From Candidatus Poribacteria bacterium WGA-3G (lineage in GTDB: Bacteria; Poribacteria; WGA-4E; WGA-3G), in assembly GCA_000406005.1 (NCBI GenBank), contig ASZN01000007.1, forward strand, positions 937-64,936: a stretch of DNA of 64,000 nt, given 5' to 3'. Positions 1 through 64,000 of this stretch are shown here, in pieces. Both the position numbers and the translations under genes were made by a program. The number at the start of each line of letters is the position of its first letter. The stretch's first letter is position 1. The notes below the pieces were generated by a model. The model had not been told where the DNA came from. It did no database searches and was given only the letters and a program-made list of their open reading frames with translations.

Positions 1-2817
1 CTACAAAACCTCTTTTTTGCAACGTTGAACACAGAGATAGACAAACGGACGTTTAGCAAGGGTGGCAATTCTAATCACCGCAATTTCTCACAGTATCGCT
101 ACGAGAAGCAGATGCGCGCGCCTGATAAACTATTAGAATTTTTTGACAAAACGCCATTCATCAACGGTGGCTTGTTCGACTGTCTGGATAGCTTCAAGGC
201 AACAAAATTCGGGGGCTACCGAATAGACTGCTTTTCTGATAAACAGTACCATAAGCTATCCATCCCGAACCACCTCTTTTTTGACGCACAGCACGGATTG
301 ATCCCTTTACTTGAACACTACAAATTCACCGTTGAAGAGAACACGCCGGTAGATCAGGAGGTTGCACTGGACCCCGAGTTGCTCGGCAGAGTGTTTGAGA
401 ATCTACTCGCCGCTATCAACCCGGAAACGGGAGAAACGGCGCGCAAGATGACAGGCTCCTATTACACCCCACGCGCTATCGTAGACTATATGGTGGAGGA
501 GGCGTTGGTTGCTGCGTTATCCCAAAAGTGTCAACCGACTGATGATAATTCAGAACTTTGGGATGAACGATTGCGATACCTGTTTGACTATGCACAAATG
601 TTTGACGATGCTCACGAATGGTTTGACAACCGCGAAACGGACGCGATTGTGAAAACAATTTCTGAACTCAAGATATTGGACCCAGCTGTCGGTTCCGGAG
701 CGTTTCCGATGGGCATACTCCACAAGTTGACGTTAGCACTCCGCCGACTTGACCCTGATAACAACCGATGGGAAACATTACAAAAGGAACTTTCAGGAAA
801 ACGTGCTGCAGCGGCATTTAACACTCAAGACCAACAGGAACGCGACGCTGAACTCACCGAAATCAGCGAAACTTTTGAACGATACCGAGATTCAGACTTC
901 GGACGGAAGTTGTATCTGATACAAAATAGCATCTTCGGCGTGGATATCCAACCGATTGCGTGCCAAATCGCCAAACTCCGCTTTTTCATATCACTTGCCA
1001 TTGAGCAGGAACCGGACAGAGACGCGGAGAACTTCGGCATCAAACCCTTGCCGAATTTGGAGACACGTTTTGTCGCAGCGGATACACTGATAGGCATAGA
1101 TTTATCCGAAACAAGGGGATTGTTCCAAGATGATACCGTACAGCAATTGCTAAAAGAAATTGACGGAATTCGTGAAAAGTTTTTTCTGGCAAACAACCGA
1201 ACACAAAAACGTGAACTTGAAGAGCAAGAAGAAAATTGCCGCAAACAATTGGAGGAAGAATTGGAGCGGCAGCGAATAGAATGGATAGGGAACCGACAAC
1301 GAGAAATAGATCAAAAAGTAAACCAACTTCCCACCGCTGAACTACGTGACAAGTTGCGAGAGAAGGAACAAAAAACGTTTGAAACGCGTAAGAAAGCATT
1401 TGATTCCGAATTTGAAAATGCTCGCAAAATCGTTCGCTGGAAACCCTACGACCAGAACGCGAAGACAGATTGGTTTGATCCAGAACGGATGTTTGGCATC
1501 AACGACGGGGTTGATGTAGTAATTGGAAATCCGCCTTATGTCCAATTGCAAAAGGAAAATGGGAGACTTGGGAAACTTTATCAAAACGCAGGTTTTGAAA
1601 CCTTTGCCCGTACAGGTGATATTTACTGTTTGTTCTATGAAAAAGCGAATCAACTTTTAAAAAATAACGGACATGCCTGTTTGATTACTTCCAATAAATG
1701 GATGCGCGCTGGTTATGGTAAAAAGTTGAGGGATTATTTTGTAACGCTTACCCAACCGATTCAACTGCTGGATATGGGACCGGATGTGTTTGATGCTACT
1801 GTTGACACCAACATTTTGCTTTTCCAAAAGATTGTATCCGATGTCCCCGCTGCCTTCGTAGGCGTGTCTCTCGGAGCAGACTTTGACAGACATACCGGCA
1901 ATATTGCCCGATATCTGATTAACAATGGCTCGACGATGGAGGTGCCCGCTAAAGGGGAACCGTGGGCGATCCTTTCGTCTGCTGAACTTAACTTGAAACG
2001 CAAAATAGAGGATGCCGGTAAACCGCTTAAAGATTGGAATATAAACATCTATCGTGGAATTGTAACAGGTCGTAACGAGGCATTTATCATAGACGAATTC
2101 AAGAGAGAAGAACTTATAGATCAAGACCCAAAGTCAACAGAAATCATCAAACCACTTCTGCGAGGAAAAGACATTAAACGCTACCGTGCCCAATGGGCAG
2201 GATTGTATTTGATAGGCACTTTTCCTGTGCTGAATTTGGATATCAACGACTATCCTGCAGTCAAAAATTATCTCATAGAATTTGGTAAAGATCGCTTGGA
2301 ACAATCGGGAAAAACACTTACCAATGGAACTAAATCTCGGAAGAAAAGTAAAAATAAATGGTTTGAAACACAAGATCAAATTGCTTACTACGCCGAATTC
2401 AATAATGAAAAGATCGTTTATCCGGAAACAACACATTCCGCAAATTTTTTCTATGACAAAAACCAATTTTATTTAGACAAAACCTGTTTTATGATTACAG
2501 GGAGCGATCTAAAAATCTTGGTGGGATTGCTCAGTTCTACATTGATGACCTTTGCTTATAAACGGTACTGTAGTGGGACTGTGCTGGGCGTAAAAGGGTA
2601 TCAGTATAACAAACACGCTTTAGAGAAACTTCCTGTCGCCAAAATTTCCGCCTCACAACAGCAATCTTTTATCACCTTAGTTGATCAGATTCTTGATGCT
2701 AAGAAAGCCGATCTCAACGCAGACACTTCCTCCCTTGAAAATGAGATTGACCAACTGGTCTATGAATTGTATAATTTAACGGAAGATGAGATTGCGATTG
2801 TGGAGGGGAATGTCTGA
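1..2817 (+). CDS. Eco57I/PglX-like N6-adenine DNA methyltransferase (type IIG RM or BREX-type), 5' partial
   Basis: Frame is open from nt 1, with no stop before the TTG at 25. Motifs seen: YYTPRAIVDYMV, motif I ILDPAVGSGAFP, motif IV VVIGNPPYV, and a TaqI-like C-terminal specificity region (YRGIVTGRNEAFII). A charged coiled-coil-like insert sits between motifs I and IV. Confidence 0.8.
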   Translation, partial: LQNLFFATLNTEIDKRTFSKGGNSNHRNFSQYRYEKQMRAPDKLLEFFDKTPFINGGLFDCLDSFKATKFGGYRIDCFSDKQYHKLSIPNHLFFDAQHGLIPLLEHYKFTVEENTPVDQEVALDPELLGRVFENLLAAINPETGETARKMTGSYYTPRAIVDYMVEEALVAALSQKCQPTDDNSELWDERLRYLFDYAQMFDDAHEWFDNRETDAIVKTISELKILDPAVGSGAFPMGILHKLTLALRRLDPDNNRWETLQKELSGKRAAAAFNTQDQQERDAELTEISETFERYRDSDFGRKLYLIQNSIFGVDIQPIACQIAKLRFFISLAIEQEPDRDAENFGIKPLPNLETRFVAADTLIGIDLSETRGLFQDDTVQQLLKEIDGIREKFFLANNRTQKRELEEQEENCRKQLEEELERQRIEWIGNRQREIDQKVNQLPTAELRDKLREKEQKTFETRKKAFDSEFENARKIVRWKPYDQNAKTDWFDPERMFGINDGVDVVIGNPPYVQLQKENGRLGKLYQNAGFETFARTGDIYCLFYEKANQLLKNNGHACLITSNKWMRAGYGKKLRDYFVTLTQPIQLLDMGPDVFDATVDTNILLFQKIVSDVPAAFVGVSLGADFDRHTGNIARYLINNGSTMEVPAKGEPWAILSSAELNLKRKIEDAGKPLKDWNINIYRGIVTGRNEAFIIDEFKREELIDQDPKSTEIIKPLLRGKDIKRYRAQWAGLYLIGTFPVLNLDINDYPAVKNYLIEFGKDRLEQSGKTLTNGTKSRKKSKNKWFETQDQIAYYAEFNNEKIVYPETTHSANFFYDKNQFYLDKTCFMITGSDLKILVGLLSSTLMTFAYKRYCSGTVLGVKGYQYNKHALEKLPVAKISASQQQSFITLVDQILDAKKADLNADTSSLENEIDQLVYELYNLTEDEIAIVEGNV

Positions 2818-2978
2818 ATCGCGGATTTGCGCGGATTACGCAGATTGCGCGGATTTTAAGAGTTTCTGCTGCCGGAAGCGCATCGCAAGGAAAAAACATC
2901 AAAGATTAACACGAAAAAACGTGCTGTCATTTGAGAAAATAACTTGTTGATACCAAAGTCAATAATCCGCGATTCAGA
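2813..2978. repeat. 15-bp perfect inverted pair TCTGAATCGCGGATT (2813-2827) / AATCCGCGATTCAGA (2964-2978); member of the GATTCAGA repeat family
   Basis: Direct reading. CCGCGATTCAGA or close variants recur near 3486, 4433 and 7706. The reverse form recurs at 21375 after the GHKL gene. Confidence 0.7.
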
Positions 2979-3030
2979 AAGTTGCAAGGTCTTATCTACA
3001 AAGAAGTAGCTATTACGGAGGTGAACGAAA

Positions 3031-3402
3031 ATGTCAAATCAATCTAACACGTCGAACGATAAACCACGGACAGTTCAGGACATCATTCGCGAGATAGAGC
3101 AGAAATCGGCTGGCGGTGGTTATATCTATCGCGGTGAACGTAAAGGCAATCCAAAAGTTACCTCAAAACTCTATCGTGATTTTGAGATTGAAACTGGAAA
3201 TTTTGATATAGAACGTGTCCAAAAAGAGATGTTGGCAGGTGCGAAAAAACATACAGGGCACCTACCTCATGACTCTCGCGTGGATGTCATGGCACCACCA
3301 AACGTGATAGCGGCGTTTACAGGGGAAACAGAGGAAGCAATAGATTTTGAAATTCTCACCGAAATCCAACACTACGGTGGTAAAACGAAGCTGCACTGCT
3401 AA
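3031..3402 (+). pseudogene. FRG-domain protein, 3'-truncated
   Basis: YIYRGE (the F/YRG motif) and EIQHYGGKT resemble the FRG-domain QHyGlpT box. The ORF stops immediately afterwards, exactly where repeat copy R1a begins (about 3390). Confidence 0.5.
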
Positions 3403-3616
3403 CACCCTCGCAAGCATAGCAGTCCAACAAAAAACTGTCCGCTTAGCGGATTACCTGATGCTACAGGTTTTCAATCCGAGAACCCGCGATTCAGATAATA
3501 AGAAAACGCCAACCCCTAACCCTGCCAATTAGAAAGTTCCGACTAAAACCGTTGATAACCGACACAAGTTGTGGTATACTTTTCTTAACTATTTATAGGA
3601 AGAGGTGAATACCATG
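3390..3616. repeat. Repeat family R1, copy a (coding remnant ..LTPSQA*, hairpin, GATTCAGA box, promoter, RBS)
   Basis: Aligns by eye with 4289-4455 and 7569-7835. Shared blocks include CTAACACCCTCGCAAGCATAGCAG, AAAACTGTCCGCTTAGCGGATTACCTGATG, GATTCAGATAATAAGAAAACGCCAACC and AAAACCGTTGATAACCGAC.CAAGTTGTGGTATACT. Confidence 0.75.
3552..3580 (+). promoter_or_regulatory. sigma70-type promoter TTGATA-17-TATACT with extended -10 TG
   Basis: TTGATA at 3552-3557, 17-nt spacer, TGgTATACT ending at 3580. It lies about 30 nt upstream of the DUF433 start. Confidence 0.6.
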
Positions 3617-3907
3617 AACGACTATAGAGATATTATTACCATTGAACCGGGGAAACGCAGCGGGCAGCCGTGTATTCGAGGAATGCGGATCACCGTTTAC
3701 GATGTCTTTGAATATCTGGCATCGGGTATGACAGTCGCGGAAGTTCTTCACGATTTTCCGGAGTTAACCGAGACAGATATTCGCGCCTGTTTTGCTTACG
3801 CTGCGGACAAGGAAAAAATGCAGATGGTCGTTTACACAGATGAAACTTCTATTCGATCAGAACCTATCCGCCCAACTGGTGACACTGCTGGCGGACCTGT
3901 TTCCTGA
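3614..3907 (+). CDS. DUF433-family antitoxin-like protein
   Basis: GKRSGQPCIRGMRITVYDVFEYLASGMTVAEVLHDFPELTETDIRACFAYAA is typical of DUF433. RBS GGAAGAGG lies upstream of the ATG at 3614. The 3' end overlaps the next gene. Confidence 0.7.
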   Translation: MNDYRDIITIEPGKRSGQPCIRGMRITVYDVFEYLASGMTVAEVLHDFPELTETDIRACFAYAADKEKMQMVVYTDETSIRSEPIRPTGDTAGGPVS

Positions 3908-4172
3908 TTCCACGCATGTCAAAACGATAGGGTTAAATACGGCGGCGGATACCGAGTTATGGGATTACGCTCGTGATAACGACTATCTCATCATTTCAAA
4001 GGATACAGACTTTAGGAATAGGAGCGTTATTCACGGTTATCCGCCAAAAGTGATTTGGGTCAAGATAGGGAATTGTGCCACAAGCACTGTCGAATACAAT
4101 TTGAGAAAGCATTTCGCTGATATTAAAGAATTTGCGAGGAACGCAAATGCGGGCTTATTTATCCTGCGGTAA
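3840..4172 (+). CDS. PIN-like (DUF5615 / Mut7-C type) toxin-like protein
   Basis: MKLLFDQNLS...ELWDYARDNDYLIISKDTDFRN fits the acidic-residue pattern of DUF5615 partners of DUF433. The internal ATG at 3840 is preferred to the ORF-track start at 3792. Confidence 0.6.
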   Translation: MKLLFDQNLSAQLVTLLADLFPDSTHVKTIGLNTAADTELWDYARDNDYLIISKDTDFRNRSVIHGYPPKVIWVKIGNCATSTVEYNLRKHFADIKEFARNANAGLFILR

Positions 4173-4288
4173 TCGGATTAAACGCCAACAACCAACAGAG
4201 AAATCGCCATTTAGAAAGCGGGAGCCATTTATCCTAAAAGCACGCATTCGTTCAACGTGCATATAAAGTTCTGTTAACTTTGAGCGGC

Positions 4289-4455
4289 AAGAACATAAGT
4301 TTAAACTACCGGAAGACTTCGCCGCACGACTAACACCCTCGCAAGCATAGCAGCCTAACAAAAACTGTTCTCTTAGCGGATTACCTGATGTTACAGGTTT
4401 TCAATCCGCGAAATCTGCGTCATCCGTGATAATCCGCGATTCAGATAGTAAAGAA
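4289..4455. repeat. Repeat family R1, copy b (lacks the promoter half)
   Basis: AAACTACCGGAAGACTTCGCCGCACGACTAACACCCTCGCAAGCATAGCAGCCTAACAAAAACTGT...AATCCGCGATTCAGATAG aligns with copies a and c. Confidence 0.7.
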
Positions 4456-4677
4456 ACTGTCATTTAAAAAATAAACCCTGAACACACAAACCCACCTCCC
4501 TTCTGAACACGCAACCCGCGTATCAACTTTTACCTTGAAAATGAAATACGCCTCTGGTATACTCATGCCAAACTTTGGACAATTTTCAGTCTGTTGCTTG
4601 AAAGCGAGTAAAACCCAATGTATTCCATAGAAACGCCGCATTGCTTCCACAGAGGTTTCCGTGTATGCTTTCAAGAC

Positions 4678-4747
4678 ACATAGCACTCCGCTGGAGTGCA
4701 GGACCGGTTCCCCTGGCTGCTATAGACATATTGCTCCGCTGGAGCAA
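4678..4747. repeat. REP/PATE-like double hairpin (ACATAGCACTCCGCTGGAGTGCA ... TTGCTCCGCTGGAGCAA)
   Basis: Two 7-bp-stem hairpins with identical CCGCTGG centres. The same arrangement recurs at 17664-17733. Confidence 0.7.
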
Positions 4748-4831
4748 ACGTTAATACCTTCTCCGGTTTCCAGATGCAGCAAATATAAACTTGAGAAATC
4801 TACGCTTTGTGCAGATTTTAGTGAAAATTGT

Positions 4832-4860
4832 TTGCATCACTTATCAAATAATGGTATAAT
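4832..4860 (+). promoter_or_regulatory. promoter TTGCAT-17-TGgTATAAT
   Basis: The -10 box ends 7 nt before the ATG at 4868, which implies a leaderless or near-leaderless mRNA for the HD gene. Confidence 0.55.
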
Positions 4861-4867
4861 TTAATTT

Positions 4868-6250
4868 ATGACAGAACGCCTACATGAAATGCGAGACCCG
4901 ATTCACGGGTTTATCAAACTTTCCAAAAAAGAGAAGAAACTGATTGACACCCAAGTGTTTCAGCGGCTTCGTCGAATTCGGCAACTGGCACTGACATCTT
5001 TGGTGTATCCGGGGGCTGTGCATACCCGATTTGACCATTCTATCGGTGTGATGCACGTTGCGGGCCGAATTTGCCAGAGGCTTCAGGAATTAAATCCATC
5101 AAAAATATGCGATGAAGACATAGATCGGGTTCGGCTTGCCGCATTGCTTCATGATGTCGGGCACGGCCCCTTTAGTCATGTTTCCGAGCATCTTTTGAAA
5201 AAGTACGCACCAGCAGATGCCGATACAGGACAGGTTCTCGAAAAAATACACGAGAAGATCACAGTAGATATTATCCGGAGCGATCCACAAATCAAAAACA
5301 TTCTAAAAAATGATTGCGAGTTCGTGATTGACATGATTCAAGGGAAACCGACGCGGGACTGGCAGCGTGACATCGTTTCCAGTGAATTAGACGCGGATAA
5401 AATGGACTATCTTTTACGCGATTCGTATTTTGCCGGTGTCAAATATGGTGAGTACGATCTGGAAAAACTGATTGAATCTTGCCGTATTGCGGACCGTCGA
5501 GAAACCCCTCTCGCAATTGGTAGCAAAGGAATTTACGCTCTTGAACAACTCCTATTAGCGAGGTATCACATGACACAGCAAGTCTATTGGCACCGAGTAA
5601 GTCTCATTTCCAATGAGATGATTGTTCGCGGTATTACCCTTGCAATTGATGGGCGTAACACAAAAATGGGCAAACTTTATAAATACCCTAAAAAAAACAA
5701 GAGAACCTCCGATGAGGATTACGAAAAAAAGAAAAAAGATTTCGTTCAAAACTACCTAAACTATCATGATGAAAAGGTGATTGACCTTTTGAGGAATTGC
5801 AAGCAAGAGAAAGCCCGAGAAATTTTCAATCAGATTTATAATCGGGAACTTTACAAAATGATTGCCGAGATTCGATTCAAGGACGAAAGGGATGAAATGG
5901 TTCGGACTGGTCTCCGAGGAGTGATAGCGGATCCAGATCGGAAACGCCAATGTGAAGAGAACATTGCGGCACATATAGACATTGATCCTGATTATGTGAT
6001 TGTCAATAAACCGCCAATCCGGAATCTGAATTACGTCAGTCAGACCGAGACCCCGAATCTGGAAGCGATTATGGTTTTCGACGAAAAGCAAGATTTACTT
6101 ATGTCTCTACCAGCGTACGCAGGTGAACTATTTTTTGTCAGGCACTCCGCTGACACCTCTGCTTTAGAAACTATCCAAGTTTATGCCCCACATAAAAATG
6201 ATTCAAAAAAAGAGAAAAGCGAAATCCAAAACATTTTGCGTTCCTCATGA
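4868..6250 (+). CDS. HD-domain phosphohydrolase, SAMHD1/EF1143-like (COG1078, putative dNTP triphosphohydrolase)
   Basis: RFDHSIGV, LLHDVGHGPFSH and DADKMDYLLRDSYFAGV form the H..HD..D metal-binding signature of this family. Confidence 0.8.
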   Translation: MTERLHEMRDPIHGFIKLSKKEKKLIDTQVFQRLRRIRQLALTSLVYPGAVHTRFDHSIGVMHVAGRICQRLQELNPSKICDEDIDRVRLAALLHDVGHGPFSHVSEHLLKKYAPADADTGQVLEKIHEKITVDIIRSDPQIKNILKNDCEFVIDMIQGKPTRDWQRDIVSSELDADKMDYLLRDSYFAGVKYGEYDLEKLIESCRIADRRETPLAIGSKGIYALEQLLLARYHMTQQVYWHRVSLISNEMIVRGITLAIDGRNTKMGKLYKYPKKNKRTSDEDYEKKKKDFVQNYLNYHDEKVIDLLRNCKQEKAREIFNQIYNRELYKMIAEIRFKDERDEMVRTGLRGVIADPDRKRQCEENIAAHIDIDPDYVIVNKPPIRNLNYVSQTETPNLEAIMVFDEKQDLLMSLPAYAGELFFVRHSADTSALETIQVYAPHKNDSKKEKSEIQNILRSS

Positions 6251-6261
6251 AAGGAGATTAT

Positions 6262-6831
6262 ATGAACATTGTTGACATTCTTCTACTTGTCATCAAAAGT
6301 GAACCTGGGGAGGAGTTAAGAGGGAGAACCCTCCTTCAAAAGAAAATCTATTTTCTGAGCGTCTTGCTCAAAGAAAATTTCGGATTCTCCGCTCACTATT
6401 ATGGGCCTTATAGTAGTTTCGTGGCGGAACATTTAGATGGTTTGGTGAACTATGGTGTCATCAAGGAATTCACAGAGTCTTTTACTGCCACTTCAGTTGA
6501 GCAAAACGCTTTCGGTGAAATTCGGAGGCACACCTATTCTCTAACCGCTGATGCTGAAGAGATGTGGGACGCAACTCAGCAAAAACTTGAGTTTCAAGAA
6601 TGGAATGAGGCACTTCAAGCCATCAACGAACAAAAGATTTCCAATGACTTTAACAGGCTTTCCATCGCGGCAAAGGTTCATTACATTGTTAGTTGGGAAG
6701 GGGAAAGCACAGTAGAAGAAGTTAAACAGGTTGCCGAGGAATATGGCTGGGACCTGGAGGAAGATGATATCGAAAACATCCTTTTCTTTTTAGAAGCCCT
6801 GAGTCTTGTACCCTATACTCCGCACTTCTAA
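6262..6831 (+). CDS. Panacea (DUF4065/SocA)-like domain protein
   Basis: LLQKKIYFLSVLL...FSAHYYGPYSSFVAEHLDGLVNYGVI resembles the KLqKLlYf...yGPv core of the Panacea domain. AGGAG lies 5 nt upstream of the ATG at 6262. An alternative ATG at 6247 overlaps the HD stop as ATGA. Confidence 0.5.
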   Translation: MNIVDILLLVIKSEPGEELRGRTLLQKKIYFLSVLLKENFGFSAHYYGPYSSFVAEHLDGLVNYGVIKEFTESFTATSVEQNAFGEIRRHTYSLTADAEEMWDATQQKLEFQEWNEALQAINEQKISNDFNRLSIAAKVHYIVSWEGESTVEEVKQVAEEYGWDLEEDDIENILFFLEALSLVPYTPHF

Positions 6832-7072
6832 TTTCGTTTTTTAGTATTTATTTCCTGAACCCTTGTGGTTCCAACATTCAGCAAACAATGTCCAGTGGAT
6901 CAGAGAAAAAGATATATGCGAAATGAACGCCTAATTCGCATCTCCCAATGTCCTTATCCTGTTCGGATCCTTGTGTGACGTGGGTTCGTCTAAAAATATC
7001 AAAACGTGTCAAAACAAGTGCGGAGTGTGGGTTGTACCAACCGATAAATCTGATGACATTCCATTCTAAAAA

Positions 7073-7501
7073 ATGAAGGATATTGTAATCATGTTAGGAG
7101 AAAGGCTGAGAAGATTTAGACGGGTCTGTGGTATGTCCATAGGAGATTTATCGGATGCAGTTGATGGATTGGTTAGCAGCCAAACACTGTCAAAATATGA
7201 ACAAGGGGAGCTACAACCGACAGCAGTAGTACTCATTCGGATCGCTGCAGCACTTGGTGTTAAGTCTTCCCAATTGTTGGGCGAACCCTTTTGTGATACA
7301 GAAACCGATCAACCTCTGAATCATACCGTCGAACTACCCACTGACAAATTAAGCGAACGCTGTAGATTCCTACAATTACCAAAAAAAGAAAGAGAGCGCA
7401 TCTTGAGGAAACAAGCAGAGGAGATAGTGGATTTCTACGAAAACGATACAAAGTGGCGAGAATGGGTCAGGGGTCCAATTATCGAGTACGAAATCCCTTA
7501 A
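7073..7501 (+). CDS. XRE-family helix-turn-helix protein
   Basis: LGERLRRFRRVCGMSIGDLSDAV...SQTLSKYEQGELQPTAVVLIRIAAALGV is a classical Cro/C1 HTH. Confidence 0.7.
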   Translation: MKDIVIMLGERLRRFRRVCGMSIGDLSDAVDGLVSSQTLSKYEQGELQPTAVVLIRIAAALGVKSSQLLGEPFCDTETDQPLNHTVELPTDKLSERCRFLQLPKKERERILRKQAEEIVDFYENDTKWREWVRGPIIEYEIP

Positions 7502-7568
7502 TCCGAAGCAGTGAGAAACCCAGAATATAATTTTTGACCTCACTGTTAAAGTGTTCCCGACTTTTAGC

Positions 7569-7835
7569 AGAAACATGAGATTAAACTTACCGGAAGACAT
7601 CGCCGCAATGCTAACGCCGCCGCAGGCATAGCAGTAAAGCAAAAACTGTCCGCTTAGCAGATAACTCGATGTTCCAGAATGTCAATCCGTGTTATCTGTG
7701 AAACCTGCGATTCAGATAATAAGAAAACGCCAACCTCTCACCCACCAATTAGAAATTTCATACTAAAACCGTTGATAACCGACGCAAGTTGTGGTATACT
7801 TTCTTAACTACTTGGAGGAAAAGGTGGATACCATG
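7569..7835. repeat. Repeat family R1, copy c (full length, including promoter and RBS)
   Basis: Collinear with 3390-3616 up to and including the first codons (ATACCATGAA). Confidence 0.75.
7772..7800 (+). promoter_or_regulatory. promoter TTGATA-17-TATACT (duplicate of 3552-3580)
   Basis: Same hexamers and spacer length. The spacer differs from the 3552 copy at one position. Confidence 0.6.
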
Positions 7836-8060
7836 AAAACGCTTGCGTTGGAAACTGATTATAAAATCAAATTGCCTCTTGACTGGGTGAAAGAATTGGG
7901 GTTGGAATCGGGTGTTGTGCTTGAAAGGACAGATGATGGCATCCTAATCCGTCCATCCCTTGCACAAACATGGGACGAGATTTATGCCGAGAAACTCAAA
8001 ATAGGGAATACCTCGGCACTTGACTTGTCCGAGGTGAGTGGTGATGACCTTATCTTTTGA
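7833..8060 (+). CDS. AbrB/SpoVT-type antitoxin (VapB-like)
   Basis: KIKLPLDWVKELGLESGVVLERTDDGILIRP is a swapped-hairpin beta-barrel motif. GGAGGAAAAGG RBS precedes the ATG at 7833. Confidence 0.65.
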   Translation: MKTLALETDYKIKLPLDWVKELGLESGVVLERTDDGILIRPSLAQTWDEIYAEKLKIGNTSALDLSEVSGDDLIF

Positions 8061-8634
8061 TCAATCTGCGCCGCGTGGGCTGGACGCGATGCTGATTGTT
8101 TATTCCCTGCTTGATGACCATCCCGCATCCGCCGCGTGTGAATCGTTTATCCGAGACCACACAAATTGGTTCACAACAACGCTTACGCTGCTTGAAGCAA
8201 AAGCGATTCTCACAAAGGTTTATGCTGTAGATACCAATCTTACCTCACAACAACTTTCCCAATTTTCCGAAGGACCTATTGAGATTGTTGAAGTAGATTT
8301 GCCGATAACCCTTGTTGCAATGTCGATTGCCGACACCTTAGCAATCGACATCACCGATGCAGTTTTGGTGCAAGCAACGCGCACTCGTAATGCCAATATC
8401 CTCGCAACAGATGACCGTAAACTAATACAAGCCTGCCATCAAGTAGATATTACGGTTGAAAACCCAATTGATGTTTCGCTACGGAGGCAAATGGCAAGTT
8501 GGGAATCAGAAAACTTGCCGCAAAAAGGATTGCCCCGCATCCTCAGGCAAATTCATCGCTGGTTGCATCAAAACCATCAACAGGCTGCCGAAGATTTCTG
8601 GTCGCAAACCGGCGGTGGGAGCCACTTACCCTAA
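8038..8634 (+). CDS. PIN-domain ribonuclease (VapC-like) with about 60-aa C-terminal extension
   Basis: Acidic residues sit in LDAMLIVY, LLEAKAIL, ITDAVLVQA and ILATDDRKL. The start overlaps the antitoxin stop by 23 nt. Confidence 0.65.
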   Translation: MVMTLSFDQSAPRGLDAMLIVYSLLDDHPASAACESFIRDHTNWFTTTLTLLEAKAILTKVYAVDTNLTSQQLSQFSEGPIEIVEVDLPITLVAMSIADTLAIDITDAVLVQATRTRNANILATDDRKLIQACHQVDITVENPIDVSLRRQMASWESENLPQKGLPRILRQIHRWLHQNHQQAAEDFWSQTGGGSHLP

Positions 8635-8672
8635 CAGAACAGAAATTGTGTACGGCATACGGAGTATGCCTA

Positions 8673-9515
8673 CTACCTTGTCTTAAGCGCCCCCCACGTC
8701 GTCGTCAATTTACCAGCAATATCCACAGTCAGAATGTCCCGCGAGTTCATGACCGCCTCGACCTCTTCCGCCGTTAACGCGCGATCATACACAACCAACT
8801 CATCGAGCAAACCTTTATAGAGGTTCGCACCGTTATTCGTATCCGGTCTGCCCCCGATTTCGATGTTATTGTCGTTCCAGACCATCACGGGAGCGTTGTT
8901 CGGGGTCGCTTTCTCACCCACAAGCTCACCATCAACGTAGACTTCAAGCTTTTCGTCATCAAAAGTACCGGCGACGTGATACCAGGTATCCGGTTTTAAA
9001 CCCAAATTCGGCACTGAAACCGTCGTATCAACATCGGCACCGTTAAACGGACCCATCTTCTTCTGCCCAGAATTGATATACCAGTACAACCCTTCACCGC
9101 TGCCGAGTCCAAATTCGACGTTATCATCGCTTGTCCCAGACTTGTCGTAAAAGATGTTCCCATAGACGTGCCCATTGCCGAGCGCGACATCCGATATTTC
9201 AAACGGGAATATCCAAACAGCGACAGTCAGATGCTCCACATAGAGTTCGCTCTGCCCGCCCGGATCAATAATTAGGGCAGGGCCGCCCGAGAATTCTATC
9301 GCACCGCCGACTTTGCCTTTGGCAACGAATTCCGCGCTGTCGTGGAGTTCCGCTTCAAACCCTTTCGGACCGACATCTCTCGCAACATCACCTTTACCTT
9401 CATTGAACGGCAAGTAAAAGTGTATACCATCCGTGATCCGTGCCGTAGCACTGAGCGTTGCAACACAAAAAGTAAAAATCGCGAAAATCAAGAAAAGTCT
9501 TCTCATTTTGTCCAC
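8673..9515 (-). CDS. secreted LamG/concanavalin-A-like lectin domain protein
   Basis: N-terminal signal peptide (LFLIFAIFTFCVATLSA) and the typical Laminin_G_3 C-terminal motif LLDELVVYDRALTAEEV. Confidence 0.65.
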   Translation of the reverse strand: MDKMRRLFLIFAIFTFCVATLSATARITDGIHFYLPFNEGKGDVARDVGPKGFEAELHDSAEFVAKGKVGGAIEFSGGPALIIDPGGQSELYVEHLTVAVWIFPFEISDVALGNGHVYGNIFYDKSGTSDDNVEFGLGSGEGLYWYINSGQKKMGPFNGADVDTTVSVPNLGLKPDTWYHVAGTFDDEKLEVYVDGELVGEKATPNNAPVMVWNDNNIEIGGRPDTNNGANLYKGLLDELVVYDRALTAEEVEAVMNSRDILTVDIAGKLTTTWGALKTR

Positions 9516-10003
9516 TCCTTCTTATTCTGTGTTACCGGTTGTAAAATTCACAAAAGCACCGTGATAAGTACCTCTATTTTAATACACCTATAGGTCTGCG
9601 TCAAGAAAAACCCGCATGCCCAATATCAACATGTCCGGCTCCGTTGCGAGTGAAAAAATAAATTTGCATTTCCGAGTTGAATATGCTATTATATACAATG
9701 TAAATATAAAACAACTTAACAATTTAGAGGATTATACTTTTACAAATAACCATAAGGGTCAATTTTAGCAATAACAACCATCTCGGACCCAGAGCCGGTA
9801 GGTTCGGTTTCCTAACCGAACCGGATTTTACAAAGAAACCTTTTAGTGAAATCTGATAAGATTTTCTCTCATGAAAAATTACAAGAAAATTCGGACTAAA
9901 AATTCGTAACCGATTCTCAGACCCAACGTTTATACTCTCACACATGTGGACATGTATACATGTAGGCATATACGGAAGCGTAAGTAAAATTGAGGTGATT
10001 AAC

Positions 10004-10201
10004 GTGGAAACAACTCGGAAACCGACTACGATGGTGCCGCCATCTCGTCAAGGGAAAAAAACAATTTCGGGACATTTCGATAAGGATGTGCATCGGCAGT
10101 TGAAAGTACTCGCCTTGGAGAAGGATACGAGTATCCAAAACCTATTGAGCCAAGCGTTGAACGCGCTGTTCGAGCGGAACAATATGCCGCCGATCGCGTA
10201 A
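10004..10201 (+). CDS. ribbon-helix-helix (CopG/ParG-like) protein
   Basis: KKTISGHFDKDVHRQLKVLALEKDTSIQNLLSQALNALF fits a beta-strand plus two helices. GAGGTGA RBS precedes the GTG at 10004. Confidence 0.5.
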   Translation: METTRKPTTMVPPSRQGKKTISGHFDKDVHRQLKVLALEKDTSIQNLLSQALNALFERNNMPPIA

Positions 10202-10222
10202 AACCTATTGCGGGAGGTTATG

Positions 10223-10420
10223 ATGATTTCGAACGCGGATTGGAGAATCTTAGAAAAAACGAATCGGATGCTCGCGCTGAACTGGGAAGCACTCAGACGC
10301 GCACGCGCAACCGAGGATAAGCATACCATCAAGATGGCTGAGATGAGGTACTTCCAAGCATTACAAAGTGTGATTGCATCGACCCAAAACGCCGTGGCGC
10401 AGTATACAATCTCAAAGTAA
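10223..10420 (+). CDS. hypothetical helical protein
   Basis: GGAGG RBS 5 nt upstream of the ATG. The gene is followed by a strong terminator. No recognisable motif. Confidence 0.35.
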   Translation: MISNADWRILEKTNRMLALNWEALRRARATEDKHTIKMAEMRYFQALQSVIASTQNAVAQYTISK

Positions 10421-10463
10421 TGTCATCATCTTTAACACTTTACTGTCTGCTTTAAGTCGCGAT

Positions 10464-10500
10464 AAAGGGAACAACATCAGCGTTGTTCCCTTTATTTTTT
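10464..10500. terminator. intrinsic terminator (12-bp stem AAAGGGAACAAC/GTTGTTCCCTTT plus T-run)
   Basis: Perfect stem, 6-nt loop, then TTTATTTTTT. It lies between convergent genes. Confidence 0.8.
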
Positions 10501-10614
10501 CACTTTCCAAATTCAGCAGGTTCGGTTTACAATTGGGCGTCTCATAGCAAAACGTGTGCGGATCTGGTCCATGACGATTATTTTTTAAAATTAATATCTC
10601 TGGAGGGAAATCTG

Positions 10615-11844
10615 CTATACAATAGACGAACGCGCTTGTATTATTGCCCACGCGAATGTGCTATCAATCTCAAATTTCGGTTCTGGGTGCCCTGACTCCG
10701 CCAATAACCTTCTCGCGATTGGTATACCCATACCAAAACGCTGTACAAAACCGAAAGTGCGCATCGCATCCGCTAAATTAGGGTTGCGATAATCAACATA
10801 CCCCGGCTCACCAAAATTTTCAGCCGTTACCGTACCAAATACACCACCAGGGCTCAAAACTTCAATCCGGTCATTATACCAATAAACACGAACCGGTGCA
10901 TTCGTCGCTTCGTAAGCCCGGTGCATAATTGCGTTTCGGGTAATCTGTTGCACCGCTTCTATCGGGTAAAGTGCCGTCCGCTTTTCGATAGGACCAGATG
11001 TAATGTCAACCGCAATACGATTATGTGCTATTAATTTATCGTCTAAGCGGCGGATCTGATCCGGAATCGCGCCACGGATAGCCAGACTGTCAATAATATC
11101 ATCCGTAAGTTCATTCCCATCAATTCTGAGGAATTGTATATAAGCACCCGGCAGAAAGTCTTGCGGATTCTTTCCAATCGTGAGGATTCCAAGTACAGTA
11201 GCAGTCGCATCATCAACAGCAGTAATCATTTTCGTTGCTGCGAGTTGCTCCTCCAAACTCCGATCATTGGCTTCCAGGACCTCCTCAGAAAAGGCTTTAG
11301 GTAGATAGTCATAACTGAATAGCGCGAGATTAAGGTCTGAAAGGCCTGCCCTCGAAATCGGGTACAAATCAAAGGGTCGATCCCCATATCGTCGTTTTTC
11401 GTTGAGCATCCGTTCATCTTGTGCCGTTGCAATACCTCGACGTGGGCCTATTCGGATATGAATCGCGCCTCTGCATCGGACCGGCGGCGAATTGGAGGGT
11501 TGCACTGCGACGACAGCAATTTCATTGCCGTGCAGTATCCGCCTTTCCACTGTTAATGATGGCGGGGGCAGGATATTCCCATCCGTCTTCATGTCCGCCA
11601 ATTGACGGAGCAATTCATCTGTGATTGGTGTAGTGCCGAGAGTTGCATTGTCTCTGACTCCGAAAAAAATAAGTCCGACTTCCCCACGGTCGCGTAGATC
11701 GTTGGCAAAAGCACAAATCGCCTCTCGAACCTTTTCTGGAGCACTACCAGACAGGGACTCTTTGAACTCAACAGCGTCAGATTCCCCAGTTTTAATGATT
11801 TGCAGTAGTTCTTCGTCTGTTAAATTCGACATCAGAATATCCAC
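10615..11844 (-). CDS. AlbA_2 (Schlafen-like) plus HATPase_c_4 domain protein (annotated in databases as putative transcriptional regulator / RecG-like)
   Basis: TGESDAVEFKESL...EAICAFANDL...GLIFFGV forms the AlbA_2 core. The C-terminal half has RNAIMHRAYE...GFVQRFGMGI. Confidence 0.65.
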   Translation of the reverse strand: MDILMSNLTDEELLQIIKTGESDAVEFKESLSGSAPEKVREAICAFANDLRDRGEVGLIFFGVRDNATLGTTPITDELLRQLADMKTDGNILPPPSLTVERRILHGNEIAVVAVQPSNSPPVRCRGAIHIRIGPRRGIATAQDERMLNEKRRYGDRPFDLYPISRAGLSDLNLALFSYDYLPKAFSEEVLEANDRSLEEQLAATKMITAVDDATATVLGILTIGKNPQDFLPGAYIQFLRIDGNELTDDIIDSLAIRGAIPDQIRRLDDKLIAHNRIAVDITSGPIEKRTALYPIEAVQQITRNAIMHRAYEATNAPVRVYWYNDRIEVLSPGGVFGTVTAENFGEPGYVDYRNPNLADAMRTFGFVQRFGMGIPIARRLLAESGHPEPKFEIDSTFAWAIIQARSSIV

Positions 11845-11937
11845 CTAATTTGGTAAAATCGAAAAATCTATAATAAGTATACAGAGGGCGTTTGAGTTTG
11901 TCAAGGCATCATCTTTGATTCGGTTGTTCTTGTGCAA

Positions 11938-13638
11938 TCAATACAGCACATGCACCCGATTCTTTCCGCGCACCGTCTCATCTGGCAACACTATCGGCAC
12001 TTCAACGACAACAATGATCGCGCCATCCGCACTCATCGCAAGCGTATCATAAGGCAGTTGTCCCTCTGTACGGTAGGTGTACAGATATTTCGATAAGCCG
12101 CTGCCGTCTGCTGTCAAATCAAATACCGACACACCGTGAAGACTCTCGTTCGGATCTTGTGTACGCTTAGAGACAGACAACACAGCGTAGCGATCCTTCA
12201 CATCAACGCGTAAACCTTGCGGCATATTCTCAAGCTGCCACTGCCAGATTTTCTCACCCGACCACGAATAGGCGAACAGCGTCATCCCATTCGGATGTGC
12301 TGCCGAAGGGCGTTGCGCACCTTTTCGGAGATGATATGGGATGTAGGTGTCTCCAGTGACGAAGAGAGCGGCTGCGTCTGTCGCCCCAATCGTACCAGAA
12401 GTCGCCACAATCGGAATACCACTCACCTCCAGAGGGGTCGTCAAGTTTTCCTGCCATATCGGTTCGGGACTATCAACGTCAAAGATAAATGCACGTCCGT
12501 CGTCTGTTGTTACATTGATGAATTTGCCGTCGGGAGACATGCTAACCCCACGCCAAAACGTGACCTGTGGAAAATACGCGCGCAGCGGTTCAATATCCGC
12601 ATGCCACTTTTCTGTCCCGTCTGCTGTGTTAAGAACAACGAGTTTTCCATTACCGGCACCGTTTTCATCGGTCGGACTCCCTTGTAAGTTATGTCCACTG
12701 TCTGTCACGATCCCAAGCGTCTTCCCATCGGCACTTACGTCAAACCAGCGTATTATCTTTGAAGTCGCACTGTCGCGGGGCCATTTCCAAATAACATCCC
12801 CCGTTTCGCTGTCAAACCTATAGAGTTGCGACATCTTACGGGGTGTATCGTTTTCTGTCCATGAATGCACGCTTGCGACCAAAAGATCGCCGTTAGCCAG
12901 CGTTCGCATACACACTGGACCGGGATAACTGACCCACGCGTAAACACTGTCCGGATCGCTCGGTGTAGAGGTTTCGATGTCATCAGCAGTACGATACTTC
13001 CAACGGAGCGTCGGCTTCTCGGTTGCGAGATCGTAGCAATAGATAAATCCGTCAGCCGCCTGCTCCCCAACATAGAGCAGCGTACCATCGGGATTAAACG
13101 CCATCCGTCTCACATATCCTTCTGAGATACGCGTTTTCCAAAGTGTCTCACCCGTGATTGGTTGGAGCACAGCAAGATGTCCACTGTCCGTCGCAACCGC
13201 CAATCTTTCAGTATTAGGGGCGTTGCCGTGTCCTAAAGCAACCGCAGTCGGTTTCGCAGGGCGCCGGAGGTTTTCCATCAGCGACAAAAGCCCGTCTAAT
13301 TCAACCGTGCGGATGAGATACGACACCGGCTTTAGCGGCGCAGTCGCCGTTTTCACGCGATCATTCAAGCGAAACTGATAACCTTGGTTCGGTTGCCATC
13401 TGAATCGCAATAGGACACGATTCGTATCAAGGCGTTGAGTCGTCAATCCTTCGGCTAATTCGCGCGCTGTGTCGTCAGACACAGCGGTAACACCGATGTC
13501 GTCCGAGAGACCGTCTTTGTGTTCGGTTTCAACAACGACACCTGTCCGAACCCAAGTGACACTCACATCGGCTGTTGCAATACCGATAGAGAAAATGAAA
13601 AGTAAGCAGAGAAAATGAAAAATTTGAATTCGCTTCAT
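11938..13638 (-). CDS. secreted beta-propeller-like protein (PQQ/WD40-like repeats), third gene of the B12-riboswitch operon
   Basis: The internal start MKRIQIFHFLCLLFIFSIGIATA at 13638 gives a signal peptide and removes the overlap with the upstream gene. Repeated DG..LY/W..W blade-like segments follow. Confidence 0.6.
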   Translation of the reverse strand: MKRIQIFHFLCLLFIFSIGIATADVSVTWVRTGVVVETEHKDGLSDDIGVTAVSDDTARELAEGLTTQRLDTNRVLLRFRWQPNQGYQFRLNDRVKTATAPLKPVSYLIRTVELDGLLSLMENLRRPAKPTAVALGHGNAPNTERLAVATDSGHLAVLQPITGETLWKTRISEGYVRRMAFNPDGTLLYVGEQAADGFIYCYDLATEKPTLRWKYRTADDIETSTPSDPDSVYAWVSYPGPVCMRTLANGDLLVASVHSWTENDTPRKMSQLYRFDSETGDVIWKWPRDSATSKIIRWFDVSADGKTLGIVTDSGHNLQGSPTDENGAGNGKLVVLNTADGTEKWHADIEPLRAYFPQVTFWRGVSMSPDGKFINVTTDDGRAFIFDVDSPEPIWQENLTTPLEVSGIPIVATSGTIGATDAAALFVTGDTYIPYHLRKGAQRPSAAHPNGMTLFAYSWSGEKIWQWQLENMPQGLRVDVKDRYAVLSVSKRTQDPNESLHGVSVFDLTADGSGLSKYLYTYRTEGQLPYDTLAMSADGAIIVVVEVPIVLPDETVRGKNRVHVLY

Positions 13639-13715
13639 GTTGTGTTTCCTTGTGTTGTCTGAATGCTTTTTCTGCGTGAGTGAAAAACCGCACCTACGGA
13701 CCCGACAGCCATAAC

Positions 13716-15722
13716 TTAATCCGCCACGCGCCAGAGTCCGCGTCCTAACCTCGCACCGAGAAGTACACCGATAAATGTGTAGGCGAACCCCTCTACTAAG
13801 ATTCGGAGGACAATATACCAATCGGCGTAGAAAAGTCGATAGAATAGCATAGAGAGTTGAAAATCGACATAGACAGCGATCGCGTCGCAGACCCCCAACA
13901 CGACGGCCCATGCCAATATGTTCCGTCCGCGCACAAACAGAAATCCCGTTTCCAATAAGAGGACACTCGTACCGGTATAGACAATCGCCATCGGTGTAAA
14001 GAGCCCGAACGTAACGCCGCTCAGCAGCAACCGCACCGCCGAGACGAGTAAAATCACACCGCTTCCGTTGCTTTGCCGCTTCGCATTCACATATTCAAGC
14101 GTCGCAGCGTCCGTGTTCTGCCTGCCTTGGTAGGTGTGCCTTGTAAGCGTGCCTGCCGTCCTTTTAGGATCCCCGCTAATATAAATTAACAACGCCGTCA
14201 ACAAGGCGTAGTAGAGGGTCTCATTTATCAAACCCGTTAGGAGCACAGAAATCGGACCGAGAACTGCGCGGATTAAGTTGAGAAACAACGTTGATGGGAC
14301 CATCACCCCCACGAAAATCGTCGCGCCGAATAACGCGATAACAATGATCTGTTTCGTTGTGAATCCCGCAAAAATTCGCTTGTGAAACCGCAAGACAACT
14401 GCAAAGCCGATACTACTGCAAATTATCGCCAGTAGACTGATAAGCAGTGCTTGCTGATTTGGAACAATTAGGTGCAACGGTCGCTTTTCGCGAAGGACGG
14501 TTGCATCGCTGCCCCAGACTTTCACCGTAATGTCACGCTGATACACTCCAGGGATCGCCTGTTCCGGCTTCCCTTGCCTGATATACATCGGGTGAAAATA
14601 GACAGGAAGTGGAATTTCTGTAACCACACCTGCTGGAAGGCTTGCAAATGCCACACTCTGATTTATGCCGCCGTTCGCTGTCTCTGGAGGCGCGAGAAAC
14701 GGAATCGTTTCGCCGCTATTTATATCTATATTGCTCGACGATACGACCACATGAATCGTCGCTGCACTATCATTGCGGAGACGCACTGTCTGATAAGTTG
14801 TCGGCTCGAAGGCGTTGGTCTGCGCTGTTCCGAACCCTCTAAAAAATGGACGCGCATAGTGGATAGTATTCGCTCGCTGCCTCGAATCCGCTGCACCTAT
14901 CGCATCCGTAGGCATCACAATCGATTCGATGGAGAGGCGTTCAGCAATCTCTGGAATTGTCGCCATCTGCAGTGCCACCTTCGCCTGCTGCTCCCATACC
15001 TGACCACTGTCTGCCGTAAAACGGACAGTCCCAGAAATTTCTTGTCCATCTGTCTGATTTTCCTCAGATGTTCTCAAAACTAACTCACGGTACCAGACCT
15101 CCGATGCGACTTTAAATCTATCAGTGGTGGAGAGGCAAGTTTCGGTCCCGATTGTCTCACTTCTCCAGTCCTCTGGTAACCGAACGATTGTCAATGTAGA
15201 GGGAAGACAGAGTTGGAAATCAAAGGTCGCTGCCACATTCCCGTTTCTAACAAGGACAGTGGCTGTCATTTCACTTTCTTTCAAAACGAGTGCCTTCTGA
15301 CTGCTTCCGAACGTCTGCCCTGTATCCGCTTGTGGTGCAGTCCCATAAGGAATCGCGATTTCTAAGCTCCCTTGTGCATACGAACGCGGGGCGGTTACAA
15401 TTTGACTATCAACACCTCCCGTTACCAGAGTCGCCTCAAATCTGTAGGTTTCCCCCTCGCGCCATTCAAAGTAGAGCGGTTCTATCTGTCGCGGTGGTGT
15501 CGGAAAGTTGAGTTGCGCGACCCTCACACCGTCTTCATTAAAGGCGTTCAGACGCTGTACCGGCGACGCTTCACCGAACCGCACCTTCGCACCCAACGAA
15601 AAGAACGCCACCTCCCATGATAACGTCTCTTCTTCAGGCGTTGAGGCACAACTGACAAGGAAAATGAGCAGTACCAGGTACCAGAGAGACTTCTTTATTA
15701 TGGATTGATCTAAAGCGTCCAT
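13716..15722 (-). CDS. lipoprotein-like extracytoplasmic domain fused to about 6-TM C-terminal membrane domain, unknown function
   Basis: Lipobox LIFLVSC follows the start at 15722. About 450 aa are soluble. Hydrophobic helices then run from LLISLLAIICSSIGFAVVL to the C-terminus. Confidence 0.55.
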   Translation of the reverse strand: MDALDQSIIKKSLWYLVLLIFLVSCASTPEEETLSWEVAFFSLGAKVRFGEASPVQRLNAFNEDGVRVAQLNFPTPPRQIEPLYFEWREGETYRFEATLVTGGVDSQIVTAPRSYAQGSLEIAIPYGTAPQADTGQTFGSSQKALVLKESEMTATVLVRNGNVAATFDFQLCLPSTLTIVRLPEDWRSETIGTETCLSTTDRFKVASEVWYRELVLRTSEENQTDGQEISGTVRFTADSGQVWEQQAKVALQMATIPEIAERLSIESIVMPTDAIGAADSRQRANTIHYARPFFRGFGTAQTNAFEPTTYQTVRLRNDSAATIHVVVSSSNIDINSGETIPFLAPPETANGGINQSVAFASLPAGVVTEIPLPVYFHPMYIRQGKPEQAIPGVYQRDITVKVWGSDATVLREKRPLHLIVPNQQALLISLLAIICSSIGFAVVLRFHKRIFAGFTTKQIIVIALFGATIFVGVMVPSTLFLNLIRAVLGPISVLLTGLINETLYYALLTALLIYISGDPKRTAGTLTRHTYQGRQNTDAATLEYVNAKRQSNGSGVILLVSAVRLLLSGVTFGLFTPMAIVYTGTSVLLLETGFLFVRGRNILAWAVVLGVCDAIAVYVDFQLSMLFYRLFYADWYIVLRILVEGFAYTFIGVLLGARLGRGLWRVAD

Positions 15723-15794
15723 GATATGAATCTCCATATCAGTACCGATGTCACTGCCCATTTTCTTCGATAGTAATTTTAAAAATTGCCAGTA

Positions 15795-15825
15795 GTGAAT
15801 GAAAGGCGCGGTTCCGAACCGCGCC
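15795..15825 (-). terminator. intercistronic GC-rich hairpin (GGCGCGGTT/AACCGCGCC) followed by TTTCATT
   Basis: 9-bp stem directly after the stop of gene 1 (15839). It may act as a partial terminator or an mRNA stabiliser. Confidence 0.45.
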
Positions 15826-15838
15826 AATGATTCCTAAA

Positions 15839-17182
15839 TTACAACGCCTGACCAATCAGCACCAGATCAAGGATATTGACGACTTCGTCACCATTAACAT
15901 CCGCGACGATGCCAGCACCCTGATCACCCAAGAACCGAGCCGCGATGACCAGATCCAAAATATTGACAACGCCATCGTTGTTTATATCTTCGCGGCGTGA
16001 GATAACTCGTGCAAACGCAAGGATAGAGGCACCCGGACCAACATGATATGTTTGCAGGAGAGACGCATCCATGACATCCATGACACGAACGTAATCCTGT
16101 CCGCCGCCTCCCCAGTCGGGTTGCGTGATATACAGATTTCCGTCCGGCGCGAAGGTCAAACCACCACCGATAGGCGCATCCGCATCGTTACTGAAGTTAG
16201 CAATCGTATCATCTTCGTCGCGAATCCAGTCTTCTGCTACGATATCGTAGATAAGCAAACCCGGTTTTTGCCAGCTGCCTTGCATGAACAGCTGCTTTTC
16301 AGAATTAAGAGCGGCGGCGCCAGGCGCGAATCCGAGCTCAACCGTTTCGGCAATCTCATCAGTAGTCGCGTCAATCACGACGATATGTCCAAGGACATCG
16401 TCGTAATTGCCTATCGTTTTGACGATAACGGACGATTCACTGTCGTTGAAGATTTCACTCGCGTTCGTCGGCACCGGAATAGATTTCAGCACCGTGTCTG
16501 TCGCTGTATCAATGACTGTGACACTGCTCTGGTAATAGTCAGTTTTACCTGCTTCTGGGTCCCATTCCCATGCAGGGTTTGATACGTAGACTTTGCCGTT
16601 GAGGAGCGTAATACCCGTCGGTTTGTTGAAAAAACCGGTGATGATCTTCGTTACATTACGATTCGGAATGTTAACGACATGCACCTCGTATGCCGCTGCA
16701 CAGGTAACGTAGGCTTTCTCATCGTTGATAAAAACGATCTGCTGAGGGGTCGCGCCTTCTTGAATCGGAATTTCACCAACGATCTCTCGGTCCTCCAAAT
16801 TGACAATAAAAATGCTATCACCATCACTCGGGGCACCCGTAACAGGTAAATTAAAAGTCGGAATATACGCGAGATGTCCTCGAACCGAAAGACCGACTGC
16901 CCGCCTCCGCTGAAGCACTTGGCTGCTAAAATGGAGTATCTCGTTGTCTACAGCCCGATTTTCATTCGGCTCCATCAGATCGATGATTGAAAGCGATGCC
17001 GTAATGCCCAAATCGGGATCTGTCAAGGCGTTTATGACAACCGCAAGGTCTTGAACCTCTGTCTGTCCAAAGGATGGACTCAGGAGGCGCGTAAACAGAA
17101 GCGCGCTTATGAGTAGGAATGTGGGTAGTTTGAGAAACGATGTAGACGAGAAGTGCCGCCGAAAGGAAAAAACTTTGTTCAT
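15839..17182 (-). CDS. secreted beta-propeller-like protein with C-terminal dockerin-type repeat pair, first gene after the B12 riboswitch
   Basis: Signal-like N-terminus, YVTN/YncE-like segments (VYVSNP, VTVIDTATD, IVVIDATTD), and C-terminal DINNDGVVNILDLV / DVNGDEVVNILDLV. Confidence 0.6.
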   Translation of the reverse strand: MNKVFSFRRHFSSTSFLKLPTFLLISALLFTRLLSPSFGQTEVQDLAVVINALTDPDLGITASLSIIDLMEPNENRAVDNEILHFSSQVLQRRRAVGLSVRGHLAYIPTFNLPVTGAPSDGDSIFIVNLEDREIVGEIPIQEGATPQQIVFINDEKAYVTCAAAYEVHVVNIPNRNVTKIITGFFNKPTGITLLNGKVYVSNPAWEWDPEAGKTDYYQSSVTVIDTATDTVLKSIPVPTNASEIFNDSESSVIVKTIGNYDDVLGHIVVIDATTDEIAETVELGFAPGAAALNSEKQLFMQGSWQKPGLLIYDIVAEDWIRDEDDTIANFSNDADAPIGGGLTFAPDGNLYITQPDWGGGGQDYVRVMDVMDASLLQTYHVGPGASILAFARVISRREDINNDGVVNILDLVIAARFLGDQGAGIVADVNGDEVVNILDLVLIGQAL

Positions 17183-17235
17183 ACTTTTTAATAAAATGTT
17201 TCGGCTTGCGAGCTTCGCCGAAACCCTCCGTAATG

Positions 17236-17272
17236 AAACAAGAAACCCCTGCTCTCGTAGAGAAGACAGGGG
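17236..17272 (-). terminator. riboswitch expression-platform terminator
   Basis: Minus strand reads CCCCUGUCUUCUCUACGAGAGCAGGGG followed by UUUCUUGUUU. Confidence 0.6.
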
Positions 17273-17387
17273 ACAAGGCGACGCTTTTATATGAGGTTTA
17301 TTCTTACTCTCACGTTGTGATTAAAAATCACGTTTACCGCGCTTCGTTCCACCGCTTTCCCGCGAAAGCAGATGCGTGAAACACAAT

Positions 17388-17545
17388 CCAGGCAGGTCTC
17401 CTGACTTCCGATCTTGCGTCCGTTGAACCTTCCCATCAATGAATTGACAGTGGCGTTTTCAGCGGGTATTTACGATCGTTCACAGTGGCGGGGCCGTGGC
17501 GGATTCTTACCGCGCTTCCCTATTCTCCGTAATGGCACCTGAACC
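17388..17545 (-). promoter_or_regulatory. cobalamin (B12) riboswitch
   Basis: Minus strand reads GGUGCC..AGGGAAGCGCGGUAAGAAUCCGCCACGGCCCCGCCACUGU..GCCACUG..GGGAAGG..AAGUCAGGAGACCUGCC (B12 box at 17391-17406). Confidence 0.85.
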
Positions 17546-17573
17546 GTTAATCTATTCAATTGTTAATGTCTAT

Positions 17574-17602
17574 ATTATATCATATAGGAACATTTTTTGC
17601 AA
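17574..17602 (-). promoter_or_regulatory. promoter TTGCAA-17-TATAAT for the riboswitch operon
   Basis: On the minus strand TTGCAA is at 17602-17597 and TATAAT at 17579-17574, with an exact 17-nt spacer. Confidence 0.6.
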
Positions 17603-17663
17603 ATTTTTCGGGTGTGTAAAGTTTTTGGCGCTCAATTCGTTACACCGTTTTCTAATGCTTCAA

Positions 17664-17832
17664 ACATAGCACTCCGCTGGAGTGCAAGAAGGCGCAACGG
17701 CTTTTCTATAGATATGTTGCTCCGCTGGAGCAAAGAGGTATCTTTAGACATAAAGACTTCTTCACGCCAGAGGCGTGATATATCTATAGAAATCAAGATT
17801 GTTCGCAGCTGCACTCCAGCGGAGTGCTATGT
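17664..17832. repeat. MITE/REP-like element with 23-nt terminal inverted repeats ACATAGCACTCCGCTGGAGTGCA / TGCACTCCAGCGGAGTGCTATGT
   Basis: The left 70 nt are collinear with 4678-4747. An internal hairpin TTGCTCCGCTGGAGCAA lies at 17717-17733. Confidence 0.7.
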
Positions 17833-17930
17833 GTATTGACGAGGGGTGTTGGAGTAAACCGCCTCTATAACGGAACGCTGCCAAAATATTTACACACCCG
17901 TGAAATGTCGGGGAATCATTAACAAAAAAT

Positions 17931-17959
17931 TTGACAATGCAGATTGGATATGGTATGAT
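17931..17959 (+). promoter_or_regulatory. promoter TTGACA-17-TATGAT (extended -10 TGG)
   Basis: AAAAATTTGACAAT-N8-GATATGGTATGATT. The same architecture recurs at 24942. Confidence 0.6.
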
Positions 17960-18019
17960 TGAAGTCAAATATCGCCTCAACTGCTACTTTACTTATCCAA
18001 TTTCGCAAAAAGTGTTATT

Positions 18020-21000
18020 ATGACAACCCAATGGAACAAAGACGAAACTAGGAATCGTGTTCTCACTGAAAACACGGCACAAGCCGTTTCCAAGTATCTG
18101 ACCGATCAGGAGTCGAATCGTGCAACGTGGCAAAATCGATGGATATGGGAACTTTTACAGAATGCGCGTGATGCTTCAAAAACAAGCACTAACCGCCTCA
18201 TCGTAAAAATTCAATACAATTCGGAAGAACTCGTCTTTTTACACAACGGAGGCGGATTCACACCTGAACAGATAACCCATCTCATTTATCACGGATCAAC
18301 GAAAGTTGAGGATGAAGAAACAATAGGAAAATACGGCAGCGGCTTTTTGACAACACACCTGTTGTCTCCAGAAGTGGTTATCTCGGGTCAGCTCCACAAT
18401 GGTCAATGGTTTGACTTCCCTTTGGTACGTAAACTACGTAAACCTGATTCAGTAACTGCACTTCGTGAGTCAATGGACGAAGCCTGGGAAAATTTCAGTC
18501 CATCTATAGCACCGCAAGTCCCAATGCCGGAAGGCTTTACCACTCGATTCGTATATCCAATCAAGGAAGATAACGCGGCGAATGCAGTGAAGAGTGGAAT
18601 TGCAACGCTGAAACAATGCGCGCCGTACGTAGTTGTCTTCAATCAGGAATTCTCCAGCATCAACATTGAAGACCATCACGAAACTATTTGTTTTGAAGCC
18701 ATTGAACCTTTGCAGATGGAGGTCTCAGAAATCCAGCAAATCATAGTGACAGAAAAAACGAATGGAAATAATACAGAAATGAAATATCTTCTGGCACAAG
18801 GTGAAAAGGCTTCTGTCACAGTTCCTCTAACATCAAGTGACAACAGTTTAGTATGTCTACCAATTGAGAATATACCAAGACTCTTTTTGGGTTTTCCTTT
18901 GGTGGGCACCGAAGACTTCAGCTTTCCCGCTGTTATCCATAGCTTAGATTTTACGCCAACGGAGAACCGCAATGGTGTGTATCTTTGGCAAAGCGACAAC
19001 GAAGCAAACCGTAACAATCAAGCTGTGATTGAAGAAGCCTGCGCTTTGCTTGTTAGGATCTTAGCGTTTGTGGCAAAGTCTGGTTGGTGTAATGTGCATC
19101 GATTAGTGGAAATTCCTCCTATCCAAGAAAAGGATTGGCTGAAGAATATAGAACAGCTTAGGAACTGTCTAAAATCAAAATTCATTGACGAAATCTGTCC
19201 AACACCTGCGGTTATTACTGCTGTTGGAACTCTCTTAGCCCCCCAAAATGCTATATTTCTTCAAGCGAAAAGTGAGGCAGACATAGAGACTTTGTGGAAA
19301 TTATTGGAGAGCCTTGAGGAAAAACGTGAGCAATTGCCTAAACAAGATGAAGCAATAGGATGGTGTCGCGCCATTCAGAGCTGGACAAATGTATCTGAAC
19401 ACGTCCGACCAATGTTAAGGAATGGTGGGAGCCTGGCATCGTTTGTAGAAGAAAAGAGTAAATATACCCAAGGGCACAACGCAGGATGGGGCCATCTTGA
19501 GAATCTGCAGAAATTGCTCCGTCCAGATGTTTGTGCTGTCGAATGGTTGAATCAATTCTATCAATTTCTGATAGACAACGGATTTGATAATGAAATTCGT
19601 ACCCGTCGCTTTGTTCCTGATCAAGTGGGCTTTTTTCGTCAACTGAATGAGACATCCCGTGATACGGACATAGACGAAGACCTGAAAAACGTTGCCGAGT
19701 TGTTGGGGGACTTTATCCGGCAGAGGCTACGGGATACCCGCCTTACTCCCTTAGTTCAAGAAGTCGGCGCGGGAAATATGAATAACGAATCTGTTGTTTC
19801 GGATATTATTAGCCGGATCCGAAAACGTGCCGACGAGAAGCCAGACGACTCCTTCAAGGAAGCAAGTGGCCGCCTATTCGCGTGGATAGTTAATAGAGAA
19901 GCCTACTTCCACTTACTAAATTTTCCTGTGTTTGTGGAAGATGGTAAATCTGGCAGTCCTCTTGTGTTTTACCTACCGAATGCTACACATAATACCCCTT
20001 TCTCGTCGTTGCTGTTGGCACCCGTTCGCGCATGGCCGGAAGACTTGCAACCGTTCAAAGATCTTTTTCCGCCGAACAGCATCTTGGCAGATGCGTTTTT
20101 TGAAGCAGCGTCTAACCGAGACACATGGCAAATCCTCAGTGATCAACGACTTGTTAATATGGCAATCCGGTACCGGTACACGGATAAAAAACAAGTGAAT
20201 CTCAAAGAGTTTTCTCCAGATGTAGATCGTGATGAAGGTACCCACATTGCTTTTGTTGACCGCGTGACAGATGTTGTAAAACGCTCTGAAATTATGAGCA
20301 GAGTCAGTGATAGTCGAGAACGAGCCTTCCTATTCTGGAGATTTCTCACCGAGTGGCTTATTCAAAAAGATGTCCACGCGTTAGAACCTAGAGAAGTAAT
20401 TTGTGAATGCGGAGGAACTCATAAATACTATCCAGAGGCCTGGGTGATGCCGGTGCGAAATAATAGTTGGATTCTATGTGAGGGAAAACGCCGTGTCCGT
20501 GCGACAGCTGAGTCGCTTGCGAGTCTGCTTCGCGATAACGGATGGCAACCGGATTCTCTACATCAGAATCCTGCTGTCGTCAACCTATTGGATGCAATTG
20601 GTGTGACACGGTTTGACTTGATGCGGGAATTTGTAACGGTGGGCAATGAAGAAGCACGTAGAGTGCAAGAGAATGTCCTCACAGAGATAATAGTTAAGGC
20701 TGGAGGTAACTTGAGTCAAATCAGTGCGTTGGTGCAGGACCTGAAAGAGGATGAAAATCTCTTTCAACATCTTGAAGAACGACGGGAACAGAGACGGATC
20801 GTGAGTGAGAACCAACACTTGGGGCAACAAGTCGAAGAATTGGTGAAGACGAACTTGGAGAAAGAAGGTTTCTCAGTTCGTCGTACTGGAACGGGTTCGG
20901 ACTTTGAAATTTCAGATAATACTGATAATATGATAACACTGGATATAGAACGAGATAGCAAAAATTGGTTGGTTGAAGTGAAATCTACGCGAACTCAAAG

Positions 21001-21331
21001 CGTTAATATGACTCTCACGCAAGCAAAAACCGCTGTGGGTAAGGGGGACGAATTCTTACTTTGTATTGTCCCAATAGAACAAGGAAATGGTGAACCAGAT
21101 TTAGAAACTGTGCGAGAGGAAATGAGATTCGTTAAAAATATTGGACTTCGTGTGGCTCCGTTGTGCCAAAATCTCAACGCGTTAGAAGAATTGCAGACTA
21201 ACATCACTAGCGAAACCCTCTCTGGTATCAAATTGTTAATTAAGGCGGGTGTAGCAAGAATTAATGTCAATCATTCTGTATGGGAAACTGAAGGATTCCC
21301 ACTCGAAAATCTCGCTGCACGTCTTAAGTAA
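18020..21331 (+). CDS. GHKL (sacsin/HSP90-like) ATPase with C-terminal restriction-endonuclease-like (DUF3883/NOV-C-like) domain
   Basis: N-box WELLQNARDAS, G1 LHNGGGF and G2 GKYGSGFLTTH at the N-terminus. The C-terminus has GSDFEISD...LDIERDSKNWLVEVKSTR, a D..E.K nuclease-like signature. Confidence 0.65.
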   Translation: MTTQWNKDETRNRVLTENTAQAVSKYLTDQESNRATWQNRWIWELLQNARDASKTSTNRLIVKIQYNSEELVFLHNGGGFTPEQITHLIYHGSTKVEDEETIGKYGSGFLTTHLLSPEVVISGQLHNGQWFDFPLVRKLRKPDSVTALRESMDEAWENFSPSIAPQVPMPEGFTTRFVYPIKEDNAANAVKSGIATLKQCAPYVVVFNQEFSSINIEDHHETICFEAIEPLQMEVSEIQQIIVTEKTNGNNTEMKYLLAQGEKASVTVPLTSSDNSLVCLPIENIPRLFLGFPLVGTEDFSFPAVIHSLDFTPTENRNGVYLWQSDNEANRNNQAVIEEACALLVRILAFVAKSGWCNVHRLVEIPPIQEKDWLKNIEQLRNCLKSKFIDEICPTPAVITAVGTLLAPQNAIFLQAKSEADIETLWKLLESLEEKREQLPKQDEAIGWCRAIQSWTNVSEHVRPMLRNGGSLASFVEEKSKYTQGHNAGWGHLENLQKLLRPDVCAVEWLNQFYQFLIDNGFDNEIRTRRFVPDQVGFFRQLNETSRDTDIDEDLKNVAELLGDFIRQRLRDTRLTPLVQEVGAGNMNNESVVSDIISRIRKRADEKPDDSFKEASGRLFAWIVNREAYFHLLNFPVFVEDGKSGSPLVFYLPNATHNTPFSSLLLAPVRAWPEDLQPFKDLFPPNSILADAFFEAASNRDTWQILSDQRLVNMAIRYRYTDKKQVNLKEFSPDVDRDEGTHIAFVDRVTDVVKRSEIMSRVSDSRERAFLFWRFLTEWLIQKDVHALEPREVICECGGTHKYYPEAWVMPVRNNSWILCEGKRRVRATAESLASLLRDNGWQPDSLHQNPAVVNLLDAIGVTRFDLMREFVTVGNEEARRVQENVLTEIIVKAGGNLSQISALVQDLKEDENLFQHLEERREQRRIVSENQHLGQQVEELVKTNLEKEGFSVRRTGTGSDFEISDNTDNMITLDIERDSKNWLVEVKSTRTQSVNMTLTQAKTAVGKGDEFLLCIVPIEQGNGEPDLETVREEMRFVKNIGLRVAPLCQNLNALEELQTNITSETLSGIKLLIKAGVARINVNHSVWETEGFPLENLAARLK

Positions 21332-21411
21332 AAAATCACTTACCCACAAAGAAATCGCAATTGTGGCGGGGAGTGTCTGAATCGCTCAGAACATTAGGTC
21401 AAAAATTTTAC

Positions 21412-21433
21412 GCAATAAGTAGATTTGGGATGC
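21412..21433. repeat. left arm of a 22-bp perfect inverted repeat CGCAATAAGTAGATTTGGGATG
   Basis: Exact reverse complement of 22173-22194. Similarity continues imperfectly outward (AAAATTT). Confidence 0.85.
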
Positions 21434-21671
21434 AGAAAAATCTTTGTGGTCGTTGCTTCCCGTTGATTGATTGTTTGCTTGTTTAGATGTAGGGCAGCTT
21501 TGTTTTGAAGTTCTCTACTGCCCTACGCTAATCAATTGTTGTATAGTTGGTAATGAAACGCAGATTTGCGTAGATTTTACCGTGTAACCGAGTGAGATCG
21601 GATAACTACACAACTGAAACTATGCGTCCCCAAAAACGCATAATAACCCAAATAATAATTTGGAGGTTATA

Positions 21672-21971
21672 ATGAAAGAAGTTCGTCCTACAGGATTAAT
21701 CTCTGATGGTATTGCGCTAATGCAAAAAGGGCATCTAACGTCAGCATCCGCTATCTTTAATAAAGCAATCGCACTGAATGAATACCCCCTATGTGCTCAT
21801 CTTCTTGATGCTATCTGCGAAATTTTGTCCATATCTGAATCTACATCAGACGAATTATCATCAGTGATTTTAGGCGGATCAATACACAAAGTAGATAGAG
21901 TGTTAGCCAAAATGCGAGACAAACTGGATGATATTGAAGCAGAATTAGAAGCATCTAAATCTGAAATTTAA
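21672..21971 (+). CDS. small helical protein with one TPR-like motif
   Basis: GGAGG lies 5 nt upstream of the ATG at 21672. GIALMQKGHLTSASAIFNKAIALNE is TPR-like. Confidence 0.45.
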   Translation: MKEVRPTGLISDGIALMQKGHLTSASAIFNKAIALNEYPLCAHLLDAICEILSISESTSDELSSVILGGSIHKVDRVLAKMRDKLDDIEAELEASKSEI

Positions 21972-21972
21972 C

Positions 21973-22001
21973 TTGGCAATCTAACCGAAATATGCTATAA
22001 T
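21973..22001 (+). promoter_or_regulatory. promoter-like TTGGCA-17-TATAAT
   Basis: Exact 17-nt spacer. The -10 box ends 3 nt before the long stem at 22004. Confidence 0.5.
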
Positions 22002-22003
22002 AT

Positions 22004-22117
22004 AAATGCCGTTGAATACTCTTGTGTGGTTGGATTTGGTATTAGCGCGGGCTCCAAACTCGTTGCTATAGGGTTCAACTCCCTACCAATCCATAGAAGT
22101 ATTCAACGGCATTTTTA
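22004..22117 (+). ncRNA. candidate about 110-nt structured RNA with tRNA-like core (T-arm GGGTTCAACTCCC, anticodon-like loop CUCCAAA)
   Basis: A 17-bp closing stem AAATGCCGTTGAATACT / AGTATTCAACGGCATTT is followed by a T-run. An inner stem TGGATTTGG / CCAATCCA abuts the TAGGG-TTCAACT-CCCTA arm. Confidence 0.45.
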
Positions 22118-22172
22118 TCGTAAAAACGATCATAAAAATAACAAAAAATTGTCCGAAAAACAAAAAATCTGA

Positions 22173-22194
22173 CATCCCAAATCTACTTATTGCG
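22173..22194. repeat. right arm of the 22-bp perfect inverted repeat
   Basis: CATCCCAAATCTACTTATTGCG is the reverse complement of 21412-21433. Confidence 0.85.
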
Positions 22195-22340
22195 AAATTT
22201 TATACACTGGATTCCTAAGGTTTAGCTGGCATCTGTTCACCAAATATGTTATGATTAACCTCAAAGAATCCACATCATTCGCGATTCAAACGATCATGAG
22301 GCTTCAGCGGAAAAAAAGTTATCGCTATGGAGAAAAGTTA

Positions 22341-24248
22341 ATGAGCAAACCGTTAAAAGTCTTCATTACCTACGCCCACAAAAATGCGGAAGCAAAGGAC
22401 AAATTGATAACCCACCTTGCTGTCCTGAAGCAAAACGGATTAATTGATGTCTGGCATGACAACGAAATTCTACCGGGAGACAAGTGGCGGGAGGCAATTT
22501 TTAACAATCTTGCCGATTCAGATATTCTGCTCTACCTTACTTGTCCTTACAGTCTTGCTTCTGAAAACTGTAATAAGGAGTTGACTGCTGCGTTACGTCC
22601 AAATATAAGAATAATTCCGATTATCCTTGAACACTGCGATTGGCAAAATCATCAACTCAGCGATTTTCAAGCACTTCCTGAAAAAGGCAAGCCAATCTAC
22701 GATATTAGCGAATGGAACCCTGAGAACAAAGGGTGGATGAGTGTGGTTGAGAGACTCCGAAAAGTGATAGAAAGAATGCAGTCCCAGGCGGATTCATCAT
22801 CTGCTACGTTAGAGAAGGAATTGCGTGCTGAGTTGGCATTCCAACAAGGCAACATTTTTATGATGTTCGGACAACTGGATATGGCAATAGGAGCATACTC
22901 ACATGTAATTGAAATTAATCCGCGCGATGTAGATGCCTACATCAATCGTGGAGCTGCTTATCAAGACAAAAACAACTTTGATTTTGCTATCCAAGATTTC
23001 ACCACTGCTATACAACTAAAACCTGATTATGCAATTGTCTATTACAATTTCGGTGTTATCTATGGTAAAAAAGGCGAGGTTGACAAAGCCATTGAAAACT
23101 ACAATAAGACAATAAAGCTCAATCCTAATTTTGCAGTGGCTTATAGTAATCGTGGCAACGCTTACGCAAATAAAGGTGAAGCAGAGAATGCCATGAAAGA
23201 CTATAATAAAGCGATTAAACTCAATCCATACCTTGCCGAGGTTTATTATAATCGAGGCATTGCTAATGAAGAGAATGGCAAGATTGAACTTGCTGTAAAG
23301 GACTATACCACAGCAATACAACTTAAACATAATTATGCCGCAGCGTATTGCAATCGTGGTGTTGCTTACGGAAAAATAAACAAGAATGACCTTGCTATTA
23401 CCGACTATAGTATGGCGATACAACTTGAACCTGACAAGGCAAAAACATATAATAATCGAGGGAACGCTTACTACAGAAAAGGCGAGATTGATAAAGCCAT
23501 TGAAGACTATAACGAAGCAATAAGCAAGGACCCAGAGTTTACCGATGCTTATAATAGTCGTGGTGTTATTTTTAGTATCAAAGGTGAAGTTGATAGAGCC
23601 ATCAAAGATTATAATAAAGCGATACAGATCAACCCCGATTATGCAAAAGCATATTGCAATCGTGGAAACGCTTATAGTGAAAAAGGCTACCATAACCGTG
23701 TTATTGAAGACTATAGCAGAGCAATTGAGTTAAATCCTAATTTCGCCGAGGCGTATTGCAATCGAGGTCACACTTATGTCTATAAAGGTGAAATTGACAA
23801 AGCCATTGAAGACTATAATACGACAATAAAACTGAGACTAAGTGATCATAAAGCATATAATGGCCGTGGTAATGCTTACCGCTGCAAAGGTGAAATTGAC
23901 AAAGCCATTGAAGACTATAACGCAGCGATAAAATTGAACTCTGATTTTAGCGAAGCCTACAGCAATCGCGGCATCACTCTCAGCATCAAAGGTGAACATG
24001 ACCTTGCTATCCAAGACTTTAGCAAAGTGATACAACTACAACCACAGTCTGCTCACGCCTATTACAATCGAGGCGCGACATGGTTATTTCTAAGAGAATG
24101 GGAGAAAGCTATGGCTGACTTGACTATTGCCCGAGATAGAGGGGTAGATATCACCACTAACTTTCGTAAGACAAGCATTGCCGACTTTGAACGGGCAATC
24201 GGTGTAAAATTACCTTCATTTATCGCTGTAATGCTTACACAACAGTAG
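22341..24248 (+). CDS. TIR-domain protein fused to a long TPR array
   Basis: KVFITYAHKN...WHDNEILPGDKWREAI...DILLYLTCPYSLASENCNKELTAAL is a TIR_2-type domain with a candidate catalytic Glu. More than 10 TPR units of the AY.NRG.AY..KGE.DKAI.DYN.AI.L.P type follow. GGAGA RBS precedes the ATG at 22341. Confidence 0.8.
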   Translation: MSKPLKVFITYAHKNAEAKDKLITHLAVLKQNGLIDVWHDNEILPGDKWREAIFNNLADSDILLYLTCPYSLASENCNKELTAALRPNIRIIPIILEHCDWQNHQLSDFQALPEKGKPIYDISEWNPENKGWMSVVERLRKVIERMQSQADSSSATLEKELRAELAFQQGNIFMMFGQLDMAIGAYSHVIEINPRDVDAYINRGAAYQDKNNFDFAIQDFTTAIQLKPDYAIVYYNFGVIYGKKGEVDKAIENYNKTIKLNPNFAVAYSNRGNAYANKGEAENAMKDYNKAIKLNPYLAEVYYNRGIANEENGKIELAVKDYTTAIQLKHNYAAAYCNRGVAYGKINKNDLAITDYSMAIQLEPDKAKTYNNRGNAYYRKGEIDKAIEDYNEAISKDPEFTDAYNSRGVIFSIKGEVDRAIKDYNKAIQINPDYAKAYCNRGNAYSEKGYHNRVIEDYSRAIELNPNFAEAYCNRGHTYVYKGEIDKAIEDYNTTIKLRLSDHKAYNGRGNAYRCKGEIDKAIEDYNAAIKLNSDFSEAYSNRGITLSIKGEHDLAIQDFSKVIQLQPQSAHAYYNRGATWLFLREWEKAMADLTIARDRGVDITTNFRKTSIADFERAIGVKLPSFIAVMLTQQ

Positions 24249-24267
24249 GACTAAAACCTAAATCCAG

Positions 24268-24732
24268 ATGAAAAAATGGCCCGCCTTTGATAATGATGGT
24301 GACTTACCCGTAGGAATTCATCAAGCAACATTGGCTGAAACTTTACAGCATTTCGGTGCAGGGACCCCGCAAAGAAAACGCGTTGGGCAGCAATTAGAAC
24401 ACATTTTCAAATTGGCAAACAGCACCGGCCAAGTGGCAAGATTTATCGTGTTTGGTTCATTTGTAACAATTAAACCAGCCCCCGGTGACGTAGATATTTT
24501 CTTATTGATGAATGATACGTTTGATGTTGATCAGGTGGATGGTGAAGCTGCTCTCATTTTTGATCATCAAAAAGCACAGAATATTTTAGGAGCAAGCGTT
24601 TTCTGGAGCCGCAAACTTGCAGCAATAGGCGGCGAGCAGGGAGCAGTGGAGTATTGGCAGGTTAAACGCGACAACACACGCCGCGGCATAGTTGAGGTGA
24701 TTAACAATGATTCAGAACAATCAAGAACTTAA
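24268..24732 (+). CDS. minimal nucleotidyltransferase-fold (Pol-beta-like) protein
   Basis: FIVFGSFVTIKPAPGDVDIFLL carries the GS-x(n)-DxD signature. Confidence 0.5.
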   Translation: MKKWPAFDNDGDLPVGIHQATLAETLQHFGAGTPQRKRVGQQLEHIFKLANSTGQVARFIVFGSFVTIKPAPGDVDIFLLMNDTFDVDQVDGEAALIFDHQKAQNILGASVFWSRKLAAIGGEQGAVEYWQVKRDNTRRGIVEVINNDSEQSRT

Positions 24733-24928
24733 AGCAACGCTGGATCGTATTGAGTACTTTCAAAAACAAGTTGAAAGACTCCGGCAGGTTGAAACTAATC
24801 CTCGGAATTATGAGTTATCCGCGGGTGGATTTCTGGCAGAAATCGAACGGATGAATCTTGAAGTGTATCACTTTATAGCTGATGATATGTTTATATATAT
24901 GAACCAGTCAAAACAATATGCGGCGTAA
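24707..24928 (+). CDS. small helical partner protein (unknown; antitoxin-like N-terminal helix)
   Basis: GAGGTGA RBS lies inside the 3' end of the upstream gene, with a 26-nt overlap. The IQNNQELKATLDRIEYFQKQVERL style resembles HigA-type N-termini. Confidence 0.4.
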   Translation: MIQNNQELKATLDRIEYFQKQVERLRQVETNPRNYELSAGGFLAEIERMNLEVYHFIADDMFIYMNQSKQYAA

Positions 24929-24941
24929 AATGCCGAAAAAT

Positions 24942-24970
24942 TTGACAATACGAACTAGATATGGTATCAT
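24942..24970 (+). promoter_or_regulatory. promoter TTGACA-17-TATCAT with no downstream long ORF
   Basis: AAAAATTTGACAAT-N8-GATATGGTATCATT, a near copy of the promoter at 17931. Confidence 0.55.
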
Positions 24971-24976
24971 TATTAA

Positions 24977-25221
24977 TGTTAGTATCAGTATCTGAATTTG
25001 AATATTTAGATGGAAATTGAAAAAGAAAATGACATTTATATACTCACACTCCAACTCACATAGCACCGTTAACCATCGGCATTGGTGGCGTTCCAACTGC
25101 TTGCGGGGGAGTGTGCGCCTAAATGGATAACTGAAATACATATCGAAATCGACGTTTTTCATTTCTAAGTCCAGTTGAAGCCTTATGCACACCGACCCCG
25201 GCAGCATAAGGTGTTTTTTTT
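24977..25221 (+). ncRNA. candidate about 245-nt transcript (ncRNA or small-peptide mRNA) bounded by promoter and intrinsic terminator
   Basis: Promoter at 24942-24970. Internal stem CACACTCC..GGAGTGTG. Terminator CCTTATGC..GCATAAGG plus T8. Only 17-33 codon ORFs without a clear SD are present. Confidence 0.45.
25181..25221 (+). terminator. intrinsic terminator
   Basis: 8-bp stem CCTTATGC/GCATAAGG followed by GTG and TTTTTTTT. Confidence 0.75.
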
Positions 25222-25246
25222 GCAAAGCGCACAGATTGACCTATTA

Positions 25247-25527
25247 GTCTATCAACATTGAAATGAAAGGTAAACCCGGTTCGTAGTCGTGCGATTCTGC
25301 GGTGTACTCACCCAAATGCGAAGTGCATTATCGCACGTCGGAACGGGCAATGAATGGTTTCCCTACTACGAACCACCCATCACTTTAGATGTGACAGACT
25401 ACTGTTCTGTCAACATTGAAATGATAGGTAAACCCGGTTCGTAGTCGTGCGATTTATCGCACGTCAAGAACGGGCAATGAATTGCCCTACTACGAACCAT
25501 CCATTTGTTTAGATGTGACAGACTACT
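25247..25527. repeat. two tandem copies (157 and 124 bp) of a highly structured MITE-like unit
   Basis: Each unit has an outer stem CTGTCAACAT/ATGTGACAG, a 10-bp stem GGTTCGTAGT/ACTACGAACC and an inner hairpin CGTGCGAT..ATCGCACG. Copy 1 carries a 32-nt insertion in that hairpin loop. Confidence 0.75.
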
Positions 25528-25588
25528 ACTATAGTATTGGCACTAAATCCCTAACCGACAATAGTTAACCGCAAGGAAAATTTAAAAA

Positions 25589-25969
25589 ATGAAAATTCTA
25601 TCGGAACTTAAATATGACAGGGACGGCCTGGTCGTCGCAGTCATTCAGGATCGCACAAATAACGAAATCCTGATGGTAGGCTATATGAACGACGAGGCGA
25701 TAAAAGAGACGTTGACGACCGGTCGCGTCTGCTTCTGGAGCCGTTCCCGCCAAAAACTCTGGATTAAGGGGGAGACTTCAGGGCATACACAGACGGTCGA
25801 ATCCGTCGCAGTCGATTGTGACGGCGATGCCCTACTCATAAAGGTCGATCAGAAAGTCGCAGCGTGCCATACCGGCTATCGCTCCTGCTTCTTTCGGGAA
25901 GTCTCCCCCGATGGAGAGTCTACAGATATAGTAGGCGAAAAGATTTTCGACGCGGATGACGTTTATTAG
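25589..25969 (+). CDS. hisI: phosphoribosyl-AMP cyclohydrolase
   Basis: FWSRSRQKLWIKGETSGHTQ, DCDGDALLIKV and ACHTGYRSCFF. Confidence 0.9.
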   Translation: MKILSELKYDRDGLVVAVIQDRTNNEILMVGYMNDEAIKETLTTGRVCFWSRSRQKLWIKGETSGHTQTVESVAVDCDGDALLIKVDQKVAACHTGYRSCFFREVSPDGESTDIVGEKIFDADDVY

Positions 25970-26042
25970 TCTCTACTGTTGGCTAATTTTCGTATCTTAG
26001 CATCCGCTTAGAAATCCCGATCTACATTATGAAAAGGAAATA

Positions 26043-27548
26043 ATGATGTATTATCCAACATTAGAGGATTTTAAAGAGAAAGCAAAATTAGGAAACACCG
26101 TCCCGGTGTACCGACCCATCTTGGCGGATATGGAGACACCGGTATCCGCCTTCTACAAATTGATGCCCAATAATTATGCGTTCTTGCTCGAAAGCGTTGA
26201 AGGGGGCGAAACCCTCGCACGGTACTCGTTTTTGGGTACGCAACCCTCAATGCTTTTCCATAGTAAAGGGCATCAGGTTACTATTGAGGACTTGGCAACA
26301 GGCGAAACAATCTCACAAGAGTGCGAAGATCCGCTGAGGGCTCTTGAAGAAATGTTGCAAAATTACCAACCTGTTGAGGTCGAAGATTTACCGCAATTCC
26401 ACGGCGGGGCAGTCGGTTACATGAGTTACGATATGGTGCGGTTCGTCGAAGAATTGCCAGATAGTACGGAAGATGATTTGCAGCTCCCAGATTGTTTCTT
26501 CATGATCACCGAGACGATTCTCGTGTTCGATCATGTGAACCATCAGATTAAAGTCGTCGCAAACGCACGTGTTAATGGAGATGTAGATGCCGCGTATGCC
26601 GACGCTATTGCGAACATTGAAGCGTTAGTCGAGAAACTCACAACTGTTTCGGAAGTTCAATTGACGGACAATAACGCTGACCGCCAAGCGCAGCCTGCGA
26701 ATCCCCCACCTGAACTACAGTCGAATTTTACCAAGGATGCCTATGAAGCAGTCGTACGGCGTGCCAAAACGTACATAGCCGCAGGCGACATCATACAGGT
26801 CGTGCCTTCACAGCGGCTCAGCCGCCCAGTATCCGTAGACGCATTTGATGTTTATCGAGCGTTGCGAGTCGTCAATCCGTCGCCCTATATGTATTATCTG
26901 AAGTTCGATGCGTTTGACATCGTAGGGGCATCACCGGAGATGATGGTGAGAGTAGAAGATGGGATCGTCCAGACGGTTCCAATTGCGGGCACACGCCCGC
27001 GTGGGACGACCCCCGAAGAAGATAAAGAACTGGAACGGATGCTTCTCGCGGACCCGAAAGAACGCGCCGAGCACGTCATGCTTGTGGATTTGGGGCGCAA
27101 CGACCTCGGACGCGTCTGTGAATACCATACCGTTGAAGTCACGGAACTCATGATCGTTGAACGGTTCTCGCACGTGATGCACATCGTTTCTTATGTTGTT
27201 GGACAGCTGCGCGAGGAATTTACGGCCTTTGATGTCCTCCGAGCATGTCTTCCTGCCGGCACACTCTCCGGTGCCCCGAAGGTACGCGCAATGGAAATCA
27301 TCGACGAACTTGAATCTACACGGCGCGCGACATACGGCGGAGCCGTCGGTTATTTCAGCTTCTCCGGCAGCGCAGACACCGCAATCACTATCCGAACCGC
27401 AGTTATCAAAGATGGAACCGCTTATGTCCAAGCAGGCGGTGGGATCGTCGCTGATTCAGTACCTCAAAATGAATATTACGAAACTTTGAATAAGGCGCGG
27501 GCAATGTTCACCGCTATTGAGTTGGCTGAACAAGGCTTCTTGTTATAG
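26043..27548 (+). CDS. trpE: anthranilate synthase component I
   Basis: Chorismate-binding family motifs (SPEMMVRV, GAPKVRAMEIIDELE, GGAVGYFSFSG, GGGIVADS). The gene is directly followed by the amidotransferase subunit. Confidence 0.85.
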   Translation: MMYYPTLEDFKEKAKLGNTVPVYRPILADMETPVSAFYKLMPNNYAFLLESVEGGETLARYSFLGTQPSMLFHSKGHQVTIEDLATGETISQECEDPLRALEEMLQNYQPVEVEDLPQFHGGAVGYMSYDMVRFVEELPDSTEDDLQLPDCFFMITETILVFDHVNHQIKVVANARVNGDVDAAYADAIANIEALVEKLTTVSEVQLTDNNADRQAQPANPPPELQSNFTKDAYEAVVRRAKTYIAAGDIIQVVPSQRLSRPVSVDAFDVYRALRVVNPSPYMYYLKFDAFDIVGASPEMMVRVEDGIVQTVPIAGTRPRGTTPEEDKELERMLLADPKERAEHVMLVDLGRNDLGRVCEYHTVEVTELMIVERFSHVMHIVSYVVGQLREEFTAFDVLRACLPAGTLSGAPKVRAMEIIDELESTRRATYGGAVGYFSFSGSADTAITIRTAVIKDGTAYVQAGGGIVADSVPQNEYYETLNKARAMFTAIELAEQGFLL

Positions 27549-27571
27549 AACTGCAACTTTAGGAGGAAAAA

Positions 27572-28135
27572 ATGGTCTTAATGATTGACAACTACGACTC
27601 TTTTACCTATAACCTCGTGCAGTACTTAGGCGAACTCGGTGCTGAACTCGAGGTACACCGGAGCCGGAAAATAGGATTAGACGCATTAGACGCACTGCAA
27701 CCGGAACGGATTGTCATCTCACCGGGTCCCTGCACGCCGAAAGAGGCAGGCATATCCAACGAGGTCATACAACACTTCGCTGGAAAAGTGCCGATTTTAG
27801 GGGTCTGTCTTGGGCATCAGTGTATCGGTGATGTGTTCGGTGGCGATGTCGTTCGTGCGGATCGGCTCATGCACGGTAAAACCTCTATGATACACCATAA
27901 CGGTGCTGAACTTTTTGAGGGGTTAGACAACCCGTTTGAAGCGACGCGTTACCATTCGCTTATCGTAAAAAAAGAGACGCTCCCAGACTGCTTTGAGATT
28001 ACCGCGTGGACAGATCAAGACGAGATCATGGGACTTCGGCATAAGACTTTGCCTATCTGGGGTGTCCAATTTCACCCAGAGTCAATTTTGACAACCGCCG
28101 GGAAAGACTTATTGGCAAACTTCTTGGCACTCTAA
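27572..28135 (+). CDS. trpG: anthranilate synthase component II (glutamine amidotransferase)
   Basis: [15 protein letters not shown], catalytic GVCLGHQ, and FHPES. Confidence 0.85.
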
Positions 28136-28153
28136 ATTATCAGAAGGTGTAAA

Positions 28154-28258
28154 ATGACAAAACAGACAGACGACACTGTACCTACGCCGGTCTTGGTCTC
28201 TTGGTCCTCTGGCAAAGATTCGGCGTGGGCACTCCATACACTACTACAGTTTGGATAA
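28154..28258 (+). pseudogene. N-terminal 34-codon fragment of a PP-loop (Dph6/MJ0570-like) ATP pyrophosphatase
   Basis: VLVSWSSGKDSAWAL is the SGGKDS-type PP-loop. The reading frame ends where the tandem array starts. Confidence 0.5.
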
Positions 28259-28400
28259 TCTACCGTAGAATAGGCTGTTAGCCTGTTCAATCTACCGTAG
28301 AATAGGAAACCGTTAGTCTCCTGTTCAATCTACCGTAGAATAGGAAACCGTTAGTCTCCTGTTCAATCTACCGTAGAATAGGCTGTTAGCCTGTTCAATC
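28257..28400. repeat. tandem array A-B-B-A of 32/38-nt units (AATCTACCGTAGAATAGG + hairpin + TGTTC)
   Basis: Units lie at 28257, 28289, 28327 and 28365. The A type has the AGGCTGTTAGCCT hairpin and the B type has AGGAAACCGTTAGTCTCCT. Confidence 0.85.
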
Positions 28401-28661
28401 TTCTAAGGAACCTGAAAATGAGAAAGTCCCCTATGCCAATCTATGTCGTTCTTTTCTTGGTAGGTGCGACCGCGCTTTGGTATTTTGGGCACCACCGTCC
28501 CGCAACTTAAGGACAAGATGCGCGAAATGGATGACATTTTAGAAAAGGCACGATCAGATTAAACTATAACTCATCAAAATACCCTCTTCCTATTTGTGCA
28601 GAATTATGCACCCATTTCACCGTTTCGTAGTGTCACTATAGGGTGAAATCGGAGGTGATCT

Positions 28662-31562
28662 ATGAAAAACAGTGATGCACAATTAATTCACCGTGTTCTC
28701 GACGGCGATGAGAACGCCTTCTCGGAACTTGTGAAAAAATATCAAAAACAGGTCCACGCGCTCGCGTGGCGAAAAATCGGAGATTTTCACATCGCCGAAG
28801 AGATTACACAGGATACATTCTTGAAAGCCTATCAGAAACTCCGAACGCTGAAGAAACCGCAGCGTTTTGCCAGTTGGCTTTATGTGATCGCCGCAAACCG
28901 CTGCAACACATGGTTGGAGAAAAAACAGTTGCGGGCACAGTTGTTGAAAAACAAGGGTGGCGTACGACCTGAAAAACCGTCGTACTCCGAATATGTCGTT
29001 GAAGAAAACGAGCGTATATCTGTAGAAGCACAACGCGAGGTCGTCAAAAAACTGCTTGCGAAACTTGAGGAGAGCGAACGCACCGTGATGACACTACACT
29101 ACTTCGCAGAGATGTCGTGTACGGAGATCGGCGCGTTCTTAGGTGTATCGGCAAATACGATTAAAAGTCGCCTCCGCCGCGCACAGCAGCGTTTAAAGAA
29201 AGAGGAACCGATGATTCGAGAGGCGTTAGACAACTTCCAAATCTCACCGAACCTCACGGAGAACGTCATGCGTGAGATTTCGCGTATTAAACCTGCTGCA
29301 CCCTCCGGCGGTAAACCATTTGTGCCGTGGGCAGCAGCAGCTGCTTCCACACTAACAGTTATATTGCTCATGTTCGGTTTTGGAAATCACCAATACCTGA
29401 CGCGTTTCCAGCAACCCTACAGTTTCGATGCCACCACAGAAATGACAGTTGAGATCGTTGACGCGCCTATAGTCGCGAACCTTGAATCCAAACCGGATGC
29501 ACGAAAGCAGATAGGAAGTGTCAACGCGCTTGATAAGCTGAATCACCCACAACAACAACCGAATGATGCGCCTGCAGTAATCGCAGAGGCACAAGGAGAC
29601 AAAATCGTGACAGATTATACACAATGGGAATTGCCTGAAAAGGCGAAAGCGCGTTTGGGAAAAGGTTGGATTAATGCGATTCAGTTTTCACCCGATGGCA
29701 CACAACTCGCTGTTGGTAGCAGCATAGGTGTGTGGGTGTACGATGTAAGCACTGGTAAAGAGATATCGCTATTCCCGGGAATATGCAGATCCTTGGCATT
29801 TTCACCTGACGGTCATTTCCTTGTCAATGGTGGAGGTGACGCCACTACATTGTGGGAGGTGGCTACAGGTCAAAAAGTCACGCTACACGATTCGCTGCCT
29901 GCTGCATCTGTGTTGTGGTTCTCTAAAGACAATAAGACACTTGTCAGTCTGAATAAATCAGCGGACACTATTCGTTGGATTGATACAGATACCGGAAAAA
30001 CGGATGTTAAGAAGATTGAAAATCGACTGGATTCACATCCCCGTGCAGTCTACGCGCTCACACACGACAAAGTGGCGATAGCAGAAAATAGTGGAATACT
30101 TGAGTTGTGGAACGCAAAGTCTGGTAAAAAGGTGTCTACACTCACAGGACCAGCAGAAAAACTTCAAGCAGAGGGTGTTCAAGGAATAGAATTTAACCGT
30201 GTTATATCCTTGGCATTTTCACCGGATGGCACGCGCCTCGCCAGTGGAAAAAAAGATAGAACCGTCCGTTTATGGGATACGACAGGCAACAATGAACCTA
30301 TCCTCCTCCAAAAACAATCGCTAAGTCCAGATCTGTTGCGATCCACTCAGGAACTCGTTGATGGGCCAAATGTCCTATTATTCTCTCCAGATGGAAAAAC
30401 CCTTGCATGTGGAGAAGGTCAGGATGTGAAATTATGGGATACTGACACAAGTGAATTGATCACAACCTTTAGAGGGCATATCGGTATTGTTCACTATTTA
30501 GCCTTTTCACCAGATGGCTCCATACTCACGAGTGCAAGTGGAGATGGCACTGTCCTGTATTGGAATATCAATACAGAAGATCAGTTACCGCCAAACATTA
30601 CAGAACATACCGATGTCGTGAGAGCAATGAATTTCATAAATGATAGTTCTACGCTTGTAAGTGTTGCTGATAGCGGAATAATCACTTTATACGATTTGGA
30701 GACATCACAAAGAACCACACACCGAACTAAAACCGATTTTGAGAATACGAGGTACTGGTTAGAAGCCATCCCATTAGCGTTTTCACCCGATGGAACAAAA
30801 CTTGCCAGCAAGGGTATACTAAACACCCCGACTGAACCTCTGGGAACGACTTCACGGATACGCTTGATTGATGTCTCCACCGGACGTGAGTTGACCAGCT
30901 TGACGTATTCTAACGAAGATGTTGCGCCAAATCTAACTTTTTCTCCAGATGGCAAAACGGTAGTGTTCAGTGCCCACAGTCATACCTACGGTAAAATTCG
31001 CTTATGGAATACAGAAACAGATAAAACACTTGATATCCGTTTCTCAGATCAACCTGCATGGATCAATGCTGCTGTCTTCTCTCCAGACGGTAATAAACTT
31101 GTAGCAGGAACCAGTGACGGAAAAGTTCAGATGTGGAATGCTAAAACTGGGGTTCACTTAACATCCTTCTTTGATAAGCAGCCACCGAAATCTGGACCCC
31201 TTAAGAATTTGACATTCTCTTCAGATGGTTCTTTACTTGCTGCTGTGTATCAGAGACAGATTCATCTGTTGGGGAGTCCGAAAACACCTCATTTTAAGGA
31301 AATTTCCGCTGAACCTGATCTGTTTTGGGATGGATCGGTGTTTTCACCAGATAATACCTTGCTGATTCTCAGTCTTATGGGTGGTGGAATTCAATTACGA
31401 GATGTAACCACCGGTAAGGTTCTCAATACACTTGATGGACACACCGGCGCACCGAATGTGCTCTCATTTTCACCCGATGGTAAAACACTTGTTAGTGCAG
31501 GGGATGATGGCACAATCCTTCTGTGGGATTGGGAGGAAGTCCTCAACGGTGTGGAGCTGTAA
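28662..31562 (+). CDS. ECF-type sigma-70 factor fused through one TM helix to WD40 beta-propeller repeats
   Basis: Region 2 is DTFLKAYQKL...WLYVIAANRC. Region 4 is TLHYFAEMSCTEIGAFLGVSANTIKSRLRRAQQRL. The TM helix is AAAASTLTVILLMFGFG. More than 12 FSPDG..L.S WD40-like blades follow. Confidence 0.75.
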   Translation: MKNSDAQLIHRVLDGDENAFSELVKKYQKQVHALAWRKIGDFHIAEEITQDTFLKAYQKLRTLKKPQRFASWLYVIAANRCNTWLEKKQLRAQLLKNKGGVRPEKPSYSEYVVEENERISVEAQREVVKKLLAKLEESERTVMTLHYFAEMSCTEIGAFLGVSANTIKSRLRRAQQRLKKEEPMIREALDNFQISPNLTENVMREISRIKPAAPSGGKPFVPWAAAAASTLTVILLMFGFGNHQYLTRFQQPYSFDATTEMTVEIVDAPIVANLESKPDARKQIGSVNALDKLNHPQQQPNDAPAVIAEAQGDKIVTDYTQWELPEKAKARLGKGWINAIQFSPDGTQLAVGSSIGVWVYDVSTGKEISLFPGICRSLAFSPDGHFLVNGGGDATTLWEVATGQKVTLHDSLPAASVLWFSKDNKTLVSLNKSADTIRWIDTDTGKTDVKKIENRLDSHPRAVYALTHDKVAIAENSGILELWNAKSGKKVSTLTGPAEKLQAEGVQGIEFNRVISLAFSPDGTRLASGKKDRTVRLWDTTGNNEPILLQKQSLSPDLLRSTQELVDGPNVLLFSPDGKTLACGEGQDVKLWDTDTSELITTFRGHIGIVHYLAFSPDGSILTSASGDGTVLYWNINTEDQLPPNITEHTDVVRAMNFINDSSTLVSVADSGIITLYDLETSQRTTHRTKTDFENTRYWLEAIPLAFSPDGTKLASKGILNTPTEPLGTTSRIRLIDVSTGRELTSLTYSNEDVAPNLTFSPDGKTVVFSAHSHTYGKIRLWNTETDKTLDIRFSDQPAWINAAVFSPDGNKLVAGTSDGKVQMWNAKTGVHLTSFFDKQPPKSGPLKNLTFSSDGSLLAAVYQRQIHLLGSPKTPHFKEISAEPDLFWDGSVFSPDNTLLILSLMGGGIQLRDVTTGKVLNTLDGHTGAPNVLSFSPDGKTLVSAGDDGTILLWDWEEVLNGVEL

Positions 31563-31580
31563 AAAATAAGCAGAGACATG

Positions 31581-32411
31581 TTAACGTTCTGATTTTAGCC
31601 ATTTCTGCACGCGTGCAAGTTTGTCAGAGGCAATGTGTGCGACATTTTCATCTCTTGGAAATTCTCCGTTTTCGACATCGTTTATATATTGCAAGATTGC
31701 CTCAAAGGTGAGGTGGTCGTAATCCTGATAACGTCTGGCATGTTTGAAGGGACGAGCCATCCCTAAAACATCGTTGATAACAAGCACCTGTCCATCGCAA
31801 TACCGTCCGGCACCGATGCCGATGGTTGGAATATCAACGGTCTCCGTAATGATTTGGCTAATCTCTTCAGTGATTTTCTCAAGGACAATGAGTTTCGCGC
31901 CAGCGTCTGCAAGTGCTGCAGCTGCTTCGATGAGCCGTTTCGCTTTGGTAAAGGTCTTCCCGTGTGTTGCTGCTTTGCTACCGTGGATTTGTGGGTTGTG
32001 ACCGATGTGCACACAAGTCTCTATACCTTGTTCAGCCAACGCCTTGACAATGGGAACCTTCTCTATACCGCCTTCCAATTTAACACCATCTGCGCCATCT
32101 GATAAGAAAAGTTTGGCGTTGGTAACGGCTTGTTCGACATCGCGATCGGCAGCATAAGGCATATCAACGAGGAGATAGGCATCCGTCACACCGCGGCGTA
32201 CGGCTCTGAGGTGATGAAGCATATCCGCCATCGTCACCTCCGTCTCACTTTTATAACCGAGGATGTTCGTACCCACGCTATCCCCGACAAAAACGATGTC
32301 AATTCCCGCCTCGTCTTGTAGACAAGCAGTAGGATAATCGTAACAGGTCAGCACAGTGATCGGTTGCTGCTGCTGTTTTTTGTCATAAAGGTAAGCGATG
32401 TCTTTCTTCAC
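31581..32411 (-). CDS. panB: 3-methyl-2-oxobutanoate hydroxymethyltransferase
   Basis: ITVLTCYDYPTA, FVGDSVG and GADGVKLEGG. Confidence 0.9.
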   Translation of the reverse strand: MKKDIAYLYDKKQQQQPITVLTCYDYPTACLQDEAGIDIVFVGDSVGTNILGYKSETEVTMADMLHHLRAVRRGVTDAYLLVDMPYAADRDVEQAVTNAKLFLSDGADGVKLEGGIEKVPIVKALAEQGIETCVHIGHNPQIHGSKAATHGKTFTKAKRLIEAAAALADAGAKLIVLEKITEEISQIITETVDIPTIGIGAGRYCDGQVLVINDVLGMARPFKHARRYQDYDHLTFEAILQYINDVENGEFPRDENVAHIASDKLARVQKWLKSER

Positions 32412-32472
32412 AAATGCTCTCCAAACAACTATGCAATTCAGCAGCGCGCTTCAATCGCCACAATGAACGGCT

Positions 32473-33087
32473 CTACAAAACAGATGCTTCACCTGCCGCT
32501 TTGAAAACAGCGTTAATTGCACCAAAGAGGCTCGGCAGATTATCGACGCTAAAACTCGTTCTGTTTCGGGTGAAGGCATCGCCAACAAGGCACCCAAATT
32601 GCCACCATGTTCCGTCGCTGACAATACCATATACAGGTACATCCGGATCGGCATTGATTTTTTGCGCTGCCACCATCTCCGCCAGGCATTCTCCCCAGCC
32701 TTGTTCAAAATCATTTTTCTTCGCTTCAACGAACATTATCAACGGTATACCGACGACGAGCATCCCCAATTCCGAGCGTGTTGAGATAAAGTAGTCCGGC
32801 GTGCCGCTGAGTGTTTCATCGTAGGTGATCGGTTTCTTTATCCAGAGGGCGTAATCTTCAGCATATTCTTTGTAAACTTCCCGCAGCACAGGAAAAATGA
32901 CCGCTTCACATCGGGCACTTTCTGAAGCGAAAACATCGATGTATTGCCGGCTAAATGCTAATTCCTGCAAAAACTGTTCTGAGGGGCTGATTTCGGTTTC
33001 AGAAACTGTGATAAAGTCGGTGTCGGTGTGTTTGATTCTAAATCTTTCCTGAACTTCGGGGATCGCTTTGAAATCGCTGAATGCCAT
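32473..33087 (-). CDS. PD-(D/E)xK nuclease-like hypothetical protein
   Basis: GTPDYFI...PLIMFVEAKKNDFEQG carries the D..E.K signature. The start overlaps the sucD stop by 1 nt. Confidence 0.45.
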   Translation of the reverse strand: MAFSDFKAIPEVQERFRIKHTDTDFITVSETEISPSEQFLQELAFSRQYIDVFASESARCEAVIFPVLREVYKEYAEDYALWIKKPITYDETLSGTPDYFISTRSELGMLVVGIPLIMFVEAKKNDFEQGWGECLAEMVAAQKINADPDVPVYGIVSDGTWWQFGCLVGDAFTRNRTSFSVDNLPSLFGAINAVFKAAGEASVL

Positions 33088-33980
33088 TATGCTTTCCGTC
33101 CAATATGTTCGGTTAAAGTAGCTGCCACAGTTTCACCAATAGTAGCAAGACTATCCGCAACGGTAATCCCGGCATCCTTAAGTGCCTGAATTTTGTCCGC
33201 AGCTGTGCCTTGTCCACCGGAGATGATTGCCCCCGCGTGTCCCATCCGTTTCCCCGGTGGCGCGGTCTGTCCAGCGATAAAGCCGACCACTGGCTTCGTC
33301 ATCTTGTCCTTCACGAACGCCGCTGCCTGCTCTTCCGCCGTCCCACCAATTTCACCGATTAAAACGACGGCGTGCGTGTCGTCATCCGCCTCAAAGAGCT
33401 CAAGGACATCGACGAAGTTTGTCCCGATCACCGGATCACCTCCGATGCCGACACAAGTGGATTGCCCGATGCCGAGCCGTTTGAGTTGATAGGCAGCTTC
33501 GTAGGTTAACGTTCCGCTCCGAGAGACGATGCCGACGTTACCTGGCGTATAGGCAAACTCCGGCATCACACCGATCTTGCATTCGCCCGGTGTAATCACG
33601 CCAGGACAGTTTGGACCGATCAACCGCGTCGGTTTCCCTTTTAGGAACGCCTTCGCTTTCACCATATCAAGAACAGGAATGTGTTCAGAGATACAGACAA
33701 CCAGTTCAACGCCTGCTTCTGCTGCCTCCATGACCGAATCGGCTGCATTAAAACGCGCAGGAACGAAAATCAGCGAGGTATCCGCACCTGTCGCCGCAAC
33801 GCCTTCCGCTACGGTGTCAAACACCGGAATACCGTTCACATCCGTCCCGCCTCTACCCGGAACAGCACCCGCAACGATTTGTGTACCGTAAGCCGCGCAC
33901 TGCTCCGTATGAAAACGTCCTGAACGACCCGTAATACCTTGAACGATCACTTTTGTATTTTTGTTAACAAGTATACTCAT
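33087..33980 (-). CDS. sucD: succinyl-CoA ligase subunit alpha
   Basis: [24 protein letters not shown], and the phosphohistidine loop MGHAGAI. Confidence 0.9.
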
Positions 33981-34071
33981 ATTTTTATTATCGCTATCGG
34001 CTGTCAGCCATCGGCTATCAGCAAAGAAGATCCTGATTAAGTCAAATGTCTCTGTTACTGACCACTATCTT

Positions 34072-35508
34072 TTAATACGCCCGAGCAAAGACTGCAATCT
34101 CTTCGGCAGGTTTCCCGCAGACGATACATTCACCATCCCCATCGGGTTGTTCCATCGGGATACATCGGATCGTTGCTTGTGTCTCTTCGCTGACCTTACC
34201 TTCACATGCTGCCTCGCCGCACCAGCGTGCGCGCGCGAAGCCGTCCTCGATGACTTCTTTGAAGGCATCGTAGGTATCCGGTTCAAAGGTATTCGCATCA
34301 CGGAATGCTGTTGCCCGTTTTAACATATCCGCTTGAATCGTCTCAAGCATCTGCGTCACCGTCTCCGCAACGTTATCCATCGGAACAAACGTTTTACCTT
34401 CCTTACCCGGTATATCGCGTCGTGCAAGAACGACCTGCTGGTTACTCAGATCACGGGGACCGATCTCAATGCGCAATGGAACGCCTTTGAGTTCCCATTC
34501 GTTAAACCGCCATCCGGGCGAATAGTCGAACCTATCGTCAACGTGGTAGCGGACACCGCTTAAGGTCTCACAGATACCGTCAACGGCTTGCATGACCGCC
34601 TGTTTATCAGCGTCCCTGTTTTTCGGGACAATTGGCACAATAACGAGCTGCGTCGGTGCAAGTCTCGGCGGTAGTACCAACCCTTGGTCGTCGCCGTGGG
34701 TCATGATAATCGCGCCGATCATTCGGGTGCTGACTCCCCAACTCGTTGTCCAGCAGTGCTGCTGTTTCTGATTTGCATCGAGATACTGAATCTCAAAGGC
34801 TTTGGCGAAATTCTGTCCGAGGTCGTGTGATGTGCCGGCTTGGAGCGCACGCTTATCACCCATCATCGCCTCAATCGTGTAGGAGGTCAAGGCACCGGGA
34901 AACTTTTCGCTTTCACTCTTACGTCCGGGGATAACAGGCATCGCCGCTTCATTGACAGCAAAATCGGTGTAGATATCAAGAATACGGAGCGTCTCCTCTT
35001 CCGCTTCCTCATGTGTGGCGTGTGCCGTATGCCCTTCCTGCCAGAAGAATTCCATCGTTCTGATGAAAAGACGCGTGCGCAGCTCCCAGCGCACAACGTT
35101 TGCCCACTGATTGATTAGCACAGGTAGGTCGCGGTAAGACTGGATCCACTGGCTATACATGTACCCGATAATCGTTTCAGAGGTCGGACGCACCACGAGC
35201 GGCTCTTCGAGTTTTTTACCGCCACCGTGTGTGACAACAGCGAGCTCCGGTTTGAAGCCTTCAACGTGTTCCGCTTCCTTCTCGATGAAACTCATCGGGA
35301 TGAAAAGTGGAAACGCCGCGTTTTCGTGTCCTGTCGCCTTGAAACGGATATCCAGTTGCGCCTTGACATTTTCCCAGAGCGCGTAGCCGTACGGACGCAC
35401 AACCATGCAACCGCGCACGGGCGCGTAATCTGCCATCTCTGCTTGACGGATGACTTGTGTATACCATTTTGCGTAGTCTTCACTACGAGGAACTATTTTA
35501 TCAAACAT
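34072..35508 (-). CDS. proS: proline--tRNA ligase (archaeal/eukaryote-like type)
   Basis: Class II motifs (FRPE-like ELRTRLFIRTMEFFWQEGH, GTSHDLGQNF) and a C-terminal zinc-binding tail (CIPMEQPDGDGECIVCGKP). Confidence 0.85.
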   Translation of the reverse strand: MFDKIVPRSEDYAKWYTQVIRQAEMADYAPVRGCMVVRPYGYALWENVKAQLDIRFKATGHENAAFPLFIPMSFIEKEAEHVEGFKPELAVVTHGGGKKLEEPLVVRPTSETIIGYMYSQWIQSYRDLPVLINQWANVVRWELRTRLFIRTMEFFWQEGHTAHATHEEAEEETLRILDIYTDFAVNEAAMPVIPGRKSESEKFPGALTSYTIEAMMGDKRALQAGTSHDLGQNFAKAFEIQYLDANQKQQHCWTTSWGVSTRMIGAIIMTHGDDQGLVLPPRLAPTQLVIVPIVPKNRDADKQAVMQAVDGICETLSGVRYHVDDRFDYSPGWRFNEWELKGVPLRIEIGPRDLSNQQVVLARRDIPGKEGKTFVPMDNVAETVTQMLETIQADMLKRATAFRDANTFEPDTYDAFKEVIEDGFARARWCGEAACEGKVSEETQATIRCIPMEQPDGDGECIVCGKPAEEIAVFARAY

Positions 35509-35697
35509 GTTTTTAATTATGGGCCCCTGTGCATTGCGCCACTACGTTTCGCAATGGTTTTCGGTTAATTTTAATACAACTTACGCAAACCCTTTGCAGG
35601 ATTTTTGCAATGTAATACAAGGAATGGATTTAGTCTATTCCCAGACTAAATCCGGTGTTTCTTCAGGGTTTGGAACCCCGCCTATCACTTAGAACAC

Positions 35698-36897
35698 TCA
35701 CTCACTTCCTGAATCCGTTAAAGCAACAATACCGGGGAGTGCCTTTCCTTCCAAAAACTCTAATGAGGCACCGCCACCCGTCGAGATGTGTGTCATCCGA
35801 TCCGCGACACCGGCTTGCTGTATTGCCGCGACGCAATCACCACCACCGATGATACTCACTGCCTCCGAATCCGCTATCTGTTTCGCCACTGCAATCGTGC
35901 CTTGTGCAAACTTCTCAAATTCATAGACACCCAAGGGACCATTCCATACCACTGTCCCCGCAAGTGCGATCTGTTCACCAAATGCCGATACGGTTTCAGG
36001 TCCGATGTCAAATCCCTGCCACCCGTCGGGAATCTCTCTCTCGTTGATGGCCTGAGATTCAGTTTCCGGGTCAAACGCTCGCCCGACAATATGATCTACC
36101 GGTAGCACAACTGTGTCTAAGAAACCCGACTTGTCAATGAGTGATTTCGCCACACCAAGTTTCTCTGTTTCGACAAGCGAATTGCCGATATTATATCCCA
36201 TCGCTGATAGGAACGTATACGCCATGCCGCCACCGATGAGGAGCTTATCCACCTCTTCAAGAAGCGTCTCAATCAGCGTAATTTTGTCCGATACTTTCGC
36301 GCCACCGAGAATCGCGATGTATGGACGCTGTGGGGTTCTGAGCGTCGTACTGAGATAATAAATTTCACGTGCCATCAGGAATCCCGCGGCACACGGGTTC
36401 AAATAGTGCGTCACACCTTCAGTTGAGGCGTGTGCACGGTGCGCTGTACCGAAGGCATCGTTAACGTAGACTTCAGCGAGCGAAGCGAGTTGCTGCGCAA
36501 ACGCAGCATCGTTTTCGGTCTCTTCAGCGTAAAAACGGACATTCTCAAGGAGTAGCACATCGCCGTTGTCTAATTCCGCAACAGCACTTTTTACCGATTC
36601 GCCGATACAATCCCTGACGTGTGCGACGCGCCTGCCGAGTTTTTGGCTCAAAGCTATAGCAATCGGCTCCGTTGAGAGTGTCTCCCGATCAGATGCCGAA
36701 CCGACTTCCGGTCTGCCTAAATGTGTCACCAAGATGATTTTAGCATCCGCGTTGATGAGCGACAGGAGTGTCGGCAATGCAGCGGTGATACGCGTCTCAT
36801 CTGTAATCTTACCGTCCTGCATCGGCACATTGAAGTCTACCCGCACGAGCACGCGTTTTCCGGTAACGTCTATGTCCTTTAATTCAAGTTTCTCCAC
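35698..36897 (-). CDS. pgk: phosphoglycerate kinase
   Basis: VLVRVDFNVP, THLGRP, AILGGAKVSDKI and STGGGASLEFLEGK. Confidence 0.9.
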   Translation of the reverse strand: MEKLELKDIDVTGKRVLVRVDFNVPMQDGKITDETRITAALPTLLSLINADAKIILVTHLGRPEVGSASDRETLSTEPIAIALSQKLGRRVAHVRDCIGESVKSAVAELDNGDVLLLENVRFYAEETENDAAFAQQLASLAEVYVNDAFGTAHRAHASTEGVTHYLNPCAAGFLMAREIYYLSTTLRTPQRPYIAILGGAKVSDKITLIETLLEEVDKLLIGGGMAYTFLSAMGYNIGNSLVETEKLGVAKSLIDKSGFLDTVVLPVDHIVGRAFDPETESQAINEREIPDGWQGFDIGPETVSAFGEQIALAGTVVWNGPLGVYEFEKFAQGTIAVAKQIADSEAVSIIGGGDCVAAIQQAGVADRMTHISTGGGASLEFLEGKALPGIVALTDSGSE

Positions 36898-36924
36898 GAG
36901 TCTAATTCTCCCATCGTCTCGCTA

Positions 36925-38109
36925 CTATGCAAGATTCGCCGCCGTTACCGCGAGTTGTGCAGCCTCAGAGAGTCCTTCTGCCAGTTGAACATCCAAATCC
37001 GACTCAGCAATAATCTGTTTGCCGAGTTCTACATTCGTGCCTTCCAATCGCACCACAAGCGGAACGTTAAGGTCAACCTGTTTCGCCGCTTCAACGATAC
37101 CGTTCGCAATGGTGTCGCATTTCATGATACCACCAAAGATATTAACGAGAACAGCCTTCACGTTTTCATCCCCAAGGATAAGACGGAAGGCATGCGAAAC
37201 TGCTTCAACGGAGGCACCACCGCCGACATCAAGAAAATTCGCCGGTTCACCACCGTTCTGTTTAATGATATCCATCGTTGCCATCGCCAACCCCGCACCG
37301 TTCACCATACAACCGATGTCGCCATCAAGCCGGATGTAACTCAAACCGGATTTGCTTGCCTCCAGTTCACTCGGATCTTCTTCATACGGATCACGCATCT
37401 CGGCGATGTCCGGGTGTCGCCACAGCGAGTTGTCGTCGAGGTTCACCTTAGAATCCAAAGCAACAATGTCTAACCCGTCATCCTTTTTCACGATCGCCAA
37501 CGGGTTGATCTCTACCAATGAACAGTCACAACCCGTGAATGCATTATAAAGCGACAAAATGAGTGCTGTAGCGTTCGGAAGAATCGGACGGTAAGTCGGG
37601 TCGGTAATGAGTTGATAGGCGAACTGCCGCGCTTGAAATTCGGGTAAACCAAAGGCAGGATCAATCTCTGCCCTAATGATCTTTTCGGGAGTTTCTGCCG
37701 CGACCTCCTCAATATTCACACCACCTTCTTCACTGCCGATTAACGTGAGTTGTGACGTTTCCCGATCAAGCAATATAGCGAGGTAGTACTCTTTCTCTAT
37801 TTCTGCTGCCTCGGCGATCAGCACTTTTCGGACACGTTTTCCCTCGGGCCCCGTCTGCGGTGTCACCAGCTGCATACCGATGAGCATTTCGGCGTGCTGT
37901 TTGGCTTCGGCAGGTGAGTTTGCGAGTTTGATGCCGCCACCTTTCCCGCGTCCACCCGCGTGGATTTGCGCCTTCACAACGCATCTGCTAAAATCGAGTT
38001 CCTTAGCAACGGTCTCCGCTTCTTCCGGCGTTTCAGCGACTTCACCGAGGAGTGTATTGACACCATAGGATTCTAAAATTTGTTTGGCTTGGTATTCATG
38101 GATGTTCAT
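36925..38109 (-). CDS. sucC: succinyl-CoA ligase subunit beta
   Basis: [25 protein letters not shown] and [10 protein letters not shown]. Confidence 0.9.
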
Positions 38110-38191
38110 GTTTTATTTCTGATTCTTCGGCAAGACTCCTTTGGCATTTAGGGGATGTCTGTTCCTCGTACTACGGGTTACTGCGTTAAAA

Positions 38192-38220
38192 ATTATACCA
38201 CACACAAGGCAGAATTGCAA
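38192..38220 (-). promoter_or_regulatory. promoter TTGCAA-17-TGgTATAAT upstream of sucC
   Basis: On the minus strand TTGCAA is at 38220-38215 and TATAAT at 38197-38192. Confidence 0.55.
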
Positions 38221-38413
38221 GTATTTCAATCTGACGGACGTTCTTGCAGCACTGGAATCACGTAACTCCGCTTGACAAAATCCGCAAGTTCATCTCCGCG
38301 CGCCACGACGTAGTTATCCTCCGGATAGACGGGACCGCGCGTTTCAAACCATCTCATTTTTCCGTCCTCCCTTAAATAGTTGTAGAGATTATATCAGATT
38401 GAGGCGTAGAAGT

Positions 38414-38923
38414 CTACAAAACACAATCTTCTTTTTTTACGATAGACGTATCGTCCTCAAGACGCGCAAGCAAGGTTTGAACGGTCTCTTTCAAAACAGG
38501 ATGGACAAGGTCCGGTGCGATCTCTGCTAACGGGGCCAATACGAAACGGCGGAGATGCATCTCTGGGTGCGGGATGATGAGCTTCTCCGTCTGGAGACAC
38601 CTATCTCCATAGATTAATATGTCTAAGTCAATCTCTCTTGGTCCCCAGCGGATGCGGTGTTGTCTACCAATAGCGGTTTCGATGTTTTTTAGGGTGTGTA
38701 GTAAGGATAGCGGAGGGAGGTTGGTTTGAATTGCAACGACACCGTTCAGAAATTGGGCTTGTGCCTCATATCCTACAGGGTCGGTTTTATAAACGGAGGA
38801 AATCTTTTGTAAGGTGATCCCCTCCGTTTTTGATAAGGCATGGATAGCATTCTGGATATGCGCCTGTCGGTCGCCGATGTTGCTTCCGAAGCCGATGTAG
38901 ACTGCGTGCATAGTCGTAGGCAT
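38414..38923 (-). CDS. folK: 2-amino-4-hydroxy-6-hydroxymethyldihydropteridine diphosphokinase
   Basis: [17 protein letters not shown] and [13 protein letters not shown]. Confidence 0.85.
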
Positions 38924-38950
38924 ACTCCGTTATGCCGTAACGCAAATTCG

Positions 38951-39187
38951 TTAGACATTCGTTAAAAATGCCTCAAGGTTTCTGCCAATAGTTGGAGGCG
39001 GGAGAGGTTGATTTGTTTTCTGTGTGTCTGCCAACAATTCGTCAACAATTTCACATAAGTGTTGGTATACTTCTATTTCATTATCGCCGTGGCAACATGG
39101 ACCGATAATTCCCGGACAATACCCGATGAAACATTCGTCCTCGTCTGACCATTCAACGATTTTGATATATTTCGCACTTTCAATCAT
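38951..39187 (-). CDS. HicB-like antitoxin-fold protein (no HicA partner seen)
   Basis: IVEWSDEDECFIGYCPGIIGPCCHGDNEIEVYQHLCEIVDELL. Confidence 0.55.
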   Translation of the reverse strand: MIESAKYIKIVEWSDEDECFIGYCPGIIGPCCHGDNEIEVYQHLCEIVDELLADTQKTNQPLPPPTIGRNLEAFLTNV

Positions 39188-39230
39188 TTTTATCTACCCT
39201 ACCGATTAGGGAAAAATTTGCTATATCCGG

Positions 39231-40469
39231 CTAACCGGTAAATTTGCGGAGGGCGATAGAGGTGTTGTGTCCGCCGAAGCCGAACGCGTTCGTGAGTGCA
39301 ACTGAAATGTTCGCATCACGGCTCTCGTTCGGAACGTAATCCAAATCGCAGACTTCGTCTGGCATATCGTAGTTGATCGTCGGTGGTAGGAACCCTTTTT
39401 CCATCGCACATAAACAAGCGATAAGTTCCACGGCACCCGCTGCGCCGAGCAGATGACCCACCATCGATTTCGTAGAACTGACAGGAATTTTGTACGCTTG
39501 ATCACCGAACAGCGACTTAATCGCGTTCGTTTCAGCGACATCGCCGACCGGTGTAGAGGTGCCGTGGGCGTTGATATAGTCAACGGCATCCAACGATAAC
39601 CCAGCGTCCCGAAGTGCGAATTCCATCGCTTTCGCTGCGCCTTCACCGTTTTCCGGTGGGCTTACCATATCGTGAGCATCCGAAGTCATTCCGTAACCGA
39701 TGACTTCCGCATAGATATGTGCACCACGTTTTTGGGCGTGCGATAGCGACTCAAAGATAAGCACACCGCCGCCGTCACCCATCACGAAACCGTCTCTGTC
39801 TTTCGTGAACGGACGCGAGGCGCGTTCAGGTTCGTGGTTCCGCGCCGACATCGCTCGCATCGAACAGAACCCAGCAAAAGCTAACGGTGTAATCGCCGAT
39901 TCCGTACCGCCTGTGAACATGACATCCGCATCACCACGCTGAATGATCCGAAACGAATCCCCCATAGAATGGTTCGCACTCGCACATGCCGTGACGGACG
40001 TAGAATTGGGACCCTTGAGATTAAAATGGATCGAGATCTGCCCAGCCGCCATGTTAATAATCATGTACGGCACAAGAAACGGGCTAACGCGTTTCACACC
40101 CTTTTCGGCAAGGGTTTTCGCGTTATCCTCAAGGACCCCGATACCACCGATGCCAGAACCGATTTGAACCCCCGCACGATAAGGATCAACTTTATCAAGA
40201 TCCAGATCAGCATCCGCACGCGCCATAATTGAAGCCGCAAGCGCGTACTGAATAAAGAGCGGAAGCCTCGACGCAGCGCGACGGTCCAGGTACTGCTCCG
40301 CCTGAAAACCCTTCACTTGCCCAGCGATCTGCGTGCGGTGTTCGGAGGCATCAAAATAGGTTAAAGGTCCGATTCCGTTTTTACCGACGGCAAGCGCATC
40401 CCAATATTCTTCTTTCGTGTTGCCAATTGCATTGACAACGCCGATTCCTGTAATAACTACACGCTCCAC
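39231..40469 (-). CDS. fabF: 3-oxoacyl-ACP synthase II
   Basis: Active-site Cys context [10 protein letters not shown], plus HGTSTPVGD and GHLLGAAG. Confidence 0.9.
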
Positions 40470-40581
40470 GAGACCGATCCTTTTTAGTTAGAGTTATAGG
40501 CGCGCCCAGCAAAACGAACCAAGCGCACTTTTGAGAGGGTTAATACCATCCGGCTACCCACCCTCAACGATATGTCTTCGA

Positions 40582-40815
40582 CTATACGTGCTCGTCAAGA
40601 TAACTCAGCGCATCTTGAACCGTCTGAATCTTCTCCGCATCACTATCCGGGATTTCGATGTCGAATTCCTCTTCAAGTGCCATGACCAATTCAACCGTAT
40701 CAAGCGAGTCAGCACCCAAATCTTCCATAAAAGAAGCATCCGGTGTAACGTTATCTTCGTCAACACCGAGTTGTTTAGCAATAATTTCGATAAGGCGTTC
40801 TTGGTTAGTTGCCAT
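40582..40815 (-). CDS. acpP: acyl carrier protein
   Basis: [19 protein letters not shown] contains the phosphopantetheine Ser. Confidence 0.95.
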
Positions 40816-41049
40816 AAGTGTTCCTCTGATCTCCTATAGATTTTTTCTCCGCAGCGTGTTGCGGGTAAAATTTGTTCTGAATATTACAGTGCCATTGATG
40901 CCTCGAATATCTTTGCAATCCGGGCTTAAATGCAGTGCCCTACATTGAGGCAAGCCGTACAAGTTATGGGCAGCGTAACAGCGCCCAATCGGCGGATCAC
41001 TCGACCGCCTTTCCAACGTATGCCCCGGAAGATCCTAAGCACACGTCAA

Positions 41050-41850
41050 TTACATCACCATACCACCGTCAACCTGAAGGACTTGACCGGTGATATAGCG
41101 TGCAGCGTCCGATGCCAAAAAACAGACAGCATCTGCCACATCTTCTGGATGTCCAAACGCTCGGAGCGGGATCAATTCAAGCAGTTGGTCCTGATTCGCT
41201 TCCGGTATCTGTGCCGTCATGTCTGTTGTGATGAACCCCGGAGCGATAGCGTTCACCGTGATACCACGGCTACCGACCTCTTTCGCAATCGCCTTCGTCA
41301 AACCAATGATGCCAGCCTTCGCTGCAGCGTAATTCGCCTGCCCCGCGTTTCCTATCAACCCAACAACCGACGAGATGTTGATAATCCGTCCGCCCTTCTG
41401 GCGTATCATCGGACGTAGAACAGCACGCGTACAGTACATCGTGCCGGTGAGATTCGTCTGTAATACAGCGTCCCAGTCCTCATCTTTGAGGCGCATGAGC
41501 AACATATCACGGGTAATTCCAGCATTGTTCACGAGAATATCAATTCCCGAAAACTGCTCAATCGTTTTTTCTATCAGGGATTCAACATCCTCTTTTCGCG
41601 AAATGTCGGCTGCCGTTGAAAAAGCCGTGTAACCTTTACGCTGTAGTGTATCGGCGATCTGCGCGACAGATTCTGCCGAGCGTGAACAGAGAACGACATT
41701 CGCACCGGCCTCGCAGAGTCTATGTGCAATTGCTGCACCAATACCGCGCGACGCACCCGTAACAATTGCCGTCTTACCGCTCAACAGATCCCCTCTAAAA
41801 GCAACCTGTTCCGATGTCCCATCCATCTTATTCACCATCCCCATACGCAT
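41050..41850 (-). CDS. fabG: 3-oxoacyl-ACP reductase
   Basis: TGASRGIG, NNAG and YAAAKAG. The true start may be an internal Met as far down as 41826. Confidence 0.85.
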   Translation of the reverse strand: MRMGMVNKMDGTSEQVAFRGDLLSGKTAIVTGASRGIGAAIAHRLCEAGANVVLCSRSAESVAQIADTLQRKGYTAFSTAADISRKEDVESLIEKTIEQFSGIDILVNNAGITRDMLLMRLKDEDWDAVLQTNLTGTMYCTRAVLRPMIRQKGGRIINISSVVGLIGNAGQANYAAAKAGIIGLTKAIAKEVGSRGITVNAIAPGFITTDMTAQIPEANQDQLLELIPLRAFGHPEDVADAVCFLASDAARYITGQVLQVDGGMVM

Positions 41851-42766
41851 CCGTTACAACGGACAACGTCTTAACGTCTTCAACGTTCATAGCACCACTT
41901 TCAGGAAGCGTCCGTCTCACTAAACCGGCCAATACCTTCCCCGGTCCAACCTCTACAAAATCCGTGATACCGCTCTCTGCGATAGTCTTTAACGTTTGCT
42001 CCCACTGCACAGACTGCGTTATCTGTTGAAATAGGAGCCGCCGAATATCATCCACATCTGTCGCAAACGTACCGGTTACGTTCATAGCGATATCGAGCTT
42101 CGGGGGATGCAATGTTACCGAGTCAAGCACAGCACCGAATTTCTGTTGGGCGGGTGCCATGAGCGGCGAATGAAATGCACCACTTACCGGCAAAAGCCGA
42201 CACCGTCTCTCACCTATTTCGGCCTTAGCGAGCGAGACAACACGGTTGACAGCCGCGACTTCGCCAGAGATTACCAACTGCCCAGGACAATTATAATTGG
42301 CGATATTCACAATCCCGTCAGCCGTATCACAGAACTGTTGGAGCTGATCGGTTTCCATCCCGAGGATCGCTGCCATCGTGCCTTGCTGCGTTTCTCCCGC
42401 TTCCGCCATGTAACTTGCACGTGCATGTACCAAACGCAACGCATCCGAAAAGTCAAGGACCTCTGCCGCGACAAGTGCGGAGTATTCACCCAGACTATGT
42501 CCAGCAACCGCATTCGGAACAATACCGAATGTCTCTAAAACTCGTAACGTTGCGACACTACAGACCAAGATCGCCAGTTGTGTGTTTTCGGTCTGTTTTA
42601 AGGTATCTTCGGGGCCCTCAAAACAGAGCTCGCTCAAGGCACGTCCGAGAGCTGCGTCAGCTTCCTGAAAAACGGCATCGGCAATTGGATAAGCTCGCGC
42701 CAATTCCGCGCCCATGCCGACCCGTTGTGAACCCTGTCCTGGAAAAATGAATGCCAATTGTGTCAT
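41828..42766 (-). CDS. fabD: malonyl CoA-ACP transacylase
   Basis: Start placed at MTQLAFIFPGQGSQ. Active site GHSLGEYSAL. Confidence 0.85.
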   Translation of the reverse strand: MTQLAFIFPGQGSQRVGMGAELARAYPIADAVFQEADAALGRALSELCFEGPEDTLKQTENTQLAILVCSVATLRVLETFGIVPNAVAGHSLGEYSALVAAEVLDFSDALRLVHARASYMAEAGETQQGTMAAILGMETDQLQQFCDTADGIVNIANYNCPGQLVISGEVAAVNRVVSLAKAEIGERRCRLLPVSGAFHSPLMAPAQQKFGAVLDSVTLHPPKLDIAMNVTGTFATDVDDIRRLLFQQITQSVQWEQTLKTIAESGITDFVEVGPGKVLAGLVRRTLPESGAMNVEDVKTLSVVTDAYGDGE

Positions 42767-42872
42767 TTTCTTCCGATGAATGGTTGTCGGCGGGGCCCCT
42801 TCAGTTTTTGAGACGCTCAAATGAAATAGAAAACCTCTTTGCTGATGGTTTCCGACTGCTGATTAATGACGG

Positions 42873-43871
42873 CTATAACCGTAGAAGTGTGCTGCCCCAT
42901 GTTAAACCAGCACCAAAAGTTACAAACAGCAACAGATCCCCCGGTTTCGCACGTCCCTCACGGATCGCCTCATCTAAAGCGATGATGATTGTCGCTGCGG
43001 AGGTGTTCCCATATCTATCAACGTTAATATAGACCTTCTCACGCGGCACGCCGAGCCTATCGCCGACCGCTTCAATGATCCGCAAATTCGCTTGATGTGG
43101 GATCAAAAGATCTATCTCCTCAACGCTGACATCCGCTTCACTTAAAACGCGCTGAGCCGCTTCCGGCATAAGCCGTACACCGAGTTTGAAGACCTCTCTG
43201 CCATTCATCTTAAGCTTGTCAAGTTTTTCGTCAATGGCTATTTCGGTAATCGGCATCCTGGATCCACCAGCCGGGACGCCAAGCAAATCAATGTCAGCAT
43301 AGTCACCATCGGAGCCGATATAAGACGCAAGGATCCCTTTCGGTTCATCTGTCGCTTGGACAACCGCAGCCCCCGCACCATCTCCAAAGAGGACACATGT
43401 ACTTCGATCGTTCCAGTCAATGATATTATTAAAAACCTCACCACCGACAACGAGAATCGTATTATAGCGTCCAGATTTAATCATTCCATCGGCTAAATCC
43501 AATCCGTAAAGGAAACCGGCACACGCGGCAGACAAATCCATCGCAGCAGCGTTTTTCGCACCGATGCCTTTCTGGACGTAACACGCCGTTGACGGAAAAA
43601 ACGTATCAGGGGTAACGGTAGCAACAAGAATCAATTCAATATCAAGCGGATCAATATTCGCGTTCTTTATCGCCCATCGTGCAGCGTTTACACACAGATC
43701 GGAGGTGGCGACATCGTCATCAGCGATACGTCGCTCAGCGATCCCCGTGCGTTGAAGAATCCATTCGTCACTTGTATCCACCATTTTCTCAAGGTCATAG
43801 TTGGTGACAATCCGTTCAGGAAGGTAAGAACCCGTTCCTGTGATAGTTGCATGTCGAAGTTGCGTCATCAA
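42873..43871 (-). CDS. fabH: 3-oxoacyl-ACP synthase III
   Basis: Cys in LSAACAGFLYGL, plus HQANLRII and GNTSAAT. Confidence 0.9.
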   Translation of the reverse strand: MMTQLRHATITGTGSYLPERIVTNYDLEKMVDTSDEWILQRTGIAERRIADDDVATSDLCVNAARWAIKNANIDPLDIELILVATVTPDTFFPSTACYVQKGIGAKNAAAMDLSAACAGFLYGLDLADGMIKSGRYNTILVVGGEVFNNIIDWNDRSTCVLFGDGAGAAVVQATDEPKGILASYIGSDGDYADIDLLGVPAGGSRMPITEIAIDEKLDKLKMNGREVFKLGVRLMPEAAQRVLSEADVSVEEIDLLIPHQANLRIIEAVGDRLGVPREKVYINVDRYGNTSAATIIIALDEAIREGRAKPGDLLLFVTFGAGLTWGSTLLRL

Positions 43872-44115
43872 ATTCTTCAGTGTGGAAACCTCTGTCTTTA
43901 GGCAGAGGAGGAAACACTGATCCTTTTAAGTTAGTGACAGGTTTTCTCTACCGATGCACCTGTCAAGCATCGCTATGCTTTTAATCCGCTGCATAGAAGC
44001 GGCGTGTAGAAAGTGGTTTAACTTGTAGAGTGAACCTTTGGCATAGGAAACCTCGCACAAGCCCCCATGCTTTAGCTGGGGGTCACTGACTAGTTCTCTC
44101 TTGAAGTCTCAGGCG

Positions 44116-44310
44116 TTAGGCATTCGCCTCGTCGGTGGATTTTGTTAACACGGGCCGTCCATTGTAATGTCCACATCCCGAACAGACACGATGCGAAACT
44201 ATTGTTTCGCCGCAATATGAACAGACACTTGTCGCTTTGTCGTGGAGCGCGTGATGGCTCCGTCGCATTCTCTTTTTCGATTTTGACGTTTTCCGTTTCG
44301 GATGCGCCAT
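44116..44310 (-). CDS. rpmF: 50S ribosomal protein L32
   Basis: MAHPKRKTSKSKKRMRRSHHAL and a CxxC..CxxC zinc ribbon. Confidence 0.9.
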   Translation of the reverse strand: MAHPKRKTSKSKKRMRRSHHALHDKATSVCSYCGETIVSHRVCSGCGHYNGRPVLTKSTDEANA

Positions 44311-44491
44311 GGTTCATCTCCTTTAAGACTTACGTACACTTCACCGCAGGGTTTTTGCTGGGGTGTTTCCTTCAGGGTTTGCAACCCCGCCTGACACACG
44401 TATTAGGTAAGTCCTATCCTTAAAGATATTCGTTATACGCTTAGAAATCGCGATCTAATACTCACTCTCACACTTCAATGTATGTTTCCCT

Positions 44492-45043
44492 TCAATTGTT
44501 TTCCAGCATTTTCGACAAAACCGAAAACGGATTAGAATCAAGGACCGCCGACTCGTCCGTTGTCTCACAAGAACACACCTTATGATTCAGTTCCGCCCCA
44601 CAGTGCAAGCATAAACCCTTACACATTTCAGAACAGAGGGACCACACCGGCATATCAAGAATAAGTCCCTGTCGAACATCTTCCGAAATATCTAAAGTCT
44701 CCCCGTCATAATAGCGTTCATCCGCCTCTCTCTGTTCCAACGATTCGCTACCGACAGCGAATAACAATTCAAGCGTCGTCGTTATATCTACCTCAAACGG
44801 ACGGATACAGCGTCGGCATTCCACCGAAATCTTCGTCTCAATATCAGCCGCTACATAGACATTATCGTTCCCTTGACGAAAAAGTTGGACCACACATGAC
44901 AACGGTTCAATGAACGCTACCTCTTCGTACGCCAAACCGAGGGACGCAGGCGGCACAAGCGCTTCAAATTCCTTGAAGTCCTCATGTCGAAGGTCTTTCA
45001 TATCGAACACTAACGTATCTCTGACATCTTCTTTTATCTTCAT
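44492..45043 (-). CDS. YceD/DUF177 family protein
   Basis: Position upstream of rpmF, plus a C-terminal Cys cluster (CSEMCKGLCLHCGAELN..CSC). Confidence 0.75.
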   Translation of the reverse strand: MKIKEDVRDTLVFDMKDLRHEDFKEFEALVPPASLGLAYEEVAFIEPLSCVVQLFRQGNDNVYVAADIETKISVECRRCIRPFEVDITTTLELLFAVGSESLEQREADERYYDGETLDISEDVRQGLILDMPVWSLCSEMCKGLCLHCGAELNHKVCSCETTDESAVLDSNPFSVLSKMLENN

Positions 45044-45137
45044 TCGTACCTCAAATCTGCCAGGCAGTCTTTAGGTTCTCCTTGCGATACAAGGATAAAC
45101 TGATAATACGCAGTCATACCCAAACGTTAACGATACA

Positions 45138-46487
45138 TTAAAAATCGACCTCTTCTTCAATCCGAATAAGTTTCGTCTCCCCTTTCACGGCTTCAAGTGT
45201 ATGGATCTCTGCAAGTGCAGACTTCATGTTCTTCTCCCGCGCACTATGCGTCAGCATCACAAGCGACACAGTCTCCATACCGTGCGGATCCTTCTGGATA
45301 ACAGAGGCAACACTAATCTGCCAATTCCCTAAGATCGTACCGATTTTTGCGAGAACACCAGGACGGTCAGCCACCACGAAACGGAGGTAGTAACGCGTCT
45401 CTATATCGTCAATAGATGAAACATCGACTTCCGATTGTGAACCGGCAAGCCATGCTTGAGAAATTGAGGCACTCACACCTTGCTGCACGGATTTCGCAGC
45501 ATCAATAATATCCGCAACAACTGCACTCGCTGTCGGCATCTCACCGGCTCCCTGTCCAAAAAAGAGCGTCGGCCCCACCGCATCACCGATAACACAGACC
45601 GCATTAAATGCGCCACCAACATTCGCTAACAGGCTACGCTCCGGCACGAGGGTCGGATGCACGCGCGCTTCTACACGGTTACCCGTGCCGAGCTTCGCAA
45701 TAGCCAGCAACTTAATCACATAACCCAGCTCGCGCGCGTATTGAATCTCCTTTTGCGTGATGTCGGTAATGCCTTCAACATAGAATTGCGATAGGGAGAT
45801 ATTGCTTCGGTAGGCAAGCGCAATCAGAAGAATCAGTTTCTGCGCGGCATCAATACCCTCAACATCAAGTGTCGGATCGGCTTCGGCATATCCCATCTCT
45901 TGCGCCGCTTTCAGAACATCCGAGAAATCAACACGCCGCTCATGCATCTCTGTCAAGATGTAGTTACACGTCCCGTTCACGATACCGTAAAGCGAGTGAA
46001 TCTGGTTTCCCGCGAAACTCTCTTGCAGCGTCTTAATGATCGGGATACCACCAGCAGTACTCGCCTCAAAATTAAGACTTACGCGATACGCCGCAGCGAG
46101 TTGGAACAATTCGGCACCGTGCTCGGCGAGGAGGGCTTTATTCGCTGTGACGACGTGCTTACCGTTTCGGAGCGCACGGCTGATAAGTGTCCGTGATTCT
46201 GAGACACCACCGATGAGCTCAACGACAATATCAATTTCAGGATTGTCAACGACTTCTGTCGGATCCGTTGTCAGGCAATCCGCGGGGAGTTCAACACCTT
46301 CCCGCGCCGCTGGTAGCGTCCGTTTAACAATTTTTTTTACCGATAATTCAACGCCACTATTTTTGGCAATAAGGGCATTCTGGTTGAATAAAATTTTAGA
46401 AACACCGGTGCCGACAGTGCCCCAGCCTAAGATACCAACATTAATGCACGATTTGTTCACTACGACTATCCCTCCTTTCTTTGCCAT
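45138..46487 (-). CDS. hom: homoserine dehydrogenase with C-terminal ACT domain
   Basis: VGILGWGTVGTG, VVTANKALLA and NGTCNYILTEM. ACT-like region YYLRFVVADRPGVLAKI. Confidence 0.85.
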   Translation of the reverse strand: MAKKGGIVVVNKSCINVGILGWGTVGTGVSKILFNQNALIAKNSGVELSVKKIVKRTLPAAREGVELPADCLTTDPTEVVDNPEIDIVVELIGGVSESRTLISRALRNGKHVVTANKALLAEHGAELFQLAAAYRVSLNFEASTAGGIPIIKTLQESFAGNQIHSLYGIVNGTCNYILTEMHERRVDFSDVLKAAQEMGYAEADPTLDVEGIDAAQKLILLIALAYRSNISLSQFYVEGITDITQKEIQYARELGYVIKLLAIAKLGTGNRVEARVHPTLVPERSLLANVGGAFNAVCVIGDAVGPTLFFGQGAGEMPTASAVVADIIDAAKSVQQGVSASISQAWLAGSQSEVDVSSIDDIETRYYLRFVVADRPGVLAKIGTILGNWQISVASVIQKDPHGMETVSLVMLTHSAREKNMKSALAEIHTLEAVKGETKLIRIEEEVDF

Positions 46488-46539
46488 GGATCGCGCGACT
46501 TACGCCGCAACATTGGCAAACCGAATCGCATATCAGAAA

Positions 46540-46613
46540 TCGGGGCGACTGGATTCGAACCAGCGACCTCTTGAACCCCATTCAAGCGCGCTTCCGGGCT
46601 GCGCCACGCCCCG
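46540..46613 (-). tRNA. tRNA-Pro (anticodon GGG)
   Basis: Minus strand reads CGGGGCGTGGCGCAGCCCGGAAGCGCGCTTGAATGGGGTTCAAGAGGTCGCTGGTTCGAATCCAGTCGCCCCGA. It has a 7-bp acceptor stem, anticodon loop AUGGGGU and T-loop GGTTCGAATCC. No CCA is encoded. Confidence 0.9.
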
Positions 46614-46730
46614 TTATTAACAGAATAATCCACTTAATTGTACCATAACTCCCGACAAAAGTCAAATAAAAATTTGGAATGAATAGGACGAGGCCATTCA
46701 CCCCCGCCCTAAATCTCTAATCCGCAGCAC

Positions 46731-47516
46731 CTACGAGAAACCCATCTCTTTCAAGTTCGTCAGACTGATGCCCAAACTCTCAAACGGATCACGTTCATAA
46801 CAGGTATCCTGCTCAATGATGTACCATTCCACACCCGCATAGATACATGCGTCTAAGATGGACGGCCAATTAAGATTGCCTTCGCCGACTTCAGCATAAC
46901 GTTGCGTGGAACCTTGCATCGCCATATCCTTGAGATGAATGATGTCGGCGCGTCCTTTCAACTGACGTATCCACGCCGTCGGATCGCCACCACCGTGCTG
47001 AATCCAATACGTATCCAACTCGCTCTTAAAGTATTTCGGATCGCTCTCGGCATACAGAATTTCCAACCCTGTCCGTCCGTCATAGCGTTCCAACTCGAAA
47101 CTGTGATTGTGATAGGAAAAAGTCAATCCGCCTTCAGCGAGTCGGGCAGCGACTTCGGAGGCTTCCTTCGCGAACCTCGCATACCCTTCAGCCGTACGGT
47201 ATTCACCGGGGAGACCACCGATTGCGGCGTGCTTACATCCCCATAATCGGTGTTCATCAATGACGGCTTGCGGTTCATCACGCATCCGGTCATAACTCGT
47301 ATGCGTCGCGATGATACTGATACCTTCGCCGTCAACGATGTTTTTCAGTGCTGCCGGTTCAATCGGACCGAGCGCGGAGCATTGCACCGCCTCATATCCG
47401 AGTTGTCGAACCTTTTTCATCGTTTCTGCAATATCGGCTTCGGTTTTAGTAAACTCTCTAACGGTATAAAGCTGCGCTGCGATCTGTTTCGCAGAGCGCG
47501 CGTTTTGTGTTGCCAT
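46731..47516 (-). CDS. sugar phosphate isomerase/epimerase (xylose isomerase-like TIM barrel)
   Basis: Family-typical length and segments (YHNHSFEL, IIHLKD, VEWYIIEQD). Confidence 0.7.
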   Translation of the reverse strand: MATQNARSAKQIAAQLYTVREFTKTEADIAETMKKVRQLGYEAVQCSALGPIEPAALKNIVDGEGISIIATHTSYDRMRDEPQAVIDEHRLWGCKHAAIGGLPGEYRTAEGYARFAKEASEVAARLAEGGLTFSYHNHSFELERYDGRTGLEILYAESDPKYFKSELDTYWIQHGGGDPTAWIRQLKGRADIIHLKDMAMQGSTQRYAEVGEGNLNWPSILDACIYAGVEWYIIEQDTCYERDPFESLGISLTNLKEMGFS

Positions 47517-47677
47517 ATTAATGTCTCCTTACAATTGCCTTATGCTATTTGCGGAAAGTATTATATCAGAAAAGAATTGAACCGTCAAGATAATCCTTTA
47601 ATCCCGAAAACCCTAATTCAAAGATCACAAAAAATTTTATTTGCATATAAAAGGCAATTTTAGTAAACTGTTACATC

Positions 47678-48028
47678 ATGATGAACCCTTTTTTCTTTGG
47701 TGGTAAAGGACTCGGTTCTTTTCGTCTTTTCCGCCTCCTCCTCCATTTCCCAAATTTCGTTAAACTGGCGTGGCGGCTGTTTAACGATGAACGCGTTCCG
47801 ATCTATCGAAAAGCGATCTTTATCTGCGCCGAATTATGCGCAATCGCTTTTGCTATCCTTTATTTAATAAATCCGCTCGATTTTGATTTTCTGCCGATCA
47901 TCGGGCGATTTGACGATATTATTGTCGGTGTTCTTGTTATTCTTGTTCCCGGAACATGGCTCTTTATACGACTCTGCCCCGAACATATCGTCCGTGAACA
48001 CGTAGATCGGATCTCACGTAGCGAATGA
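47678..48028 (+). CDS. DUF1232 (YkvA-like) membrane protein
   Basis: INPLDFDFLPIIGRFDDIIV motif and two hydrophobic helices. Confidence 0.65.
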   Translation: MMNPFFFGGKGLGSFRLFRLLLHFPNFVKLAWRLFNDERVPIYRKAIFICAELCAIAFAILYLINPLDFDFLPIIGRFDDIIVGVLVILVPGTWLFIRLCPEHIVREHVDRISRSE

Positions 48029-48206
48029 GCGAAAACCGTCGTACATCATACCTTTTCAGGCACACCAAACTTTTCCAACTTTTTTGCAACTTTTTTTTTC
48101 AATAGGTGTGTCTCTATGATGTAAAAAAAATAGAAAAAAAGATAGTTCCGGTTACCCCTGAGACCGGAATTTCCCTAAAAAAACCGATCACATTGGAGGT
48201 TATACC

Positions 48207-49793
48207 ATGACACTCAGACAGACATTTCAGAAACCTATACGGGTACTTATGATTCTATCAGCACTCATCGTCGTCACCGGACTCGTCATCGGTTGGGATA
48301 CAGATGAACTGACAATGCAAACCGCAATCGGACAGACGAAGGACACACTTCAAACATCCGAAGATTTTCAGTATCTCGAACGCGCAAACCGAGCATTTAT
48401 TAACTTGGTGAAACAGACACGTCCAGCAGTTGTACAAATTACAACACAGACGAAACGAAATCAAAGCAGAGCACCGGAACGTCTTCTCCCAGATGATATT
48501 TACAAATTCTTCTTCGGCCCCGAACCTGATCCAAGACGTGAACAGGAAAGGGACCCTGATCCCATCCAAGGCCTCGGTTCCGGTGTAATCGTCCGTGAGG
48601 ACGGTTATATTTTGACAAACAATCATGTCATTGACGGTGTTGATCATATTACTGTTAAACTCGCAAACGGGCGCGAATATCCAGCAAAATTAGTCGGGAG
48701 CGATCCGGGACAATTTAACCGCAACGGTGGCGGAAGCGATCTCGCACTCCTTAAGATTGATGCCGATAACCTACCTGCCCTGCAATTCGGTGATTCGGAC
48801 GCACTCGAGGTCGGTGAATGGGTTATCGCAATCGGATCGCCGCTCGGTTTGACGCAGACTGTGACGCGTGGAATCGTTAGTGCAAAAGGTAGAGATCGCA
48901 ACAGCAGCTTGGTTGCGTTCGGTAACTTTATTCAAACAGACGCACCCATTAACCGCGGGAACAGCGGCGGCGCACTGATTAACATCCGCGGCGAATTGGT
49001 CGGTATTAATACCTTAATTGCTAGCGGTGGTTCCACCATGGGAAATATCGGCATCGGTTTCGCTATTCCCAGCAACTTGGCACAACAACTTATGCCCTCC
49101 CTGATTGAAGACGGACGCGTCGTACGCGGGTGGCTCGGAATCTACATGGATCCCGTGGATCACGATTTAGCAGATAAACTCCAGTTTGAGGAACCGAGAG
49201 GCGTTGTTGTTGAGTCTGTTGTCCAAAATAGTCCTGCTGAAAAAGCTGGCATTCAGCCTCGAGATATTATCCTCGAATTTGATGGTGAAGTCGTTCGGGA
49301 CATTAATCATCTAAGGTATACCGTCGCCGCCAAGAGGGTCGGGAAACCTATTAAAATAAAAGTACTCCGAAAAGGCACCCAAGAAAAGCAACTCACTGTC
49401 AAATTAGCAGAGCGCACCGCAGAAGCCGTTGCCAGAGCCGAAGGAAGCACCATTCAAGAGGACCAAACGGAATCATTCGCTGGTCTCCGCGTACGAAATC
49501 TGACACCTTCAATCGCTGATCGTTTTGGCTACGCTTCAAAGGAAACCGGCGTGATTGTCGCAGAAGTCGCAGATGATAGCGATGCCGCAAGACAAGGCAT
49601 CAGACCCGGGGCCCTTATTCAAGAAATCGAATGGGAACCAGTTGACAACTTGGACACCTATATCGAAATTGTGACGGAACTGAAAAAACAGAATAAGGAA
49701 AAAGTTCTCCTTTATGTCAAATCCGTTGATGGACTTCGTGGTGGATACGTTAGTGGATACCTTACAGTCAGAGTTGCTACATCAGACCGGTAA
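48207..49793 (+). CDS. htrA: HtrA/DegP-family serine protease with two PDZ domains
   Basis: GSGVIVREDGYILTNNHV (His), DLALLKI (Asp), GNSGGAL (Ser), and two PDZ-like segments. N-terminal TM/signal. Confidence 0.85.
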   Translation: MTLRQTFQKPIRVLMILSALIVVTGLVIGWDTDELTMQTAIGQTKDTLQTSEDFQYLERANRAFINLVKQTRPAVVQITTQTKRNQSRAPERLLPDDIYKFFFGPEPDPRREQERDPDPIQGLGSGVIVREDGYILTNNHVIDGVDHITVKLANGREYPAKLVGSDPGQFNRNGGGSDLALLKIDADNLPALQFGDSDALEVGEWVIAIGSPLGLTQTVTRGIVSAKGRDRNSSLVAFGNFIQTDAPINRGNSGGALINIRGELVGINTLIASGGSTMGNIGIGFAIPSNLAQQLMPSLIEDGRVVRGWLGIYMDPVDHDLADKLQFEEPRGVVVESVVQNSPAEKAGIQPRDIILEFDGEVVRDINHLRYTVAAKRVGKPIKIKVLRKGTQEKQLTVKLAERTAEAVARAEGSTIQEDQTESFAGLRVRNLTPSIADRFGYASKETGVIVAEVADDSDAARQGIRPGALIQEIEWEPVDNLDTYIEIVTELKKQNKEKVLLYVKSVDGLRGGYVSGYLTVRVATSDR

Positions 49794-49829
49794 ATACCGT
49801 CTTATCGTGCGGTTCACGGATTAATGCTT

Positions 49830-49881
49830 GACGGATAGTTGTTTCTGTGGTACACTGCACAGAAATAACTATCCGTCTTTT
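49830..49881 (+). terminator. intrinsic terminator of htrA
   Basis: About 20-bp stem GACGGATAGTTGTTTCTGTG / CACAGAAATAACTATCCGTC, followed by TTTT. Confidence 0.8.
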
Positions 49882-49910
49882 GTAGAATAGGCTGTTAGCC
49901 TGTTCAATCT
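49882..49910. repeat. solo copy of the A-type unit GTAGAATAGGCTGTTAGCCTGTTCAATCT
   Basis: Identical to the unit at 28376-28403. Confidence 0.8.
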
Positions 49911-50034
49911 TGTGCTTTTTCTACGAGTTCAACACCGATCAAAACTTGTAGAAAAATGGAAACATCCTTGGAAACACAATACGAAATGGGCAGAAACTGT
50001 CCAAACTATTGGAATAATATGAGGTCAGGTTTTG

Positions 50035-50112
50035 ATGAAAGCACAACGCGTTGTTTGGCCCAGCCGCGCCAAAGTTGAGGTCGAGACGTTTGAATTACCA
50101 CCTATCGGAGGT
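50035..50112 (+). pseudogene. N-terminal fragment of a Zn-dependent (MDR-family) dehydrogenase
   Basis: MKAQRVVWPSRAKVEVETFELPPIGG matches the usual MKA..........v.v.e...P.ig start. Homology stops at the IsrB element. Confidence 0.5.
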
Positions 50113-50315
50113 CAACTACCCAAGTCTAAAGACTAGGGCTTGTGAACATCCGTAGCCACACGGGGACCCACAAGTTAAACGGTTTTCTAGAGTAAAATAT
50201 CGAGTATCTCGTGGTGGCACACGCACAGACGGTATGGATGCTCCCCAAGTCTATACCCGCTCTGATACGTGATCTCGAAGGGGAAACATATAACCCGAAA
50301 GGGAACTTACGATGA
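50095..50315 (+). ncRNA. candidate omega-RNA (guide plus scaffold) of the IsrB element
   Basis: It occupies the position immediately 5' of the IsrB ORF, as in IscB/IsrB loci. Stems are CTTGTG/CACAAG, CCGT/ACGG, CGAG-TAT-CTCG and CCC-GAAA-GGG. A possible long-range pairing is CATCCGTAGCC with GGTATGGATG. Boundaries are approximate. Confidence 0.5.
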
Positions 50316-51360
50316 ACTTCGTTCCTGTGAAAAGTAAAGATGGCGAAAGGCTCATGCCGACAACACCCACGCGTGCAGGCATGATGATCAAATGTGGAGA
50401 CGCTACCCCTTATTGGGATCAGGGTGTATTCTGTATCCGACTTAACAGAGAACCCTCGAAACGATTCAAACAAGAGATTGTTGTCGGTGTAGACCCCGGT
50501 AGTAAGAAAGAAGGCTTTACCGTCAAATCCGAATCTCATACCTACTTGAATGTGCAAGCCAATGCTCATAGTGGCGTTAGTAAGAAAGTCGCCAAGCGTC
50601 GAGAGTTGCGTAGAAGCCGACGTTCCCGAAAGTGTCCGAACCGCAAGAACCGGACGAACCGTCTTGCGAACGAAGAGCGTATCCCCGCAGGCACGCGTGC
50701 GAGGTGGGATTGGAAACTTCGTATCCTTGATTGGCTGTCGAAACTGTATCCCGTCACATACGTCTGTGTTGAAGATATTAAGGCGCGAACAATAGAACGT
50801 GCGAAGAAATGGAATACCTCTTTTAGTCCACTTGAAGTCGGTAAGCAGTGGTTTTATACCGAAATCCGAAAACGGTGGGAGTTGCTAACCCTTCAAGGGT
50901 GGCAAACCAAAGAGATACGCGATAGGTTAGGTCTGAAGAAGTCGTCAGAGAAGATGTCAGAAACTTTTGACGCACATTGCGTGGATGCCTACTGCTTGGC
51001 GTATCACACGGTTGGCGGTTCGGGTGTCCCTGATAACACGGACTTACTGTGTGTTTCACCGATACCGATAAAGCGAAGAGAGCTGCATAGGCAACAAGAA
51101 GCGAAGGGTGGTAAACGCTCACGCGTGGGTGGCACTGTATTAGGTCCAGGTCTAATTAAAAACACATTGATTCGGCATGTCAAATACGGATTGACCCGAC
51201 TCGCTGGCGTTAACGCAAAAGGTGTGTTTTCAATATACAGCATGGAAAACAAACGATTAACCACAGGTGCGAAGCGGTCTGATTTCAGAGTGCTAACACG
51301 CCTCAACTTTTATTACAGGAGCGGGCATTCCTCCCAAGCATAAATACTTGGGGCTCCTGC
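50110..51360 (+). mobile_element. non-autonomous IS200/IS605-family (IsrB-only) element
   Basis: IsrB plus the upstream RNA region, flanked by the two dehydrogenase gene fragments. No TnpA is present. A hairpin CCCAAG..CTTGGG spans the stop codon (51333-51352). Ends are approximate. Confidence 0.55.
50312..51343 (+). CDS. IsrB (IscB-like RuvC nuclease lacking HNH), OMEGA-family RNA-guided nickase homologue
   Basis: PLMP domain (DGERLMPTTPTRAGMMIK), RuvC-I VVGVDPGSKKEGF, Arg-rich bridge helix KRRELRRSRRSRK, RuvC-II YVCVEDIK and RuvC-III FDAHCVDAYCLA. No HNH insert. 343 aa. Confidence 0.8.
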   Translation: MNFVPVKSKDGERLMPTTPTRAGMMIKCGDATPYWDQGVFCIRLNREPSKRFKQEIVVGVDPGSKKEGFTVKSESHTYLNVQANAHSGVSKKVAKRRELRRSRRSRKCPNRKNRTNRLANEERIPAGTRARWDWKLRILDWLSKLYPVTYVCVEDIKARTIERAKKWNTSFSPLEVGKQWFYTEIRKRWELLTLQGWQTKEIRDRLGLKKSSEKMSETFDAHCVDAYCLAYHTVGGSGVPDNTDLLCVSPIPIKRRELHRQQEAKGGKRSRVGGTVLGPGLIKNTLIRHVKYGLTRLAGVNAKGVFSIYSMENKRLTTGAKRSDFRVLTRLNFYYRSGHSSQA

Positions 51361-51361
51361 C

Positions 51362-51538
51362 CGAAGATTAGATGACAGCCGCTTACTGTTGACACTCATC
51401 GCTGAAAAACGATTCGACGTTGCACCGTTGATTAGCCATCGCATCCCTGGAGAAGAAGCACCGAAAGCATATCAACTCCTTATGGAATGGAATCCCGGTC
51501 TACTTGGTGTTGTTCTTCAGTGGAACAACGAGATGTAG
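51362..51538 (+). pseudogene. C-terminal fragment of the same Zn-dependent dehydrogenase family
   Basis: LLLTLIAEKRFDVAPLISHRIPGEEAPKAYQLLMEWNPGLLGVVLQW is the typical MDR C-terminus. Confidence 0.5.
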
Positions 51539-51564
51539 ATGCTTGTGAATCTGTCAAAAAGTTC

Positions 51565-51593
51565 TTGACTGTTTTGGAAACATTTTGTAAAAT
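51565..51593 (+). promoter_or_regulatory. promoter TTGACT-17-TAAAAT upstream of EF-G
   Basis: Exact 17-nt spacer with TG at the extended -10 position. Confidence 0.5.
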
Positions 51594-51700
51594 GCTGCGT
51601 AAGTCCTACAGGGGTAACGGCCAATGCCCGCTAATCTCCACAGGCGTGATTTCATATCATAAGAACTGTCCACTCTCTGGACAGTACGTTAGGAAAAAAT

Positions 51701-53854
51701 ATGGCACGCGAATATCCGATTGAAAACGTGCGCAACATCGGAATTGCAGCACACATAGATGCCGGCAAGACAACGACCACCGAACGAATCCTTTTCTACA
51801 CCGGCAAAAAACATAAAATCGGTGCCGTGGACGACGGCACGGCTGAGATGGATTGGATGGTACAGGAACGCGAACGCGGCGTGACGATCACCGCCGCCGC
51901 AACAACCTGCTTCTGGGATAAACACGCAATTCATCTCATCGATACACCCGGACACGTCGATTTCACAGTAGAAGTAGAACGTTCTTTACGGGTTTTGGAC
52001 GGTGTTGTCGCACTTTTCTGCGCCGTCGGCGGGGTCGAACCCCAATCAGAAACCGTCTGGCAACAAGCCGATCGCTACCAGGTACCACGGATCGTGTTTG
52101 TTAATAAAATGGATAGAGTCGGCGCGAACTACGAACGCGTCTTGGAGATGATGAAAGAACAGTTGGGCGCGAATCCGCTACCCCTCCAACTCCCCATCGG
52201 AGAAGGAACCGAATTTGAAGGCGTTATTGATCTGGTAACACAAAAGGCACTACGCTGGGACGCAGCAGACCAAGGACAAACCTATTTAGAGGCGGAAATC
52301 CCAACTGAATTCCAAGATGAAGTCGAAGCAGCACGAGAAAGCCTCTTTGAGACTGTCGCCGTTGAAGACGAGATACTACTTGAAAAATACTTGGGCGGCG
52401 AAGAAATCACACACGATGAATTAGTGACGGCTGTTCGCACAGCGACGCTAAACGGTGCTTTCGTACCAGTTCTGTGTGGAAGTTCTCTAAAAAATCAAGG
52501 GGTCCAACCGCTACTTGACGCAGTCATCAACTTTTTGCCATCACCCGTTGATGTGCCACCTATTGAAGGCGCAGCACCAGAACCGACCTCCGGCAGCAGA
52601 CGTTCCAAGCGCACAGGAGGTCCCACTGAAACAGATAAAGTGATACGTCCGGCAGACGACACGGCGCCTTTCTCAGCCTTAGCGTTCAAAGTGGCGAGCC
52701 ATCCAACCGTAGACAAACTCGTTTATTGTCGAATCTACTCTGGCACGCTCAGGCGTGGCGAGGCAGTCTACAACGTCCGTTCCCAGAAACGCGAGCGCGT
52801 CAATCGCATTCTACAAATGCACGCCAACAAAGAGGCGGTCTCCGATGCCGCTTATGCCGGCGACATCGTCGCACTCGTCGGGCTTAAAGATACCAAAACA
52901 GCGGATACACTGACAGACCCGAAAGAACCCATTCTGTTAGAATCTATCACTTTTCCCGAACCCGTTATCTCCATCGCTATTGAACCTGAACGCGCAAGCG
53001 ATGCTGACGCACTCGAAGAGACACTCGAAAAATTGATGGACGAAGACCCGACCTTCACCGTCGGAATTGACCAAGAAACCGGACAGCGAATTATCTCCGG
53101 AATGGGTGAACTTCATCTCGAAATCTTGACCGATAGAATGATCCGTGAGTTTGGCGTGAACGCCCGGGTGAGTAAACTCCAAGTATCGTATCGCGAAACC
53201 ATAAGTACCACGGCAGAAGCGCGTGGAAAGCACATCCATAAAACCGATGAAGAAGGTATCTACGGTGATGTACAACTCACCGTGGAACCCTTAGAACGCG
53301 GCGCAGGGTTTCAGTTTGAAGATAACTCCGACGAAACACAGATTCCGAGGCAATACATCCCGTTTATTGAGAAAGCCCTCGAGGGAGCCATGATAACAGG
53401 CCCCCGCATCGGATACCCCATGCAAGATGTGAAGGCAACGCTCACCGGCGGTTCCTATCACCCAACCGATTCCTCGGAGGTCGCCTTCGAGGCAGCAGCC
53501 GTCCACGCCTTCGAGAACGCAGTCAGAAAGGCGAACCCCTTAATCTTAGAGCCGATTATGCGGATACACATCACCGTTCCTGATGAACATGTCGGTAAAG
53601 TTATCGGTGATCTGAATTCCCGGCGCGCACATATGAATGAAAGCGTGGCACAAGACACATCCGAAACAGGAAATACATCGCAATTGCGGCGAGACATCAT
53701 CAACGCTTTTATACCGTTATCAGAAACATTTCAATATACGACACATCTCCGTTCGATGACGCAGGGACGGGGCGCCTTTACGTTGGAATTCTCACACTAC
53801 GAGAGAGTGCCAGAGTCACTTGCACCGGGTGCGAAACTTGCAGGCACGGTTTAA
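51701..53854 (+). CDS. fusA: elongation factor G (stand-alone copy, not in an rpsL-rpsG-fusA-tuf context)
   Basis: [23 protein letters not shown] and NKMDR, plus domains III-V. An approximately 30-aa Arg/Ser/Thr-rich insert ([23 protein letters not shown]) is present. Confidence 0.8.
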
Positions 53855-55032
53855 CGTCCGTGCGCTTTCATCACCGCTCGGAGTTCCGCTAACGGGATCG
53901 CGCGCATCGTTCTACCGTTGCGTCCGGTTGTTGTCGTTGCCATCGTCATCGAATTGACGATAGCCTCCTCAGTCGCCTCAATAACGGCTCCGAAAAGTGA
54001 ACTCAAGTTGCCATTGGTGAGCATCTCAATCTGAAAGGTACCGGCTTCAGTCCGGCTCGGGAAGATGTTCGCAGTAGAAAACGCGATAACGAATTCGCCG
54101 CTACCGTCCGTACTCGGTGTCCCCGTACGCGCAAGTCCGTGTGTCGCGCGGATCGCTAACTGTTTTAACTGGCGATGTGTTAGGGGCGCATCCGTCGCAA
54201 CAACAATAATAAATGAGCCGTCTCTGGTCGGCCTCGGCGGATCAGCGATCTCGCTACCGACCGGCACACCGTCAATTCGCAATTGATGCCGTCTGCCGCC
54301 GTTGGAATTGACGAGGACACCCACTGTCCATCCACCACGATCTTCGGGTAAGACGCGGGAGGATGTACCGATCCCGGCTTTAAACCCGTAGCACCGCATG
54401 CCAGTGCCACCCCCGACACAACCTTCAGCAACGGGACCATCGGTCGCGTTCTCAATGGCTTCAATCGCGTGCTCCGCCGTGACATGCAGCCCGCTGATGT
54501 CGTTCAGACCCCCATCGTAACACTCCGCCACAATCGGTAGCACGATGTTGTTGTCCGGATACCGTTTGACAATGTAACGAACAACACCGTCATGAACCGC
54601 ACCAACACTGAGTGTATTAGTGAGTAGAATCGGGGATTCAACCCACCCGGCTTGGTTAATACGGGCAATACCCGTCGCTTCGCCGTTACCGTGAATCGTA
54701 TGTGCCGCACCGAACAGGCGCGCCGTCCAGATATCATCACTCGGAATGACAGCAGTGACACCCGTACGAATCGAATCACCTTCAGTCAAGGTAACGTGTC
54801 CGACTTTCACGCCAGAGACATCTGTAATCGCATTGTGCGTACCCGTCGGAAGCCTCCCGATCTGAATGCCGATGTCGCGAGCGCGCGCACGGACCTCCGA
54901 TCTTTCTCCGGGTTCGGCAGCGACACCACATATAGCATCCGTCCACAACACGACGATGATAACGGCGAAGCACACAATTTTCGTGTCACCCAAAATTACA
55001 CGGTATTGAACCCATTTAAACAACTTCTGCAT
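53851..55032 (-). CDS. P1/S58 (DmpA-type) aminopeptidase family protein
   Basis: [18 protein letters not shown], a [21 protein letters not shown]-type nucleophile region, and an N-terminal TM/signal. Confidence 0.65.
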
Positions 55033-55570
55033 ATTCTAATTGATCCTTATAGATTTCGCGAATTTGGTTAAAGATAGCAATATATGCTGGAAGCCGGTAG
55101 TCAGGATAACTCCACTCCCACGGCTGGAACGTTTTACGATAAAAGCGGAGCGTAATCTCCGCATAAATGCCATCACGGAGATAGAGACGGTGCGCGTGAT
55201 CCTTCGTGGATGCAAGCACTAACTTTGCCAAACAGAGGTAACCCGCGTCTAAATTAACGCGCCGTGCCTCGCAATTCGGCTTTTTTAATGCAAATGTTTG
55301 CTCCACTGTATTCGTGAACACCTTCATCTCTGCCAACGTACCGGCATCAACGAGCCTTTCAAAACTGATAAATTGTCTCTGGATGTTCGGTCCCATCTCG
55401 GTTTCATAATAGCTTGTGCTTGTAAAAGGCATCAACTCGCTTGTAAAGTCAATAGGTCCGAGACGTTGTCGAAGTTCGGCATAAACGGTCGACAGGAGGC
55501 AAGGGTCCGTTGTCAGCACACCAATAACGGCTTTAACAGGTTGCGGCGTTGTAATGGTTCCCATATTCAC
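55016..55570 (-). CDS. DUF4416 family protein
   Basis: Pattern PVKAVIGVL...LGPIDFTSELMPFTSTSYYETEMGPNIQRQF...K.FTN.VE recalled from DUF4416 members. Confidence 0.5.
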   Translation of the reverse strand: MNMGTITTPQPVKAVIGVLTTDPCLLSTVYAELRQRLGPIDFTSELMPFTSTSYYETEMGPNIQRQFISFERLVDAGTLAEMKVFTNTVEQTFALKKPNCEARRVNLDAGYLCLAKLVLASTKDHAHRLYLRDGIYAEITLRFYRKTFQPWEWSYPDYRLPAYIAIFNQIREIYKDQLEYAEVV

Positions 55571-55838
55571 CTCCGTCGTCTAACCTCAGTTTCTTCCTGT
55601 AGGGGCGAGCTGCACCACTATTATTATCGAAGAACGGAAGAATGAAAGGATGGAAGGACTTCCCTTACACTTCCAATCTTCCAATCTTCCAATCTTCTTG
55701 TTGAGTATAGCAGACAGCATTTGAAGTGTCAATATTTCATTTGTCACCTCAAAAATTGCGGTTTAAGGGCAGAATATTTGGTATTTTTTTACGCTATCTT
55801 AAAAAAACGGTAAAAAAATGTATTTTTTGATTTTTTTC

Positions 55839-55867
55839 TTGACATTTTATGAAAAATAATGTATAAT
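55839..55867 (+). promoter_or_regulatory. consensus promoter TTGACA-17-TATAAT upstream of rpoB
   Basis: Both hexamers are perfect with a 17-nt AT-rich spacer. The promoter lies about 120 nt upstream of the rpoB start. Confidence 0.65.
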
Positions 55868-55988
55868 ATTCTGTTATGCTATTCTATGTCGCCATATTGA
55901 AACGGAAAAGTATCTGGGAGGCAGACTTTTTCGCAAAGCCTATTCATAAAAGCTGCGTAACCACCGCCAAATAGGGGGACTCTATTCA

Positions 55989-58900
55989 GTGAACAAAAAG
56001 TCCAACCAGAAAAACACGAGAATCTCATTTGCCAAATCAAAAGTTCGGACGAAACTCCCGAATCTTATAGAAACCCAAAAACTTTCGTATGACGCCTTTT
56101 TACAGCGAAACGTCTCACCTAATGAACGAGCAGATGCAGGCCTCCAAGCCGTGTTTAAGGAAATATTTCCGGAAGAAGATACGGAGAAAGGCATTAAAAG
56201 TGGCATTCGCGATTTTTCGGAAGCCAACAGCCTTGAATTCGTCAATTACACCCTCGGTACACCGAAATATACCTTACAAGAGTGCATCGCGCGCGGGGTA
56301 ACCTATCAAGTATCCCTCACAGCACGCATCATGCTCATCCTACGCGAAGAAGACCCAGACGCCGACGAACCGCACGTCGTAGATATCCGAGAATCAGATG
56401 TCTATCTCGGCGAAATACCATTAATGACAGAGAACGGTAGTTTTATTGTTAATGGCAGCGAACGTGTGATCGTGAGCCAGTTACATCGCTCACCAGGTGT
56501 CATCTTTCTTGAAAAATCGTTACCGACTGGAAGACGTACGCTGACAGCGCAAATCATCCCGTATCGAGGCGCATGGGTCGAATTTGAAATAGATACCAAG
56601 GATCAGATTTATGTCCGAATCGACAAACGCAGAAAATTGCCGGCTACAGTGCTACTCCGCGCACTCGGATGGCAGACCGATGCCGACATCCTGAAACTTT
56701 ATGCCAAAACGGAACGCCTTGTACTCGCCGGATGGCAAGTTACATCCGTTGAAGGACCCGCAATACAGGTTAAACCGGGCGATTTACTCGACCCCGCAGA
56801 AGTCCGACAGGCGAAAAAGGATTATCCAGATATTGAGGTCGAGAAGTATTATCGCGTTACTAAACCTGAGAAAGATTGCCCGCTTGAAGTCGGGCAAGGA
56901 CTGACATCTCAAGAACGCACAAAGCACCGCAGAAAATGGAAAGGGTTTGAAACAGAACTGTTCCAACGCGTCGTTGATACCCACAACAGTGGCTGTGAAT
57001 TCAGAATCGGGCAGGTACTAACGAACTCAGAATATGAGGAGGCGCGCACACGATACGAGAAAAAAGCGTTCACTGCTGAGCAGATCGTACCCGATAACGC
57101 CCAGGACAGGGTCTGTGCTAAAGACATTAGCCATCAAGAAACCGGAGAAGTACTCCTTACAGCAAATACGCTACTCACAGAAACCGAGTTGGAACGTCTC
57201 AAAGAGGCCGGCGTTGAAGCACTCACAGTACTCGATGAAGAGGACTGCCAGCATATTGGACTTTTGCGCAACACCTTGGGAAGCGACCGACAAGCAGACT
57301 ACGGTTCACAACACAGCCTACAGGATGCAGCACTCCTTGAGATATTCCGCGCACTGAGACCCAGCGATACACCCAGTCCAGAGAATGCCCGGAAGCACCT
57401 CTCATGGCTGCTTTTTGACGCACACCGGTATGATTTAGGCGTCGTTGGAAGGTATAAACTCAATCAAAAATTTGGGCGTGTTTGCCAGTATTTTAATTTA
57501 ACGCCGGATGAGGCACGCGGACGCAAAGTCGAACAGACGCACGATTATATACCCATTTATGGCGATCTCCCAGAAGAAACACTCCGCACACTGCGTCCCG
57601 AAGATATCGCTGCCACAATTATGTACTTTCTTGATGTACATAATGGGCTTGCACCGATAGACGATCTCGACCACCTCGGAAATCGACGCGTTCGCGTTAT
57701 CGGTGAGCTCCTGGAGAACCAGTTCAGAATGGGTTTACTCCAGATTCGCAGAACCACCCGCGAACGATTGAGCACGAACAACGATATAGCGAAAGTGGTG
57801 CCGTCTTCACTCGTAAACCCGAAACCACTTATGATGGCACTTCGCGAATTCTTCGGGTCAAACCAATTGTCGCAGTTCATGCAACAAATTAATCCGCTCG
57901 ATGAATTGACCCACAAGCGCCGTATCTCAGCAATCGGCCCGGGTGGGCTCCATCGCGATAGAGCAACTGCCGCCGTTCGGGACGTGCACCGGACACATAA
58001 CGGACGCGTTTGCCCATTGGAGACACCGGAAGGACCATCAATCGGACTCATCGTCTCCCTCGCCTGCTACGGACGCATAAATCGTTACGGTTTTATGGAA
58101 ACACCTTACAGCGAACGCGGATGGATTGTGACCGAAATCTTTCATCCAAAATGCCCACTTGAGATTGGACACGAGATTTGCAGTACCGACTATCGCAGTA
58201 CGCTTAAAGACTATCCGGGTTTCGCCGCTGTTGAACATTACGAAACAATCAATGAAATAGGCATTCGGTTGAAAGTTAACGAAACGTCTACTAACGCAGA
58301 ATCAGAAAAATCGGAAGACTTAAACATTGAGCGAGTTTGGCAGATTACTGAAATCTATCATCCAAACTGTACTTTCAAAATTGGAGAAACTATTTCCGAT
58401 ATCGACTATTGGCAGGCACGGCAAAGCTATCCGGGAATCAATGTGGTTCGCTCTGAAACTTTCAACGCTATTGAATATCTAACAGCCGATGAAGAAGATA
58501 CCGCCAACGAAGGGCAACCCGCCCGCATCGCAGCAAAAGCGACACCGCGCAACGTCGTAGAAAACGGTAACTCGGATGCTTCAGGCCACCTACTACCTGT
58601 CCGTAGTGGTGAAGATGTACTCTCCCTTCCGATGGAAAAGATTGATTACATCGGGGTCGCCCCGCAGCAGATTGTCGGTATTTCCGCAGCACTCGTCCCA
58701 TTTCTCGAACACGAAGACGCAAACCGCGCATTGATGGGCGCGAACCACCAACGCCAAGCCGTCCCACTCATCCGTCCACAAGCACCACTCGTCGGAACCG
58801 GAATGGAAGGCCCCGCAGCACGGTACTCAGGCGCACTCATCACAGCAAAACGCGCCGGAACCGTCACAAGTGTTTCCGCTGAAGAAATCCTTATCTATAC

Positions 58901-61697
58901 AGGCGAAGCACTCCACCACGATGAAGGTGAAAATACGTTCAGCGAGATGGGATACGATGTCTATAAACTTCAAAAATTTAAGAGAAGCAACAGCGGCACC
59001 TGTATCCATCAACGTCCAATCGTCGCAGTCGGGGAGAACGTCGAAGCAGAACAAGTTATCGCTGACGGTACCTCCACGGAAAACGGTGAACTCGCACTCG
59101 GTCGAAATATCCTATGCGCTTACATGCCCTGGGGCGGACACAACTACGAAGACTCCATCCTTATAAGTGAAACGCTTATCAAAGACGATACTTTCACCTC
59201 TATTCATATTGAGGAATTTGAAGTTGAGGCGCGCGAAACCAAAGTCGGCCCAGAAGAAATCACACGCGACATACCAAACGTCAGTGAACAACGACTCAGC
59301 CAACTCGACGAAGAAGGGATTATACGCATCGGGAGCGTTGTTAAAGCCGGCAGCATCCTTGTCGGAAAAATTACACCGAAAGGTGAAAGCGAGTACGGAC
59401 CAGAACAGAAACTCCTACAAGCGATCTTCGGTGAAAAAGTTAAAGACGTACGCGACGCATCCACTTATGTACGTCCAGGGGTTGAAGGTGTCGTTATTGA
59501 TGTGAAGGTATTTTCACGGAAAGTCGAGGCAACACAACAGCAAGGCAACTGGAAACAGGGCGACATCGGAGCAGCGAAGGCTAACGATCCTACCCAACTC
59601 CGATACCAATCGAAACGTAAGCAAATTGAGGAAAATTGGCAACAACAGACCACTTCAATCCGCCGCCGAAGAATTGAAGAAATTCGCAATACGCTCATCG
59701 GATGCGAACTCACAGACCCACTTTTAGGGGTCCGTGGCTCCGAACCGCTCGCGAATACCGGTGATACACTGACTCCCGAGATGCTCGACGCTTATACCGA
59801 CGGTTCCATCGCCGAGGAGTATTACACGGTGACGGAAGATACCGCCGAAGAAGCCTTTACTGCTGAACAACACTACAAGGTCACGAGCGTCCCTGAACCC
59901 ATACCGACATTAGCACTTTACACCCCAGACGATGCAGATGATGGATACGATGCAGATGATGGATCCATAGACCCAGACAACGATGAATCTGAAGACTTCG
60001 ATTTTGAAGTGATCGGAATATCCGAAGCGTCAACACCGGGGCTGCTCACCGCAGTCCAGGAATATTTCGGACGCGTTTGTGAGCCGCTCCTCGGAAATAC
60101 CGAAATAAATCTCGAAGAAGATATAACCGCAAGTGAACAGGTCGTACACGCCGGTATTTCACTGATCGGTGCTGATCGGAGTGTCGTCGCAATCGCTTTA
60201 CACAAAGATGCACACTCTGATGACGAAGACACCAAAGATGAATCGGACACCGACTATCTCAACGAAGCGCTCGCTGCAGCCGACGCACGATTCGGTGTAC
60301 TCCTGACAGATGACCTCGAACCCGATAACTGGGAATTCTACGAACTCGACGATAACGCTGAATTAAAAACCCAAACGCGCCCAGAATTTGAGCAGGCTGT
60401 CGTCAGGCAAGTCGAAGATACCGGATGCCCATTCGTTGAAGACGAAGAATTTTCTGAAATCGAATGGAAGAACGTCAGTGAAATCTATTCCGATTTACAA
60501 GCAGACCCATTTTGGCAAATTAAGGAGGTCTTTGATCCGACGTGCCCATTAACACCCGGACAAAACCTTACCGATACGGATTATCAAAAGGCGTGTAGCG
60601 ATTTCCCCGCACACCCTGTAGCTGCCGGACAGCGATTGACTGCAGATGAGCTCCAGGAACTCACGAAGACTGCCAAAGACCCAAAAACTGAAAGCGTGTG
60701 GCACGTTACCGCCGTTTTCGACCCGAAATCTCCACTATCGGTCGGAGAATATGTTTCTGACGCTGACTATCAGAAAGCATGTAAAGCGTGCAGTTTGGCT
60801 TTTTCGGACATCAGCGTTACGGACCCCGAGGTACGAGAACATATTCAACGAATCGAAGAGATGGCACAGGGTCGGATAACCGCTTACACCGAAGAAAAAG
60901 AACAGGCACTTCAACAATTAGAGATGGGGGACGAACTTAAACCGGGGGTTATCAAGCGTGTCAAAGTCTATGTTGCCAGCAAACGTCCTATCTCTGTCGG
61001 CGATAAAATGGCAGGACGCTACGGGAACAAAGGCGTTGTCGCCAAAATCTTGCCTGCGGAAGATATGCCATACCTACCGGACGGTACACCCGTCGAATTG
61101 GTATTGAACCCGTTAGGCGTGCCGTCGCGTATGAACGTCGGGCAAATCTTGGAAATTCACCTCGGATGGGCGTGCCACGAACTCGGTAAACGCGTCGAAT
61201 CCCCTGTATTTGACGGCGCAACCGAAACCGAAGTCTTTAAAATGCTCGATGATACCGACCTACCCGCACGGAGCAAACAGACGGGTAAAAGCATACTCTT
61301 TGACGGTAGAACCGGCGAACCCTTCGCACAGGAAATAACAGTAGGATACGTCTATTTCCTCAAGTTGAACCACCTTGTCGCAGATAAGATGCACGCACGC
61401 TCCACCGGACCTTATTCCCTCGTCACACAACAACCGCTCGGGGGTAAGGCACAGCACGGTGGGCAACGGCTCGGTGAGATGGAAGTTTGGGCATTGGAAG
61501 CTTACGGCGCAGCACACACGCTCCAAGAAATGCTCACCCTCAAATCAGATGATGTCCTCGGCAGAAGAGAAATATACGAATCGGTGGTCAAGGGACTAAA
61601 CCCCGACCCACCAGGAACACCGGAATCGTTCAAAGTGTTAGTCCGTGAACTCCAAACCCTCGGACTCCACGTATCCCTCGACCCAGATGATGAGTAG
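55989..61697 (+). CDS. rpoB: DNA-directed RNA polymerase subunit beta, 1902 aa with several lineage-specific insertions
   Basis: Conserved blocks: GSFIVNGSERVIVSQLHRSPG, RRKLPATVLLRALG, NPLDELTHKRRISAIGPGGL, FLEHEDANRALMGANHQRQAVP, GDKMAGRYGNKGVV, and YFLKLNHLVADKMHARSTGPYSLVTQQPLGGKAQHGGQRLGEMEVWALEAYGAAH. Confidence 0.95.
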   Translation: MNKKSNQKNTRISFAKSKVRTKLPNLIETQKLSYDAFLQRNVSPNERADAGLQAVFKEIFPEEDTEKGIKSGIRDFSEANSLEFVNYTLGTPKYTLQECIARGVTYQVSLTARIMLILREEDPDADEPHVVDIRESDVYLGEIPLMTENGSFIVNGSERVIVSQLHRSPGVIFLEKSLPTGRRTLTAQIIPYRGAWVEFEIDTKDQIYVRIDKRRKLPATVLLRALGWQTDADILKLYAKTERLVLAGWQVTSVEGPAIQVKPGDLLDPAEVRQAKKDYPDIEVEKYYRVTKPEKDCPLEVGQGLTSQERTKHRRKWKGFETELFQRVVDTHNSGCEFRIGQVLTNSEYEEARTRYEKKAFTAEQIVPDNAQDRVCAKDISHQETGEVLLTANTLLTETELERLKEAGVEALTVLDEEDCQHIGLLRNTLGSDRQADYGSQHSLQDAALLEIFRALRPSDTPSPENARKHLSWLLFDAHRYDLGVVGRYKLNQKFGRVCQYFNLTPDEARGRKVEQTHDYIPIYGDLPEETLRTLRPEDIAATIMYFLDVHNGLAPIDDLDHLGNRRVRVIGELLENQFRMGLLQIRRTTRERLSTNNDIAKVVPSSLVNPKPLMMALREFFGSNQLSQFMQQINPLDELTHKRRISAIGPGGLHRDRATAAVRDVHRTHNGRVCPLETPEGPSIGLIVSLACYGRINRYGFMETPYSERGWIVTEIFHPKCPLEIGHEICSTDYRSTLKDYPGFAAVEHYETINEIGIRLKVNETSTNAESEKSEDLNIERVWQITEIYHPNCTFKIGETISDIDYWQARQSYPGINVVRSETFNAIEYLTADEEDTANEGQPARIAAKATPRNVVENGNSDASGHLLPVRSGEDVLSLPMEKIDYIGVAPQQIVGISAALVPFLEHEDANRALMGANHQRQAVPLIRPQAPLVGTGMEGPAARYSGALITAKRAGTVTSVSAEEILIYTGEALHHDEGENTFSEMGYDVYKLQKFKRSNSGTCIHQRPIVAVGENVEAEQVIADGTSTENGELALGRNILCAYMPWGGHNYEDSILISETLIKDDTFTSIHIEEFEVEARETKVGPEEITRDIPNVSEQRLSQLDEEGIIRIGSVVKAGSILVGKITPKGESEYGPEQKLLQAIFGEKVKDVRDASTYVRPGVEGVVIDVKVFSRKVEATQQQGNWKQGDIGAAKANDPTQLRYQSKRKQIEENWQQQTTSIRRRRIEEIRNTLIGCELTDPLLGVRGSEPLANTGDTLTPEMLDAYTDGSIAEEYYTVTEDTAEEAFTAEQHYKVTSVPEPIPTLALYTPDDADDGYDADDGSIDPDNDESEDFDFEVIGISEASTPGLLTAVQEYFGRVCEPLLGNTEINLEEDITASEQVVHAGISLIGADRSVVAIALHKDAHSDDEDTKDESDTDYLNEALAAADARFGVLLTDDLEPDNWEFYELDDNAELKTQTRPEFEQAVVRQVEDTGCPFVEDEEFSEIEWKNVSEIYSDLQADPFWQIKEVFDPTCPLTPGQNLTDTDYQKACSDFPAHPVAAGQRLTADELQELTKTAKDPKTESVWHVTAVFDPKSPLSVGEYVSDADYQKACKACSLAFSDISVTDPEVREHIQRIEEMAQGRITAYTEEKEQALQQLEMGDELKPGVIKRVKVYVASKRPISVGDKMAGRYGNKGVVAKILPAEDMPYLPDGTPVELVLNPLGVPSRMNVGQILEIHLGWACHELGKRVESPVFDGATETEVFKMLDDTDLPARSKQTGKSILFDGRTGEPFAQEITVGYVYFLKLNHLVADKMHARSTGPYSLVTQQPLGGKAQHGGQRLGEMEVWALEAYGAAHTLQEMLTLKSDDVLGRREIYESVVKGLNPDPPGTPESFKVLVRELQTLGLHVSLDPDDE

Positions 61698-61929
61698 TTA
61701 TCAATTTTCAGTACGATTTTTCTCCGAAAAATCTTTCAGTTTTCAGTAGTTGTCAGTTAACAGTACCCAGTTTTCAGTTAAGAGACTTTGGCGAATCAGA
61801 ACCCTCTTAACTTTGACCAACAACTCGATTTCCGATATTTTAAAATAGGCGCGAGTTGTCGGTCAAAACTGTTAACTGAAAGGGAACGTACTCGTTCCCG
61901 TACTGACAACTACCCAAAAAGGAGACCTG

Positions 61930-64000
61930 ATGAACACGGCATTTGACAGCATCTCCATAAAGATAGCCTCGCCTGACCAGATAAAAGACTCAGCGAAGGA
62001 AACCAGTTGCAAATATCGGAAACCCGCTGACGCTACAGATGGAACCTTTAACTGCCCTGAGAAAGGTACCTGCAACTGCGGCGAGGTCAAGAAAGCGGAG
62101 ACTATTAACTACCGATCCTTTCGACCGGAACCCGAAGGCCTTTTTTGTGAGGCGATCTTCGGACCGCAAAAAGATTGGGAATGTAACTGCGGAAAATATA
62201 AGCGAATTAAACACAAAGGCGTGATATGTGACCGCTGCGGCGTTGAGATCACCCAGCAACGCGTCCGTCGAGACCGGCTCGGATATATACAACTCGCCGC
62301 ACCCGTCTCCCATATCTGGTACTTCAAGGGACTCCCATCACGCATCGGCCTCTTCTGCGGACTCTCCACGCGTGATGTTGAACGTGTCCTCTATTTTGAA
62401 GGCTTTATTGTTGTTGAGGTACTTCGGATAGTGACCAAGGTATCTGATCCAGATTGTCCATTGGAAGTTGGGGACATTGTTTCTGATACAATAGGGAATG
62501 CTACTCTATCCAATACCGACTACCGAAAGATGCAAAAGGACTATCCAGGAGGTTTTAGGGCTGAGATACCCTGGCGCGTTGAAAGTGTCCCCGCGGAATG
62601 TCCATTAGAGGTGGGAGATTTAATCTCTGACTATTCCGATGTTCAGAAGGACTATCCGGATTTGAAAGCCTCAATATGCTGTTCCCTTGAACCTAGACAA
62701 GTGTTAACCGAGATAGAATATCAGGAGAATATTAATAGTACGTGGTATAGGTCCCAAAGTGAATGCCGCTTCATTGTTCGTGAAGGTCCAAAAATCTATA
62801 ATACTGAATATAGGACCGAGTATCTACACAAGGATAAATTTCGAGCCGGGACCGGGGCTGAAGTCATTCGCGAGATTCTTAGCAACATCGATCTCGAAGA
62901 AAAAATAAAAGAACTCACCCAAGAACTCGAAGAAACCACGAGCCAACAGAAACGGCTTAAAACCTCCAAGCAGCTAAAGCAGATGTCAGATTTTGCCGCG
63001 GCTGAACAGCGACCCGAATGGATGATCCTTGATGTCATTCCCGTCATACCACCGGATTTAAGACCCCTCGTACCGCTTGAAGGTGGACGGTTCGCAACCA
63101 GCGATCTCAACGATTTATACCGCCGGGTTATCAACCGTAATAATCGACTCCGGAAACTCATACAACTCCGTTCCCCAGAGGTGATCCTCCGAAATGAAAA
63201 ACGGATGTTACAAGAGGCCGTTGATGCCTTCTTCGACAACGGAAGGCACGGTAGACGCGTCACCGGACCCGGGAACCGACCCCTCAAATCCCTCGCTGAG
63301 GTACTCAAAGGGAAAATCGGACGGTTCCGACAGAACCTGCTCGGGAAACGTGTTGACTACTCCGGACGGAGCGTCATCGTTGTCGGACCCGAATTGGGGC
63401 TACATCAATGTGGTATCCCGAAACAGATGGCGGTCGAACTGTTTAAACCGTTTATCATTGAGCGACTTCAGGCTTACGGCTATACGCAAACGATTAAGCG
63501 GGCAAAGCATATCGCCGAACACGTTGACTCCGATTCACCTGTCTGGGAAGTTGTAGAGGAGGTCATCGCCGACCACCCTGTTCTGCTCAACCGTCCACCG
63601 ACGCTGCACCGCCTCGGTATCCAAGCGTTTTTACCGGTGTTGGTCGAAGGTAAATCCATCAGGATTCCGCCACTCGTCTGCAAGGCGTTCAACGCAGATT
63701 TTGATGGCGACCAGATGGCTGTACACGTACCACTGACAGTAGAGGCACAAGCCGAAGCAAAACTGCTCATGCTCAGCAGCCATAACATCCTGAAACCCTC
63801 ACACGGTGACCCTATCGCTGTCCCTGAACTTGATATGGTACTTGGACCCAGTTTCTTGACAAAGACACTACCTGAGTATGCTGAAGATGCCGCACTTTTA
63901 CACGAGGCATACACAACGAGTGACACCTCTCTTTTCGATGAAATTCGTCAGAAACCTTGGTATCACCGCCGCTACTTGCACCCAGAAGATGTTATTACCG
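61930..64000 (+). CDS. rpoC: DNA-directed RNA polymerase subunit beta-prime, 3' partial (runs off the window)
   Basis: GGAGA RBS. Zn finger [33 protein letters not shown], and the catalytic NADFDGDQM at about 63690. The frame is open to nt 64000. It is absent from the ORF track only because no stop lies in the window. Confidence 0.9.

Follow-up and report, generated by a model that had tools for sequence, protein, structure and literature searches.

IsrB proteins are HNH-less relatives of IscB, the Cas9 ancestor. The closest solved relative of the protein described below is part of the DtIsrB-omegaRNA complex of Desulfovirgula thermocuniculi (PDB 8DMB; Hirano et al. 2022, PMC9581776). The TAM of DtIsrB is NTGA/TTGA, and the residue Q326 is the reader of its position 4 (Hirano et al. 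2022, PMC9581776). The TAM of GstIscB is TTCAT, which corresponds to ATGAA in gene orientation (Meers et al., bioRxiv 10.1101/2023.03.14.532601).

The interval 50111-51371 of the 64-kb stretch of Poribacteria DNA analysed here (the window) is, with a probability of about 0.88, a non-autonomous OMEGA-class element of the IS200/IS605 superfamily, in which an IsrB, the predicted RuvC-only RNA-guided nickase, is preceded by its omega-RNA. The element is well preserved and adds an ordinary member to a family already described; it is consistent with known OMEGA biology.

Boundaries and ends of the element

The element is 1,261 bp long, lies on the + strand and is made of the omega-RNA, isrB and an end hairpin, with no transposase gene. 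Its limits were placed at 50111-51371 because of the comparison with 80 Poribacteria copies, in which homology starts sharply at 50111 and ends as sharply at 51375, the host ATGA TAM included; the empty site of the relative L115 supports the same boundaries. The wider limits given in the original prediction, 50035-51538, are the ends of two remnants of a host dehydrogenase gene. That dehydrogenase homology stops where the omega-RNA region begins, as had also been proposed, is exact to the base, the junction falling at 50110/50111. Among 47 aligned copies, the left flanks show no relationship as far as the base preceding GTCAA, and by these alignments 50111 is the first base of both the omega-RNA and the element.

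Subterminal imperfect hairpins are found at both ends, and terminal inverted repeats are missing, as in IS200/IS605 elements. The right-end hairpin (51322-51363, + strand; CGGGCA..CCCAAG-CATAAATA-CTTGGG..TGCCCG) overlaps the 3' end of isrB, from its final codons through the stop. Its outer stem occurs in six complementary variants among the copies, and the inner stem is similarly compensatory. The hairpin SL1 at the opposite end (50119-50138) looks alike, as both feature C-rich/G-rich stems and a CTAAAG-like loop, and covariation is seen in both. Insertion also follows the IS200/IS605 mode, RTGA being found at one end only and the opposite flank being variable. Duplicated target bases are absent in the comparison with the L115 empty site, a locus that also carries a deletion.

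No Y1 (HUH) TnpA is encoded by the element, of which isrB is the sole gene, and this sets it apart from autonomous IS200/IS605 members. TnpA was searched for in the 64-kb window by the HUH motif and by Pfam on small ORFs; the HUH-motif ORFs of at least 90 aa encode EF-G and DUF4416 only, and no TnpA candidate emerged. The element has been classified as non-autonomous, in accordance with the original prediction, because TnpA was found neither within it nor in the window. With no TnpA found, present-day mobility is no more than possible. A second full-length copy was not detected in the window by repeat search, and BLASTN searches of phage genomes with the element returned no matches.

The IsrB protein

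The predicted ORF of 343 aa was confirmed at 50312-51343 (+). The isrB product features a PLMP-type domain, RuvC-I, RuvC-II and RuvC-III, a bridge helix, an HNH-linker and a C-terminal TAM-interacting domain. The split RuvC motifs named beforehand are all present: the catalytic residues D61 (VGVDPGS), E154 (CVEDIK), H222 and D225 (FDAHCVDAY) align with the D/E/H/D residues of DtIsrB and with IscB, and the same four residues are kept throughout 137 diverse IsrBs and in 81/81 copies. Against 77 copies, the median dN/dS is 0.106. As judged from these alignments, the protein is full-length, its active site is intact, and purifying selection acts on it.

The expected Arg-rich bridge helix is represented by RRELRRSRRSRK at residues 96-107, aligned to RRNLRRARRYRK of DtIsrB; the helix as a whole covers about 88-107 (88-103 in the AF2 model). 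HNH families were found neither by Pfam nor by NCBIfam, as anticipated, and E154 and H222 are separated by just 68 residues, where the HNH-linker is located. The sole Pfam match is RRXRR (PF14239, residues 4-157, E 1e-28), and the match to the NCBIfam IscB model is limited to the N-terminal half. The N-terminal PLMP domain is also in place, as indicated by the RRXRR match, the alignment to DtIsrB and the four strands plus helix modelled at residues 4-44, but the motif that gives it its name is spelled RLMP (13-16). PLMP is found in 110/116 other IsrBs, and K/R-LMP in the close Poribacteria clade.

The best PDB match is the 8dmb IsrB (E 7e-33 with the single sequence, 3e-40 with a profile; residues 3-292), whereas matches to PDB IscBs are confined to about residues 3-120. 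An AF2 model obtained from an alignment of 137 sequences, with identity down to about 40%, has pLDDT 84 and pTM 0.82; an earlier AlphaFold model, based on 56 sequences 76-88% identical, was discarded (pLDDT 52). The top Foldseek match is again 8dmb (E 6e-27, TM 0.78/0.81, 343 aligned columns), against 0.63-0.73/0.41-0.60 for full-length IscBs and 0.32 at most (query-normalised) for RuvC resolvases. The protein thus sides with IsrB, and not with non-OMEGA RuvC proteins. The beta-rich C-terminal TAM-interacting domain (about 285-337) is modelled as strands with pLDDT of about 87-92, and the 8dmb alignment spans 343 residues. R315, by motif spacing the probable equivalent of DtIsrB R323, is conserved. 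By the same spacing, the Poribacteria clade has T318 at the position of DtIsrB Q326, where most IsrBs have Q, and therefore TAM reading may differ in this clade. The clade carrying T318, and not Q/R, at this putative TAM-reading position still keeps the RTGA flank. As many as 1,092 clusters at 50% identity match the protein, and full-length relatives mostly measure about 330-380 aa.

The omega-RNA

The omega-RNA scaffold, which is at the same time the transposon end on that side, extends over 50111-50335 (+), as indicated by a match to the HEARO model, a 65-copy alignment, covariation and a family model. The stem S1 (50111-50115/50175-50180) encloses SL1 (50119-50138) and SL2 (50139-50174, loop at about 50154-50159). 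It is followed by S2 (50186-50192/50274-50278) and S3 (50199-50208/50264-50273), within which SL4 (50210-50223) and SL5 (50231-50257) are located. Pairing of the SL2 loop with the SL4 loop (50154-50159 with 50214-50219) forms the pseudoknot PK1, and pairing of the SL5 loop with a linker (50242-50247 with 50279-50284) the pseudoknot PK2. Further downstream, SL7 (50294-50303), a CCC-GAAA-GGG hairpin with a GAAA loop, contains the Shine-Dalgarno sequence, and SL8 (50309-50322) covers the AUG.

The single-sequence fold is no better than chance (MFE z = -1.24, with 22/200 shuffles folding as well); the structure exceeds chance because of covariation in 65 homologous copies. Across these, 13 helices, the two pseudoknots included, are kept. 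Paired cells amount to 90.4%, against 32-46% in slid controls, and compensatory changes were found at 31 pairs spread over about 210 nt. In PK1, the pair 49-119 is AU in 32 copies, GC in 30 and GU in 3, and is never broken; in PK2, the pair 149-183 is UA in 28 and AU in 26. No compensatory change was seen in S1, which is therefore uninformative, or in lower S2 (columns 85-86 with 181-182), and the pairing of both is putative. RNAalifold gave part of the structure, and the rest was added by inspection and then pair-counted on an unbiased MAFFT alignment. A further long-range pairing of HEARO (model positions 73-77 with 192-196) was omitted, as neither consistent pairing nor covariation was seen by eye in the 65-copy alignment. 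The upstream hairpins and pseudoknot of the original prediction, among which the CCC-GAAA-GGG stem and the loop-to-linker pairing, are accordingly real, on the basis of covariation. At the level of sequence comparison, the upstream 200 nt can be regarded as a conserved RNA with many helices and two pseudoknots, of the type of the IsrB/IscB omega-RNAs.

The Rfam HEARO model (RF02033) matches 50111-50324 over its full length (24.1 bits, E 0.036). Scores in relatives range from 23.7 to 40.5 bits (best E 6.6e-5), so that the gathering threshold of 83 bits is reached neither in the window nor in the relatives. By these scores the RNA is related to the curated HEARO family, and is not a member of it. 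A covariance model of the family (R1) gives 202 bits at the 50111 locus and 170-266 bits upstream of isrB in 78/80 loci, two of which are partial or 5'-cut; one further locus hosts a weak 33-bit remnant, and element-free relatives score nothing. Both models thus place an omega-RNA where it had been predicted, upstream of isrB. No convincing promoter was found upstream, promoter-like matches being at background level.

Guide, TAM and the empty site

The predicted guide, TGAATTACCACCTATCGGAG (50091-50110, +), is host dehydrogenase sequence located directly 5' of the element. Its position and length are based on the described systems (Hirano 2022, PMC9581776; Meers 2023, bioRxiv 10.1101/2023.03.14.532601), the length of 20 nt being assumed from DtIsrB. 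This sequence occurs once in the window. At the opposite end, the tetranucleotide ATGA (51372-51375, +), which belongs to the host and lies outside the element, is the putative TAM and IS200/605 target. In 79 copies, G(A/G)TGA is the last sequence ahead of flank divergence, which identifies RTGA as the right-end flank.

The element-free syntenic relative L115 was found with a chimeric query joining both dehydrogenase remnants. It reads CCTATCGGAG followed directly by ATGA, so that a guide match and the TAM adjoin each other. An NTG(A/G) motif is therefore found 3' of the guide match in the empty site, in agreement with the 79 copies abutting RTGA. The dehydrogenase carries a frameshift in the L115 assembly. 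A metagenome scan for the empty site through the HtrA orthologue retrieved only the same contig and relatives at 44% identity or less.

Flanking gene, chimerism and related copies

The 5' dehydrogenase remnant (50035-50110, +) consists of 25 codons of a Zn-dependent alcohol/threonine-type dehydrogenase gene that reads toward the element; judging by its position and orientation, transcription of the omega-RNA likely comes from read-through out of this remnant. The 3' remnant (51372-51538, +) corresponds to the final codons of that gene, about 55 in number. The flanks record a deletion and not a simple insertion: about 756 bp present between the two parts in L115 (6077-6832) are missing, and the deleted segment is bounded by two AG-ATGA sites. 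Moreover, two subfamilies are joined in this chimeric element, with a crossover near 50500. Chimerism and deletion, as read from the sequence, would most simply result from recombination of two same-orientation insertions at the two AG-ATGA sites. A more specific scenario, that two IsrB elements of different subfamilies inserted 756 bp apart and then recombined, perhaps stimulated by IsrB nicking, is advanced tentatively and with more doubt than confidence. If true, multi-copy OMEGA elements would drive host gene deletion and their own modular shuffling in Poribacteria. After the deletion, the intact allele into which the guide could home is gone from the genome.

A miniature ORF-less derivative of the same element family, resembling PATEs and MITEs, was found at 43869-44090 on the opposite strand (222 bp; R1 58.6 bits, E 3e-15). 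It was detected by the covariance model alone, and missed by the repeat search. It retains the S1/SL1/SL2 end and the hairpin of the opposite end, and adjoins ATGA (43868-43865), the ATG of which is likely the start codon of fabH. The miniature copy is flanked by fabH and YceD.

The family is abundant in Poribacteria, with 344 confirmed stretches in the representative genomes, some of which host at least 10 copies. Since it is multi-copy, with differing flanks, it has been recently mobile. Internal stops interrupt 3/80 related copies, and the same contig in another assembly encodes an identical protein.

Proposed mechanism and alternative explanations

By analogy with DtIsrB and GstIscB, the host dehydrogenase promoter would transcribe into the element, yielding an RNA in which the 5' about 20 nt (50091-50110) serve as guide and the scaffold is bound by IsrB. 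SL7 and SL8, in which the Shine-Dalgarno sequence and the AUG lie, might in addition lower the translation of isrB. Were the element excised by a Y1 transposase acting in trans, the rejoined donor site, consisting of guide match and ATGA, would be recognized, and a nick would be made in the non-target strand, about 8-11 nt upstream of the TAM. Recombination with an element-bearing sister copy could then restore the element.

The locus might alternatively be a dead relic, a recognizable module no longer working as guided nickase or mobile element in this genome. The missing TnpA in the window, the host target allele destroyed by the 756-bp deletion, the internal stops in some copies and the want of a clear promoter all fit decay. 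Yet the ORF is full-length, with the DEHD residues intact and dN/dS of about 0.1 against 77 copies, this copy retains every omega helix and both pseudoknots, the protein is identical on the same contig from another assembly, and the spread of the family over different flanks speaks of recent mobility. We regard a dead relic as unlikely.

It is less probable still that the upstream 200 nt merely act at the DNA level as a transposon end recognized by TnpA, or as a 5'-UTR regulating translation, or as both. SL1 of DtIsrB is dispensable for nicking and thought to serve transposition (PMC9581776), SL1 and SL2 are the portion kept in the miniature, and SL7 and SL8 sequester the Shine-Dalgarno sequence and AUG. 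IS200/605 ends, however, need about 40-80 nt, whereas compensatory changes cover about 210 nt here and include two long-range pseudoknots of the topology described for IsrB omega-RNAs, next to the similarity to HEARO. The miniature has lost exactly the central scaffold, and therefore the scaffold centre is unnecessary for transposition. Hardly any credit can be given to the idea that the protein is a recently HNH-deleted, degenerate IscB from outside the IsrB lineage. The match of its N-terminal 120-160 residues to IscB models would suit this origin, but in both sequence and fold the protein matches DtIsrB from end to end, and better than any IscB, and hundreds of 50%-identity clusters share a RRXRR-only architecture of roughly 335-350 aa with the same short linker from RuvC-II to RuvC-III.

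The preferred reading, an IsrB element with its omega-RNA, leaves the current understanding of OMEGA systems unchanged. It provides a clean natural IsrB OMEGA element, each component of which, from the guide and scaffold through the ORF and end hairpin to the TAM, is defined from sequence at base resolution; the logic of guide plus TAM is confirmed by the relative lacking the element. How elements of this kind recombine and decay is illustrated by the chimerism, the neighbouring deletion and the miniature copy. The compact predicted enzyme (343 aa, scaffold of about 200-225 nt), the group A omega-RNA and the unusual presumed TAM-reading residue could interest those mining for small nickases.

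Comparison with known systems

The protein and DtIsrB share 28% identity over the full length (TM 0.78-0.81) and the same domain order, namely PLMP, RuvC-I, bridge helix, REC-linker, RuvC-II, HNH-linker, RuvC-III, PLL/WED and TI. In both systems the guide, predicted here, is at the 5' end of an upstream two-pseudoknot RNA, SL7 bears the Shine-Dalgarno sequence, and the TAM is of the NTGA type. They differ in the length of the scaffold (about 200-225 nt here, 262 nt in DtIsrB) and in the pseudoknots, which belong here to the group A of Hirano (SL2-SL4, SL5-linker), whereas DtIsrB is in group B. SL3 and SL6 are not evident here, and a SL8-like hairpin is present over the AUG. RLMP replaces PLMP, and T318 the Q326 equivalent.

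The N-terminal PLMP, RuvC-I and bridge helix are homologous to those of IscB (OgeuIscB, 7XHT/7UTN); unlike IscB, the protein has no HNH domain, and its Foldseek TM to IscBs is below that to IsrB. The RNA aligns end to end with the HEARO model (Rfam RF02033), with the same first base and the GUCAAC start, but scores 24-40 bits against the gathering score of 83.

At the level of the whole element, the closest parallel is offered by the ISGst5-type IscB elements of Geobacillus stearothermophilus (Meers et al., bioRxiv 10.1101/2023.03.14.532601). These are similarly non-autonomous members of IS200/605, in which the omega scaffold is one transposon end, the guide lies outside, the upstream host gene is co-oriented and the TAM abuts the opposite end, and ORF-less miniatures, there called PATEs, accompany them as well. 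The effector of those elements, IscB, cuts both strands, and their cognate TnpA is known, whereas here a predicted nickase, IsrB, lies in a window in which no TnpA candidate was found.

The IsrB protein

The ORF at 50312-51343 (+) encodes a 343-aa protein. Its translation features an RLMP motif at residues 13-16, an arginine-rich helix (RRELRRSRRSRK) at residues 96-107, and RuvC motifs with D61 in VDPGS, E154 in VEDIK, and H222 and D225 in DAHCVDAY. The split RuvC and the Arg-rich bridge helix, both named in the original prediction, coincide with those of Desulfovirgula thermocuniculi IsrB (DtIsrB, PDB 8DMB; Hirano et al. 2022, PMC9581776) in sequence alignments. The PLMP domain is also recognized, RRXRR/PF14239 being the sole Pfam match (E 1e-28, residues 4-157), but its motif is spelled RLMP. 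The NCBIfam IscB model matches the N-terminal half of the protein only (82 bits vs a cut-off of 175). No HNH family was found in Pfam and NCBIfam searches, and E154 and H222 are just 68 residues apart, a spacing fitting a linker but not an HNH domain, as expected of an HNH-less protein.

Among solved structures, the top sequence match is the 8DMB IsrB chain, with residues 3-292 covered (E 6.9e-33 with the single sequence, 3.3e-40 with the family profile), and IscB chains align to the first ~110-170 residues only. A first AlphaFold model reached pLDDT 52 only, its input alignment being shallow, and was set aside; an alignment of 137 sequences including more distant RRXRR-only proteins was then built, and yielded a model with pLDDT 84.3 and pTM 0.82. 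Foldseek matches this model to 8dmb with E 5.7e-27 and TM 0.78 (query)/0.81 (target) over 343 aligned columns (rmsd 3.6); the C-terminal beta domain, unalignable by sequence search, is covered in the predicted fold. Full-length IscBs score 0.63-0.73 (query)/0.41-0.60 (target), and RuvC resolvases at most 0.32 (query). The assignment of the protein to IsrB is upheld by both sequence and fold, and every IsrB-defining feature open to in silico testing is present.

An exhaustive search among 1.84 billion cluster representatives returned 1,092 related clusters, whose full-length members are mostly ~330-380 aa. IsrB relatives number thousands, and the best 120 are 76-88% identical and ~342 aa long. 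Scanning one genome per species, 344 isrB stretches were confirmed. The best 80 of these come nearly all from Poribacteria MAGs, some genomes contributing 9-10 of them. A full-text literature search found no paper that mentions IsrB together with Poribacteria. The median dN/dS of the window IsrB versus 77 copies is 0.106, and internal stops are found in 3 of 80 copies. The catalytic residues D61, E154, H222 and D225, on whose conservation the original prediction hung, are retained in 81 of 81 sequences.

The omega-RNA

The ~200 nt upstream of isrB had been described as omega-RNA-like for their hairpins and a long-range pairing. The window sequence alone folds no better than shuffles (z -1.24), but covariation among copies supports the description. 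Sixty-five distinct copies were aligned by MAFFT; the structure was partly derived from RNAalifold and completed by inspection, and pairs were counted on the unmodified alignment. The consensus includes 74 pairs in 13 helices. Paired cells are 90.4%, versus 31.6-46.2% in controls whose partners were slid 1-3 columns; both-sided changes occur at 31 pairs (12-22 in slid controls), and the covariation score is 0.227 (0.03-0.055 in slid controls). None of 500 shuffles attained the observed values. S1 and some of S2 hardly vary, and covariation therefore speaks neither for nor against them.

A covarying pair is present in each of two pseudoknots. One connects the SL2 and SL4 loops (columns 49-119: AU 32, GC 30, GU 3, broken 0), the other the SL5 loop CCCC(A/U) and the linker (U/A)GGGG preceding SL7 (columns 149-183: UA 28, AU 26, broken 11). 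SL2-SL4 and SL5-linker pairings make up the 'group A' topology (PMC9581776), to which the window omega-RNA is assigned by comparative sequence analysis. SL7 (CCC-GAAA-GGG, 50294-50303, +) holds the Shine-Dalgarno sequence. In the alignment of copies, an SL8-like hairpin spans the isrB AUG (50309-50322, +). Its changes are mostly one-sided, of the wobble type (e.g. ACAAAC/GUUUGU vs ACGA/UCGU), and one pair is altered on both sides. The folded omega-RNA may, as this hairpin suggests, control translation.

The covariance-model scan recommended at the outset gave two results. The Rfam model HEARO, an RNA now recognised as the IscB omega-RNA (bioRxiv 10.1101/2023.03.14.532601), aligns end to end with 50111-50324 at 24.1 bits (E 0.036), below the gathering score of 83, and matches at the same place in four of seven tested relatives (best 40.5 bits, E 6.6e-5). 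Judged by these alignments, the upstream RNA is HEARO-related, below the Rfam threshold. A family model built from the 65-copy alignment scores 202 bits at 50111-50335. Of 80 loci, 78 have a hit to it immediately 5' of isrB and one other has a partial remnant; three element-free relatives (L115, L116, L117) have none. Some loci are rearranged. In L066, the omega-RNA (2456-2683) is parted from isrB (ORF at 4001) by ~1.3 kb of inserted DNA with integrase-like sequence; L068 carries, on the other strand (2268-2523, -), an additional, incomplete omega copy; L042 and L036 miss most or all of the omega-RNA.

Element ends and interrupted gene

By BLASTN of window 49600-51800 against the best 80 loci, homology is limited at 50109-50119 on the left (50168 where 5' ends are more divergent) and at 51369-51377 on the right. 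In aligned junctions, flanks are unrelated until the base preceding GTCAA(C/T) at 50111, and again past ...CCCGAAGA-(0-6 nt)-G(A/G)TGA at 51375. The use of further copies to define the ends, as proposed, thus provided sharp junctions, and the span of 50035-51538 initially given to the element has to be reduced: homology among copies starts at 50111 and stops at 51375, ATGA included. Given these boundaries, the element holds a single gene.

The non-omega end carries an imperfect hairpin (51322-51363, +) overlapping the final isrB codons. Its outer 5-bp stem varies among copies as GGGCA/TGCCC, GGTGT/ACACC, GGGTT/AACCC, GGACA/TGTCC, GGGCT/AGCCC and GGCAA/TTGCC, and the inner stem likewise shows compensatory changes. 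Like SL1 of the opposite end, it has a C-rich/G-rich stem and a CTAAAG-like loop. Subterminal hairpins are bound by TnpA in IS200/IS605 elements, and paired end hairpins are the arrangement to be expected.

The flanks are remnants of one Zn-dependent dehydrogenase gene; 50035-50110 and 51372-51538, when joined, form an open frame of 80 codons. A search with the joined remnants returned only N- or C-terminal fragments. One sits on a 1.23-Mb ENA contig (L115), which lacks isrB, as do the further relatives L116 and L117. Synteny between L115 and the window comprises an AP-endonuclease-2 family gene, DUF1232, HtrA, dehydrogenase, EF-G, peptidase S58 and DUF4416. Window 50015-50110 aligns to L115 5979-6076, and 51370-51543 to 6833-7006. 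The alignment stops at 50110, and the RNA region indeed begins where dehydrogenase homology ends. The L115 left site reads CCTATCGGAG and, past the junction, ATGATGAAG; the right site reads CTTGAAG and, past the junction, ATGACAGCC. Hence, in the uninterrupted gene ATGA follows the sequence that corresponds to the predicted guide (50091-50110, occurring once in the window), and the ATGA at 51372-51375 is host sequence. The DtIsrB TAM is NTGA/TTGA (PMC9581776). In IscB elements the TAM adjoins whichever transposon end does not carry the omega-RNA, and that of Geobacillus stearothermophilus IscB (GstIscB), TTCAT, is ATGAA in gene orientation (bioRxiv 10.1101/2023.03.14.532601). ATGA fits both the DtIsrB TAM and the opposite-end rule.

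The L115 dehydrogenase gene (6001-7007) is of intact length but frameshifted in the assembly (68 + 265 aa). The gene is also fragmented in L116 and L117; long-read error or genuine pseudogenisation could be the cause.

A chimeric element and a host deletion

Beside the element, at junctions 50110/50111 and 51371/51372, the dehydrogenase gene lacks about 756 bp (L115 6077-6832). Both breakpoints are AG-ATGA sites in L115 (hyphen, breakpoint), so that the two flanks of the element trace to different potential insertion sites. The element is itself composite. Its part from 50111 to ~50500 (omega-RNA and first ~60 codons) shares 89-99% identity with the L037/L052 subfamily; beyond ~50500, identity to that subfamily is only 51-78%. 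The remainder, up to the end of the element, shares 82-98% identity with the L001/L004/L014 subfamily, which over the first ~350 bp is 54-72% identical, converging toward the crossover; L030 is closest over the final 75 bp. Sequence identities thus mark the element as a chimera of two subfamilies, with a crossover at ~50480-50540, where the conserved RuvC-I is encoded. If two elements had inserted in the same orientation, one at each AG-ATGA site, and then recombined with each other, both deletion and chimera would be explained. Alternatively, the chimera may be older and the deletion unrelated to it.

Transposition and miniature copy

The element has no transposase gene. Among non-overlapped ORFs of at least 90 aa in the whole 64-kb window, only EF-G and the DUF4416 protein carry an H-hydrophobic-H motif, in line with the predicted lack of TnpA. 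This agrees with the norm, as most IscB/IsrB genes have no TnpA nearby (bioRxiv 10.1101/2023.03.14.532601). The guide-adaptor region of DtIsrB is reported to serve transposition (PMC9581776). On the model of DtIsrB (PMC9581776) and GstIscB (bioRxiv 10.1101/2023.03.14.532601), transcription would necessarily begin outside the element. The HtrA gene and the dehydrogenase 5' remnant lie upstream and are co-oriented; no convincing promoter was detected upstream of the element. The 5' ~20 nt of the RNA would be the guide, and the target would be the donor joint that excision by TnpA re-creates, favouring re-acquisition by recombination.

An ORF-less derivative of 222 bp is located between YceD and fabH (43869-44090, -). 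S1/SL1/SL2 and the hairpin of the other end are preserved. Missing are isrB and the central omega scaffold, which shows that the latter is dispensable in cis for propagation. The ATG of the adjoining ATGA (43865-43868) is the probable fabH start codon. The miniature copy resembles the PATEs of IscB elements (bioRxiv 10.1101/2023.03.14.532601).

Other repeats are found in the window. At least 8 tandem copies of a 102-bp (34-codon) unit, 60-70% identical, lie at 22932-24073 inside a 665-aa ORF (22251-24248, +) that looks like a repeat protein. A 150-200-bp intergenic repeat, perhaps a further small element of mobile or regulatory type, occurs in three copies (3390-3582, 4321-4472, 7602-7802; 77-93% identity); it holds GCGGATTAC-like motifs and has a 43-nt inverted match at 2813-2855. 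Two pairs of 46-56-nt direct repeats (89-91% identity, spaced 124-158 nt) are found in the intergenic region 25241-25527.

Comparison with DtIsrB

The element is a textbook-quality example of IsrB, and holds no surprise. The Shine-Dalgarno sequence resides in SL7 both in DtIsrB and in the window omega-RNA. The scaffold measures ~200-225 nt in the window versus 262 nt in DtIsrB, and the group A wiring is unlike that of DtIsrB. The window clade features K/R-LMP in place of PLMP (residue 13, 50348-50350). Residue 318 (51263-51265) is T in the clade; among 116 other IsrBs, Q occupies the position in 95 and R in 18. Judging from motif spacing (KRxxQ), residue 318 probably corresponds to DtIsrB Q326, which reads TAM position 4 (PMC9581776); the flanks keep RTGA despite the T318 substitution.

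Follow-up and report, generated by a model that had tools for sequence, protein, structure and literature searches.

A unit resembling the small left claw of beta-prime is repeated in both large subunits of the Poribacteria RNA polymerase

The RNA polymerase genes rpoB and rpoC of Poribacteria contain multiple copies of a unit of about 37 residues, which is in all likelihood the small left claw of this phylum (sLC; beta'-bD2, CATH 3.30.60.280), copied into insertion-tolerant loops of both large subunits. The same high likelihood is assigned to this identity in combination with the folding, selection and spread of the units that are proposed below. The fold itself is already known; new are the scale and the recency of its multiplication.

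Units in rpoB and rpoC

“Window” refers to the complete stretch of 64,000 nucleotides analyzed, which stems from a sponge-associated Poribacteria bacterium. The features of its rpoB-rpoC region are as follows.

55989..61697, +, rpoB, RNA polymerase beta subunit, 1902 aa; open reading frame with Pfam Rpb2 domains 1, 2, 3, 6 and 7, E = 0 against solved beta chains
56730..56837, +, site 1 (bi4/SI1), unit a, beta aa 248-283, degenerate, without Cys-Pro-Leu; 7.9 bits (4-unit profile), 48.9 bits (Poribacterial beta-unit profile), 120/120 homologs
56844..56951, +, site 1, unit b, beta aa 286-321; profiles, AlphaFold model with strand-loop-bridge-helix pattern
56961..57065, +, site 1, unit c, beta aa 325-359, the unit closest to the universal beta' sLC; blind hhalign scan
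57078..57233, +, canonical BBM2-type repeat of bi4, beta aa 364-415, 'ETGEVLL...LERLKEAGVE', outside the module family; matches the bi4 repeat in beta chains of known structure
58116..58226, +, site 2 (after E. coli beta R593), unit a, beta aa 710-746; profile, also present on contigs from independent runs
58332..58442, +, site 2, unit b, beta aa 782-818; profile
60021..60413, +, degenerate restriction-endonuclease-like (HSDR_N_2 / PD-(D/E)xK-type) domain in bi9, beta aa ~1345-1475, directly 5' of the site-3 units
60402..60497, +, site 3 (bi9/SI2), degenerate unit, beta aa ~1472-1503; weak, 10.3 bits in a six-frame scan
60507..60617, +, site 3, unit a, beta aa 1507-1543; profiles, 120/120 homologs
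60618..60692, +, site 3, half unit (PVxAGQRLTAEE plus helix), beta aa 1544-1568; alignment, modelled with a helix at 55-65
60693..60806, +, site 3, unit b, beta aa 1569-1606; profiles, 120/120 homologs
61930..64000, +, rpoC, beta' subunit, first 690 aa; the gene continues past the window end
62422..62836, +, rpoC cassette replacing the single sLC element; flanks 100% identical to sister genome L002, interior exchanged
62422-62550, +, rpoC cassette unit 1, aa 165-207
62569-62664, +, rpoC cassette unit 2, aa 214-245
62671-62754, +, rpoC resident-type unit (universal copy), aa 248-275

Seven clear copies and one degenerate copy were present in rpoB and three in the visible part of rpoC (from 61930). 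All eight copies listed in a preliminary description of this DNA were recovered to within a few bases, and four had been overlooked, at 56961-57065, 60618-60692 (the half unit), ~60402-60497 (degenerate) and 62671-62754. The eight copies of rpoB are located in beta, a subunit for which the sLC family has had no description.

Evaluation of the smaller scores needs to consider the breadth of the profile used. A narrow profile from the four strongest rpoB units at sites 2 and 3 yielded 28.8 and 10.9 bits with the two additional rpoC units and 7.9 bits with the first, degenerate unit of rpoB, compared to a maximum of 5.8 bits in 500 shuffles of the same proteins. These scores across the two subunits bear out that a single module, initially given as about 35 residues, recurs in beta and beta'. 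Units b and c of site 1 reached about 4 bits with this profile, which is below the shuffle maximum, so that their support comes from the broader Poribacterial beta-unit profile (40 and 56 bits, respectively) and from a blind profile-profile scan. A six-frame scan of the entire 64-kb window identified no units outside rpoB and rpoC. Pfam assigned standard Rpb1/Rpb2 domains only to the complete rpoB and the visible rpoC, leaving the units uncovered.

The positions of the units, bi4/SI1, after R593 of E. coli beta, bi9/SI2 and bD2 of beta', agree with the earlier proposal that they occupy loops tolerating lineage-specific insertions. Those at site 3 are inside a stretch that stands in for E. coli beta 936-999, and those of rpoC follow E. 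coli beta' 148-171, the bD2 position. Roughly 300 of the about 560 residues by which rpoB exceeds its E. coli counterpart were contributed by the module, which does enlarge the gene as had been suggested.

Relationship to the small left claw

The sLC (beta'-bD2) is a strand-loop-strand-helix element of about 38 residues, present once per bacterial beta', where it is flanked by the zinc ribbon and the clamp helices (E. coli beta' 144-178). The signature of the Poribacterial unit is W/YxVTxVxDPxCPLxVGxxLSDxEYxxAxxDYPG, and the resident beta' element of other Poribacteria matches the module consensus at exactly the alignment column of the E. coli sLC. When 531 distinct units found only in RpoB were compared by hhalign with the sLC of 75 non-Poribacterial beta' sequences, the probability was 96.8% (E 2.9e-10), against 0.1% for the reversed control and not more than 1.5% for 30 column shuffles. 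When the non-Poribacterial sLC profile was run blindly against the profile of the RpoB family, its best four matches were all at unit positions, the best one at 328-363 (probability 82.5%, E 1e-5).

The predicted structure points in the same direction. AlphaFold modelled the three units of site 1 (pLDDT 81.6) with a periodic strand-loop-bridge-helix pattern, and bacterial beta' chains were 37 of the 50 best Foldseek matches of this model in the PDB. The best superposition was with beta' of B. subtilis (6wvj_D; 39 columns, rmsd 1.2 A, 31% identity, probability 0.99). The Foldseek E-values, 0.47 or higher, were not significant because a match spans only about 39 residues, and the output carried no indication of which beta' residues were matched. 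The model of the site-3 pair (pLDDT 58.7) is too weak on its own but led to the same enrichment for beta' chains. A profile-to-sequence search of all PDB sequences with the beta-unit profile returned no polymerase chain, only chance matches (e.g., ubiquitin, obestatin), so that the homology rests on the profile-profile and fold evidence.

The initial view of a module of unrecognised kind was thus not borne out, since sequence profile and predicted structure make it homologous to the universal sLC of beta' bD2. This homology also means that one of the three rpoC copies is the resident one and not an insertion. In the survey of Alvarez-Carreno et al. 2024 (PMC11515920), the sLC comprises beta'-bD2 and beta'-bD7 (CATH 3.30.60.280) and is described in beta' only; insertions of less than 50 residues were left out, and in rare cases beta' was reported to contain additional sLC, BEAN or HABAS domains inserted in bD2. 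The Poribacterial units share with this element the length of about 38 aa, the predicted fold, the high profile-profile probability and, for the resident rpoC copy, the exact bD2 position. They differ in being present also in beta, at three sites in the window and at a fourth in related genomes, in forming trigger-loop arrays of up to about 18 copies, in a copy number that varies between strains, and in the lineage-specific W, CPL and DYP signature, the conserved Cys of which is Thr or Asn in other bacteria (TPL, TNL).

A small module common to beta and beta', BBM1 (beta-beta' module 1), was reportedly defined by Iyer, Koonin and Aravind in 2004, and the unit is probably this BBM1, to judge from a second-hand definition. 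The summary in PMC1586193 places BBM1 at the bi9 site of Gracilicutes, inserted in the beta flap SBHM; with it, the Poribacterial units share the presence in both subunits and, in the case of site 3, the flap SBHM position. The crystal structure of E. coli bi9 is at odds with the predicted BBM1 (PMC2939025), whereas the Poribacterial units are well formed and multiplied.

Distribution, variation and neighboring nuclease domains

The three copies at site 1 and the two at site 3 were present in 120 of the 120 best RpoB homologs, and those named by source were all Candidatus Poribacteria, as were all of the 52 loci recovered from 185,579 species genomes. Among 1.84 billion representative proteins, recognisable units were confined to about 30 clusters. 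Across 113 distant homologs, the units were 64-79% identical, the linkers 43-53% and the polymerase core 89-94%, and every copy preserved the unit boundaries and the signature residues W, P, G and Y. The phylum-wide copies have presumably been kept by purifying selection.

Other copies are of restricted occurrence. The occupancy of the site-2 pair (58116-58442) was 0 beyond the six closest relatives. Sister genomes carried 12-18 further copies within the trigger-loop (SI3) insertion; beta' had 2341 aa in one of them and 1932 aa in another, with an RpoB in each that was 98% identical to that of the window, and the DNA identity between the window and one sister genome was about 98% across the operon. 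The copy number still differs between near-identical strains. The SI3 of cyanobacteria is likewise a very large multidomain array in the beta' trigger loop, built from SBHM/HABAS domains (Qayyum et al. 2024, PMC10895346), and the Poribacterial beta' of 1932-2341 aa is of comparable or greater size. In contrast to the cyanobacterial array, that of Poribacteria consists of sLC-type units and splits one SBHM, varies in length between genomes with such similar RpoB proteins, and may include an HNH domain.

The rpoC cassette contains about 25 residues besides its three units. It is a strain-level allele that exists alongside the single-unit allele; runs X2 and X5 each contained both, and the breakpoints were 62421|62422 and 62836|62837. 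No homolog of the cassette was found in a set of 5.8 billion proteins and no donor among the 782 units of all proteins compared, in which the nearest non-orthologous units were less than about 50% identical. For the site-2 units, the nearest non-orthologous unit in the same set was about 50% identical and belongs to the TPR protein P0248.

Units occurred in frame with an HNH domain at three different positions of beta and beta', none of them in the window, and with HSDR_N_2-type domains at site 2 of P0023, in the bi9 of the window and in non-polymerase TPR proteins. A pairwise comparison of the nuclease-like domain in the bi9 of the window with the HSDR_N_2-like domains of the unit-containing TPR proteins P0251 and P0248 gave 32% identity across 132 aa (E 3e-14). 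Pfam gave no match for this segment (aa 1318-1504) even at E = 5, so its assignment depends on the pairwise similarity to these two proteins. The ExK motif of the PD-(D/E)xK-like domain is lost and reads IALHK. That the arrays adjoin nuclease domains suggests, on the basis of co-occurrence, a route by which the insertions spread.

In this phylum, the sLC element has gained the Poribacterial signature, and copies of it occupy solvent-exposed loops of both large subunits that tolerate insertions. Three tandem copies precede the BBM2 repeat in bi4, and about 2.5 follow the decayed endonuclease-like domain in bi9; a pair restricted to this lineage lies behind the position of E. coli beta R593, and this strain has two extra copies beside the resident beta' copy. 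Each unit may fold independently, and tandem units may have a long strand in common, which would make the arrays rigid surface extensions of the lobe, the flap base, the clamp and the trigger-loop module, used for docking or spacing and not for catalysis. They may have spread as in-frame cassettes with nuclease domains (HNH, PD-(D/E)xK), transferred by double-strand-break repair or by recombination between alleles, and the nuclease part would decay afterwards. Whether insertion into the Poribacteria polymerase is still ongoing, driven by nuclease-bearing cassettes that move by these routes between rpoB/rpoC loops and other genes, can be answered affirmatively only in a tentative way, with the balance leaning against it. 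Such an ongoing process might be maintained by conflict with phages or other factors that target polymerase surfaces.

Alternatively, the units may be neutral remnants of selfish in-frame cassettes with homing-type nucleases, tolerated in surface loops and without a role in transcription. The presence or absence and the number of units in near-identical strains, the HNH and restriction-endonuclease-like domains that accompany them at several positions, the same cassette in unrelated TPR proteins and the decayed nuclease domain in the bi9 of the window would all be expected from such an origin. The site-1 and site-3 units are nevertheless fixed in the phylum and better conserved than the adjacent linkers, and the boundaries and the W, P, G and Y residues are retained in every copy, which makes neutrality unlikely.

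Other identities and biological meaning

It is very improbable that the units are ordinary repeats of the BBM2/BEAN or SBHM/HABAS type, classes known from earlier catalogues of lineage-specific beta and beta' insertions. The units do occupy classic BBM2 and SBHM insertion sites (bi4, bi9, SI3), and BBM1 was called “similar to the BBM2 motif” by Opalka et al. (PMC2939025). Moreover, like the BEAN/BBM2 repeats of E. coli bi4 (SI1), they are small alpha/beta modules in tandem that are lineage-specific and exposed on the surface, and they share with them the site in the beta lobe, where rpoB of the window retains one canonical BBM2 repeat next to the units. Against BBM2/BEAN (CATH 3.90.105.10), however, the hhalign probability with the canonical BBM2 repeat in the same proteins was 0.6%, the units show VG[DQ] instead of the TG[DE] motif of beta BEAN domains (PMC11515920), and no beta chain, such as E. 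coli bi4, was among the 50 best Foldseek matches. Against SBHM/HABAS, each unit has a 10-residue helix and at most one long strand, whereas SBHM is all-beta. The early distinction of the module from BBM2 and SBHM was therefore sustained by the profile comparison, the predicted fold and the Foldseek matches.

Three further candidates were rejected. A zinc- or metal-binding knuckle is at variance with the single conserved Cys per unit, which is replaced by Thr or Asn elsewhere in bacteria and is missing from B1a and B3b (site 1 unit a and site 3 unit b). An intein is not indicated, as Pfam matches of rpoB, rpoC and the sister beta' insertion included no Hint or intein family and the units are conserved as ordinary protein. 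For an in-frame repetitive DNA element of the Rickettsia palindromic type, the best DNA repeat among the copies had 39 nt with 62-74% identity, which means that no recent intragenic duplication is visible.

It is also very improbable that the units are nucleic-acid-binding modules comparable to the short tandem DNA-binding modules of homing endonucleases, through which the polymerase or the attached nuclease would gain further contacts with DNA or RNA. The units are indeed short, arranged in tandem and, in the cassettes, always C-terminal to a nuclease-fold domain, but several units and linkers look acidic by eye (e.g., DPxCPLxxGxxLSDxDY) and, to our knowledge, no nucleic acid contact has been reported for the beta' parent element, which was counted against this possibility. 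An assembly artefact or a chimeric gene, conceivable given a metagenome source and an rpoB-rpoC spacer that is partly a high-copy repeat at which contigs break, can be dismissed, because contigs of a 2018 sponge metagenome run (X1) had zero differences to 55900-64000, contigs of an independent 2025 study cover the rpoC cassette and, with 97.6% identity, the insert of site 2, the reading frames are open, and the architecture is common to the 120 best homologs with RpoB proteins of 1650-2352 aa, the majority on Mb-scale contigs. rpoB is not a mis-assembly.

To understand the meaning of the sLC-type units, they can be compared with the current picture of lineage-specific polymerase insertions, which have been read as relics of an early burst that has since ended, the mechanism of insertion being stated as unclear (PMC11515920). 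Against this picture, the sLC-type unit represents a third class of insert, which is the dominant insertion building block of a whole phylum and is present in beta, too; the insert content varies among near-identical genomes, with two alleles within one sponge community; and the arrays are physically linked with nuclease domains. Should the link to nucleases be causal, the entry of domains into the middle of essential genes would be testable in a natural system, and if insertion is still being driven by nuclease-bearing cassettes, Poribacteria would provide a living example of the mechanism behind lineage-specific insertions in bacterial polymerases. The units are a clean phylogenetic marker for Poribacteria, and the unusually large subunits, with up to 2341 aa for beta' and up to 2352 aa for beta, are targets for structural work.

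Extra sequence in rpoB and rpoC and the copies of the unit

Aligned with solved beta chains and with the E. coli subunit, the rpoB product has extra sequence at four positions, and it lacks a counterpart of E. coli bi11 (1130-1183). The preliminary description had reported a repeated module of ~35 aa in rpoB and rpoC, here named the unit (~37 aa, signature W/CPL/DYP). Every copy listed there is present, and the list was incomplete by four units, which are indicated below together with the genes and the extra sequences.

55989-61697, + strand: rpoB ORF, RNA polymerase beta, 1902 aa
RpoB aa 236-363: inside the bi4/SI1 site (site 1), before one retained BBM2-type repeat (364-415)
RpoB aa 496-529: short insert of 34 residues after E. 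coli beta 419
RpoB aa 710-865: after E. coli beta R593 ("ETPYRK^V"; site 2)
RpoB aa 1179-1616: bi9/SI2 site (site 3)
61930 to the window end, + strand: rpoC, leaving the window after 690 aa
56961-57065: third tandem unit of site 1, added here
Site 3: one half unit and one degenerate unit, both added here
rpoC: third unit, added here

With a profile of only the four best rpoB units, the first degenerate rpoB unit scored 7.9 bits and two units of rpoC scored 28.8 and 10.9 bits; 500 shuffles of the same proteins gave 5.8 bits at best. The second and third units of site 1 reached only ~4 bits with this narrow profile and 40 and 56 bits with a broader profile of Poribacterial beta units, with additional support from a blind profile scan of RpoB (see below). 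In a six-frame scan of the whole 64 kb, units were confined to rpoB (eight) and rpoC (three). The rpoB gene is not chimeric, a point on which the earlier observation depended: contigs of a 2018 sponge metagenome run agreed with 55900-64000 with zero differences, and contigs of a separate 2025 study cover the site-2 insert and the unit cassette of rpoC.

Other features of these genes were also observed. A perfect 18-nt tandem duplication (ACGATGCAGATGATGGAT, twice; 59929-59964), coding for DADDGY/DADDGS, is located within an acidic, poorly conserved part of bi9. RpoC carries a 27-residue insert with four Cys residues (aa 20-46, window 61987-62067), which follows the counterpart of E. coli beta' residue 31 and shortly precedes the canonical zinc ribbon of beta'. 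The insert is kept in Poribacterial beta' and missing from E. coli and Firmicutes, and it may be a second zinc site. The usual rplK-rplA-rplJ-rplL genes are not found upstream of rpoB. On the opposite strand there (53851-55570, −) are genes for a DUF4416 protein and for an S58 peptidase and, farther out, an EF-G-like gene; the sister genomes have an identical gene order.

The unit is an sLC-type mini-domain

The unit had not been recognized in the preliminary description; alignment, profile-profile comparison and predicted fold indicate homology to a universal element of beta'. In the beta' of other Poribacteria, a single element ahead of "FRAGTGAE" has the module consensus as its sequence and shares columns with the E. 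coli element and with the Firmicutes sequence "PGDTPLxKKQLLTExEYRE." This universal element is beta'-bD2, the "small left claw" (sLC, CATH 3.30.60.280) of Alvarez-Carreno et al. 2024 (PMC11515920). When 531 distinct units, all taken from RpoB proteins, were combined into a profile, it matched an sLC profile from 75 non-Poribacterial beta' proteins with 96.8% probability (E 2.9e-10, 29 columns), compared to 0.1% for the reversed profile and at most 1.5% for 30 column shuffles. When the foreign sLC profile was run blindly against a 1902-column RpoB family profile, the best four hits, 328-363 (82.5%), 1514-1541, 1576-1605, and 261-281, were all unit positions.

The three units of site 1, modeled with AlphaFold from 40 sequences (pLDDT 81.6, pTM 0.56), displayed a periodic pattern of long strand, loop, short bridge and helix. 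Bacterial beta' chains made up 37 of the 50 top Foldseek matches in the PDB, the first being beta' of B. subtilis (6wvj_D; 39 columns, rmsd 1.2 A, 31% identity, probability 0.99), and no beta chain was among the matches listed. The E-values were 0.47 or higher and not significant because the match is very short, and Foldseek did not give the matched beta' residues, so that the fold evidence is support rather than proof. An earlier, weak model of site 3 (pLDDT 58.7) agreed in its unit pattern, and beta' chains were likewise enriched among its matches. The unit is not covered by any Pfam model, and its profile gave no match when searched against PDB sequences, which explains why the unit had not been recognized.

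The unit probably corresponds to "BBM1" as defined by Iyer et al. 2004. A secondary source assigns BBM1 to the flap SBHM of beta, the location of bi9 (PMC1586193), and Opalka et al. state that BBM1 was predicted at bi9 and that the bi9 structure from E. coli does not show it (PMC2939025). The suggested comparison with BBM2 and SBHM revealed neither, since the unit profile gave only 0.6% against the canonical BBM2 repeat that these proteins also contain, and the units, unlike SBHM, are not all-beta. The beta BEAN was rejected because its TG[DE] motif is missing from the units. A metal site is unlikely from the sequences, since the Cys of "CPL" is Thr or Asn in other bacteria and absent from two units. 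At the DNA level the copies are only 62-74% alike over at most 39 nt, so neither a repetitive element nor recent duplication accounts for them.

Distribution, conservation, and recent change

The sLC-type unit has been multiplied in beta and beta' of one phylum. The 120 best RpoB homologs, 1650-2352 aa in length, are Candidatus Poribacteria proteins where the source is named, and all 120 contain the three units of site 1 and two of site 3. A scan for the site-3 pair in one genome per species (185,579 species) yielded 52 loci, all from Candidatus Poribacteria. With a profile of ten window units, only 64 of 1.84 billion representative proteins were found at E ≤ 0.001, and the true carriers among these were RpoB or RpoC proteins of the Poribacteria type and their fragments, with four exceptions. 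In three (P0248, P0251, and P0261), units occur together with a membrane segment and TPR repeats, and the fourth, fragment P0245, has a restriction-endonuclease domain adjoining units. The former three, the only non-polymerase hosts found, contain an FTAEExYKVT motif, two HSDR_N_2-like domains and alternating full and half units, as well as the membrane segment, a coiled coil and the TPR repeats.

Old copies of the unit are conserved and young copies are polymorphic. In 113 distant homologs, the units of sites 1 and 3 were 64-79% identical to those of the window, compared to 43-53% for the linkers and 89-94% for the catalytic core. The site-2 pair (58116-58442) is confined to the six closest relatives, and the sequence at this site in most Poribacteria is "ETPYHKVENG..VEYLTAD." The operon DNA is ~98% identical to that of the sister genome L002 (6.0-Mb contig) except for the rpoB-rpoC spacer and 62422-62836. 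Between flanks that are 100% identical, the latter stretch encodes a single sLC unit in L002 (~100 nt), and in the window it is a cassette of 415 nt with three units and ~25 further residues. Both rpoC alleles coexist in two sponge metagenome runs, X2 and X5, with breakpoints exactly at 62421|62422 and 62836|62837. The cassette allele had a depth of 18 (X2) and 63 (X5) with zero differences from the window, and the single-unit allele a depth of 182 and 327, respectively. A homolog of the rpoC cassette was not found in a set of 5.8 billion proteins.

The full beta' of two sister genomes, L002 (2341 aa, 15891-22916) and L004 (1932 aa, 15876-21674), each with an RpoB 98% identical to that of the window, owes its excess length to an insertion of ~550-960 aa within SBHM at the trigger-loop (SI3) site, containing 18 units in L002 and 12 in L004. 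A distant Poribacterial beta' of 2202 aa has a similar trigger-loop array.

The spacer (~61747-61911), in which the motif TTTTCAGT is frequent, resembles a dispersed high-copy repeat. Contig depth rises here from ~15x to 900-2300x, many contigs of runs X2, X3, and X5 end loose, and the spacer does not align to the sister genome, with partial ~80% matches elsewhere in the Poribacterial loci L004, L010, and L012. A stand-alone beta'-like paralog of 1068 aa, P0133 (locus L003, 10001-13207), is encoded on the 6.0-Mb contig of L002 ~1.5 Mb off. Its motifs run full length from the N to the C terminus, with the catalytic NADFDGD changed to NAGSDNNK and the trigger-loop TFHxGG absent. P0140, P0145, and P0146 share these changes, and all four look from these motifs like catalytically dead beta' paralogs. 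A second beta'-like group, P0128-P0131 (~1160 aa), kept DADFDGD.

Nuclease domains beside the units and biological meaning

Unit arrays co-occur with nuclease domains. In L002 beta', an in-frame HNH motif (aa 1319-1361) precedes "KYGKDW," after which comes a unit. This HNH-linker-unit cassette is also present at site 3 of the RpoB P0061 and at a fourth site, after E. coli beta 419, in the RpoB proteins P0010, P0033, P0036, P0098, and P0112, there with three to ~six units; P0025 has two units without HNH at this site. The HNH assignment is backed by PHROGs (phrog_119, E 1.9e-11); the Pfam HNH model aligned in full length but with 19 bits, under the cut-off of 21.4. The RpoB P0023 contains at site 2 a ~600-aa cassette of units and an HSDR_N_2 domain (25.6 bits, barely over the cut-off of 25). 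These layouts indicate a recurring arrangement of a nuclease-fold domain followed by units. The bi9 segment of the window at aa ~1345-1475 (60021-60413) is 32% identical over 132 aa to the equivalent domains of P0251/P0248, with the ExK motif lost and reading IALHK; it is a decayed restriction-endonuclease-like domain of the HSDR_N_2 type, recognizable only by this likeness.

The motif "FTAE(E/Q)xYKVT" is located beside the unit arrays of the window at ~59811-59888 and 57056-57086 (RpoB aa ~1275-1300 and 357-366) and is also repeated at the N termini of the TPR proteins; the cassettes of P0098, P0036, and P0023 contain it as well. Apparently this is a second small element that moves along with the cassettes.

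The units would be independently folding surface decorations that extend the lobe, the flap base, the clamp, and the trigger-loop module. They may have been spread as in-frame cassettes with nucleases, via break repair or allelic recombination, with the nuclease part decaying afterwards. If the units were instead neutral passengers of selfish cassettes, which is the main alternative, the young copies would agree with this, and the conserved phylum-wide copies would agree less well.

In Alvarez-Carreno et al., the beta insert is BEAN and the main beta' insert HABAS, and the authors conclude that insertion ended early and that the way in which it took place is unclear (PMC11515920). Their survey, which omitted insertions of <50 residues, has sLC in beta' alone, whereas Poribacteria possess sLC-type units in beta too. 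Within the literature searched, no paper links Poribacteria or HNH domains to polymerase insertions. The mini-domain is thus a known one, and previously undescribed are its host subunit, beta, the scale and the recency of its multiplication, and its association with nucleases.
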